Position numbers and translations under genes: made by a program | Assembly: GCA_026002795.1 (NCBI GenBank) | Contig: BPGA01000001.1 | Location: 180,001 to 212,000, forward strand | Origin: Candidatus Saccharimonadota bacterium | GTDB lineage: Archaea; Nanobdellota; Nanobdellia; Pacearchaeales; GW2011-AR1 | Length of the DNA: 32,000 nt | Reading direction: 5' to 3' | Notes under the pieces: generated by a model | Databases searched by the model: none | What the model was told of the DNA's origin: nothing | The model's input: the letters and a program-made list of their open reading frames with translations, nothing else | Shown: piece after piece, positions 1 to 32,000 of the stretch | Numbering within the stretch: position 1 is the stretch's first letter | Layout: each line of letters starts with the position of its first letter

Positions 1-36
1 ATAATACTTAAAAACAAAAAAATTTGAAAAGGTTTA

Positions 37-495
37 ATGAATAGTTTAGAAAAAAAAGTTGAAGAATCTGGCTCTGTTTATACTGTTGAAGAATTAAAAG
101 AAGCAGTATATTGGCTTTGTTTAAATTATGTTAGATGTGACGGTGCTATTTTAAGTAATCATCTTATTTCAGAAGCCTCTAAAAGATTTTCAAAAAGGTT
201 TTATTTAAGATCAAAAAATTTAATTAAACCAATAACACACAACCTTATAACAAATCTTTGTAGGCCATACTACAATGAAAGACTAAGAGAATTTCAGTAT
301 ATTGTACTTTCTAATGCTAAATTTTTTATAGAGAAGATTTTTGAAAAAAATGGAAAAAAATTTAGTTTATATGTTCCAGATAACTTAAAAAGAGTTTTAA
401 TAATTTTCGAAAACGAGGAGAGTTTAATTAGATATGTAAATTCAAGAATTTGTCATTCTCATGATAATCTTTATGTTTTTAGATCTAAGTTTTGA
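37..495 (+). CDS. hypothetical protein, 152 aa
   Basis: Intact ATG-started ORF from the track. I recognise no family motif. The 3' end overlaps the convergent gatE stop by 11 nt. Confidence 0.45.
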   Translation: MNSLEKKVEESGSVYTVEELKEAVYWLCLNYVRCDGAILSNHLISEASKRFSKRFYLRSKNLIKPITHNLITNLCRPYYNERLREFQYIVLSNAKFFIEKIFEKNGKKFSLYVPDNLKRVLIIFENEESLIRYVNSRICHSHDNLYVFRSKF

Positions 496-1930
496 AATGT
501 TTTTTTAGTAAATCTGAAATTTCTTTTCCAGAAAATTTTCCTTCAAATTTTTTCATTATTAAACCCATATAAGCATTAAAAGAAAGTCCTGGTTTCTGCT
601 TTATAATTTTAATTATCTCTTCTTCAAGATTTTCTATTTCCTCAGGTTTGCTTTTTTTAATTATTAAATTTAAATCTTCTCCTTCTGCAATTTTCTCTAA
701 AATATTTTTTATTTGTCCTTCTGAGATCACTCCTTTTTTAATGTTTTCAATTATGCTTGATAGAACATCCAAACTGAATTTCTTTTCTAAATTTTTTATT
801 TTTTTCCTAGAAGATATCTCTTTAGGATAAATTAAAAGCATTTTAAAAATTAGTTTAGGATTGTAAAAAATTTTTGACAATTCTTTAAAATCTTCAAATT
901 TTTTTTCTTTAAAGAGTAAAGAAACCATTTCTTGATTAAGTCCTTCGATTTTTTCTTCTTTTGGCTTTAAATTTTTTTTAGATTTGTTTATTATATCTCT
1001 AGAAATTTTCAGTAAAGGAAGATCTGTTTCTGGATACATTCTAGAAGGACCTGGCAATGGTCTTAAAAACTCTGATGTTCCGTCTGCAAGAACTTTTCTA
1101 ACTTCTGGAGCGCTTTGATTTTTTTTAATGAGGTCTAGCTGTCTTTTTACTTCTATTTCAATTGCTTTTTCTATATTTCTTATATCTTGAAATCCTTTAA
1201 GTTCTATTCTTGAACTGCCTTTAATTGAAAGATTTATGTCCTGTCTTATTGTGCCTATTCCTCTTTTTACTTTACATTTTCTTAGTATTTCTCCTATTTT
1301 TAGTGCTGTTTCTTTTGCTTGACTCGGATTTTTTATTTCTGCTTTTGTGGCTATTTCAACAAGAGGAATTCCAAGTCTGTCTAACCTATAAACAGCTACA
1401 TTTCCTTCTTTTGAAATTATTCTTGCTGAATCTTCTTCTAAACAAATTGTTGCTATGCCAACTTTTCCAAAACTAGTTTCGACAAATCCATCTTGCGCAA
1501 TTAAAACAGTTCTCTGAAAACCAGATGTGTTGCTACCATCAACTACAGTTTTCCTCATAATTTGAGTTATTGGTAAAATCTTTGCATTTAACATTAAAGA
1601 TATTTGTAAAGCAATTTCAAGAGCCTCTTTATTTATTTCGTGTGGCGGCTCTTCATCAAGCTCAACTAAACAATTTGTATCTTTATAGGCTTCATAAATA
1701 AACTCTTTATCTAAACTTGCTTCATATTTAGCTGCAACATCTACCTCTCCAGATTCTCCAGCAACAAGGTGTAATTTTCTTTTTATTTTATAGTCTGCTT
1801 CATCTTTCCTTAAAATTGATGGGCAGTTGCAAAAAAGTTTTTTGGTATCTAGTTGCTGATGTATTTCAAGACCACATTTCAAACCAATTTTTTCGTAATC
1901 TATTTCTTGAGGTTCTTGTATTGATTCCAT
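485..1930 (-). CDS. gatE: Glu-tRNA(Gln) amidotransferase subunit E (GatE), short form of 481 aa
   Basis: N-terminal GLKCGLEIHQQLDTKKLFCNC and VVDGSNTSGFQRT are GatE-type, not the GatB YFYPDLPKGYQ type. RPLPGPSRMYPETDLP is present, and the partner gatD lies in the same window. Confidence 0.88.
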   Translation of the reverse strand: MESIQEPQEIDYEKIGLKCGLEIHQQLDTKKLFCNCPSILRKDEADYKIKRKLHLVAGESGEVDVAAKYEASLDKEFIYEAYKDTNCLVELDEEPPHEINKEALEIALQISLMLNAKILPITQIMRKTVVDGSNTSGFQRTVLIAQDGFVETSFGKVGIATICLEEDSARIISKEGNVAVYRLDRLGIPLVEIATKAEIKNPSQAKETALKIGEILRKCKVKRGIGTIRQDINLSIKGSSRIELKGFQDIRNIEKAIEIEVKRQLDLIKKNQSAPEVRKVLADGTSEFLRPLPGPSRMYPETDLPLLKISRDIINKSKKNLKPKEEKIEGLNQEMVSLLFKEKKFEDFKELSKIFYNPKLIFKMLLIYPKEISSRKKIKNLEKKFSLDVLSSIIENIKKGVISEGQIKNILEKIAEGEDLNLIIKKSKPEEIENLEEEIIKIIKQKPGLSFNAYMGLIMKKFEGKFSGKEISDLLKKHFKT

Positions 1931-1976
1931 AATTTACTCAAGAAGAAAGGATTATTAAAATTAACTTATGCTAATT

Positions 1977-2783
1977 TTAACTTACCAAAACTTTAAATTT
2001 TTTTAATCTATTTATAAGTTCTTCATTAAAGATTTTAAGTCTTTCATCTTCTACATAAAGATCTCTTTCTAATTGAGAAAAGTTTATAGGATTTCCTGAA
2101 TCTTTAGTGTGTCTATATAAAAGCAATATGTCTGTCCAATCTTTTTCTCTTGATCTTGCTATTTTAGTAGCTATAAGGTCTTCTAAACTTTTAACATTAA
2201 GCTCTATTTTTTTTCCTTTATAAATAGGTAAAGATATTCTTAATCCTGATTCAAAAAAACGAAAATAATTTTGCCTTTCAAATTCAATCATCTCTTGAGA
2301 CCAACGATGGTTTGTATCTTCTGGACTATAATAGAGGTTAAGAGAAACTTCATTTTCATAACTTGGTTCTTCATCTAAACCAAGTCTAAAAACAGGCCTT
2401 CTGATTCCTTTTCTTTCTAATTTTACAGAGACCAAATGGTTACCAGAGACAGAAACATAAGGACTTTCTTCTTCTAATGAACTTAGTATTGTGTTAATTC
2501 TTTCATAAATTTCTGTTTTTTGGCCTTCAATGTTTCTTATGTCTAAAGTTATGTCAATGTCGTCTGTTGCTCTTAAATGATCTTGAACCCTAAAGTTTGG
2601 ATCGTTTATAAGATCATATAAATTAACACCTTCTTTTTTACAGATTAAACTAACAATATGAGCCTGGGTTGCTACGCCTCCTACGAATAAATATGGAATA
2701 TTATTGGTTCTAAAAGAATGGTCTATTCTTTCTAAAAATGTCAAAAATTCCTCATCATCAATGCTATAAAGTGCTCTCTTCAT
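1977..2783 (-). CDS. nucleotidyltransferase-fold protein (AbiEii/DUF2204-like), 268 aa
   Basis: FVGGVATQAH followed by RATDDIDITL gives a GG...DxD Pol-beta-type NTase pattern. The C-terminal LEDLIATKIARSREKDWTDILLL motif is typical of this group. The family-level call is tentative. Confidence 0.5.
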   Translation of the reverse strand: MKRALYSIDDEEFLTFLERIDHSFRTNNIPYLFVGGVATQAHIVSLICKKEGVNLYDLINDPNFRVQDHLRATDDIDITLDIRNIEGQKTEIYERINTILSSLEEESPYVSVSGNHLVSVKLERKGIRRPVFRLGLDEEPSYENEVSLNLYYSPEDTNHRWSQEMIEFERQNYFRFFESGLRISLPIYKGKKIELNVKSLEDLIATKIARSREKDWTDILLLYRHTKDSGNPINFSQLERDLYVEDERLKIFNEELINRLKKFKVLVS

Positions 2784-2898
2784 ACAATTTATTTAAGTTT
2801 TTGTTTTTATAAATCTTTCTATTTGTAACTCCTTAAAAGTTATAATTTATTTAAAAGGGATCAGCAAAATTTATAATCCCTTTTAGTTTTTTAAAAAA

Positions 2899-3342
2899 AT
2901 GAAGAAAAAAAGAAAAGTTTCATTTGTTGATGTGCTTCCGATTGAAACAAAATTGGATTCACATGATTTATTACAGATTATAATTGGCTCTTCTCTTCTT
3001 GCGATTCCTATAGGTTTTACTCAAGAAACTTGGGAAATTGGTGGATTTCTTCCTTTAACAAACATATTGGCTCTTGCTTTAATTTCAATCATATTTTTAG
3101 TTATTTTTACTTATGTTCATTATCATCAAGAACACATAAATTCAAACCCAAAAAGACACATTTATGAAATGCTAAAAAGAGTTTTTGCAACATATATTAT
3201 TTCTTTTTTTATAGTTGGATTATTTTTACAGATAATTAATGTCGCAGATTGGACAAATAATTTATTGGTTTCATTTAAAAGAACTGTTGTAGTTAATTTA
3301 CCTTCTTCTATGGGTGCTGCTCTTTCTGACAGATTAAAATAA
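2899..3342 (+). CDS. small integral membrane protein, 147 aa, 3-4 predicted TM helices
   Basis: Hydrophobic segments LLQIIIGSSLLAIPIGF, LPLTNILALALISIIFLVIFTYV and VFATYIISFFIVGLFLQII. No enzymatic motif recognised. Confidence 0.55.
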   Translation: MKKKRKVSFVDVLPIETKLDSHDLLQIIIGSSLLAIPIGFTQETWEIGGFLPLTNILALALISIIFLVIFTYVHYHQEHINSNPKRHIYEMLKRVFATYIISFFIVGLFLQIINVADWTNNLLVSFKRTVVVNLPSSMGAALSDRLK

Positions 3343-3353
3343 GCAAAATTGTT

Positions 3354-4646
3354 TTAAAGAGAATGAAATTGTTCATCTAATCTTTCATTTATCTCGCCAG
3401 CAAAATTTGTAAGCATTTTTTGTTTTATTATTTGTTTATTTTTTTTCCATTCTTTGTGACCTAAAATCCATCCTAGTTTCACAAAAGCTGTTTCAGAAAG
3501 CATATCTTCTAAAAATATTGCTCCTGCTTTTTCAAGTTCTCGACCGTTAGAGTATACATAAGGATCAACTCTTCCATAAATGCACTGACTTGTTACGCAA
3601 ACTATAATTCCATCTTTAGTTAGTTTTTTAATTTTCTTTAAAAAAGAATTTTTTGATAAAGATGAGACATGTCCTAGTCCAGTTGCTTCTATAACTAAGC
3701 CTTCATATTTATTCTTATGATAAAATTCTAAAATATCTGGATTTTGACCTGGATAGAATTTAATAAGAGCAACTTTATTGTTAAATTTTGCATCTAACTT
3801 CACTTTATTTTTTTCATTCCTTAATTTATGTTCAGAAAGAATTTCTATTTTGTCTGGCCAGATTTTTGCTATAGGCTTCCTATTTACTGACTTAAAAGCA
3901 TCTCTTCTTGATGTGTGAAGCTTTCTTGCTTTTGTTCCAAGAATTGCAAAACAAAAATCATCGTTCATAGTTGCATGTCCAACAAGCAAAACTTCTGCTA
4001 TATCTGAGATTGAAGCAAGAGCAGAGCATTGAAGATTTAAGTTGGCATCAGAGCTCGCTCTATCAATACTTCTTTGACTATAAGTCAAAATAACTGGTTT
4101 GTTTAAATTTTGTAAAAAGAAAGAAAGGGCTGATGCTGTATAGTGAAGAGTGTCTGTTCCGTGTGTTATAATTACTCCTTTTATTTCTTTATTGTTAAGC
4201 AAGTTGTAAGTTATTTTTGCAATTTTTTTCCAATCTTTAAAATCCATATCTTCTGAAGCTTTTGTAAAAGGAACAATGATTTTTTCTAAAGAAACTTTAT
4301 CAAATATTTTTGGGTAAAATTTAAAAAATTCTTCTGGCTTTGTAAGAGGAGAAACAGCTCCTGTCTTTGTATCAAGTTTTGATGCAATTGTTCCTCCAGT
4401 GATGATCATAGCTATTTTTGGTTTTTCTTGAGGTATTTTAATTTCTATTTTCTCTTCTTTTTTTTCTGCTTTTTTTATTAGCCTAATTTCTGAGATGTCT
4501 TTTTTCTTGAAGCCTATGTTGTATCCTGAATCGAGTTTAAGAAGGATAACCCCTTTTTCGTCTTTTGGAGATTCTAAAAGTATTCCTTTATAGCTTTTAT
4601 TAGGAAAAATTAATTCTACAAAATCTCCTGGATTAATGTTTTTCAT
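3354..4646 (-). CDS. gatD: Glu-tRNA(Gln) amidotransferase subunit D (GatD), asparaginase-like
   Basis: The asparaginase-family catalytic motifs IAMIITGGTIAS and ITHGTDTL are present. The N-terminal extra domain and the 430 aa length are typical of GatD. Confidence 0.9.
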   Translation of the reverse strand: MKNINPGDFVELIFPNKSYKGILLESPKDEKGVILLKLDSGYNIGFKKKDISEIRLIKKAEKKEEKIEIKIPQEKPKIAMIITGGTIASKLDTKTGAVSPLTKPEEFFKFYPKIFDKVSLEKIIVPFTKASEDMDFKDWKKIAKITYNLLNNKEIKGVIITHGTDTLHYTASALSFFLQNLNKPVILTYSQRSIDRASSDANLNLQCSALASISDIAEVLLVGHATMNDDFCFAILGTKARKLHTSRRDAFKSVNRKPIAKIWPDKIEILSEHKLRNEKNKVKLDAKFNNKVALIKFYPGQNPDILEFYHKNKYEGLVIEATGLGHVSSLSKNSFLKKIKKLTKDGIIVCVTSQCIYGRVDPYVYSNGRELEKAGAIFLEDMLSETAFVKLGWILGHKEWKKNKQIIKQKMLTNFAGEINERLDEQFHSL

Positions 4647-4659
4647 TTTTTATCTTTAT

Positions 4660-4745
4660 GGGCTTACTAGGAATCGAACCTAGATCTGCAGGTTTCTTCT
4701 AAAAATAACCGAAGCCTGCTGTTCTATCCATTGAACTATAAGCCC
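4660..4745 (-). tRNA. tRNA-Arg (anticodon UCG) with a 15-nt intron at the canonical 37/38 position
   Basis: Reverse complement folds as a cloverleaf. Acceptor GGGCTTA/TAAGCCC, D arm GTTC-AATGGATA-GAAC, anticodon stem GCAGG/CCTGC, T arm CTAGG-TTCGATT-CCTAG. The loop reads CT-TCG-G, then intron TTATTTTTAGAAGAA (plus-strand 4694..4708), then A. CUUC of the loop pairs with GAAG of the intron, leaving two 3-nt bulges (bulge-helix-bulge). No CCA is encoded. Confidence 0.82.
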
Positions 4746-4799
4746 AAAAATAATAAAATTGTTATATTTTTATATATTAATACTTTTTAAAAATATAAA

Positions 4800-5696
4800 A
4801 TGAAACAGAAAAATCAAAAACACCATGTGATTGTTGTTAAAAGACATCATAAATGGTTAATAGGTGGATTTACAACAATTGTCATAGTATTTATGATAAC
4901 AATAAGTATTTTTACTTACTCTCTTCTAGCTAGGATTGAAGTAAGCTATAAATCTCTAGATAAAAAAATACAGGATTTAAGAAGAGAAACAATTTCTGGA
5001 ATGAATGCTTTATCAGAGGGGATTATAGATACAAAAAACAGTATAAGAGAAGTTGAATCTAGAGTTGGAATTTTAACAGAAAGGGTTGATGTATTGAAAG
5101 CTTCTACATCTGATGATTTTTCAGGAATAATAGAAAAAGCTATTGATTCGGTGGTAACTATAAGAACAGATGTTTCTCAAGGAACTGGTTTTATAATACA
5201 TGAAGATGGTTATTTAATAACTAATGCCCATGTTTTATATGGTGCAAGATATGCAGAAGCTATAACTTCTAATCAAAAAAAATTGAAATTAAATCTTTTA
5301 GGTTATGATTCACTTATGGATATAGCTCTATTGAAAATAGAAGGAAGTTATAAGCCTTTAAAACTAGCAAATTCTGATAATGTTGCTGTAGGAGAGAGAG
5401 TAATTGCAATAGGAAATCCTTTAGGGTTACAATTCTCAGTTTCTCAAGGAATTGTTTCTGGAATTCATAGAGTTGGACCAAATGGTGTTGCAGCATATAT
5501 ACAAACAGACGCAGCACTAAATCCGGGAAATTCTGGCGGTCCTTTAATAAACAAAAATGGAGAAGTTATAGGAATAAACAATTTCAAAGCATCTGAAGGA
5601 GAAAATTTGGGTTTTGCTCTTGAATCAAACTTTATTAAAAATAGCGTGAATTCAATATATAAGCAATTTTATGAAACCAACAATAATCTTTTATAA
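4800..5696 (+). CDS. membrane-anchored trypsin-like serine protease (S1C, HtrA/DegP-like, no PDZ domain)
   Basis: N-terminal TM helix. Catalytic triad contexts ITNAHVL, DIALLKI and GNSGGPLIN are present. Confidence 0.85.
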   Translation: MKQKNQKHHVIVVKRHHKWLIGGFTTIVIVFMITISIFTYSLLARIEVSYKSLDKKIQDLRRETISGMNALSEGIIDTKNSIREVESRVGILTERVDVLKASTSDDFSGIIEKAIDSVVTIRTDVSQGTGFIIHEDGYLITNAHVLYGARYAEAITSNQKKLKLNLLGYDSLMDIALLKIEGSYKPLKLANSDNVAVGERVIAIGNPLGLQFSVSQGIVSGIHRVGPNGVAAYIQTDAALNPGNSGGPLINKNGEVIGINNFKASEGENLGFALESNFIKNSVNSIYKQFYETNNNLL

Positions 5697-6027
5697 AGGT
5701 ACTCAAACTAAGAACCATCCAATTTCCTGGCCGAAGTTAGAGTCTACGGGGCATAGTAAGATTAAGAAAAGAGAACGAAGGGGTTAAAATTAAATATAAG
5801 ACGAGAGGGGGTTATCAAATTATAAATAAAGATTTTTGTTAATTCTTTTCTTCCTTGTTTTAAAGCAAGAACATTTTCCAGTAAGTTTTATAATAATAAT
5901 TATTTTTAGTACATTTTCTAGGTTTACTAAAAGATAATAAAAAATTTTTTAACTTTATTATGTTATAATATATAACCCCTAAATTGATGGGCTGCTTCTA
6001 TAATTTTTTATTTTTCTAAAAGAAGAT

Positions 6028-7152
6028 TCAACTTGTTAAATAGTCTATTGTAAGATTATAATTCGTGTCTTTAATATTTGCCTCTAATATTAAATAACTT
6101 CCTGGACTAATTATAAGAGTATCTTTATAATTTGTAGCAGTCCTAGACCATAAAATTTTCTCTGGGCTGTCCCTATTAACTATCCTATAAAAATCGTTTT
6201 TGTCTTTTGTTAATCTCATTCTTACGGAACTAGAAGAGGTAAAATCTATGCTAACACTAGCATTATAATCGAATCCGTATCCTTCAGGGTATAGTGGAAT
6301 TAATTGCACATAATTATAACTTAAATTTTCATTAAGGTATTCTTGTCGAAGCGAAATGAAATCCATCGTTATATAGCAAAGTCTCCTTTTACAAGCAATC
6401 CCAACCCCTGCATCGCTATAAAGATTATCCAAATCTAATAAAGTTGAACGATGACCTGGACTTCTAAGCCATCCATCTATAGACTCTTTTGCAATATCTG
6501 TATTTGGGTAAACGGGTAAAAGAATTAAATTTTCATTAGAAACTATATAAGGTATATTTGCATCTTTTAATCTTTGACTAAAATCTACGGATTCTAAAGT
6601 TTCTGCATATTTTAAAGTACGATGACTAAAATATTCTTTTTCTAACATATCTTTACTATGTTCTCTCGCAATTTGACTTATTTTTTCATTCCACCTTAAA
6701 GAACGAATTCCAGACCTTGGGTATTTTTGCCTCTCTAAATTAACCAAATTAAAGATTTCTCTTTCTATTTTGTTTAAGTCTAATTGGGTCGCATCAAAAG
6801 TAGCATTAATAAAATCTTGATAAGATACAATATACTCCTGCTCACCGTTCTGGATTGCCTCTCCTTTAAAATCCCAATACATCTCAAATTGTTTCCCCTG
6901 GTAAATCCCTTTAAGCATTAATTCTCCAGATTCCAAATCTGAAATATTTGCTTTTAATATTCCATTCTTCGTTTCTCCCAAATAAATGCCGTTGAGATAA
7001 ACTTCTCCGTTTATAGGACTTCCATCTTCACTGGATGAAAATTTAAATTTAAAGTATTGATCAGGAAAAAAGGCATAATAGATAACATTTAGTGAATATA
7101 AAAGACCGATAATGGCAAAAATATAAAAAAATAGTTTTTTTATTTTTCTCAT
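6028..7152 (-). CDS. secreted or anchored CAP/SCP (PR-1, YkwD-like) domain protein, 374 aa
   Basis: N-terminal signal/TM (FFYIFAIIGLLYSL). CAP-domain pattern LRWNEKISQIAREHSKDMLEKEYFSHRT ... GWLRSPGHRSTLLD ... AGVGIA, flanked by beta-rich regions. Confidence 0.72.
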   Translation of the reverse strand: MRKIKKLFFYIFAIIGLLYSLNVIYYAFFPDQYFKFKFSSSEDGSPINGEVYLNGIYLGETKNGILKANISDLESGELMLKGIYQGKQFEMYWDFKGEAIQNGEQEYIVSYQDFINATFDATQLDLNKIEREIFNLVNLERQKYPRSGIRSLRWNEKISQIAREHSKDMLEKEYFSHRTLKYAETLESVDFSQRLKDANIPYIVSNENLILLPVYPNTDIAKESIDGWLRSPGHRSTLLDLDNLYSDAGVGIACKRRLCYITMDFISLRQEYLNENLSYNYVQLIPLYPEGYGFDYNASVSIDFTSSSSVRMRLTKDKNDFYRIVNRDSPEKILWSRTATNYKDTLIISPGSYLILEANIKDTNYNLTIDYLTS

Positions 7153-7552
7153 TTTTTTATTAAAAGAAAAAAACTTAAAAAATGTTTCTAAGTGGGCGAT
7201 TGTTTGTCGGAAGGGCTAATAATACATCAAATTAAATGAAAAAGTTGATTATATGGAAGCAAAAAACTCTTTAACAAATTTTAAATGGGATTAAGAAGTA
7301 ATTTTATTTTTTCTCTTTTGTTTTGTTTAGATTAAGATAAGGATTTTTTAATAAAGCAACCTCCCGATTTAGGAAGTGGTGATTTGGTGTTTTTCAGAGT
7401 TAGTTTCAACTGCTCCTAACAACTATTAAGTAAGATAAATGCGTGCCTAATTGTTTTTTATAAGAAATAATTTAAATATGTAAAGTTTACTTTAAAAACT
7501 ATTAAAAACTAAAGGTTTATTAAATATTTTTTTGTTTATAAAATGATATAAA

Positions 7553-8980
7553 ATGAAAAAAACAGATATAGGCTTGACCAATAAAAAAAAAGAAAATTTT
7601 TCTGGATGGTATACAGAAGTTATAAAAAAAGCTAAACTAATGGATTATAGTTCTGTTTCTGGTGGAATTGTTATACTACCTAATGCATATTTTGTTTGGC
7701 AAAAAATTCAAGATTTTTTAAATAAAGAATTTAAAAAAATAGGAGTTAAAAATGCTTATTTTCCTAGTTTAATACCTGAATCTCTTTTAAAAAAAGAAAA
7801 ACAACATATTAAAGGATTTGAGCCAGAAGTTGCTTGGGTTACAGAGGCTGGAAAAACAAGATTAAGTGAAAGATTAGCAATAAGACCTACTAGTGAAACT
7901 ATAATGTATGATTCTTTTTCAAAATGGATAAGAAGTTATAAAGATTTGCCGCTGAAGATTAACCAGTGGAATAATGTTGTAAGATGGGAATTTAAACATC
8001 CAATTCCTTTTTTAAGAACAAGAGAGTTTTTATGGCAAGAGGGTCATAGTGTATTTTCATCAAAAGAAGAAGCTGATAAAGAGGTTTTAGAGATAATTAA
8101 TTTATACGAAAGAGTTTATAATGAATTGCTTGCTATTCCTGTTTTAAGAGGAAAAAAAACAGAAAATGAAAAATTCGCTGGAGCGGATTACACTTTAAGT
8201 TTAGAAGCCATACTTCCAAATAAAAAAGTAATTCAAGCAGCAACAAGCCATAATCTAGGACAAAATTTTTCTAAAGCTTTTGACATTGTTTTTCTAGATA
8301 AAAATGAAAAAGAAGAAAATGCTTGGCAAACCTCTTGGGGATTTTCTACGAGAAGTTTAGGTATAATGATTGCAACTCATGCTGATGATAAAGGCATGAT
8401 TTTCCCTCCAAAAGTTGCGCCAATCCAAGTTGTTATAATTCCGATTTTTTTTGAAGGTTATAAAAACAAAATTTTAAATGTGGCAAAGAAAGTAAAAGAT
8501 AAATTAAAAGAATTTGAAGTTTTCGTTGATGATAGAGAAGATTATAGTGCTGGTTGGAAATTTAATGAATGGGAATTAAAGGGTATACCTTTAAGAATAG
8601 AAATTGGACCAAATGAAATAAAAAACAAAGAAGTTCTTGCTGTAAGAAGAGATAATCTAAAAAAAGAAAAGATAAAAATAAGCAAATTAAATTCAAGAGT
8701 TAAATATCTGTTGGATGATATACAAAAAGAATTATTTAAAAGAGCAAAAAAAGATTTTTTAGATTCTATAAAAAGAATTAATAGTTTTAACGAAATAAAA
8801 ACAAAAGAGAATTTTGTTTTTGAGGTATGTTTATGTAATAAAATTTCTTGTGAGAAAAAAGTGAATAATCAAGGATTAAAAGTTCTTATACTCTCTTTAG
8901 ATAAAAATATCTTTAACAATAATTGTTTTGTTTGTGGAGAAAAATCTAGTTTTGTAGCTTATATTGGAAAGAGTTATTAG
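7553..8980 (+). CDS. proS: prolyl-tRNA synthetase, archaeal/eukaryotic type
   Basis: FSGWYTEVIKKAKL, RPTSETIMY and FLRTREFLWQEGH are class II motifs. The protein ends with the conserved C-terminal Tyr (GKSY). Confidence 0.92.
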   Translation: MKKTDIGLTNKKKENFSGWYTEVIKKAKLMDYSSVSGGIVILPNAYFVWQKIQDFLNKEFKKIGVKNAYFPSLIPESLLKKEKQHIKGFEPEVAWVTEAGKTRLSERLAIRPTSETIMYDSFSKWIRSYKDLPLKINQWNNVVRWEFKHPIPFLRTREFLWQEGHSVFSSKEEADKEVLEIINLYERVYNELLAIPVLRGKKTENEKFAGADYTLSLEAILPNKKVIQAATSHNLGQNFSKAFDIVFLDKNEKEENAWQTSWGFSTRSLGIMIATHADDKGMIFPPKVAPIQVVIIPIFFEGYKNKILNVAKKVKDKLKEFEVFVDDREDYSAGWKFNEWELKGIPLRIEIGPNEIKNKEVLAVRRDNLKKEKIKISKLNSRVKYLLDDIQKELFKRAKKDFLDSIKRINSFNEIKTKENFVFEVCLCNKISCEKKVNNQGLKVLILSLDKNIFNNNCFVCGEKSSFVAYIGKSY

Positions 8981-9002
8981 TTTTTTATTTTTATTTAAAT
9001 TT

Positions 9003-9131
9003 TCAGTTAAGTAATAATTCTAACTCTTGTTCTAATCTTAGAGTTTTTTCAAACAAAAAACTAAACTCTCTCTCAAGTTCATCTAAACTTTCCTCTAAAA
9101 AGTTCTCTTCTAGTTCTGTTGCTTGAGCCAT
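9003..9131 (-). CDS. candidate unannotated small ORF, 42 aa, acidic and helical (MAQATELEENFLEESLDELEREFSFLFEKTLRLEQELELLLN)
   Basis: My own translation: ATG at 9131, TGA at 9005..9003. It is below the ORF-track size cut-off. There is no Shine-Dalgarno. It sits directly downstream (minus strand) of the 95-nt hairpin. Confidence 0.3.
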   Translation of the reverse strand: MAQATELEENFLEESLDELEREFSFLFEKTLRLEQELELLLN

Positions 9132-9142
9132 TTTGTTTTTTA

Positions 9143-9237
9143 GCTCAAGAAAATTCAAGGCTTAAGACCCTAAATTGAAGAAGAATTAAAACCCAATTCA
9201 ATTCAGAGTCTTAAAAGAGCCCTGAATTAAATTGAGC
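9143..9237. other. 95-nt imperfect four-helix hairpin (structured RNA element or long imperfect inverted repeat)
   Basis: Hand-paired helices: 9143-9148/9232-9237 (6 bp), 9152-9160/9220-9228 (8 of 9 bp), 9162-9168/9208-9214 (7 bp), 9173-9179/9197-9203 (7 bp). The loop is 17 nt. In addition, 9122-9128 can pair with 9143-9149 (7 bp), which excludes the basal helix. Confidence 0.55.
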
Positions 9238-9278
9238 TTGTGTATTTAATATTTTTATTTATTTTTTTTATATTAAGC

Positions 9279-9328
9279 ACTAAGTTAGCTAGACAAACAA
9301 GATTTGTATTTGCTTTTACTAACTTAGT
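9279..9328. other. perfect 10-bp inverted repeat (ACTAAGTTAG / CTAACTTAGT) with a 30-nt spacer
   Basis: 9279-9288 is the exact reverse complement of 9319-9328. The spacer contains a nested ACAAA/TTTGT pair. Confidence 0.5.
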
Positions 9329-9405
9329 ACCCATAAAAGAAACTAGATTATGTGGTTTTTATATTTTTCTATTTTTTATTAAGTGGTTTTTTAATGTTGT
9401 CTCTT

Positions 9406-9425
9406 TTTTGTGCGTTTAAATTGTT
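9406..9425 (+). repeat. left copy of a perfect 20-bp direct repeat TTTTGTGCGTTTAAATTGTT
   Basis: Identical 20-mer at 10544..10563. Together the two copies bracket the wHTH-MNT/HEPN gene pair. Confidence 0.85.
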
Positions 9426-9516
9426 CCTATTAAAAAGTTCCATAATAAAAAGGCTAAATTAAGAACCCTCAAAAAATCGATAATTTTAAATATCAATTGA
9501 TACTTTATACTATCAT

Positions 9517-10080
9517 ATGGTAAGAAAAAATATCAAAAACGGTAAAAGGAACAAAAGAGATATTAAGGAAGCAATAAAAGAGTATTTTTTTGTTCATCCT
9601 AATGCCAAGATGCGAGTAAGGCAGATTGAAAAAGAGCTTAAATTGCCCCTGCCTTCTGTGATAAGATATTGTAAAGAGCTTGTAAATGAAGGAATTTTAA
9701 AAACAGTAAAAACAGGAAATGTTGTTTTTTATACAAGCAATGCCTCTAATGAAAATTTTATTCTTGAAAAAAAGCTCTTTAACATAAAATCTCTTTACAA
9801 GTCAAGGCTTATAGAATTCTTGAAAAGAGAATTTAGCAATCCTGTGATTGTTGTTTTTGGCTCTTATGCACACGGCCAAGATGTTGAGAACAGCGATATT
9901 GACTTATACATACAAACGCCTTCTAAAAAAGAAATAAACTTGGAAAAGTTTGAAAAAACTCTAAAAAGAAAAATACAGGTTTTCAGACATAAAGGCATAA
10001 GTGAAATAAAAAACACTCACCTAATAAACAACATAATAAATGGCATTACTTTAAACAATTATTTAGAGGTTTTCAAATGA
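9517..10080 (+). CDS. winged-helix fused minimal nucleotidyltransferase (MNT-type, antitoxin-like)
   Basis: N-terminal wHTH (VRQIEKELKLPLPSVIRYCKELVNEGILK). NTase motif VVFGSYAHGQDVENSDIDLYI (GS...DxD). Overlaps the downstream HEPN gene by 4 nt (ATGA). Confidence 0.82.
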   Translation: MVRKNIKNGKRNKRDIKEAIKEYFFVHPNAKMRVRQIEKELKLPLPSVIRYCKELVNEGILKTVKTGNVVFYTSNASNENFILEKKLFNIKSLYKSRLIEFLKREFSNPVIVVFGSYAHGQDVENSDIDLYIQTPSKKEINLEKFEKTLKRKIQVFRHKGISEIKNTHLINNIINGITLNNYLEVFK

Positions 10081-10484
10081 GAGATTGGAATGAATGTTTA
10101 GATAATCAATCAGCAAAAAGAACTTCAGTAAACAAAGAAAGAGCAAAATCTCTTTTGAAAACAGCAAATGAAAGAATAAGTCTTTTTAAAGAAGTAACAG
10201 AAAAGAACTGCAACTTTGTTTTTGAAGATTATTATACTTCATTAATAGAGATGCTGCAGGCGCTTGCTTTCTTAAACGGTTTCAATATATTGAATCATGT
10301 TTGCGTTGGTTTCTATTTAAGAGATGTCTTAAAAAGAGAGGATTTATTTAGGTTATTTGATGATTTAAGATATAAAAGAAATTCTCTCACATATTATGGC
10401 AACAAAATGGAATTTGAAACAGCAAAAGAAGCAATAGAAAATTGTAAAAGATTAATAAAAGAGATAAAGTTCATGATAAAATGA
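10077..10484 (+). CDS. HEPN-domain protein (toxin-like partner of the MNT)
   Basis: All-helical 135 aa protein immediately downstream of an MNT. The C-terminal DLRYKRNSLTYYG matches the HEPN R-N-x3-[HY] position, with Tyr where RNase-type HEPNs have His. Confidence 0.7.
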   Translation: MRDWNECLDNQSAKRTSVNKERAKSLLKTANERISLFKEVTEKNCNFVFEDYYTSLIEMLQALAFLNGFNILNHVCVGFYLRDVLKREDLFRLFDDLRYKRNSLTYYGNKMEFETAKEAIENCKRLIKEIKFMIK

Positions 10485-10543
10485 AAAAAGTTTTTAGGTG
10501 TTGAAAATTAAAAAAATTAGAATATTAAGATTTACAATTTAAA

Positions 10544-10563
10544 TTTTGTGCGTTTAAATTGTT
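10544..10563 (+). repeat. right copy of the perfect 20-bp direct repeat TTTTGTGCGTTTAAATTGTT
   Basis: Identical to 9406..9425. Lies 59 nt after the HEPN stop codon. Confidence 0.85.
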
Positions 10564-10616
10564 GAGCTTTAAGTTTATGTATTAATTTAAGATACAAATT
10601 TATAAATTTCTATTTT

Positions 10617-11666
10617 TCAATTAAAATGTTTTATTGTTTTAATAAGGTTCTCTTTAAACTCATCAAGTTTATTTGTTGGAATTTGGCCGCCGACAGCTTC
10701 TTCATGACCGCCGCCAGAAGCACCTTCAATTCCTTTTATTGATTCTAAAAGAATTTTTAAAGATTTTTTTCCTCTCATTGAAATATTGGTTTTTAATCCT
10801 TTTATATAAGCTACAAGAACAATTTTGTCTGGATAGTTATAGATAAGCTCATTTGATAAATGACCGCTAATGCTTAATTCTCCAGAATACTTAAAGAAAA
10901 GTAATTTTTCTTTATTGACTTGGCTTTTAGCTTTTAATAAAAGTTTTTCATATTTTTTGTATACCTCACTAAATCTTTTATGAATTTTTTTATTTTCTTG
11001 ATTTTCATTTAGTATTTCGTATGGACTTTTACAATTTATAAGAAATTCTATCATACTCTTAACATTAGAGGGTTTATCATTTAAAGCAAAACCTAAAATT
11101 CTAGCAATTTTGCCTATTGGTGATTTATAAAAGATATCTGAAGGATTTTTTGATTTTATTGTTAGGTCAGGAAATTTTTTTTCAAATTCTTTATAAAAAT
11201 TAGGAAAAAATTTATCGGAAATACAACCTATAACAGCAATCCATATGTCTTCTTTATTTTTTGTTATCTGATAAGAAAGATAAGTAACTGGTTCTTCTCC
11301 TTTCTTTTTGTTGAAAAGAGGATTATAATAATGTACAAACTTTGGAATGTTTTGTAAATTGATGTGATGGTGGTCTATCCAAAAAACAGGAATTCTATTA
11401 TTTTTAATTTCTTCAAAAAACTCGCCAGAAACAACTGGCTTGTCTAAAATAAATACGCAATCAGATGAAAATTCTTTTACTTTTTTAAAATAGCTTTTGT
11501 TCAGGTCTGGAAAAGATTTTATTGAAATGCCTTCTCCTTTTCCAAAAAATCTTCTTAGCAATAGAAAACTACATAAGCCGTCTTGATCATTATCAAACAT
11601 AAAAATAGGATTTTGATAGTTTAAAAGTGCTTTTTTAATTTCAAAAATTTGTTTTTGTGTTAGCAT
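10617..11666 (-). CDS. stand-alone DHH/DHHA1 phosphoesterase (NrnA/DhhP/RecJ-like), 349 aa
   Basis: DHH motifs FMFDNDQDG, FILDKP, WIDHHH and GCISDKF, plus the DHHA1 motif SGGGHEEAVGG. Confidence 0.85.
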   Translation of the reverse strand: MLTQKQIFEIKKALLNYQNPIFMFDNDQDGLCSFLLLRRFFGKGEGISIKSFPDLNKSYFKKVKEFSSDCVFILDKPVVSGEFFEEIKNNRIPVFWIDHHHINLQNIPKFVHYYNPLFNKKKGEEPVTYLSYQITKNKEDIWIAVIGCISDKFFPNFYKEFEKKFPDLTIKSKNPSDIFYKSPIGKIARILGFALNDKPSNVKSMIEFLINCKSPYEILNENQENKKIHKRFSEVYKKYEKLLLKAKSQVNKEKLLFFKYSGELSISGHLSNELIYNYPDKIVLVAYIKGLKTNISMRGKKSLKILLESIKGIEGASGGGHEEAVGGQIPTNKLDEFKENLIKTIKHFN

Positions 11667-11693
11667 AAATAAAATAAAAAATTATAAAGTTTT

Positions 11694-12794
11694 TTATATC
11701 TTTTTTCCCATTAAAATTTTTTCTTTCAAATTTTTTATTTCAAGAATTATAGATTCGACAAGATTTTCGTTTTTAAAAATTGATTTTAAAGAGTCAGAAT
11801 CTAAGTTAAATATCTTATCTAAACTTTTAAAATTAGAAATCATTGTCTCTATATCTTTATCTAAGATATTTGTTTTACTTAAAATTCTTATTCCTTTTGG
11901 AGAAACTGAAGAATCGTGAAGCTGACCAAAAAATATTCTTATTAAATTGTTTGTGTCAATTAAAAAATCAAAGTTCAGATTTTTTAAAATATTGTCAATT
12001 TTTTTTGATTTTTTTCCAAAATAATCTAAAAGAATTTTTTCTCTTTCGTTTGCTATGTTTTTTGTAAGTTCTTTAAGACGCATACTAACTATAGTTCCTT
12101 CTTTACCTAACTCTATAAGATACCTTTTAACTTTTTCTGAAATTCTTCTCACCATCTCAAATGTTTGTAAAATATTACAAACGTCTGCTGTAGTAGTTAA
12201 ATTAGTAACCTCTAAAATGTTTAGATGAGAAAGTAATTCATTAAGCATATCTACTTGTTTTTCAAGAATTTGTAAAGTTTCTGCTGCTCTTCTTAAGATT
12301 TCAGATGTTTCTTCTAAGTTGTATTGTTCTTCTTTATGATAGATAGTTATCTTGTTTTTTCTTTCTGATATAGCAATTACTGTTGTTCCTAATTGTTTAG
12401 CTGTCCTCTCAGCTGCTTTATGTCTAGTTCCTGTTTCTCTTGTTATTATTTTTATATTTGGAGTAAGAAGAACATTAGCATAAAGGATTTTTTTAAGATC
12501 TTTTGAAAGGATTATTGCTCCATCCATTTTCGAAAGTTCAACAAGTCTTTGTGGATTAAATTTACAGTTTATTTTAAAACCACCTTCAATAATATTTTCG
12601 ATGCCTTCCTTTTCTATCACAATCAAAGCTCCAAGTTGAGCTTTTAAAATATCGTCTAAAGCTGTTCTAAGAGGGGTTCCAGGAGAAAAAATTTTAAGAA
12701 TGTCTAAAAGAGTTTTTTCAATTTCTTTTTGTGTTTGTTTTTTTTCTTCTCTTAGATTTTCTTCAGAAGAAATTATCTCTTTTTGTTCAGTCAT
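11694..12794 (-). CDS. disA: DisA-type diadenylate cyclase (DAC domain, helical linker, C-terminal HhH-like region)
   Basis: PGTPLRTALDDILKAQLGALIVI, ELSKMDGAIIL and ETGTRHKAAERTAKQLGTTVIAISERKNKITIY match the DisA DAC domain (DGA and RH motifs). The 366 aa length is that of bacterial DisA. Confidence 0.86.
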   Translation of the reverse strand: MTEQKEIISSEENLREEKKQTQKEIEKTLLDILKIFSPGTPLRTALDDILKAQLGALIVIEKEGIENIIEGGFKINCKFNPQRLVELSKMDGAIILSKDLKKILYANVLLTPNIKIITRETGTRHKAAERTAKQLGTTVIAISERKNKITIYHKEEQYNLEETSEILRRAAETLQILEKQVDMLNELLSHLNILEVTNLTTTADVCNILQTFEMVRRISEKVKRYLIELGKEGTIVSMRLKELTKNIANEREKILLDYFGKKSKKIDNILKNLNFDFLIDTNNLIRIFFGQLHDSSVSPKGIRILSKTNILDKDIETMISNFKSLDKIFNLDSDSLKSIFKNENLVESIILEIKNLKEKILMGKKI

Positions 12795-12833
12795 CTAAAA
12801 GAAAAATAGATTATGTATATAAATTTTTATAAC

Positions 12834-13748
12834 TTAGTTTTTGACATAAGACCAAATAATCGGTAAAGCTATTGTAGCATCACAAATTACATCGACAAAA
12901 TCTAAATCTTTTTTTGAGTTTGTTTTAAGCTTACCCCAAGAAATTCCTTCCTCTAAAGGAGCACCAGAACTTCCTCCAAATTCTTCTCTTTCTGTTGTTA
13001 TTTGAACACCATAATCAGCTCCTCCAGAAAATTGTAGGGCTTGTTGAATGAAATTTTTAGGTGTTCCGCCTCCAATATAGATAACTGCTTTTTTATTTTT
13101 AGTCCACACAATATTTATAAAATCGCTAAGCTCATTAAAAAAATCTATATTTGTGTATTTAGAAGATTTAATTCTGCTCCATAACATTAATCCTAATCCG
13201 GAATCTAAAAGTGTTGGACAAAAAATAGGCGTTTTTGTAGAGTAACATATTGAAAAAATACTATTTTGATTTTTTAGAATTTTTCCAATTAGCCAGTAAA
13301 ATTCGATATTATTTTTAGAGTTTTTAAGAAAAGACCAGTTTTTTTCCAAAAATTTTTCTATTTTTTTGTAAACTAGGTTTTTCATAAAAACATTATAAAT
13401 CCTATCATAACCTTTTTTTTGAAAGATAATATCGTTCCAAACATCACAATGATAATGGTTTTCTCCTAAAGCTTCGGCAAGATCATGGGTTAGGTTTGCT
13501 CCAGTAATAACAATTGCTTTTATTTTTTTTGTTTTAATCATGTCAATTATTATCTCTTTCATTCCAGCTGGAACCATTGCTCCGGCAATACCTAAGAAAA
13601 TATCACATTTTTCCTCGTAAAAAATTTTTTTAAAAATTTCTGAAGCAAGACCAATTTTTCTAGCTCCAAAACCAGCATTTTTCATGTTTTTTACGAGTTT
13701 TTTAACTTTCATTTCTTTAGTTATTTTTATATGTCTAACTTTTTCCAT
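12834..13748 (-). CDS. dys: deoxyhypusine synthase
   Basis: ITGANLTHDLAEALG, YIGGGTPKNF and the catalytic-lysine context EEGISWGKLK. Confidence 0.88.
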   Translation of the reverse strand: MEKVRHIKITKEMKVKKLVKNMKNAGFGARKIGLASEIFKKIFYEEKCDIFLGIAGAMVPAGMKEIIIDMIKTKKIKAIVITGANLTHDLAEALGENHYHCDVWNDIIFQKKGYDRIYNVFMKNLVYKKIEKFLEKNWSFLKNSKNNIEFYWLIGKILKNQNSIFSICYSTKTPIFCPTLLDSGLGLMLWSRIKSSKYTNIDFFNELSDFINIVWTKNKKAVIYIGGGTPKNFIQQALQFSGGADYGVQITTEREEFGGSSGAPLEEGISWGKLKTNSKKDLDFVDVICDATIALPIIWSYVKN

Positions 13749-13905
13749 CTTAGAATAATTTTTATTTGCATGAAAATTTTTTAATTAACATAAGATTTAT
13801 TGTGAGAATTGTTTTATAAAGATATCGCGGATCTATGAAAAAACTTTTATAAAGAGCATTTTAAAGAATAAAAATATTTTTAAATATTAATTTTTTAAGA
13901 AAAAT

Positions 13906-14127
13906 ATGAATAAATGGTTTGAATTAATTTTAGGCCTTATTATTTTAGTTGCAACTATTCTAATTTCGTGGTTATCTTCTGCATATTCTTGGACTTTGTT
14001 TGGAAAAGACCTTAATTTTTTACATGCTGCTTGGGTTTTTTTTAAAGGAGCTCTTTTCTGGTTTTTGATTTTTGTGGCTTTAATTTTGATTATACTTGGT
14101 ATAACTGAAATAAAAGAGGGTTCTTAA
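13906..14127 (+). CDS. small membrane protein, 73 aa, 2-3 TM helices
   Basis: ATG-started ORF that is almost entirely hydrophobic helices (LILGLIILVATILISWL, FWFLIFVALILIILGI). Confidence 0.5.
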   Translation: MNKWFELILGLIILVATILISWLSSAYSWTLFGKDLNFLHAAWVFFKGALFWFLIFVALILIILGITEIKEGS

Positions 14128-14421
14128 TTTTTACACAGTTTTATGCAGTTTTTTAATTTTGAGAAAAAAGAATAAGAATCTAATTAAATTTTTTCTTATT
14201 CATGATTTTGGTTTTTTTATTTATTCATTAAACCAAAAATTATTGAGAGAGCTCCTCCTATCAAAGGAAGGTATGAGCCAAGAAACTGTCCTAAAACAGC
14301 TAAAACACCACCTAGAACGACCAACCGTTTCTGTCAAACCATTTTTTATTTTTTCAAGTTAGTTTAAAAATTGTACTTGGATTTAGAATTTTAAATAGAA
14401 TGTTAAAAAATAAGATAAAAA

Positions 14422-15027
14422 TTAGAAAAAATGTATTAGTGTGCTTTCTATTATTGCTGCAATAATGAGAAGAGGAATTACTACAAAAATAAATGTTCTT
14501 ATTCCTGAAATTAAATAGAATTTAAATGATTTTATTTTGTCTTTTTGAAAGATAAATGAACCAAGCCTAATTCCCAATCCTGTAGAAATAAAAATTGCTG
14601 GCAACTCAAAAATTCCGTGGGGAAAAAGTTTCCATAAAACAAGAACACTATCAATTTGTATTACTCTTATAGAAACATAACCTAAAATATATCCATTAAC
14701 TATTAACACGATAACAGAAAAAACTCCTAAAAATACTCCTAAAATAAATCCGTAAAATCCTGTTTTTAAATTATTAAAAAATATAAATTTTGTAAGTTGT
14801 TGCCAGTTCATTCCTTCTGTAAGTTTTAATAACTCTTCTAATATCTCTAAAATTCTTAGTTCTATAGATTTAGGAGTTGGAAAAAAGGCTCCTATAACAG
14901 AGAAAATAAAAAAAATTAGTATAGAAGAGTAAATAAAATCCTTTGAATCTTTCATATAATCTATAGATTTCAAAAAGTTCTTCTTAAAAAAATTTTTTTC
15001 TTTTCTTAATTTTTTTCTTTTTTGCAT
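14422..15027 (-). CDS. SpoIIM/DUF95-family integral membrane protein
   Basis: FFNNLKTGFYGFILGVFLGV, LIVNGYILGY and LFPHGIFELPAIFISTGLG form the characteristic DUF95 pattern. Confidence 0.7.
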   Translation of the reverse strand: MQKRKKLRKEKNFFKKNFLKSIDYMKDSKDFIYSSILIFFIFSVIGAFFPTPKSIELRILEILEELLKLTEGMNWQQLTKFIFFNNLKTGFYGFILGVFLGVFSVIVLIVNGYILGYVSIRVIQIDSVLVLWKLFPHGIFELPAIFISTGLGIRLGSFIFQKDKIKSFKFYLISGIRTFIFVVIPLLIIAAIIESTLIHFF

Positions 15028-15028
15028 T

Positions 15029-15685
15029 TTAACTAAAAATTCTTTTTATGTAATTTGTTTTTCTTTTATATTTTTTCTTTAAGTAGATTCCATAAACTAA
15101 TCCAGTAATTAGCCCACCTAAATGAGCTGTATTCCCTATAGGAATGTTTCCCAATACAGAGATCATCCATAAAACAAATAAAACAATAACTCCTGCATAT
15201 TTCATTTTTATAGGTACTGGTATAAAAAGAATGTAAACTGGAAGATTCGGAGTTAGGATCATCAAAAGACCAACTAAACCAAAAATAGCTCCAGAAGCTC
15301 CGACTGCATAACTATTAAAATCGCTTTTAATGAAAACCGAAAGTAAAACAAAGATTATTCCTGCAAATATTCCGCTTAATAAGTAAAAATAAAAAAATCT
15401 TTTAGGACCAAGTAGTCTTTCGGTAAAAGAACCTAAAAAAATTAAAGAAATCATATTGGCAATTATATGAAAAAATCCAGCATGCATAAACATGCTAGTC
15501 AAAAAAGTCCATAAAAATTTTCCTTGAAGAATATTCGATGGTTTTAAAGCTATAAAATCTACAGAAATAATTTTTGTTAATAAAAGTAAACTAAAGATTA
15601 TAAAAATAAAAATATTAACTAGTATTAAAGTTATTGTTACATTAAATAAATAAAAAATGCTTTTCTGATTTTTATACATTTTCAA
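15029..15685 (-). CDS. rhomboid-family intramembrane serine protease
   Basis: FMHAGFFHIIANMISL (HxxxN), the catalytic GASGAIFGL (GxSG), and AHLGGLITG (catalytic His). Confidence 0.88.
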   Translation of the reverse strand: MKMYKNQKSIFYLFNVTITLILVNIFIFIIFSLLLLTKIISVDFIALKPSNILQGKFLWTFLTSMFMHAGFFHIIANMISLIFLGSFTERLLGPKRFFYFYLLSGIFAGIIFVLLSVFIKSDFNSYAVGASGAIFGLVGLLMILTPNLPVYILFIPVPIKMKYAGVIVLFVLWMISVLGNIPIGNTAHLGGLITGLVYGIYLKKKYKRKTNYIKRIFS

Positions 15686-15688
15686 TTA

Positions 15689-16360
15689 TTATTTTCTTTT
15701 TATTGATTTTATTTTTTTGGTTTTTTTCTTTATTTTCTTTTTTTCATTTATCTTTTTTTTCTTTAGTTTCTCTTTAGCTTGTTTTTTTAATCTTTTTTCT
15801 TTTTTTATTTCTCTCTCTCTTTTTTTCAATAAAAAATCTTTGTTTTTTTTAATTTCCTCTTCAACTTCCTCAAGTTCTTTTTTTAGATAAATTATGTTTT
15901 TTTTAATCTCGTTTATCTCTTTTGTATTGTCTTTTAAAACAAGAACAGACTCACAATCATGACATATAAAATTATTTAGAAGAGCATTCTCTTCTGAATA
16001 GTCTATATTGCATCTTTCACAAGTATAAAATCTCTTAGTTTCTCTACTTTTCAATAAGTGTTCTAGGTTGTAAATTCTTTTTTTTATTTCTTTATCTAGG
16101 AATTCTAAAGTATTAATTTTCTCTATTTTCCAAAAGTATGTATACCAGCCTTTCTTTTTATCTTTTTTTCTTATATTTGAAACTAATCCGTGCTCAAATA
16201 GCCTATACAGAAAGTTTCTTACCTGGTTTATTGTTAAGTTCATTTTTTTGGCAATTATAAATTCATTTATGTATTTTTTTTCATCTAGAATTTTTGCTAA
16301 GTCTAATCCTTGTTTTCCTAAAACAATAGAAAAAGAATCGTCAATTAATTTTTTTTGCAT
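15689..16360 (-). CDS. tfe: transcription factor E alpha (TFIIE-alpha homologue) with a Lys-rich C-terminal tail
   Basis: wHTH INQVRNFLYRLFEHGLVSNIRKKDKKKGWYTYFWKI. Zn-ribbon YTCERCN...FICHDCES. The roughly 55-aa K-rich tail is atypical. Confidence 0.8.
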   Translation of the reverse strand: MQKKLIDDSFSIVLGKQGLDLAKILDEKKYINEFIIAKKMNLTINQVRNFLYRLFEHGLVSNIRKKDKKKGWYTYFWKIEKINTLEFLDKEIKKRIYNLEHLLKSRETKRFYTCERCNIDYSEENALLNNFICHDCESVLVLKDNTKEINEIKKNIIYLKKELEEVEEEIKKNKDFLLKKREREIKKEKRLKKQAKEKLKKKKINEKKKIKKKTKKIKSIKRK

Positions 16361-16512
16361 TTTAATATCTAAAAAATTTTGATTAAATAATTTTCGGTTA
16401 GTATTTTTACTTAATTTTTTAAGTTGTAAAAATTACAAATAAAGTTTTTAAAGCTAGTTATATTTATATATTTTAAAGTATAGTTTATAAAATATACTAT
16501 ATTGTTTATAAA

Positions 16513-17082
16513 ATGAGATTGTTTGGTAAAAAAGAAAAAAAAGAGGAACCAGAAAAATTGCCTCCTCTACCAAAGCTTCCAGAAATTCCCTCAATGCATG
16601 AGGATTATGATGAAAGCATTTATCAGGATTATCCAGAAAATCCTGAATTACAAGAGGACAATTTTCAGGCAGAATTCCCTGATTTAAGAGATTATAAGGA
16701 TAAGTTTGGTTTTGAAAAGGATATTAAAAAAGCTGTTTCTGGAGAAGAAGATTTGGAAGAAATTCAAGAAAGCCAAGTTCAAATGCCGACAGAAAGAAAA
16801 CTTTTCAGAGAAGAAATTCTTGAAGAAACACCAATAAAAACACAAAATTTAAGTGTATTAAAAAGAACAGAGCCTGTTTTTGTGAGGATTGATAAGTTTA
16901 AAGAAGCTTTAAATGCTTTTTCAGAAGCTAAAAACAAAATTTCTGAAATTGAAAAAATTTTGAACGAAGTAAAAGCAGTAAGAGAAAAAGAAGAGAGAGA
17001 AATTCAAGAGTGGGAAAAAGAATTATCTTCAATAAAACAGCAAATAGAAAAAATAGACTCTGAAATTTTTTCTAGGGTTTAA
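16513..17082 (+). CDS. acidic N-terminus plus C-terminal coiled-coil protein, 189 aa, unknown function
   Basis: Pro/Glu/Asp-rich N-terminal half. The C-terminal PVFVRIDKFKEALNAF... region shows heptad-like repeats. Confidence 0.55.
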   Translation: MRLFGKKEKKEEPEKLPPLPKLPEIPSMHEDYDESIYQDYPENPELQEDNFQAEFPDLRDYKDKFGFEKDIKKAVSGEEDLEEIQESQVQMPTERKLFREEILEETPIKTQNLSVLKRTEPVFVRIDKFKEALNAFSEAKNKISEIEKILNEVKAVREKEEREIQEWEKELSSIKQQIEKIDSEIFSRV

Positions 17083-17469
17083 ATGGCAAAAAAAAAGGAA
17101 GAAAATCCTATACATATAAGGTTTGAGTATTTTGATTCTCTTAGAATGAGAAAAAATATCTTGATTTTAGAAGAACTTATTTTAAAAATGACAAAAAGAG
17201 TAAATTTTTATTTTTCGGAAAGACAAAAAGAATTGAATTTAAAAATGTTATTGTATAAAAAATTTAAAGATTTAAAATCTCTTTTGAACTCAAGCCAAAA
17301 AAGACTTCCAAATATTAAAGATCAAAAAATATTTTTTGAAGAATCATTAGGTTATCAAAAAGAAGAAAAAGAAGAGATAATAAAAAAAGGAAAAAAAGAG
17401 TTAAGTATAGAAGAGCAATTAAAAGAAATACAAAGAAAACTTGAAGAACTTCAAAAACAAGGTGTATAA
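17083..17469 (+). CDS. coiled-coil protein, 128 aa, unknown function
   Basis: The ATG directly abuts the upstream TAA (gtt taa atg). Helical, Lys/Glu-rich. Confidence 0.5.
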   Translation: MAKKKEENPIHIRFEYFDSLRMRKNILILEELILKMTKRVNFYFSERQKELNLKMLLYKKFKDLKSLLNSSQKRLPNIKDQKIFFEESLGYQKEEKEEIIKKGKKELSIEEQLKEIQRKLEELQKQGV

Positions 17470-17538
17470 AAAATAGAAAAAATTTCTTAAGATTTTTAAA
17501 ATAGATTAATTTTTAAAATTATTTATTTTTTAATAATT

Positions 17539-19317
17539 ATGATAACGAGGAAAAAATTAATAGAGAGTTATCTAAATTTCTTTAAAGGTAAAAATCATAA
17601 AATTATTCCTTCTGCTTCTCTTATTCCTGAAAATGATCCAACTGTACTTTTCACAACAGCTGGAATGCATCCTTTAGTTCCTTATCTTTTAGGAGAAAAG
17701 CACCCTCTTGGAAAAAGACTTGTTAATGTTCAAAAGTGTATTAGGACAACAGACATAGAAGAAGTCGGAGATGAATTTCATCATACCTTCTTTGAAATGC
17801 TGGGAAATTGGTCTTTAGGAGATTATTGGAAAGAAGATGCTATAAAATGGACTTTTGAATTTCATACAAAAATCTTAGGCATACCTTTAGAAAGATATGC
17901 TGTAAGTGTTTTTAAAGGAGATAAAGATGCTCCAGAAGACAAAGAATCAATAAGAGTTTGGCTTTCATTAGGTATTCCAAAAGAGAGGATTGCTTATCTT
18001 CCTAAAGAGAATAACTGGTGGGGGCCGGCAGGAAAAACAGGTCCTTGCGGTCCGGATACTGAAATGTTTTATTGGTTAGGAAAAGAAAAAGCTCCTAAAA
18101 GATTTGATCCAAAAGATAAGAGATGGATTGAGATTGGTAATAATGTTTTTATGGAGTATAATAAAACAAATGAAGGAAATTTCGTTAAACTTAAACAGAA
18201 GAATGTAGATTTTGGTGGTGGCGTTGAAAGAACATTAGCAATATTAAATGGACTTAATGATGATTATCTAACTGAAGTTTTTTTACCTATAATTAAAAAA
18301 ATAGAAGAAATTTCAGGTAAAAAATATGGTGAAAATAAAGAGGAAACAAAAGCAATGAGAATAATTGCGGATCATTTAAAAGCAGCTATATTCATACTTG
18401 CTGATGATAAAAAAATAAAACCTTCAAATAAAGAACAAGGTTATGTTTTAAGAAGATTAATAAGACGAGCTATAAGATACGGAAAAATTTTAGGAATTGA
18501 AAAACCTTTTACAGATTTAATTGTTGACAGCGTAATTGAAATATATCCTGATTATGATGAGTTAAAGAATAACAAAGAGTTTGTTATAAGCCAGTTAAAA
18601 GAAGAAGAGTTAAAATTTACAAAAACTCTTAAAAGGGGTCTAAAAAAATTCGAAGAGTTTACAAATAAGAACATTATTTCTGGAAAAGAAGCATTTCTTC
18701 TTTATCAAAGTTATGGTTTTCCGTTAGAACTTACGCAAGAGTTAGCAAAAGAAAAAGGAATTTCTGTAGATGTTGGGGGATTTAAAAAAGAAGAAGAAAA
18801 ACATCAAAAAATTTCAAAAACAGCTAGCGAAGGTATTTTTAAGTCAGGACTTTCAGATCATTCAGAAAAAACAATAAGGCTTCATACAGCAACACATCTT
18901 TTAAATGAAGCTTTAAGAAAAGTTTTGGATGAAAAAATAAAACAAAGAGGTTCTAATATAACTCCTGAAAGATTAAGATTTGACTTTAATTTCAACAGAA
19001 AACTTTCAAAGGAAGAAATAAAAAAGATTGAAGATCTTGTAAATAAAAAAATAAATGAAGGATTAAAGGTCGTAAGAGAAGAAATGTCCTTAGATGAAGC
19101 TTTGAAATCTGGAGCACAATCTGAATTCGGAACAAAATATCCTGAAAGAGTTAGTGTTTACACAATTTTAGATCCTAGTGAAAAAAGAGGTTGGTTTTCC
19201 AAAGAAATTTGTACTGGACCTCATGTAAAAAATACAAAAGAAATAGGAAAATTTGAAATCATAAAAGAAGAAAGTGTTTCTGCGGGAGTGAGAAGAATTA
19301 AAGCAATTGTAAAATAA
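17539..19317 (+). CDS. alaS: alanyl-tRNA synthetase, bacterial-type, compact 592-aa form ending at the editing domain
   Basis: LFTTAGMHPLVPYLLG, QKCIRTTDIEEVGDEFHHTFFEMLGNWSLGDY, FGGGVERT and GYVLRRLIRRAIRYG. Editing-site HTATHLL and CTGPHV. The protein ends ...SAGVRRIKAIVK, so there is no coiled-coil/C-Ala domain. Confidence 0.9.
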   Translation: MITRKKLIESYLNFFKGKNHKIIPSASLIPENDPTVLFTTAGMHPLVPYLLGEKHPLGKRLVNVQKCIRTTDIEEVGDEFHHTFFEMLGNWSLGDYWKEDAIKWTFEFHTKILGIPLERYAVSVFKGDKDAPEDKESIRVWLSLGIPKERIAYLPKENNWWGPAGKTGPCGPDTEMFYWLGKEKAPKRFDPKDKRWIEIGNNVFMEYNKTNEGNFVKLKQKNVDFGGGVERTLAILNGLNDDYLTEVFLPIIKKIEEISGKKYGENKEETKAMRIIADHLKAAIFILADDKKIKPSNKEQGYVLRRLIRRAIRYGKILGIEKPFTDLIVDSVIEIYPDYDELKNNKEFVISQLKEEELKFTKTLKRGLKKFEEFTNKNIISGKEAFLLYQSYGFPLELTQELAKEKGISVDVGGFKKEEEKHQKISKTASEGIFKSGLSDHSEKTIRLHTATHLLNEALRKVLDEKIKQRGSNITPERLRFDFNFNRKLSKEEIKKIEDLVNKKINEGLKVVREEMSLDEALKSGAQSEFGTKYPERVSVYTILDPSEKRGWFSKEICTGPHVKNTKEIGKFEIIKEESVSAGVRRIKAIVK

Positions 19318-19331
19318 TTTTTTAATTTTAG

Positions 19332-20414
19332 TTATTCTATATAATAATTTTCTGTTAATCCGTATTTTTCTTTTAGTGAATTGTATTTAGAATTTTTGAA
19401 TAGGAGAAAATCGCCAGATCTAAAACGCTCCATGAACTTTGCGTCTTTGTATTCTCTTAGATTTTTTGGCAGTGATTTTCCGTAAGAAATCGGAATTATT
19501 TCTGGATAAGATTCTAGTTTTATTCCACCTATGTACTCTATGCTGCTATCAGAAATTATTGCCGGTCCCGATGTTTCTATAAAACAATATCCTGTGTTTT
19601 TGTAGCTGTATTCTACAGGACATTTTACTCCAACAGCTTCGTGATTTTCTTTTTTATTATAAAAGATAACAACATCATAACCCATTTCTTTTAAAATTAA
19701 AGCCAGTAGAGTTGTTTTTTCTCCACAAATTCCTGCGTTTTCATAAATAACTTCATAAGGATATCTTGAGTAGTTAACTTCTATACCTTCTATTAAAATT
19801 TTTTCTGATGAAAAATTATAAGGAATGTTTTGAACAATGCTTACTGCCGCTCTTAACTGATTTTCAGGGGTTTTTTCAGAATTTTGTATAGCGACAATTA
19901 AAGGATTAAGAAATTCTAGCTGAAGTTCTTCATTAATTGATCTTTTTTTAAAATCTGCTCTTGTTGGAACTCCAGATTCGTCATAAGAAATTATCCTACT
20001 TAAATTTCCTACATAATCTTTTATCCCTTTATAAGCTAAAAAACTAATTTCTTTTTGTTTTCCGTCGATAAAATATTTAAAATTTAAATTTTTTGGTTCT
20101 GTCATGTAATAATTATTAACACAAGAATCTCCTTTTCTTTCTAAATTTTCATTACAACCACAAATACTTGCTTTTTCAACAAGTGTTCCGTTATCACAGA
20201 AATATGGTTTTCTTAGAGAACAAAATCCGTGAAGTGTACCGTCGCCACAAGTTAAAATTTCTTTTTTTGAAGAGGATATAGCAATGTCTAAAGCTAAAGC
20301 TGTTAAAATTGTAACAATGAAAACTATTATAAAAAAATATTTTGGTTCAAGAATCCATGGTTTTTTTTCTTCTAAATTATATTTTCCCCCCAATTCTTCT
20401 ATTTTTTTAGGCAT
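19332..20414 (-). CDS. membrane-anchored, Cys-rich extracellular protein with a transglutaminase-like cysteine-protease core (tentative)
   Basis: N-terminal TM helix. Cys-rich stretch CGDGTLHGFCSLRKPYFCDNGT...CGCNENLERKGDSC. AGICGEKTTLLALILKEMGYDVVIF...NHEAVGV resembles the transglutaminase-core Cys/His arrangement. Confidence 0.55.
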   Translation of the reverse strand: MPKKIEELGGKYNLEEKKPWILEPKYFFIIVFIVTILTALALDIAISSSKKEILTCGDGTLHGFCSLRKPYFCDNGTLVEKASICGCNENLERKGDSCVNNYYMTEPKNLNFKYFIDGKQKEISFLAYKGIKDYVGNLSRIISYDESGVPTRADFKKRSINEELQLEFLNPLIVAIQNSEKTPENQLRAAVSIVQNIPYNFSSEKILIEGIEVNYSRYPYEVIYENAGICGEKTTLLALILKEMGYDVVIFYNKKENHEAVGVKCPVEYSYKNTGYCFIETSGPAIISDSSIEYIGGIKLESYPEIIPISYGKSLPKNLREYKDAKFMERFRSGDFLLFKNSKYNSLKEKYGLTENYYIE

Positions 20415-20417
20415 TTT

Positions 20418-22874
20418 TTATTCAACATAAATTCCTGGTTTTCCTGGACGTGCTTTTTTTGATTTATTCTCTGGATCGTATTTTTTTGGGTCACTAGCAG
20501 AAAAAACAATTATCTCTGAATTAATTTTTTTACCTAGTAATTTAGAATTTTCCTTAAAAAGGTTCAACTCTGAAGGAATTGTATAAAGATAAACTTTTGA
20601 GAATTTTTTATTTGTTTTTTTAAAAATGTTTATAATGTTTTTTAGATCTTCATAAAGATTTTCAATAATTTTATCTTCTTCCTCAAATTTTTTGTTTATT
20701 TTATTTTCATCATATTTTGGCCATTTTTCTAGAGAAATAAAGTTTTTGTTTCCTAATCTTTCCCACAACTCTTCAGTTAAATGAGGACAAAATGGATGTA
20801 AAAGTTTAAGAAAAGTTTCTGCATCTTCTTTTGAAATTTCTTGATTAGTTATCTCTTCAAACAAAGATCTCAATTTAATTATAGCAATATTGTAATTTAA
20901 GTTTTCTATATTTTCAGTTACTTCTTTTATTGTTTTGTTTATTTTGCTTTCTGTTTTTTCTTTAGTTTTACCTAATTTTATGTTTAGAAAGAAGTAAAAA
21001 ACATTTGATAAGAATTTGTGAGAACTTTCTATCCCTAAAGAATTCCATGAAGTATCTTTATCTGGAGAGGCCATTGAAACTAAAAAAAACCTTAAAGAGT
21101 CTGAGCCGTATTTTTTAACAATATCTAAAGGATCAACTACATTTCCTCTAGATTTAGACATAACATAACCATCTTCTCCGTGAATCATTCCTTGATTAAA
21201 GAGTCTTGTAAAGGGTTCATTAAATTTTACCAAGCCGAGATCTCTTAAAAACTTTAAAATAAATCTTGAATAAATTAAATGCATTGTTGCGTGCTCAGCC
21301 CCACCAACATAAAAATCAACGGGCATCCAGTATTCAACTTTCTTTTTATCAAAAATTTCGTTTTTGTTTTTATTGTCACAAAATCTTAAATAGTACCAAC
21401 TACTATCAAAAAAAGTATCCATAGTATCTGTCTCTCTTCTAGCTTTTCCATTGCATTTAGGACATTTTGTATTAACAAATTTTTTATTTGTAGAAAGTGG
21501 ATTTCCTTTTCCGAAGATAACTTTTTTTGGAAGAAGAACTGGTAAATCTTTTTCAGGCACTGGAACAATTCCGCATTTATTGCAATAGATTATTGGAATT
21601 GGAGTACCCCAATATCTTTGCCTCGATATAAGCCAATCTTTAAGTTTATATAATGTTTTTTTTCTTGCTAATCCTTTTTCATTAAGGGCAATGAAAATGT
21701 GTTCTTTGGCCTCTTCTGTATAAAGTCCTGAAAATTCTTTTGAATTTATCAAAATTCCTGAAGATGTATAAGCTTCGTTTAGATTTTTTATTTCTTTATC
21801 TATAGGCTTTACAACTTGTTTAATAGGAAGATTATATTTTTTAGCAAATTCAAAATCTCTTTCATCATGAGCAGGAACGCCCATAACAATTCCTGATCCG
21901 TAATCAGCAAGAACAAAATTTCCAACCCAAATTGGAATTTTTTCTTTTGTAAATGGGTGCAAAGCATAACTTCCTGTGAAAGCACCTTCTTTTTCAATCT
22001 GAGTTTTTTGACTAACTGATTTAATCTTTTTCAAAAATTTTTCAACATCTTTTTTATTTTTTTCAGAAACAATATCAAAAAGTTTTGGATGTTGTGCGCT
22101 TATAACCATAAATGTGACGCCAAAAATTGTATCTGGCCTTGTCGTAAATACAGGCCATTTTTCTCCGTTAATTTCAAAAATAATTTCATAACCATCACTT
22201 TTTCCTATCCAATTTCTTTGCATTGTCTTTATTTTTTCTGGCCAATTTAATTTTTCTATTTCTTTTAAAAGTTCTTCTGCATACTCTGTTATTTTTAAAA
22301 ACCATTGTTCTAGATATTTTATTTCTACATCTGTATCTTGATGGCGCCAACATTTTCCGTTATGAACTTGTTCATTTGCAAGAACTGTCTCACACTTTGA
22401 ACAAAAATTAACTGCAGATTTTTTTCTATATGCAAGACCTTTTTCAAACATTTTAAGAAATATCCATTGATTCCATTTATAGTAGTTAGGATCATGACTC
22501 CACAAAAGTCTAGACCAATCATAACTAAAACCTAGTTTTTTTTGTTGTGTAATAAAGTTTTTTATTGCTGAATTAGTAAACTTTTCTGGGTGGGTTTTTG
22601 TTTTTATAGCTGCATTTTCAGCAGGCAATCCAAAAGAATCATATCCTACTGGATACAAAACGTTAAATCCGTTCATTCTTTTAAACCTTGCATAAATATC
22701 TCCTATTGTATAATTGAAGGCGTGGCCCATATGCAATCCAGAACTAGACGGATAAGGATACATTTCAAGACAGTAAAATTTTTTTCCTTTGTATTCTTTA
22801 ACTTCGAAAATTTTACTCTTTTCCCATTTTTTCTGCCATTTTTCTTCTATTGCCTTAAATTGATATTTTTTCAT
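20418..22874 (-). CDS. leuS: leucyl-tRNA synthetase, bacterial-type
   Basis: YPYPSSSGLHMGHAFNY (HIGH), YPVGYDSFGLPAENAAIK (bacterial LeuRS signature), VMSKSRGNVV (KMSKS). I prefer the ATG at 22874 (MKKYQFKAIEEKW...) over the track's TTG at 22892. Confidence 0.92.
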   Translation of the reverse strand: MKKYQFKAIEEKWQKKWEKSKIFEVKEYKGKKFYCLEMYPYPSSSGLHMGHAFNYTIGDIYARFKRMNGFNVLYPVGYDSFGLPAENAAIKTKTHPEKFTNSAIKNFITQQKKLGFSYDWSRLLWSHDPNYYKWNQWIFLKMFEKGLAYRKKSAVNFCSKCETVLANEQVHNGKCWRHQDTDVEIKYLEQWFLKITEYAEELLKEIEKLNWPEKIKTMQRNWIGKSDGYEIIFEINGEKWPVFTTRPDTIFGVTFMVISAQHPKLFDIVSEKNKKDVEKFLKKIKSVSQKTQIEKEGAFTGSYALHPFTKEKIPIWVGNFVLADYGSGIVMGVPAHDERDFEFAKKYNLPIKQVVKPIDKEIKNLNEAYTSSGILINSKEFSGLYTEEAKEHIFIALNEKGLARKKTLYKLKDWLISRQRYWGTPIPIIYCNKCGIVPVPEKDLPVLLPKKVIFGKGNPLSTNKKFVNTKCPKCNGKARRETDTMDTFFDSSWYYLRFCDNKNKNEIFDKKKVEYWMPVDFYVGGAEHATMHLIYSRFILKFLRDLGLVKFNEPFTRLFNQGMIHGEDGYVMSKSRGNVVDPLDIVKKYGSDSLRFFLVSMASPDKDTSWNSLGIESSHKFLSNVFYFFLNIKLGKTKEKTESKINKTIKEVTENIENLNYNIAIIKLRSLFEEITNQEISKEDAETFLKLLHPFCPHLTEELWERLGNKNFISLEKWPKYDENKINKKFEEEDKIIENLYEDLKNIINIFKKTNKKFSKVYLYTIPSELNLFKENSKLLGKKINSEIIVFSASDPKKYDPENKSKKARPGKPGIYVE

Positions 22875-22955
22875 TTTAATATTTAATATCAAATAAATTT
22901 AAAAATTATTTGTATTCTTGTTAATCTTTAAATACATTAGAATCTTTTTCTTTTT

Positions 22956-23474
22956 ATGAAAAAAATAAATTTGTTTTTAGTCGGTCAGAAAATTTTTTCT
23001 AATTCAGAAGAGGCATTTTTATTAAATAAAAAAAGTTATTTTGGTGAAAATGTTGACGGCAAAATAGTTTATTCTTTATGTGAAGCTCTTTTTTTGATAG
23101 AAGAAAATAAAGCAACGGTTTTAAGCAAAAAAAAGAAACTAAGTTTTAATGATTTAATAAAAAAATTTGTTAGATATGATTCTAGATTAATGGTAAAATA
23201 TGTAGTTTTTAAAGATCTAAGAAAAAAAGGTTATATAGTAAAAACAGCTTTAAAATACGGTGCTGATTTTAGGGTTTATGAAAAAGGGAAAAAACCTGGC
23301 AAAGAACATGCGAAGTGGATTGTCTTTTGCGATAGTGAAAGTAAAAAAATAAATTGGGTTGATTTTTCTGCAAGAAACAGAATCGCAAACTCTGTAAAGA
23401 AAAAACTTTTAATAGCAATAGTTGATGAAGAGGGTGATATAACTTATTATGAAGTTAGTTGGGTAAAACCTTAA
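22956..23474 (+). CDS. endA: tRNA-splicing endonuclease, short homotetramer-type subunit
   Basis: LRKKGYIVKTALKYGADFRVYEKG...HAKWIV matches the EndA catalytic region (Tyr/His, with Lys further on). Length is 172 aa. Confidence 0.85.
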   Translation: MKKINLFLVGQKIFSNSEEAFLLNKKSYFGENVDGKIVYSLCEALFLIEENKATVLSKKKKLSFNDLIKKFVRYDSRLMVKYVVFKDLRKKGYIVKTALKYGADFRVYEKGKKPGKEHAKWIVFCDSESKKINWVDFSARNRIANSVKKKLLIAIVDEEGDITYYEVSWVKP

Positions 23475-23493
23475 ATAAAAATTAATTTTTAAA

Positions 23494-24336
23494 ATGGAAA
23501 AAGATGCTGCAAAAATAAAAGAAGAAATTTTGAATATATTAAGAAAAGAAGGTCCAAATATTCCTGCAACAATCTCAAAAAAAATAAATCAAAGTATACT
23601 TTTTACTTCTGCATTTTTGTCAGAGCTTTTTTCTGAAAAAAAAGTAAAAATGAGTAATTTAAGAATTGGAAGCTCTCCTTTATATTTTTTAGATGGTCAA
23701 GAGCATTTGTTAGAGGGGTTTTCTGATTTTTTAAAAGGTAAAGAAAAAGAAGCTTTCCTTCTTTTAAAAGACAAAAAGTTTTTGAAAGACTCTGAATTAG
23801 AGCCAGCAATTAGGGTTGCTTTAAGGCAGATTCGAGATTTTGCTATTCCTTTTTACAATAATAATGAAATCTATTGGAGATTTTTTTTAGTTCCTGAAGA
23901 AGAATTTTATAGAATTAAAGAAGAAAAGAAAGAAGAAGAAATTAAGAGTACTCAGACTAACGAAAACTATAAAATTAAAGAAAAAAGAAAAGAAACAAAA
24001 GTAAGGTCTGAATCAAAAAAATCAAGATTAAAAAAAGAAAAAGAGAGTTTTTTCAATAAAGTTAAAGAGAAAATTAGTTCTAAGAATGAAGAGATTGTTG
24101 ATATTTTGGATTTCAAAAAAAATGAAATCGTTTTAAAAGTTAAAAAAGAAAATAAAGAAAAAATTGTTTTTGTTTTCAATAAAAAAAAGCTTTCAGAAAA
24201 CGATTTTATTAACGCTTTTAAAAGATCAAAAGAATTTAATTTACCTTATGAAATTATCTTTTTTGGAAAGGTTAATAATAAATTTAATGAGTTTATAACT
24301 GCTTTAAAAGAGCTTTCTTCTATCGAGGGCCGATAG
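23494..24336 (+). CDS. winged-helix N-terminal domain protein with a Lys/Glu-rich linker, 280 aa, unknown function
   Basis: KIKEEILNILRKEGPNIPATISKKINQSILFTSAFLSELFSEKKVKMSNLRIGSSPLYFL looks like a wHTH. No Cys, so it is not a TFE-beta-type FeS protein. The C-terminal domain is unrecognised. Confidence 0.5.
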   Translation: MEKDAAKIKEEILNILRKEGPNIPATISKKINQSILFTSAFLSELFSEKKVKMSNLRIGSSPLYFLDGQEHLLEGFSDFLKGKEKEAFLLLKDKKFLKDSELEPAIRVALRQIRDFAIPFYNNNEIYWRFFLVPEEEFYRIKEEKKEEEIKSTQTNENYKIKEKRKETKVRSESKKSRLKKEKESFFNKVKEKISSKNEEIVDILDFKKNEIVLKVKKENKEKIVFVFNKKKLSENDFINAFKRSKEFNLPYEIIFFGKVNNKFNEFITALKELSSIEGR

Positions 24337-24371
24337 TAAAGTTTTAAAAATAGGCTTTAGTAGGTTATAGA

Positions 24372-24569
24372 ATGGGTAAAATAAAATCTAAACTAATTAA
24401 GAGAACAGCTCATGAGTTAATACAAAAAGGAATAGAGTTTACAGATAGTTTTGAAGAAAACAAAAAAATACTTGGCAATACAATGCCAAGCAAAAAAATA
24501 AGAAACCAGATTGCTGGTTATTTAGCAAGACTAAAGAAGTTGGAAAAGGCAAAAAGTATTAGTTCTTAG
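24372..24569 (+). CDS. rps17e: 30S ribosomal protein S17e (eS17)
   Basis: MGKIKSKLIKRTAHELIQK...FEENKKIL...KKIRNQIAGYLARL matches the archaeal eS17 pattern. Length is 65 aa. Confidence 0.85.
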   Translation: MGKIKSKLIKRTAHELIQKGIEFTDSFEENKKILGNTMPSKKIRNQIAGYLARLKKLEKAKSISS

Positions 24570-24638
24570 CAAGCAAAATAGTAAGCAAAATCCAAAAAAA
24601 CTTTTAAAGATTTTAGATTTTTAAAATAAAAATTAAAA

Positions 24639-24710
24639 GGCTGCATAGTTCAGCGGTAGAACGCCTGTCTCATGAGCAGGAAGTCCCAGGTTCAACTCCT
24701 GGTGCAGCCA
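24639..24710 (+). tRNA. elongator-type tRNA with anticodon CAU (Met, or Ile2 if the wobble C is modified)
   Basis: Cloverleaf: GGCTGCA/TGCAGCC acceptor, GTTC-AGCGGTA-GAAC, CCTGT-CTCATGA-GCAGG, AAGTC, CCAGG-TTCAACT-CCTGG, discriminator A. The G1:C72 pair argues against an archaeal initiator. Confidence 0.88.
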
Positions 24711-24735
24711 TAAAATTTAAAATATAAAGTTTAAA

Positions 24736-25125
24736 ATGAGCATAAAACTTTTGAAAGATTTTATTGAAAGTAGAAAAATTGCAAGAATTTTAGTTTTTTT
24801 AATTGCACTAGAAATATTTTATTTTTCTTCTTTAGAAGGAGATAAGATTCAAAATTCAGTTTTCAGTTTATCTGTGATTTATCATTTTTCTGTTTTTTTC
24901 TTATTGAATTTTTTTTTGTTAGTTTCATTAAATAACAAAAAAAGAATTAAAATTTCTTTATTTTTATTTTCCATTTTTTTATCATTAGTTTATTCTATAC
25001 TTGATGAAATACACCAGGTTTTTGTACCTTTTAGAGATGCTTCTTTACATGATATTTTAGTGAACAATTTAGGGATTTTTTCTTCTTCTTTAGTTTATAT
25101 TAGATTAAAGAACCACAACAGATAA
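24736..25125 (+). CDS. VanZ-like membrane protein
   Basis: Four TM segments plus ILDEIHQVFVPFRDASLHDILVNNLGIF, which is the VanZ-family signature. Confidence 0.7.
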   Translation: MSIKLLKDFIESRKIARILVFLIALEIFYFSSLEGDKIQNSVFSLSVIYHFSVFFLLNFFLLVSLNNKKRIKISLFLFSIFLSLVYSILDEIHQVFVPFRDASLHDILVNNLGIFSSSLVYIRLKNHNR

Positions 25126-25138
25126 GTTTATAAAAACT

Positions 25139-25486
25139 TTAAAAAAGATGTGATTTTAATTTCTCTCCTTTTCTTCTTGGTATAATGTGAAGATGAAAAT
25201 GTTTAACAATCTGACCAGCAACTTCTGAATTGTTGTTAACTAGATTAAATCCTTCAAAAGGTTTTTCTTTTTTTATTATAGAAATTGTTTCTTTAACACA
25301 TTCTATAAGATCATCTCCTAAATTATTTCTTAAATCTAAAAAATTTTCAAAGTGTTCTTTAGAAATAACTAAAGAATGTCCTTCTGATACCGGATTTATG
25401 TCAAAAATAGAAAAAAAATTTTTATTCTCGTAGATTTTTCTAGATTTTATTTCGCCTTTAGAGATTTTACAAAAAATACATTCCAT
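25139..25486 (-). CDS. HIT (histidine triad) family nucleotide hydrolase/transferase
   Basis: CIFCKI N-terminus and the histidine triad HFHLHIIPR. Confidence 0.88.
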   Translation of the reverse strand: MECIFCKISKGEIKSRKIYENKNFFSIFDINPVSEGHSLVISKEHFENFLDLRNNLGDDLIECVKETISIIKKEKPFEGFNLVNNNSEVAGQIVKHFHLHIIPRRKGEKLKSHLF

Positions 25487-25542
25487 AAGTATAAAGAAGA
25501 TAAAAAAATCATTGCGATAATTCGCTCATTTTTTTTAAAAAT

Positions 25543-25638
25543 TTATCTTCTTCTTGATCTTCTTCTTGAGCTCCTTGAACTTCTAGAGCTTCTAGATGTT
25601 CTTTTTGAACTTCTCGATGCTCTTCTTCTTGCTGCCAT
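25543..25638 (-). CDS. candidate unannotated 31-aa Arg/Ser-rich peptide (MAARRRASRSSKRTSRSSRSSRSSRRRSRRR)
   Basis: My own translation. The ATG at 25638 is preceded by GAGGTGA (25648..25642) and an AAAA spacer. This is the same SD architecture as three confident genes in this window. A TTTAAATA box lies at 25691..25684. The DNA is low-complexity, so the reading frame is uncertain. Confidence 0.35.
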   Translation of the reverse strand: MAARRRASRSSKRTSRSSRSSRSSRRRSRRR

Positions 25639-25762
25639 TTTTCACCTCTCTTCCAAATTTAATTATTATTATTAAGATAGTGATATTTAAAAAAGTTTTG
25701 TATTTTTTATTTTTTATGAAAAAAAATTAAAATTCATTAAAAAAATTGTCGACGAGAAAAAT

Positions 25763-27457
25763 TTAAAATTTTTTTCTTGTATTAACAACTTTTCCAAGTT
25801 CAGAAAAATTTTTTTCTTGAAAGATTAATTCTTCTAAAATTTTTTTTAGATTTTCTATTGGAACCCTTATTTGTTCTGTGGTATCTCTATCTCTAATTGT
25901 AACGTCTTTTTTCTTTAAACTTTCTTCATCAATTGTTATACAAAAGGGAGTTCCTATTTCGTCTTGTCTTGAATATCTTCTACCAATACTTCCAGATTCG
26001 TCATAAAAAACATTAAAATTTTTTTTAAGTTCGTTGTAAATTTTTTTTGATAGTTGAACTATTTTTTTATTTGTTTTTACTATAGGTAATATAGCTGCTT
26101 TTATTGGAGAAAGTTTTGGATGTAATTTCAAAACAATATTTTCTCTTTTTTTATCATAATAAAAAGAATCAAACATAAAAACAAGAAAAGCTCTTTCAAC
26201 ACCTAAACTTGGTTCACAAATAACATTTGGTAAAATTTTTTTTCCTGTTTCTTGATCAAAAATTTTTAAATCTTTTTTTGAGAATTTTTCATGCTGACTT
26301 AGATCAAAATTTCCTCTATCTGCAATCCCTTCAAGTTCCTTCCAACCAAATGGAAATTTGTATTCTATATCCCAAGTGTCCGTTGAATAATGAGAAAGTT
26401 CATTTTTTTTATGCTGCCTTATTCTAAAATTATTCATGTCAGCTCCTAAATTTTTAAACCATAAAAGTTCTGTCGCGAGCCAGTAAGCGTGCCAATCTTT
26501 CTTGATTATGCCTTGTTTAAATGCTTCAGAAATTTTCATTTTCTCTGGCTCTAGATTTTTTTCTTGAGCTTCAGAAGAATAAATTAATATATCAATGTTT
26601 GGAATTTCATAAGGGCATTTTTCATCTAAAGGATTTATAAAGTATTCAATTTCCATTTGTTCAAATTCCCTGCTTCTAAATAAAAAGTCTCTTGGTGCGA
26701 TTTCATTTCTAAATGCTTTTCCAATTTGTGCAATACCGCAAGGAAGTTTTAACCTAGAGTTTTCAAAAATATTTTTAAAGTTTATAAAAATTAGTTGGGC
26801 TGTTTCTGGTCTTAAATAAGCTTTTATTGAATTTTCTTTTATAGGACCAACTTCTGTAGTAAACATTGGATTAAACTCTGCTTTAATTTCGTATTCATTA
26901 CCACATTTTTCGCATTTTGCATTTTTAATTTCTGATTTATCAATTTTTGTTTTATAACCACATTTTTTACAGCTGACAGCTATATCAACAAAACTAGCGA
27001 CGTGACCAGAAGCCTCCCAAACTTTTGGATTTGTTATGATGCTTCCATCAATACCGACAATGTCATCTCTTTCTGTAACGTGATATTTCCACCATTCTTT
27101 TTTTATATTGTTTTTAAGTTCTGTTCCAAAAGGTCCAAAATCCCAAAATCCTGAAAAACCACCATAAATTTCAGCTGAAATATAAACAAAACCTTTTCTC
27201 TTACAAAAATTTGCAAGCTCTTCAATTGAAATTTCTTTTTTTTCCATTTCTGTTTTTTCTATGTCAATTTTTTTATCTTTTAAATTCTTCTCTAAAAATT
27301 CTTTTGCTCTTTTTTTTGCTTCATCTTTTGTTTTTCCTAGATAAGCAAGAGTTTTTGTTTTAACTTTAGTACTGCCATTATTTAAGCGAATTCTTTTATT
27401 TTCTTGTAAATAATAATAAATTTTTCCACTAATTTTTTTCTTAACAATAAAGGCCAT
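25763..27457 (-). CDS. glyS: glycyl-tRNA synthetase (archaeal/eukaryotic alpha2 type) with a 70-aa N-terminal extension
   Basis: From Met71: ELANFCKRKGFVYISAEIYGGFSGFWDFGPFG, RPETAQ, FRNEIAPR and GVERAF, with a C-terminal anticodon-binding domain. Residues 1-70 (MAFIVKKKISGKIYYYLQENKRI...TLAYLGK...) are extra. Confidence 0.9.
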   Translation of the reverse strand: MAFIVKKKISGKIYYYLQENKRIRLNNGSTKVKTKTLAYLGKTKDEAKKRAKEFLEKNLKDKKIDIEKTEMEKKEISIEELANFCKRKGFVYISAEIYGGFSGFWDFGPFGTELKNNIKKEWWKYHVTERDDIVGIDGSIITNPKVWEASGHVASFVDIAVSCKKCGYKTKIDKSEIKNAKCEKCGNEYEIKAEFNPMFTTEVGPIKENSIKAYLRPETAQLIFINFKNIFENSRLKLPCGIAQIGKAFRNEIAPRDFLFRSREFEQMEIEYFINPLDEKCPYEIPNIDILIYSSEAQEKNLEPEKMKISEAFKQGIIKKDWHAYWLATELLWFKNLGADMNNFRIRQHKKNELSHYSTDTWDIEYKFPFGWKELEGIADRGNFDLSQHEKFSKKDLKIFDQETGKKILPNVICEPSLGVERAFLVFMFDSFYYDKKRENIVLKLHPKLSPIKAAILPIVKTNKKIVQLSKKIYNELKKNFNVFYDESGSIGRRYSRQDEIGTPFCITIDEESLKKKDVTIRDRDTTEQIRVPIENLKKILEELIFQEKNFSELGKVVNTRKKF

Positions 27458-27604
27458 AAATTAACCACTACACTAATATATTTAAATTCTTTGTATTCTT
27501 AAAGAAAATGTAATTAAAATTTTAAGTATCTAATTTGAGTAATTTAGATATTTATCTATTAATTTATAGGTTAATTCATTTATTAGTTTATGTAAGAATT
27601 AATT

Positions 27605-27620
27605 TATTTATTAATAAATA
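27605..27620. promoter_or_regulatory. perfect 16-bp palindrome TATTTATTAATAAATA upstream of the wHTH gene (possible operator)
   Basis: Self-complementary by inspection. Lies 45 nt upstream of the ATG at 27665, in a spacer with other AATAGAT/TAATTTAT repeats. It is AT-only, so a chance match is not negligible. Confidence 0.25.
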
Positions 27621-27664
27621 GATTTATAAATGAATAGATCTTAAAAATTTGGGGGTTGAAAAGA

Positions 27665-27931
27665 ATGCATGATAAAATATCAGATTTAGTTCTAAAAACA
27701 ATTCAAGAGTCAGATGAGCCTTTAGAAACAAAAGAAATTCAAGAAAAGATTATAACACAAATTAGAGGAGTTACACGAACAAAGATTTTTTATAGATTAA
27801 ATTTATTGAGAGGAGAAGGATTAATCAAAGGAAAATTTGTTGGGCCTGGAAAGGGTGTTTGGATTTGGTGGGCAGAAAACAATCTTCTAAAAAATGAACA
27901 AAAAAGAGGTGAAAATGATAATTCAAGTTAA
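27665..27931 (+). CDS. small winged-helix protein, 88 aa (putative transcriptional regulator)
   Basis: LETKEIQEKIITQIRGVTRTKIFYRLNLLRGEGLIKGKFVGPGKGVWIWW looks like HTH plus wing. I prefer the ATG at 27665 (GGGGG 9 nt upstream) to the track's TTG at 27656. Confidence 0.6.
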   Translation: MHDKISDLVLKTIQESDEPLETKEIQEKIITQIRGVTRTKIFYRLNLLRGEGLIKGKFVGPGKGVWIWWAENNLLKNEQKRGENDNSS

Positions 27932-28151
27932 TGAAGTAAATAATTTAATAAAATTTGAAGAAGTTTTTACAAATTCAAAATTATTAAGAGGTATGATAAA
28001 ATTAAGCTATATAATAAATAAAAAAAGAAACTACTTTGTTTATACTTTTTTTGAGATTTGGAATCAAAAAACTCTTTTCAACCCGCATGGCTCTGATGTA
28101 AATTCAGAGCCATTATACCCATCAATAAAAAAAGAGGTGGAAAATGAATAG
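27915..28151 (+). CDS. hypothetical small protein, 78 aa
   Basis: The ATG at 27915 is preceded by GAGGTGA (27906..27912). It overlaps both the upstream and the downstream gene. No motif recognised. Confidence 0.45.
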   Translation: MIIQVNEVNNLIKFEEVFTNSKLLRGMIKLSYIINKKRNYFVYTFFEIWNQKTLFNPHGSDVNSEPLYPSIKKEVENE

Positions 28152-28746
28152 AAAAATTTTACTTTGGACATTTGCAATTTCAGGATTTACAGCTTTAGTT
28201 TATGAAATAGTCTGGAGTAGACAACTTCAGCTGATATTTGGCTCTACAGTTTATGCGGTTTCAACAATATTGACAACTTTCTTTGTTGGATTTTCTCTAG
28301 GCTCTTATCTATTCAGGAATGTTGCAGATAATTCAAAAAATCCTGTAAAATTATTTGCATTAATTCAAATTGGAATTGGTTTATATGCTGTAATAATATT
28401 ATGGCTTTTCAAGATTCTTCCGTCTTTTTATATTCATCTAACAAACATTCCAGGAATTCAGTTCATTCAATTTTTGTTGCTTTTTTTAATTATAATAACT
28501 CCAGCGACTTTATTTGGAGCTACGTGGCCAGTAATAAGCAAATCTTATATTGATTATGAAAAATTAGGAAAAGACACAGGAAGACTTTATGCATTCAATT
28601 CATTTGGCTCTTTCCTAGGGCCTCTAGCAGCAGGGTTTGTTTTAGTTCCTATTTTAGGGATAATAAAAACTTCTCTTTTAATGGCTTTAATTAATATAAT
28701 AATCGGCACAATATTAATTTCAAGAGGTAAAAAAAATGAGAATTAA
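28144..28746 (+). CDS. stand-alone 6-TM membrane module, paralogous to the N-terminal domain of the downstream spermidine-synthase-like fusion
   Basis: FAISGFTALVYEIVWSRQLQLIFGSTVYAVSTILTTFFVGFSLGS aligns with FVFSGAAALIYEITWIRPLQFVFGSTVYTISIIFAAFMGGLALGS of the next protein, and the similarity continues over about 195 aa. A GAGGTGG SD sits at 28134..28140. Confidence 0.72.
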   Translation: MNRKILLWTFAISGFTALVYEIVWSRQLQLIFGSTVYAVSTILTTFFVGFSLGSYLFRNVADNSKNPVKLFALIQIGIGLYAVIILWLFKILPSFYIHLTNIPGIQFIQFLLLFLIIITPATLFGATWPVISKSYIDYEKLGKDTGRLYAFNSFGSFLGPLAAGFVLVPILGIIKTSLLMALINIIIGTILISRGKKNEN

Positions 28747-30415
28747 TTTAAGAAGTTTACTAATAATAGCATTTGTGTTTTCAGGAGCAGCAGCTTTAAT
28801 TTATGAGATAACATGGATTAGGCCATTGCAGTTCGTCTTTGGCTCAACTGTTTATACAATTTCTATTATATTTGCTGCATTTATGGGTGGCTTGGCTTTA
28901 GGATCTTTAATTATTTCAAAATACATTGATAAACTAAAAAACCTTCCAAAAACTTACGCATTATTTGAAATTGGAATAGGAATTTATGGTGTTTTGCTGT
29001 TAAGTATATTTAATCTGCTTCCTGGTATTTACAATTCATTATATTTCTTACATACAAACTTTTACTTATTTGAATTTGTACAATTCTTAATTGTCTTTTT
29101 GGTTTTATTGATTCCAACAACTTTAATGGGTGCGACTTTTCCTGTTATTGCAAAATTCTATACAAAAGAAAAGATTGGAAAAGCCATTGGAGAAGTTTAT
29201 TCTGCAAATAATGTTGGAGCAATAATAGGAAGTTTTGCTGCAGGATTTATTTTAATTCCTTTAATTGGAATAAAAGAAAGTATAATTTTTGCGGGCAGTA
29301 TAAACATGTTAATTGGTTCAATAATAATTTTGAAATCAAAAAGTTTTGAGGAAAATAGAGATAAAATTTTCATAATAACATCAGTTTTATTGTTCCTTAT
29401 TCTAGCTTATATTGGAAATTACAGCATACAACAAATGCATTCTGGAGGATTTTATAGAACTTTAGAAATAGAAAAAGATCTTGGCCCTGTAATTTATTAT
29501 AATGAAGGACTTTATGCAACTGTAAGTGTAAGAGAACTTTTTGGAAAAGGAAAAGCATTATTTATCAATGGAAAAGGCCAGGGAAGTACTGGAATTTTTG
29601 ATTTAAGAGTTAATTTTATGCTTGCTTATTTACCAATATTATTAAAGCCGGATACTAAGGATGTATTAGTTATTGGTTTAGGAACTGGAACAACTTCTGG
29701 ACAGCTTGCTCAAAGCGTTAATGTAAAAACTATTGAAATTGAATCAGCAGTTTTGGAAGGAAGTAAATATTTTTCAACTTTTAATTTAAATGTACTTGAA
29801 AATCCGAACCATACTTTAATTATAGATGATGGAAGAAATTGGCTTTTGAAAAATGAAGAAAAATATGATGTAATAATTCCAGAACATAGTGATCCGTGGC
29901 AATCTTTTTCAACAGCATTATTTTCAAAAGAGTTTTTGGAACTTGCCTCTGAAGATTTAGATGAAAATGGGTTGTATGTACAATGGGTTCCTATATATCA
30001 AATGTCTGTAAAAGATTTCAAAAATTTCTATAAAACATTTACTTCTGTATTTCCAAATGTTGTTGTATTTGCAAATATAAAACCAGATGAAGATACTCCT
30101 GTAAGATTTGAAACTTCTGAATTAATTTTTGTTGGTTCTAAAAATAAAATAAATATTAGTGAAGAATTAATTAATGAAAACTATAATAAATTACCGGAAA
30201 TTTCCAAGCAACAGCTAAATCTAATAAGATTATCTTCAGGTTCTGAAATTTATCATTTATTTGTTTTTAAAAGTGAACAAATGAAAGGCTATGCAGATGA
30301 TGCAAAAATAATTACTGATGATAATTTACTTTTGGAATTTTCAACAGCGAAACGAGTTTTAAATCAAGGTCCTAAGGAGGTGATAAATGATATTGAAAGG
30401 TTTGTTTCAGAATAA
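28736..30415 (+). CDS. polytopic membrane domain fused to a spermidine-synthase-fold (class I methyltransferase-like) domain
   Basis: About 7 TM helices, followed by VLVIGLGTGTTSGQLA, IEIESAVLEGSKYF, IIDDGRNWL, YDVIIPEHSDPW and LFSKEFLELASEDLDENGLYVQW. This follows the SpeE-family motif order, but with GxGxG in place of GGGDG. Confidence 0.8.
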   Translation: MRINLRSLLIIAFVFSGAAALIYEITWIRPLQFVFGSTVYTISIIFAAFMGGLALGSLIISKYIDKLKNLPKTYALFEIGIGIYGVLLLSIFNLLPGIYNSLYFLHTNFYLFEFVQFLIVFLVLLIPTTLMGATFPVIAKFYTKEKIGKAIGEVYSANNVGAIIGSFAAGFILIPLIGIKESIIFAGSINMLIGSIIILKSKSFEENRDKIFIITSVLLFLILAYIGNYSIQQMHSGGFYRTLEIEKDLGPVIYYNEGLYATVSVRELFGKGKALFINGKGQGSTGIFDLRVNFMLAYLPILLKPDTKDVLVIGLGTGTTSGQLAQSVNVKTIEIESAVLEGSKYFSTFNLNVLENPNHTLIIDDGRNWLLKNEEKYDVIIPEHSDPWQSFSTALFSKEFLELASEDLDENGLYVQWVPIYQMSVKDFKNFYKTFTSVFPNVVVFANIKPDEDTPVRFETSELIFVGSKNKINISEELINENYNKLPEISKQQLNLIRLSSGSEIYHLFVFKSEQMKGYADDAKIITDDNLLLEFSTAKRVLNQGPKEVINDIERFVSE

Positions 30416-32000
30416 AAAAGGTTTAATTCAAAAAAGTATGACTTTAATTTTCATAGCTTTTGCTTTATTTGCTTTAATATTTTTGGTATATAATTCAAAG
30501 TATGCTTCAGCTGCAAAATCAGATCAATTCTTTATAGGCAATTTTACATGTGAAAGTTTTGAAGATGCTCTTTTATGGAGTGCTGTAGGACAAAAAAGTG
30601 CACCAACAAATAGTTATTTTGGATGGGTACCGGCAGTAGGATGTAATTCAAGCATTAATACAGTAGGTCCTAAAGCATGTGATATACATAAAATACAAAG
30701 TTTTGTAAGATATTCAAATATTGGAACAGCGAATAGTTTAACTACAGGACAAGTATATGCTCAAATCGCAAACACAACACAATCAAATGAAACAAACCCT
30801 TCATCAGCAAACTTTACTTTAGCAAGATATTTTGCAAGATTAAATGAAACGGTAGTTGCGGGAGATGTTTTAGGTCCAAGATATGAATGTGGAATTGCTT
30901 CAGACACTACTTCAATAAATAGAACATGTCAAGTTAATGGAAGTGGATATGATAACAGCACTTTTAATTATTCTGTTCGTTTATTTGCAGATGGAGCTGC
31001 TAATGGAAAAACAAGAGCTTTAATTGATGTTTTCAATATAAAATACGACTGGTGTTGGACGCCAATAATTTATGATGCAGTTGTGACTCCTGACATTGCA
31101 GATAATGAAACAACTTTCACATTTACCATTAATGTTACAAATCCTGGAGCAACAACAAATGTTTCTTTGTTTACAGCACCTCTAGGATCAAATGAGTGGG
31201 TACAGGAAGGGGCTACTCAAACTTGTATAGATTGTGCACAAAAAAAGCTGACATTTAATGTGAATTTTGGAAACCGTATTGGAAAAAGAATTTTTAAGTT
31301 TAATGCAACAGACGGCACTTACGGCACTGAAGCTGGAAATCCAGCACATTTAGGAACAGCAACAAACGAATGCCTTGACACAGATAATGATTGCCAGTTT
31401 GAAGTAACTCAAGCAGCGGCAGCACAGGGAACTCCAAATATCATAAATGAAACAGTAAATGGTGTTCAGTCAGGAGCTGTTGAAGGCTGGGGAACAAACT
31501 GGACTTTTTCTGTAAATGTAAGTAACCCTCCTGATGGAGCAGGAGATATTAATGTAACTCTTTTTGTTAATACTGGGTCTGGCTTTATACAAAAAGCATC
31601 TGCAAATTGTACAGCGCCTTGCTCCAGCTCAACAAAATTTACTTTCTTTGTGGATGATTTTCAATGTTCTGATATTTCTTCTGCTCAATACAGATTTACT
31701 GCAACCAATCTTAACGGAACTACAACTGTAACCCACCCATTTACAATCGAAAGAGATGATGTAATTATTGAGCATATTCAAGGAAACAATAGCATTGCAA
31801 ATAGAAGTGGAAACCAGATAGATTTGCTTATTGTTAGGGTTTTTGACTCTGATAAAGCTCCTTCAGGAGCATATATTGGAAGTGGAACAAATGTTACTTT
31901 TAACGTAAAATTTGATGATGTAAACTTTGATGCTGGAACAAACAGAACAACAAATTCATCTGGATATGCTAATTATTCTTTTGACCCAACATGTTCTCCA
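30387..32000 (+). CDS. large secreted/surface protein, 5' partial (at least 538 aa, runs off the window), sequon-rich with Ig-like internal repeats
   Basis: Not in the ORF track because no stop codon occurs in the window. My translation from the ATG at 30387 is open to base 32000. AAGGAGGTGA lies at 30374..30383. N-terminal TM/signal MTLIFIAFALFALIFLVY..ASA. I count 26 N-x-S/T sequons and about 14 Cys by hand. Two repeats of roughly 85 aa lie at about 31101..31340 and 31486..31745. Confidence 0.8.
   Translation, partial: MILKGLFQNKKGLIQKSMTLIFIAFALFALIFLVYNSKYASAAKSDQFFIGNFTCESFEDALLWSAVGQKSAPTNSYFGWVPAVGCNSSINTVGPKACDIHKIQSFVRYSNIGTANSLTTGQVYAQIANTTQSNETNPSSANFTLARYFARLNETVVAGDVLGPRYECGIASDTTSINRTCQVNGSGYDNSTFNYSVRLFADGAANGKTRALIDVFNIKYDWCWTPIIYDAVVTPDIADNETTFTFTINVTNPGATTNVSLFTAPLGSNEWVQEGATQTCIDCAQKKLTFNVNFGNRIGKRIFKFNATDGTYGTEAGNPAHLGTATNECLDTDNDCQFEVTQAAAAQGTPNIINETVNGVQSGAVEGWGTNWTFSVNVSNPPDGAGDINVTLFVNTGSGFIQKASANCTAPCSSSTKFTFFVDDFQCSDISSAQYRFTATNLNGTTTVTHPFTIERDDVIIEHIQGNNSIANRSGNQIDLLIVRVFDSDKAPSGAYIGSGTNVTFNVKFDDVNFDAGTNRTTNSSGYANYSFDPTCSP

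What the first reader, a model, noticed from the sequence alone, without database searches (positions are those of the whole stretch)
9406..10563. wHTH-MNT / HEPN toxin-antitoxin-like pair bracketed by perfect 20-bp direct repeats
Seen: TTTTGTGCGTTTAAATTGTT occurs twice, at 9406..9425 and 10544..10563, which is 1138 bp apart. I did not notice it anywhere else in the window. The copies lie 91 nt upstream of the nucleotidyltransferase start and 59 nt downstream of the HEPN stop, so they frame exactly this two-gene module. The two genes overlap by ATGA. A mixed-composition 20-mer is very unlikely to recur by chance in 32 kb. Established: MNT/HEPN pairs are abundant mobile type VII-like TA or defence modules in archaea. 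Inference: the repeats may be att-like duplications from site-specific insertion, or recombination sites of a minimal two-gene cassette. No integrase or transposase is nearby, which would make the mobilisation mechanism unusual. Two further oddities stand out. The MNT carries an N-terminal wHTH. The HEPN has R-N-S-L-T-Y where RNase-active HEPNs have R-x4-6-H, so it may not be a nuclease.
Basis: partly seen in the sequence, partly recalled or inferred. Interest (0 to 1): 0.62.

Follow-up and report, generated by a model that had tools for sequence, protein, structure and literature searches.

The report
Toxin-antitoxin cassette with duplicated insertion site
A small two-gene toxin-antitoxin-like cassette was inserted into a tiny archaeal genome and left a 20-base copy of the entry site on each side; related cassettes show the same scar, made without any integrase of their own.

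Summary
TTTTGTGCGTTTAAATTGTT stands at 9406-9425 and 10544-10563, with no third copy (up to 3 mismatches) in the window or the 535-kb genome.

It brackets a 1118-bp insert: promoter plus palindromic operator, a wHTH-nucleotidyltransferase gene and a HEPN-fold gene. The pair matches PADLOC candidate PDC-M05.

In at least 10 genomes of the same genus, proS and the DHH gene are direct neighbours without this pair, so it is an insertion. No close relative exists (best DHH homologue 63%), so this site was never seen empty.

The repeat is best read as a target duplication:
- Of 83 related cassettes, 9 carry exact bracketing repeats of 16-67 bp, against about 1% or less in two controls.
- The repeats are unrelated to each other and consist of local sequence, often a gene start or end.
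- Two such sites were seen empty in sister genomes.

This matches "insertion with long target duplication", described for restriction-modification genes in bacteria, whose mechanism is unsolved. A dedicated att site is not supported.

The HEPN partner lacks R-x4-6-H across the whole family (R-N-x3-Y instead), and the wHTH is the family norm.

This scan has reported the same pattern on other DNA many times. This is a weaker instance of it.

The parts
9406..9425 (+). Left copy of the 20-bp direct repeat (proposed target duplication)
   Evidence: Exact match, unique pair in window and genome. Its first 4 nt overlap the end of a degenerate tandem copy (9378-9409) of the native promoter unit, so the DNA to its left looks native (D11).
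10544..10563 (+). Right copy of the 20-bp direct repeat
   Evidence: Exact match. It lies 53 nt beyond the DHH stop codon, between the convergent HEPN and DHH genes.
9426..10543 (+). Inserted segment of 1118 bp between the repeats
   Evidence: Missing between proS and DHH in at least 10 congeners, whose gaps are 0-480 bp against 1637 bp here. G+C 27.2%, the same as the flanks.
9477..9516 (+). Cassette promoter with TATA-like box (9484-9492) and the 12-bp palindrome TATCAATTGATA (9491-9502), the likely operator of the wHTH domain
   Evidence: Similarity among four cassettes of 65-73% nucleotide identity starts here and is almost invariant: CGATAAYTTTAAATATCAATTGATA. More distant subfamilies have their own palindromes at the same place. 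Binding by the wHTH is inferred.
9517..10080 (+). wHTH-minimal nucleotidyltransferase (MNT), 187 aa
   Evidence: Pfam NTP_transf_2 at E 6e-9, Polbeta at 2e-8 and weak wHTH models on residues 26-71. PADLOC PDC-M05A at E 1.3e-13 over residues 18-155. The G-S-x10-D-I-D motif is read from the sequence.
10077..10484 (+). HEPN-fold partner, 135 aa, with R-N-S-L-T-Y-Y-G instead of R-x4-6-H
   Evidence: AlphaFold model pLDDT 95, and the best PDB matches are all HEPN domains: 2hsb, 1wwp, sacsin 3o10 at TM 0.66, and AMPylated HEPN toxin 8xdj. PADLOC PDC-M05B at E 1.3e-6. Pfam HEPN is only E 0.034. R101, N102, Y106, Y107, G108 and H74 are invariant in 35 homologues.
10534..10562 (.). Hairpin at the right junction: ACAATTTAAA / 9-nt loop / TTTAAATTGT. 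The left arm is in the insert and the right arm is in the repeat.
   Evidence: Read from the sequence. DNA fold -6.5 kcal/mol, z = -3.0; the left copy does not fold. It does not recur at the junctions of eight other repeat-bracketed cassettes. Unexplained.
9347..9377 (-). Native promoter unit of the minus-strand small ORF (TATA-like element 9353-9376)
   Evidence: TTTTTATATWTTTCTATT is conserved in six congeners. It lies about 20 nt from the small ORF start and 0-35 nt from the DHH stop in four of the six, about 100 nt in G001 and G002.
10599..10617 (.). Second copy (17 of 19) of the promoter-like element, abutting the DHH stop
   Evidence: the repeat finder D12. Its position relative to the DHH stop matches G007 and G009. 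This is the basis of the rival 'outer duplication' reading.
10617..11666 (-). DHH/DHHA1 phosphoesterase gene, right neighbour of the insertion site
   Evidence: Pfam DHH and DHHA1. Convergent neighbour of proS in congeners.
7553..8980 (+). Prolyl-tRNA synthetase gene, left anchor of the conserved neighbourhood
   Evidence: Pfam tRNA-synt_2b, HGTP_anticodon and ProRS-C_1. Synteny.

Best explanation
The 20-bp repeats are a target-site duplication left by a single insertion of a DNA fragment of about 1.1 kb.

The fragment carries a self-contained addiction-type module. It has a promoter with a palindromic operator, a wHTH-nucleotidyltransferase (antitoxin-like and probably an autorepressor) and a HEPN-fold partner (toxin-like).

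The fragment entered the spacer between the promoter of a small minus-strand ORF and the 3' end of the DHH gene. I propose that the two target strands were opened or primed 20 nt apart. The fragment was then joined in and the single-stranded stretches were filled, so the same 20 bp now stand on both sides.

No enzyme of the cassette does this. Host repair or replication functions do, or a factor acting in trans. This is the process called 'insertion with long target duplication'.

Once in place, recombination between the two repeats would delete the module precisely. Cells that lose an addiction module are selected against, which would explain why such scars are seen around these cassettes.

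Shown here: the repeat and its uniqueness, the insertion relative to congeners, the module's family, the recurrence of brackets in the family, and two empty sites for other family members.

Inferred: the staggered opening and fill-in, the host origin of the enzymes, the toxin/antitoxin roles, autoregulation, and protection from loss by addiction.
For: 1. The repeat is exact and unique in the genome.

2. proS and DHH are convergent neighbours with 0-480 bp between them in 10 congeners. The gap here is 1637 bp; removing the insert and one repeat copy leaves 499 bp.

3. Bracketing repeats recur in the family. Of 83 wHTH-MNT/HEPN cassettes with full flanks, 9 have exact bracketing repeats of 16 bp or more: 67, 38, 26, 26, 20, 18, 17, 16 and 16 bp. 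That is 10.8%, against 0.12% of 6806 mismatched flank pairs and 0.9% of 4000 random 950-bp segments of this genome.

4. The geometry is shared. In eight of the nine, the left repeat ends 44-91 nt before the start codon and the right repeat starts between -6 and +62 nt from the stop. The window has 91 and 59.

5. The repeats are unrelated to one another and are local target sequence:
- the hjc 5' end in G064 and G034
- the 5' end of a 93-aa gene in G057
- a pilin-like gene start in G217
- gene 3' ends in G170 and G209

6. Two of these sites were seen empty. hjc has one copy behind its native promoter in G067, G047, G039 and G079. G414 has the two flanking genes abutting.

7. The inserts have no terminal inverted repeats and no shared end motif.

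8. The DNA just left of the left copy is a degenerate tandem copy of the native promoter unit, so the 20-mer sits in native DNA (D11).

9. There is a precedent with the same traits: variable repeat length, no mobility genes, and repeats that span gene starts or stops (PMC2853133).
Against: - The site was never seen empty. The closest DHH homologue among 5.8 billion proteins is 63% identical, and every hit to the 20-mer in other collections is a chance match.
- Twenty bp is below the 30-bp threshold used in the RM study.
- The 18 nearest cassettes (57-74% MNT identity) have no bracket above chance.
- The insert has about 40-50 nt more non-coding DNA at each end than most other bracketed cassettes.
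- An outer imperfect repeat (17 of 19) and a junction hairpin are not accounted for.
- The enzymology is unknown, also for the RM precedent.
Confidence: 0.6

Rival explanations
1. Nested history. The real duplication at this site is the outer, imperfect pair of promoter-like elements (9358-9376 and 10599-10617). The 20-mers were imported with a 1.2-kb fragment, as the scar of an earlier insertion in a donor genome.
For: In congeners one element, TTTTTATATWTTTCTATT, serves as the small-ORF promoter. It lies 0-35 nt from the DHH stop in four of six long-gap congeners. Here one copy keeps the promoter position and the other abuts the DHH stop. Duplicating an overlapping promoter/stop region would keep both neighbours intact, as in the other cases.
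Against: The stretch between the outer and inner left repeats (9378-9409) is a tandem copy of the native unit, including bases outside the outer repeat, so it is not foreign (D11). The distances to the genes (140 and 114 nt) exceed those of eight of the nine surveyed cases. A 17-of-19 match of an AT-rich TATA-like motif has 9-13 near matches (2 mismatches) in the genome. Congeners G001 and G002 also have about 100 nt between this element and the DHH stop.
Confidence: 0.12
2. Site-specific recombination. The 20-mer is the identical core of attL and attR. A circular 1138-bp element was integrated by a tyrosine recombinase acting in trans: the host's single XerA-like enzyme or that of a passing element.
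For: Twenty bp is a typical att core length. The right copy lies in an 11-7-11 imperfect palindrome, ACAATTTAAAT/TTTGTGC/GTTTAAATTGT, which resembles a recombinase core site. The genome encodes one tyrosine recombinase.
Against: There is no third copy or similar site in the genome. No integrase is in or near the insert. Other cassettes carry unrelated repeats of 16-67 bp that are plainly target sequence, with no shared motif or palindrome. The left copy has no second arm. Relatives of the hjc-site cassette at other sites (L080, L053) show no hjc fragment in the 110 nt upstream of their start codons.
Confidence: 0.12
3. Campbell-type single crossover. A circular DNA that already carried the cassette and a 20-bp stretch identical to the spacer recombined with it by short-homology recombination. 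In this case nothing was newly synthesised.
For: It gives the same final structure. The two repeat copies at the hjc site are identical within G034 and within G064 but differ at 8 of 39 positions between those genomes, although the whole locus has co-diverged (75-81% identity). This shows ongoing exchange between such repeats.
Against: It needs a prior source of the identical 20 bp on the incoming DNA, and no such donor was found. It does not explain why repeats at many unrelated sites always match the local target.
Confidence: 0.1
4. The two copies are a functional element present twice (terminator, insulator or protein-binding site), or a chance match, unrelated to the insertion.
For: The right copy forms a hairpin between convergent genes. 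The 20-mer holds a TTTAAA that could pass for a TATA box.
Against: Zero of 100 shuffles gave 2 matches. There are no other copies genome-wide. The cassette's own promoter lies elsewhere, at 9484-9492. The right copy has no gene to drive. The left copy does not fold. The motif is absent from all other cassettes.
Confidence: 0.03

Closest known systems
Insertion with long target duplication of restriction-modification gene units (Nobusato et al. 2000, Gene 259:99, as cited in Furuta, Abe and Kobayashi 2010, PMC2853133)
   Same: A small addiction-type gene unit is inserted with no mobility gene. It is flanked by direct repeats of sequence that is single-copy in the empty site. Repeat length varies from case to case, the repeats are unique in the genome and they often span a gene start or stop. 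The mechanism is unknown (compared).
   Different: The cargo is an MNT/HEPN toxin-antitoxin-like pair, not restriction-modification genes. The host is a DPANN archaeon, and that study reports that no archaeal case passed its screen. The repeat here is 20 bp, below their 30-bp threshold. This site was not seen empty.
HepT/MntA (HEPN/MNT) type VII toxin-antitoxin systems (Shewanella SO_3165/3166; Aphanizomenon; PDB 5yep, 6m6w, 7bxo, 8xdj)
   Same: A minimal nucleotidyltransferase gene is followed by, and overlaps, a HEPN-fold gene. The G-S-x10-D-x-D motif is present. HEPN toxins of these systems are among the fold matches.
   Different: The MNT has an N-terminal wHTH. The HEPN partner has R-N-x3-Y-Y/E-G and no R-x4-6-H. 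The NCBIfam MntA model scores 26 bits against a cut-off of 60. Toxicity and AMPylation are untested.
PADLOC candidate defence system PDC-M05 (models M05A and M05B)
   Same: Both proteins match the two component models, at E 1.3e-13 and 1.3e-6. The A model also covers the wHTH region.
   Different: PDC-M05 is a computational candidate. I know of no experimental function, and the library gives no description.
Integrase-less elements flanked by att sites (CIME-type) and elements that exploit host Xer recombinases (IMEX). Recalled from general knowledge, not checked in a paper here.
   Same: A short insert between direct repeats without its own recombinase. A palindromic site lies at one junction.
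   Different: Those use a defined, recurring recombination site. Here the repeat is unique to this locus, and other cassettes use unrelated local sequence.
The Mycoplasma transposon with long, variable target duplications cited in PMC2853133 (reference 83; from my own knowledge this is IS1634, IS4 family)
   Same: The target duplications are variable and unusually long.
   Different: That element encodes a transposase and has terminal inverted repeats. These cassettes have neither. The genome holds only one broken DDE fragment, 139 kb away.

Membership tests
Insertion with long target duplication (Nobusato 2000; Furuta 2010) | The insert is flanked by direct repeats of a sequence that is present once at the empty site of a related genome | tested here: inconclusive
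   For this window the insertion is shown only by synteny at 56-62% protein identity, and the intergenic DNA cannot be aligned. The feature is met for two other cassettes of the family: the hjc site and G057 against G414.
Insertion with long target duplication (Nobusato 2000; Furuta 2010) | No transposase, integrase or other mobility gene in the inserted unit, and the repeats are not a multi-copy element | tested here: met
   The insert holds only the two genes. The 20-mer has two copies in the genome.
Insertion with long target duplication (Nobusato 2000; Furuta 2010) | Duplication longer than 30 bp (operational threshold in PMC2853133) | tested here: not met
   It is 20 bp here. Other family members reach 38 bp (about 40 bp with one mismatch in G064) and 67 bp.
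Insertion with long target duplication (Nobusato 2000; Furuta 2010) | Repeat length and sequence vary between insertion events of the same kind of unit | tested here: met
   Nine bracketed cassettes carry repeats of 16-67 bp with unrelated sequences.
Type VII HepT/MntA toxin-antitoxin | Minimal nucleotidyltransferase with the G-S-x9-11-D-x-D motif | tested here: met
   GSYAHGQDVENSDIDL in the 187-aa protein. Pfam NTP_transf_2 at E 6e-9. NCBIfam MntA_antitoxin reaches only 26.4 bits against a cut-off of 60.
Type VII HepT/MntA toxin-antitoxin | HEPN toxin with the R-x4-6-H RNase motif | tested here: not met
   No R-x4-6-H in this protein or in 17 of 18 other close-subfamily partners; the one match (L017) lies at the C-terminal end, far from the conserved motif. 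The motif R-N-x3-Y-[Y/E]-G is seen across the family, and H74 is the only invariant His. The HEPN fold itself is supported.
Type VII HepT/MntA toxin-antitoxin | The antitoxin neutralises the toxin by AMPylation of a tyrosine | not testable with these tools
   Y106 and Y107 are invariant, which is only a lead.
PADLOC PDC-M05 candidate system | Adjacent genes that match both component models | tested here: met
   PDC-M05A at E 1.3e-13 and PDC-M05B at E 1.3e-6 on the two overlapping genes.
Transposon / insertion sequence | Terminal inverted repeats and a transposase | tested here: not met
   The best inverted match between the insert ends is 6 nt here and 5-10 nt in eight other cases. There is no transposase in the insert.
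Site-specific integrative element (att core) | A recombinase gene in or next to the element, and a recurring attachment sequence | tested here: not met
   The only tyrosine recombinase lies 106 kb away. The 20-mer occurs nowhere else. Other cassettes use unrelated repeats.

The most novel reading that the evidence does not exclude
wHTH-MNT/HEPN cassettes of DPANN archaea may move by a dedicated insertion route that has not been described and needs no recombinase of their own. It would make target duplications of variable length (16-67 bp) and would be reversible. The two repeat copies at the hjc site stay identical within each of two genomes, although the locus has diverged by about 20-25% between them. 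That would fit repeated excision and re-entry, or very efficient short-tract gene conversion. If so, the 20-mer pair here would be an active recombination substrate rather than a dead scar.
Probability: 0.15. Interest if true: 0.8.

Novelty: new member of a known kind. Interest (0 to 1): 0.42.

Why it matters
How toxin-antitoxin and small defence modules move between genomes without mobility genes is an old open question. The 2009 survey that first proposed MNT-HEPN as a mobile module reports recent insertions, but the words 'direct repeat' and 'flanked' do not occur in its text (PMC2701414).

This locus and its relatives show that, in very small archaeal genomes, such cassettes enter with a duplication of the target. 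The duplication often rebuilds the start or end of the neighbouring gene. The same scar is described for restriction-modification units in bacteria.

This links two classes of addiction modules to one unexplained insertion process. It also gives concrete junctions on which the process can be studied.

For this particular window the gain is modest. The repeat is short, the site was never seen empty, and this scan has already reported clearer examples on other DNA.

Tried and rejected
- **Empty site through the 20-mer.** Exact scans of genome contigs (4 hits), metagenome contigs (3 hits) and viral contigs (0 hits) gave only unrelated chance matches in bacterial or higher-G+C contigs.
- **Closer relatives.** The exact-protein look-up of DHH found nothing, and that of ProS found only an identical Logan contig. 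The best DHH homologue anywhere is 63% identical.
- **RNA genes as integration targets.** No tRNA lies near the locus, and Rfam gave only a sub-threshold chance hit.
- **Foreign composition.** The insert has the same G+C as its flanks.
- **A shared left-end motif.** TATTAAA stands within 3 nt of the left junction in the window, at the hjc site and in G057. I rejected it because it is absent from five other bracketed cassettes and was noticed after the fact.
- **Terminal inverted repeats or junction hairpins as a family feature.** Neither was found.
- **Bracketing repeats in the closest subfamily.** Eighteen cassettes gave 8-13 bp, equal to the null. The signal appeared only when the wider family was sampled.
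- **Recent copy of the in-genome paralogue.** The paralogue (G000:43676-44645) is only 73% identical in DNA and has no bracket.
- **Residue-level match of R101/Y106 to the catalytic R/H of solved HEPN proteins.** Sequence and profile searches of PDB gave only chance hits. The equivalence therefore rests on motif form alone.
Full report
**Observation**

The 20-mer TTTTGTGCGTTTAAATTGTT is present exactly at 9406-9425 and 10544-10563. The identity ends sharply on both sides.
- With up to three mismatches there are only these two copies in the window. The shuffle mean is 0.06, and none of 100 shuffles reached two.
- There are only these two copies in the whole genome, a single contig of 535,452 bp and 28.6% G+C.
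- I listed all isolated exact direct repeats of 16 bp or more with copies within 3 kb. This pair is the longest with both copies in non-coding DNA, apart from one 31-bp pair that looks like tRNA sequence.
- An independent Logan assembly of run DRR290133 is identical over 5.5 kb, so the structure is not an assembly artefact.

**What lies between the repeats**

The first gene (9517-10080) encodes a 187-aa protein.
- It has a nucleotidyltransferase domain: Pfam NTP_transf_2 at E 6e-9 and Polbeta at 2e-8.
- The G-S-x10-D-I-D motif is present.
- Weak winged-helix models match residues 26-71.

The second gene (10077-10484) encodes a 135-aa helical protein.
- Pfam HEPN reaches only E 0.034.
- An AlphaFold model built on 35 homologues has pLDDT 95. 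Its best PDB matches are all HEPN domains: AF_0298 2hsb, 1wwp, sacsin 3o10 at TM 0.66, and the AMPylated HEPN toxin 8xdj. The E-values are weak, 0.025 and above.
- The two proteins match the two components of the PADLOC candidate system PDC-M05, at E 1.3e-13 and 1.3e-6.

- The protein has no R-x4-6-H.
- R101-N-S-L-T-Y106-Y107-G108 is invariant in 35 homologues.
- Wider relatives have R-N-x3-Y-[Y/E]-G.
- The only invariant histidine is H74.

I could not align these residues to solved HEPN proteins by sequence. The equivalence of Y106 to the catalytic His therefore rests on motif form only.

The wHTH is not an oddity. Genes of this architecture were found in 182 of 401 genomes sampled from the order.

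**The conserved unit**

I aligned four cassettes of 65-73% nucleotide identity. One of them is a paralogue in this genome at G000:43676-44645. Similarity starts at window 9477 and ends at the HEPN stop.

The first 26 nt are almost invariant: CGATAAYTTTAAATATCAATTGATA. They hold a TATA-like box and the 12-bp palindrome TATCAATTGATA, between the box and the start codon. More distant subfamilies have different palindromes at the same place.

I infer that the wHTH binds this operator and that the module represses itself. This was not tested.

**It is an insertion**

In 10 genomes of the same genus, tblastn shows proS and the DHH gene as convergent neighbours. The gap between them is either 0-60 bp or 400-480 bp, and it never holds an MNT/HEPN pair. 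The gap here is 1637 bp. Removing the insert and one repeat copy leaves 499 bp.

The long type of gap holds, on the minus strand:
- two small ORFs and a conserved hairpin
- a conserved TATA-like element, TTTTTATATWTTTCTATT, which lies about 20 nt from the start of the first small ORF and 0-35 nt from the DHH stop in four of six congeners

The cassette proteins are also better conserved across lineages than the host's own genes. The HEPN partner is 67-76% identical to more than a hundred proteins, while the best DHH homologue anywhere is 63% identical. This fits horizontal spread.

No genome close enough to show the empty site exists in any collection I could search.

**Are bracketing repeats a property of the cassette family?**

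The 18 nearest cassettes show nothing above chance: longest shared word 8-13 bp, the same as mismatched flank pairs.

A wider sample changed the picture. I took 83 cassettes with full flanks. For each I compared -350 to -30 from the start codon with -40 to +350 from the stop.

| Set | Share with an exact bracketing repeat of 16 bp or more |
|---|---|
| 83 cassettes | 9 (10.8%): 67, 38, 26, 26, 20, 18, 17, 16 and 16 bp |
| 6806 mismatched flank pairs | 0.12% |
| 4000 random 950-bp segments of this genome | 0.9%, mostly inside repeat-domain genes |

Two of the nine (G034 and G064) share one event.

In eight of the nine, the left repeat ends 44-91 nt before the start codon, and the right repeat starts between 6 nt before and 62 nt after the stop. 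The window (91 and 59) is at the long end of this range but inside it.

The repeats share no sequence with each other, and they are local target DNA:
- the first codons of hjc (G064, G034)
- the first 22 codons of a 93-aa gene (G057)
- the first five codons of a pilin-like gene (G217)
- the last codons of minus-strand genes (G170, G209)

**Empty sites for two of these**

- **hjc site.** In G067, G047, G039 and G079 hjc has one copy of the repeated sequence, behind a promoter that matches the one now to the left of the cassette in G064 and G034.
- **G057 site.** In G414 the 195-aa left neighbour abuts the intact target gene. In G057 the same neighbour is followed by a 22-codon stub of the target, then the cassette, then the intact target gene.

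These cassettes therefore do insert with a duplication of tens of base pairs, which rebuilds the gene end they land in.

The cassette also moves as a unit. In two species of this window's genus it sits one gene apart in the same operon.

**Mechanism**

- The inserts have no terminal inverted repeats and no shared end motif.
- They carry no recombinase.
- Repeat length varies from 16 to 67 bp, which rules out an enzyme with a fixed stagger.
- This genome has one tyrosine recombinase 106 kb away and one broken DDE fragment 139 kb away. It has no Cas1, serine recombinase or TnpB hit.

The closest described process is 'insertion with long target duplication' of restriction-modification units. I read Furuta et al. 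2010, which describes the following (PMC2853133):
- long and variable target duplications
- no other mobile element
- repeats unique in the genome
- repeats that often span a translation start or stop, so that the target gene stays intact
- no established mechanism; the authors suggest double-strand breakage

The lead to that paper came from earlier notes of this scan. I had reached the duplication reading on my own beforehand.

My proposal of staggered opening, joining and fill-in by host functions is inference. So is the idea that addiction protects the module against loss through recombination between the repeats.

**Details of this site that stay open**

First, there is an outer imperfect repeat. 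The promoter-like element occurs at 9358-9376 and again, 17 of 19, at 10599-10617 next to the DHH stop. This could be the true duplication, with the 20-mers imported.

I rate that lower for two reasons. The stretch just left of the left 20-mer (9378-9409) is a tandem copy of the native unit 9347-9377, including bases outside the outer repeat, so it is native DNA (D11). Such AT-rich motifs also have 9-13 near matches (2 mismatches) in the genome.

Second, the last 10 nt of the insert are the reverse complement of 10 nt inside the right repeat. They form a hairpin (z = -3.0) that the left copy lacks, and this does not recur in other cases. It can be read as an 11-7-11 recombinase-like core site, which keeps a site-specific rival alive at low probability.

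**An observation that no simple scar model explains**

G034 and G064 share the hjc insertion, and the whole locus is collinear. Identity between the two genomes is 75% overall, 79% for the MNT gene, 81% for HEPN and 78% for hjc.

Within each genome, however, the two repeat copies are identical over 38 bp (G034) and 26 bp (G064, 39 of 40 if extended). Between the genomes the copies differ at 8 of 39 positions.

Independent decay would be expected to give several differences within each genome. Either the copies exchange sequence or the cassette leaves and re-enters. This is the basis of the 'novel case'.

**Verdict**

The module is a member of a very common DPANN family with a non-canonical HEPN partner.

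The insertion mode has a published precedent for other addiction modules. This scan has already reported it for MNT/HEPN cassettes on many other genomes, often with longer repeats and visible empty sites. This window is a short-repeat instance whose own empty site could not be seen.

Noticed in passing
window 9003-9345, minus strand: The spacer left of the cassette holds two small ORFs (35 aa at 9227-9334; 51 aa called at 9003-9158, with a conserved ATG at 9125). The minus-strand RNA is very structured, with two long hairpins: -72 kcal/mol, z = -10.1. The 9166-9263 part matches eight congeners at 73-81% identity although it is intergenic. It could be a small-protein operon with a structured leader or an unknown RNA.
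   Followed up: partly
window 9038-9054 and 9948-9964: A perfect 17-bp inverted repeat links the small minus-strand ORF and the MNT gene. Because the genes lie on opposite strands, both mRNAs contain GUUUGAAAAAACUCUAA and both proteins contain FEKTL. The in-genome paralogue lacks it. This may be chance or a recombination trace.
   Followed up: no
L061 (G064:C2) and L078 (G034:C1), hjc 5' end: The two copies of the target duplication are identical within each genome but differ at 8 of 39 positions between the genomes, while the cassette and flanks have co-diverged (75-81% identity). This implies gene conversion or repeated excision and re-entry.
   Followed up: partly
L047 (G335:C15), L048 (G019:C5), L100 (G217:C24): Cassettes of different subfamilies sit at neighbouring gene junctions of the same pilin-like (class III signal peptide) operon in three genomes. 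Two of them are at the start of the same gene. This may be an insertion hot spot.
   Followed up: no
L087 (G082:C1:387200-390076): Two different wHTH-MNT/HEPN cassettes stand in tandem and share a 19-nt promoter word, CAAAAGATTTAAATATTAA. A shared flank word can therefore also come from stacked cassettes and not only from target duplication.
   Followed up: no
loci L049-L139, 45 nt upstream of each MNT start: Every subfamily has its own palindrome or repeated half-sites between the TATA box and the start codon, for example GGACAATTGT, ACATATGT, GCAGATGC and TAACATATGTTA. It looks as if wHTH specificity and operator have co-diverged.
   Followed up: no
L009 (G001), L012 (G002), L014 (G006), just beyond the DHH stop: A G+C-rich stretch of 40-60 nt with a short hairpin (for example CTCGACATCGCTAGGGCGAG) lies in an otherwise AT-rich spacer of three congeners and is absent from the others. 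It may be a small mobile or structured element.
   Followed up: no
G000:C1:50208-50672 (outside the window): This is the only DDE transposase hit of the genome (IS4-type model, positions 60-200 of 200, one in-frame TGA). It lies about 6 kb from the paralogous MNT/HEPN cassette at 43676-44645.
   Followed up: no
window 4658-4746, minus strand: ARAGORN calls tRNA-Arg(TCG) at 89 nt, longer than a standard tRNA, so it may hold an intron.
   Followed up: no

Follow-up and report, generated by a model that had tools for sequence, protein, structure and literature searches.

A conserved gene cassette of DPANN archaea places a spermidine-synthase-fold membrane protein pair next to a giant surface protein

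We carried out a computational characterization of a five-gene operon (g1 to g5) from a tiny symbiotic-type archaeon (Pacearchaeota), located at the end of the window, i.e. the whole 32,000-nucleotide stretch of DNA analyzed. The conserved unit within this operon is a three-gene core, g3-g4-g5, which is found in ca. 20 DPANN loci from several lineages and encodes two membrane proteins, one of them carrying a spermidine-synthase (SpeE) fold, followed by a giant surface protein. Our tentative reading is that the core would work outside the cytoplasm on surface proteins that bear a domain here termed g5N, as an alkyl-transfer or docking machine supplied through an MFS-type unit.

The five genes lie on the same strand (+) and comprise g1 (27665-27931; 88 aa, a small basic protein with an ATG start and an alternative TTG at 27656), g2 (27915-28151; 78 aa, an orphan ORF preceded by the Shine-Dalgarno site GAGGTGA), g3 (28144-28746; 200 aa, a free-standing 6-TM module), g4 (28736-30415; 559 aa, 6-TM plus 1-TM plus SpeE-fold) and g5 (30387 to >32000; 538 aa within the window, whose end cuts the gene). 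The coordinates agree with the overlaps of 17, 8, 11 and 29 nt reported in the first-pass annotation, and position 27605, given there as the start, does not begin a gene and falls within the promoter-like element region 5' of g1. Translational coupling of g1 to g5 into one unit, as claimed earlier, is supported. GAGGTG was confirmed 4-6 nt 5' of the start codons of g2, g3 and g5, and GAGGT is present upstream of the g4 start. GAGGTG occurs five times on both strands of the 32-kb window compared with 3.0 occurrences expected by chance, a frequency that taken alone is unremarkable; the g2, g3 and g5 starts account for three of the five sites. The described rarity of such sites elsewhere in the window holds, with a Shine-Dalgarno site of at least 5 nt at just one more gene (10077-10484). 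This other gene is also an internal overlapping cistron. Shine-Dalgarno sites confined to internal cistrons are common in archaea whose first cistrons are devoid of them. The pattern seen for g2 to g5 supports an operon and is by itself not unusual.

Neighbourhood comparison contradicts the idea that the five-gene order as a whole is conserved, as g1 is confined to close Pacearchaeota and g2 is without a homologue in the fetched loci. A g3-type gene lies upstream of g4 in all 24 assessable DPANN-type loci, and the proposed link to a giant surface protein holds for 21 of the 22 DPANN-type loci that could be assessed, with a giant g5-like ORF as the next gene downstream. The g3-g4-g5 order is kept down to 42% identity in ca. 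20 non-redundant loci whose surroundings otherwise differ. Junctions in the cassette loci overlap or abut, and the Shine-Dalgarno site at the g3/g4 junction is conserved. The MAGs concerned are labelled as Pacearchaeota, Woesearchaeota, Nanoarchaeota and Aenigmatarchaeota, with several more being unplaced or mis-binned. For the wider fused family in bacteria, no constant partner was found among 65 loci and the basic activity of the family therefore cannot depend on g5.

A promoter-like element (ATAAATAGATTTATAAATGAATA; 27614..27636, +) containing a TATA-like palindrome (ATTTATAAAT) is located ca. 30 nt 5' of g1. It is nearly invariant 5' of the g1 orthologues in the Pacearchaeota loci L002, L008 and L011, inverted repeats are present in the surrounding region, and it presumably acts as a promoter or operator. 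The g1 protein (GIU68384.1, annotated as hypothetical) had been called a winged-helix protein. Its Pfam matches are all sub-threshold (HTH_12, E = 0.012; FUR, E = 0.039) and its top PDB profile match is NsrR at E = 1.6; these faintly suggest such a fold, and g1 is possibly a winged-helix regulator. Orthologues with 56-61% identity were found only in the Pacearchaeota-type loci L002, L008, L011, L021 and L031 and head the cassette in every locus that has one. The g2 protein (GIU68385.1, likewise hypothetical) forms a singleton cluster with no family match in Pfam and NCBIfam searches, and the fetched loci contained no homologue of it at a cut-off as permissive as E = 10. Its slot is filled in relatives by two secreted-protein genes, encoding a NEW3/CARDB-like protein and a small paralogue of the N-terminal domain of g5, and g2 may be a spurious ORF.

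In our reading, an MFS-type fold is split between two genes: g3 (28144..28746, +), whose termini are both predicted to be cytoplasmic, supplies its N-terminal half, and residues 1-205 of g4 (28736..29350, +), a second 6-TM module, its C-terminal half. As previously recognized, g3 and the N-terminal part of g4 are clear paralogues (44% identity over 202 aa, E = 7e-52), both match the NF037959 profile (g3: 64.5 bits, g4: 82.3 bits, cut-off 40), and g3 has at least 163 homologues of ca. 200 aa. In locus L019, a g3-like module and a g4-like protein form a single natural fusion, P0091, and the next gene encodes 7586 aa; g3 is 48% identical to module 1 and 38% to module 2 of this fusion. Because such fusions occur in the same genomic context, g3 and g4 can be regarded as one machine. 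L008 and L011 show a further split, with separate genes for the TM6 and TM1-SpeE parts of g4. Pfam MFS_1 matches g4 with 30.6 bits (residues 9-199), and in fused relatives it scores above cut-off in one collinear stretch that spans the two modules (57.5 bits, profile positions 23-295 of 347). Further, polar residues are conserved in the MFS-type helices (E24, R29, N158) and a K-rich TM2-TM3 loop occupies the position of MFS motif A. Of the heteromeric membrane complex suggested in the first-pass annotation, the joint action of g3 and g4 thus stands, based on the same-context fusions, whereas two MFS halves are a better description than a generic heteromer.

The seventh TM helix of g4 (residues 206-229; 29351..29422, +) is predicted to cross the membrane to the outside. 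Seven TM helices are present in the AF2 model of g4 (pLDDT 88.7, pTM 0.82), with a pLDDT of ca. 94 for the helix at residues 206-226. The loop just before this helix (KSKSFEENRDK) is K/R-rich, with a mean of 2.7 K+R in 43 sequences. Segments of g4 predicted to be inside contain 10.4 K+R compared with 2.9 outside (43 sequences), and for g3 loops the values are 11.5 and 1.8 (120 sequences). With an odd number of TM helices and a cytoplasmic N-terminus, the SpeE-like domain would therefore be located outside, and based on the positive-inside rule and MFS convention it is probably extracytoplasmic. N-glycosylation sequons are depleted in this domain (O/E 0.41), which is readable either way for topology.

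The SpeE-fold domain covers g4 residues ~245-446 (29468..30073, +) and carries the motifs GLGTGT, EIE, DDGRN and PEHSDPW. All motifs that had been listed before were found (GLGTGT 314-319, DDGRNWL 364-370, SDPW 385-388, LFSKEF 395-400), and g4 matches PF01564 with E = 9e-18. Residues 290-450 were modeled by AF2 with block-mean pLDDT values of mostly 93-97 (range 80-97), and Foldseek searches with the domain returned SpeE, TSPS and human SRM with target TM-scores of 0.70-0.77. Active-site residues were mapped onto 1INL and 2B2C, and conservation was determined for 89 sequences (25 DPANN-type and 64 distant fused sequences, including free-living-type bacteria). Residues G314/G316/G318, E334, D365, D378, E383, R367, W388, TDD527-529 and E534 are conserved over this set. 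Like SpeE (T. maritima 1INL, human SRM 2O06, T. thermophilus 1UIR), g4 possesses the fold including the N-terminal beta-hairpin part, the motif order, the ribose-binding Glu and the adenine-binding Asp, and, in the DPANN clade only, the second Asp of DxxDP (D386). In contrast to SpeE, GGGDGG is changed to GLGTGT, with S or T occupying position 317 (the Asp of GGGDG) in 80 of the 89 sequences and Asp in none. The catalytic Asp, Asp170 in T. maritima SpeE, has Glu383 as its counterpart, and the active-site Tyr and Gln are replaced by Val and Asn. Additional differences are the invariant residues Arg291 (DPANN-type clade only) and Arg367 (family-wide), a 110-aa C-terminal extension, and the tethering of the domain to the membrane at the predicted outside of the cell. 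Foldseek and family-wide conservation agree on a SpeE fold with cofactor-type motifs but without the dcSAM-specific Asp, as the motif pattern had suggested. As the active site is remodelled family-wide, g4 is not a canonical aminopropyltransferase, and it misses the SpeE equivalog cut-offs widely (TIGR00417: 78.7 vs 249.55 bits; PRK03612: 129 vs 472 bits). Canonical SpeE alignments stop near residue 446; the extension beyond it (residues 447-559; 30074..30415, +) is family-specific and contains a TDD...LEF motif (T527, D528, D529, E534) kept in 25 of 25 DPANN-type and ca. 61 of 64 distant fused sequences.

The g5 protein starts with a signal peptide (residues 1-42; 30387..30512, +) preceded by AAGGAGGTGA, with predicted cleavage after ASA. 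Homologues keep its N-region, hydrophobic core and AxA-type site. The Cys-rich, beta-rich g5N domain (residues 43 to ~235; 30513..31091, +) and a sequon-rich CARDB/Ig-like repeat region (residues ~236-538; 31092..32000, +), cut by the window end, follow. Alignments show g5N to be shared between the giant proteins and small secreted paralogues of the cassette, and a g5N HMM run over 100 loci gave matches in cassette loci only. For g5N, searches of Pfam and of the PDB (the latter up to E = 10) gave no match, and only 47 clusters among 1.84 billion representatives matched. The g5N domain is new and private to the cassette partner proteins, which have signal peptides and conserved Cys residues. 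Its AF2 model is of poor quality, with a pLDDT of 50. In L006, L012, L013 and L014, g5N is found at residues ~520-820; it is not always N-terminal, and the idea of an N-terminal modification is therefore weakened. Mature g5 contains 26 sequons compared with 9.5 expected (2.7-fold enrichment), and its internal repeats resemble the downstream repeats of homologues. These homologues show weak Ig-like, CarboxypepD_reg and NEW3 matches and range from 851 to >3333 aa, with 7586 aa in L019.

In agreement with the first-pass annotation, no description of this cassette was found in the literature searched. The closest known proteins are those of NCBIfam NF037959, 'fused MFS/spermidine synthase', which include the '7TM transporter-like + spermine/spermidine synthase-like' proteins noted in PspA operons, the published bacterial context being PspA-CesT/Tir (PMC11237479). 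The NF037959 proteins share the TM motif SGxxAL.YE..W.R...G.T.Y with g3 and g4, and with g4 a SpeE-like domain having S/T for the GGGDG Asp, an invariant R367 and the TDD..LEF tail. They consist of a single 750-1290-aa chain, whereas the cassette uses two genes (three in L008 and L011) and is tied to a giant secreted protein whose Cys-rich domain is private to it and its partners. Other neighbours (MoxR/DUF58, amine oxidase, PilX-like and DUF2341/LamG proteins) were seen for the bacterial members examined. Putrescine N-methyltransferase, a soluble, SAM-using plant cytosolic enzyme, evolved from spermidine synthase, and the dcSAM Asp of its G-rich loop is changed to a non-acidic residue so that the SAM carboxylate is accepted. 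It shares with g4 the SpeE scaffold without the dcSAM-specific Asp but, unlike g4, has no transporter and no surface-protein partner. In AT3-SGNH O-acetyltransferases (OatA, OafA), the membrane part brings an activated group from a cytoplasmic donor to an extracytoplasmic enzyme modifying a surface polymer. The analogy to g4 is one of mechanism only, namely a polytopic membrane domain fused to an extracytoplasmic catalytic domain; the folds (AT3, SGNH) are unrelated, and these enzymes use acetyl-CoA as donor and modify glycans instead of proteins. Exosortase/archaeosortase-type systems combine a membrane enzyme, a transpeptidase, with co-encoded targets whose cognate domains are short C-terminal tripartite tails. 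Here, the analogy is one of logic only, with a polytopic enzyme beside secreted proteins having one rare common domain; in the cassette, this domain is globular, Cys-rich and ~175 aa long and the enzyme has a SpeE fold.

In the reading we tentatively put forward, g3 and the first six g4 helices would each contribute half of a single MFS-type unit of 12 helices, and a 13th helix, from g4, would set the SpeE-fold domain on the outer membrane face. This domain retains an adenosyl-cofactor-type site (GxGxG, ribose-binding Glu, adenine-binding Asp) and an acidic catalytic residue, having lost the dcSAM-specificity Asp of true spermidine synthases. The MFS unit would move a small co-substrate, most simply SAM or a related donor, else an amine, across the membrane to the outward domain, which would then transfer an alkyl group (methyl, aminopropyl or aminocarboxypropyl type) to a cell-surface acceptor. 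Secreted g5N proteins, the giant g5 here plus small paralogues in relatives, would be the acceptor or docking partner, and g1 may be a lineage-specific regulator. Something may be modified on or exported onto g5, as originally suggested. Points against this proposal include the few known precedents for SAM-dependent reactions on the outer side of the membrane and the finding of no SAM-related gene within the cassette, together with the varying position of g5N and the inconstant bacterial neighbourhoods described above.

The main alternative, which we consider somewhat unlikely, is a scavenging importer whose outward SpeE-like domain binds a substrate instead of acting as an enzyme. It would hand its ligand, a polyamine or adenosyl compound (spermidine, MTA, SAM) from host or environment, to the MFS unit for uptake, with the giant protein being a co-expressed adhesin that keeps the host close. 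The predicted outward topology and the joining of the domain to a transporter-type fold would fit an importer, SpeE folds bind polyamines and adenosyl ligands alike in PDB complexes, and DPANN genomes are biosynthetically reduced. Further, a deoxyhypusine synthase is encoded in the window (12834-13748, PF01916 289.8 bits), which implies that the cell requires spermidine or a similar amine. However, the invariance of E383 and the full cofactor motif set over the 89 sequences exceeds the needs of a binding domain, extracellular binding domains fused to MFS transporters are known only rarely, and the tight translational coupling of small and giant g5N proteins to g4 would be left unexplained. It is unlikely that catalysis was lost and the SpeE-like domain became an extracellular dock, holding the signal-peptide-cleaved giant protein and small paralogues via g5N with the TM modules as mere anchor. 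Strict conservation of GxGxG, the ribose Glu, the adenine Asp and E383 would be needless for a dock, even in bacterial relatives without g5N partners, and twelve conserved MFS-type helices with E24, R29 and N158 would make a costly anchor. A dock would fit the cleavable-looking g5 signal peptide and the truncated g5 genes, in whose available part no C-terminal anchor was seen; the private domain common to all partners suggests a binding handle, and key aminopropyltransferase residues are altered (D101 to T, Y to V, Q to N). Automatic annotation names such proteins spermidine synthase, matches to PF01564 and several SpeE equivalog models are significant but sub-threshold, and the deoxyhypusine synthase implies a need for spermidine. 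Nevertheless, a true but divergent spermidine/polyamine synthase with a cytoplasmic catalytic domain, an MFS part exporting its product and a g5 adjacency reflecting co-regulation only seems very improbable, given the missed TIGR00417 and PRK03612 cut-offs, the dcSAM-recognising Asp being present in 0 of 89 sequences, the replaced Tyr and Gln, and an odd TM number with a cytoplasmic N-terminus that places the domain outside. Although overlaps occur elsewhere in the window (e.g. 9517-10080 with 10077-10484) and g2 is a maybe spurious orphan, we see next to no chance that a functional link is absent and that the overlaps and the gene order simply arose through compaction of a reduced genome, as the g3-g4-g5 order survives the divergence and differing flanks given above and outlasts fission and fusion of its parts, comparative data that are strongly contrary.

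In conclusion, the components of this cassette are partly known while the cassette itself, its topology and its function were undescribed. The predicted outward position of the SpeE-like domain, missed in the first-pass annotation, changes the mechanistic problem posed by this cassette in a tiny symbiotic-type archaeon.

At the 3' end of the window, five + strand genes follow one another with overlaps of 17, 8, 11 and 29 nt, as confirmed from the ORF list and the raw sequence. These are g1 (27665-27931, 88 aa from an ATG start, with a TTG at 27656 also possible), g2 (27915-28151, 78 aa), g3 (28144-28746, 200 aa), g4 (28736-30415, 559 aa) and g5 (30387 to past 32000, 538 aa up to the window end). 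The sequence GAGGTG lies shortly before the start codons of g2, g3 and g5, and GAGGT before that of g4; over the whole window and both strands, GAGGTG occurs 5 times with 3.0 occurrences expected. The strong internal Shine-Dalgarno sites and their scarcity elsewhere, both described in the first-pass annotation, were reproduced, since a scan of all longer ORFs returned one further start with a site of at least 5 nt. This start belongs to the downstream gene (10077-10484, no family) of another overlapping + strand pair whose upstream gene (9517-10080) encodes a nucleotidyltransferase (NTP_transf_2/Polbeta), an arrangement that resembles a toxin-antitoxin module. Shine-Dalgarno sites at internal cistrons are usual in archaea whose first cistrons lack them, and the pattern favours an operon without being unusual. 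The operon had been taken to begin at 27605, where no gene starts; this position falls within an A+T-rich promoter-like element whose core, ATAAATAGATTTATAAATGAATA (27614-27636), recurs nearly unchanged ahead of g1 orthologues in three further Pacearchaeota loci. A conserved palindrome in this promoter-like element would be compatible with autoregulation. A programmed frameshift at the g3/g4 junction, which carries an A8 run in the window, was rejected because eight other loci keep the 11-nt overlap and the Shine-Dalgarno site, not the A-run. An Rfam search of the whole window returned two tRNAs and no riboswitch or further RNA family.

Two collection scans with g4-family alignments yielded 17 loci in species-representative genomes and 80 in metagenomes. 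ORFs were called in every locus and compared to those of the window with BLASTP and HMMs. In the DPANN-type clade (g4 identity of at least 41%; MAGs labelled Pacearchaeota, Woesearchaeota, Nanoarchaeota and Aenigmatarchaeota, together with several mis-binned MAGs), a g3-type gene is found upstream of g4 in all 24 assessable loci. In 21 of the 22 loci assessable for g5 (about 19 of 20 once near-duplicates are removed), a very large g5-related ORF begins no more than a few bases from the g4 stop. These ORFs range from 851 aa, the sole complete one, to more than 3333 aa, and the gene following P0091, a natural g3-g4 fusion, encodes 7586 aa. Conservation of the proposed five-gene order thus holds for the g3-g4-g5 linkage but not for its first two genes, as g1 is confined to the closest Pacearchaeota-type loci and homologues of g2 were absent from all fetched loci. 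The window has the order GlyRS, g1, cassette in common with three further Pacearchaeota loci. Relatives carry additional genes before or within the core, namely a NEW3/CARDB-like secreted protein, which in one locus (L002) ends in an NPCBM_assoc/NEW3 domain (PF10633, 36.7 bits vs a cut-off of 24.4), and a small secreted paralogue whose C-terminal 170 aa are homologous to the Cys-rich N-terminal domain of g5 (g5N).

The g4 family also includes a distant fused clade of 65 mostly high-GC loci (28-38% identity). No constant partner gene was found across these 65 loci; in two of them (L040 and L050) large DUF2341/LamG proteins directly follow the fused gene. In a Methanophagales MAG (L015), a fused member is located between large PKD/beta-helix and CARDB/NosD surface proteins (2310-4616 and 9974-13155) with g5N being absent; linkage to big surface proteins may therefore not be confined to DPANN. 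Five soil-type bacterial loci (L079, L091, L093, L096 and L097) have MoxR-type AAA and DUF58 genes ahead of the fused MFS/SpeE-like gene and a convergent, full-length flavin amine oxidase gene (PF01593, 220 bits) after it. This arrangement may hint that the MFS/SpeE-like family handles amines.

The first gene, g1, had been called a winged-helix protein. Its matches to winged-helix families are all sub-threshold (HTH_12, E = 0.012, 15.9 bits vs a cut-off of 21.4; FUR, E = 0.039; NsrR at E = 1.6 in a PDB profile search). In case of g2, no Pfam or NCBIfam match was obtained, and the protein forms a singleton cluster in a collection of 15 billion proteins. It occupies the place where relatives encode the NEW3-domain protein and the small g5N paralogue, which suggests gene loss in the window lineage, leaving a new or spurious ORF. 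A comparison of g2 with these two genes as a possible remnant gave zero similarity, even at E = 10. Its Shine-Dalgarno site is perfect and its ends overlap both neighbours.

The membrane part of the cassette is best described as a split MFS-type unit. g3 and the first 200 residues of g4 are paralogous, as initially proposed, with 44% identity (E = 7e-52). Both proteins exceed the cut-off of 40 bits of the NCBIfam model for fused MFS/spermidine synthases (NF037959; g3: 64.5 bits, g4: 82.3 bits), and its full architecture is only reached by the two jointly, with g4 providing one 6-TM half, TM7 and the SpeE-like domain and g3 providing the other half. Each TM module has six TM helices with inside-positive loops, and the predicted combination of g3 and g4 shows the defining features of an MFS protein: 12 TM helices, two homologous 6-TM halves and both termini of this unit in the cytoplasm. 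Homologues of g4 differ by length class: those of about 555 aa share the architecture of the window protein, those of about 356 aa combine a single TM helix with the SpeE-like domain, and those of 750-1290 aa combine this domain with two TM modules in tandem. P0091 (752 aa) represents a genuine fusion of a g3-like with a g4-like gene, its module 1 being nearer to g3 (48% vs 38% identity) and its module 2 nearer to the g4 TM part (48.5% vs 41%). As MAFFT always put g3-type and g4-type modules onto one P0091 module, the match to PF07690 (MFS_1) was used in place of a model of the pair; it runs over both modules in a single collinear stretch (57.5 bits, profile positions 23-295 of 347). Fusions such as P0091 exceed the MFS_1 gathering cut-off while g4 alone stays below it (30.6 vs 33.4 bits). 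In two further loci (L008 and L011), g4 is itself divided into a TM6 gene and a 356-aa gene. That the unit exists in one-, two- and three-gene forms argues strongly for an assembly of g3 and g4 into one machine. The heteromeric complex of TM paralogues suggested in the first-pass annotation is thereby refined to two halves of one predicted MFS protein. Polar residues conserved in TM1 and TM5 (E24, R29 and N158) are compatible with a polar path. The natural one-, two- and three-gene versions represent a useful case for fission and fusion of the 6+6 MFS fold.

A confident AlphaFold2 model of g4 (pLDDT 88.7, pTM 0.82) shows seven TM helices followed by a SpeE-like domain. The SpeE fold, consisting of an N-terminal beta-hairpin and a Rossmann-type domain, was recovered by both PF01564 (64.9 bits vs a cut-off of 22.9, E = 9e-18) and Foldseek, with target TM-scores of 0.70-0.77 to spermidine and thermospermine synthases (1UIR, 6BQ2, 2O06). 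The active site was mapped onto T. maritima and C. elegans SpeE. In contrast to canonical SpeE, g4 has GLGTGT in place of GGGDGG and thus lacks, as first noticed by eye, the Asp that recognizes the aminopropyl amine of dcSAM and excludes SAM. All 25 DPANN-type sequences have T at the corresponding position 317, the 64 distant ones have S, T, M or A, and D occurs in none. Further, the catalytic Asp (D170 in T. maritima SpeE) is replaced by E383 (E in 77 of 89 sequences, D in 3) and the active-site Tyr/Gln (YQ/YHE) by V292/N293. The ribose-binding Glu (E334) and the adenine-binding Asp (D365) are retained, and the second Asp (D173) is kept as D386, which is specific to the DPANN-type clade. Across the 89 non-identical sequences of both scans, the G-loop glycines, E334, D365, D378, E383, R367, W388 and the C-terminal TDD...LEF are essentially invariant. 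The SpeE equivalog cut-offs are missed widely by g4 (TIGR00417: 78.7 vs 249.55 bits; PRK00811: 80.5 vs 260 bits; PRK03612: 129 vs 472 bits). By these sequence measures, the domain is a distinct, conserved subfamily and not a canonical aminopropyltransferase. It is probably ligand-binding or catalytic, and the acidic residue retained at E383 would make some catalysis possible. The SAM-using putrescine N-methyltransferase arose from spermidine synthase by a comparable loss of the dcSAM-specific Asp; by analogy with this parallel change, a SAM-type donor seems likelier than dcSAM for g4.

The distribution of positive charges bears on the side of the membrane on which this domain is located. Among 43 g4-type sequences, K+R averages 10.4 in the N-terminus and the TM2-3, TM4-5 and TM6-7 loops vs 2.9 in the alternate loops; 120 g3-type sequences gave 11.5 for inside and 1.8 for outside loops. 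The K-rich TM2-TM3 loop coincides with the position of MFS motif A and, to our knowledge, the N-terminus is inside in all MFS proteins. Together, the charge distribution and the K-rich loop point to an inside N-terminus of g4, so that its seventh helix, the 13th of the assembled unit, would place the SpeE-like domain outside the membrane. An extracytoplasmic location is what we infer from these statistics. The adenosyl-type site would then face a SAM-free compartment unless the membrane unit supplies SAM. N-glycosylation sequons show observed/expected ratios of 0.41 in the SpeE-like domain, 0.78 in cytoplasmic proteins and 2.7 in g5; the depletion in the SpeE-like domain was not counted as topology evidence because it can be read either way.

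The third component of the core, g5, starts with a signal peptide with an AxA-type site, followed by the g5N domain of about 190 aa, which carries conserved Cys residues and the motifs W-S-A, CPG, Y-x-Q-I-A-N, R-Y-x-A-Y, C-G, N-T-C and Y-T-W-C-W. In 100 loci, a g5N HMM matched cassette proteins only, and some giants carry the domain away from the N-terminus, around residues 520-820. Neither Pfam nor PDB yielded a relative of g5N, and only 47 matching clusters were obtained among 1.84 billion representative proteins. An AlphaFold2 model based on 11 sequences (pLDDT 50, pTM 0.45) was too poor for a fold search. The remainder of g5 appears to consist of CARDB/Ig-like repeats, and the protein is enriched 2.7-fold in sequons, features that fit a predicted extracellular glycoprotein. 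No Pfam family matched the g5 fragment in the window, and the Ig-like matches of its giant homologues are all sub-threshold. In the only other contig with the exact window genes, g5 reaches 609 aa before the contig ends, and a homologue search returned 10 partial proteins. The sole complete homologue (L004, 4040-6595) has a hydrophobic end, MFPTMMLLLLLLTQN, following a masked N run; this would fit a candidate C-terminal membrane anchor in an interrupted sequence.

The DPANN assignment of the source is borne out by g4, which is identical to hypothetical protein KatS3mg001_237 of a Candidatus Pacearchaeota MAG. The remainder of the window is housekeeping, including four aminoacyl-tRNA synthetases, GatD/GatE, a tRNA splicing endonuclease (22956-23474), TFE, DisA and deoxyhypusine synthase. 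A tRNA-Arg(TCG) (4658-4746, - strand) is, at 89 nt, longer than a standard tRNA and thus probably contains an intron. The DisA-type diadenylate cyclase gene (11694-12794) adjoins a DHH/DHHA1 phosphoesterase gene (10617-11666), both on the - strand, and together they could make and break down c-di-AMP in a reduced genome. An AbiEii-like nucleotidyltransferase of a type IV toxin family (PF08843, 28.1 bits; 1977-2783, - strand) is encoded between the GatE and DUF2391 genes. A secreted trypsin-like protease (4800-5696, + strand) and a CAP/SCP-domain protein (6028-7152, - strand), encoded amid housekeeping genes, are likely two further extracellular proteins.

The cassette core is a conserved, co-translated module in which a split MFS-type unit is combined with a SpeE-fold domain and with secreted proteins sharing a private domain. 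Regarding its function, we are most confident that the parts would work together and, with decreasing confidence, propose that the SpeE-like domain is located outside the cell, that it may bind an adenosyl-type ligand and act catalytically, that the MFS unit might feed it a co-substrate and, least firmly, that g5N proteins might be its acceptor or docking partner. The leading alternative is a scavenging importer whose external binding domain would be the SpeE-like domain. Deoxyhypusine synthase (12834-13748, - strand; PF01916, 289.8 bits) indicates that the cell depends on spermidine or a similar amine to modify aIF5A, which speaks for such an importer. This need also bears on a possible polyamine role of the cassette as a whole. 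A non-catalytic anchor, to be weighed against the near-invariant E383, is less likely, as is a cytoplasm-facing polyamine synthase, which shares the SpeE fold and is set against the predicted outward topology and the altered active site. Returning to the proposed surface-directed function, there is a minority chance that the cassette is a surface-protein maturation system of a new type. In its fullest form, which we consider unlikely, it would contain the first AdoMet-type alkyltransferase outside the cytoplasmic membrane, use a dedicated MFS unit, encoded by two genes, as donor source and covalently modify or tether giant DPANN host-contact glycoproteins via a Cys-rich recognition domain not known before.

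The NF037959-type family is already known to annotation pipelines, and a '7TM transporter-like + spermidine synthase-like' fusion was reported from PspA operons of bacteria with no function given (PMC11237479). Beyond this, our literature search returned unrelated polyamine papers only. In agreement with the initial view of the architecture as undescribed, we found no account in this literature of the split form, of the SpeE-like domain's predicted outward orientation, of the g5N domain or of an obligatory pairing with giant surface proteins in DPANN.

Proteins of the g4 type should not be counted as spermidine synthases in DPANN metabolic reconstructions. The cassette further suggests a role for the widely annotated 'fused MFS/spermidine synthase' family, which gave more than 1,500 matches in our homologue search. 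A SpeE-fold domain with an adenosyl-cofactor site outside the membrane would raise the question of what powers extracellular SAM-type chemistry. Attachment to other cells is the way of life of DPANN archaea, and their giant surface proteins are leading candidates for host contact; a conserved partner machine that is translationally coupled to them may thus offer a handle on how these proteins are matured or retained.
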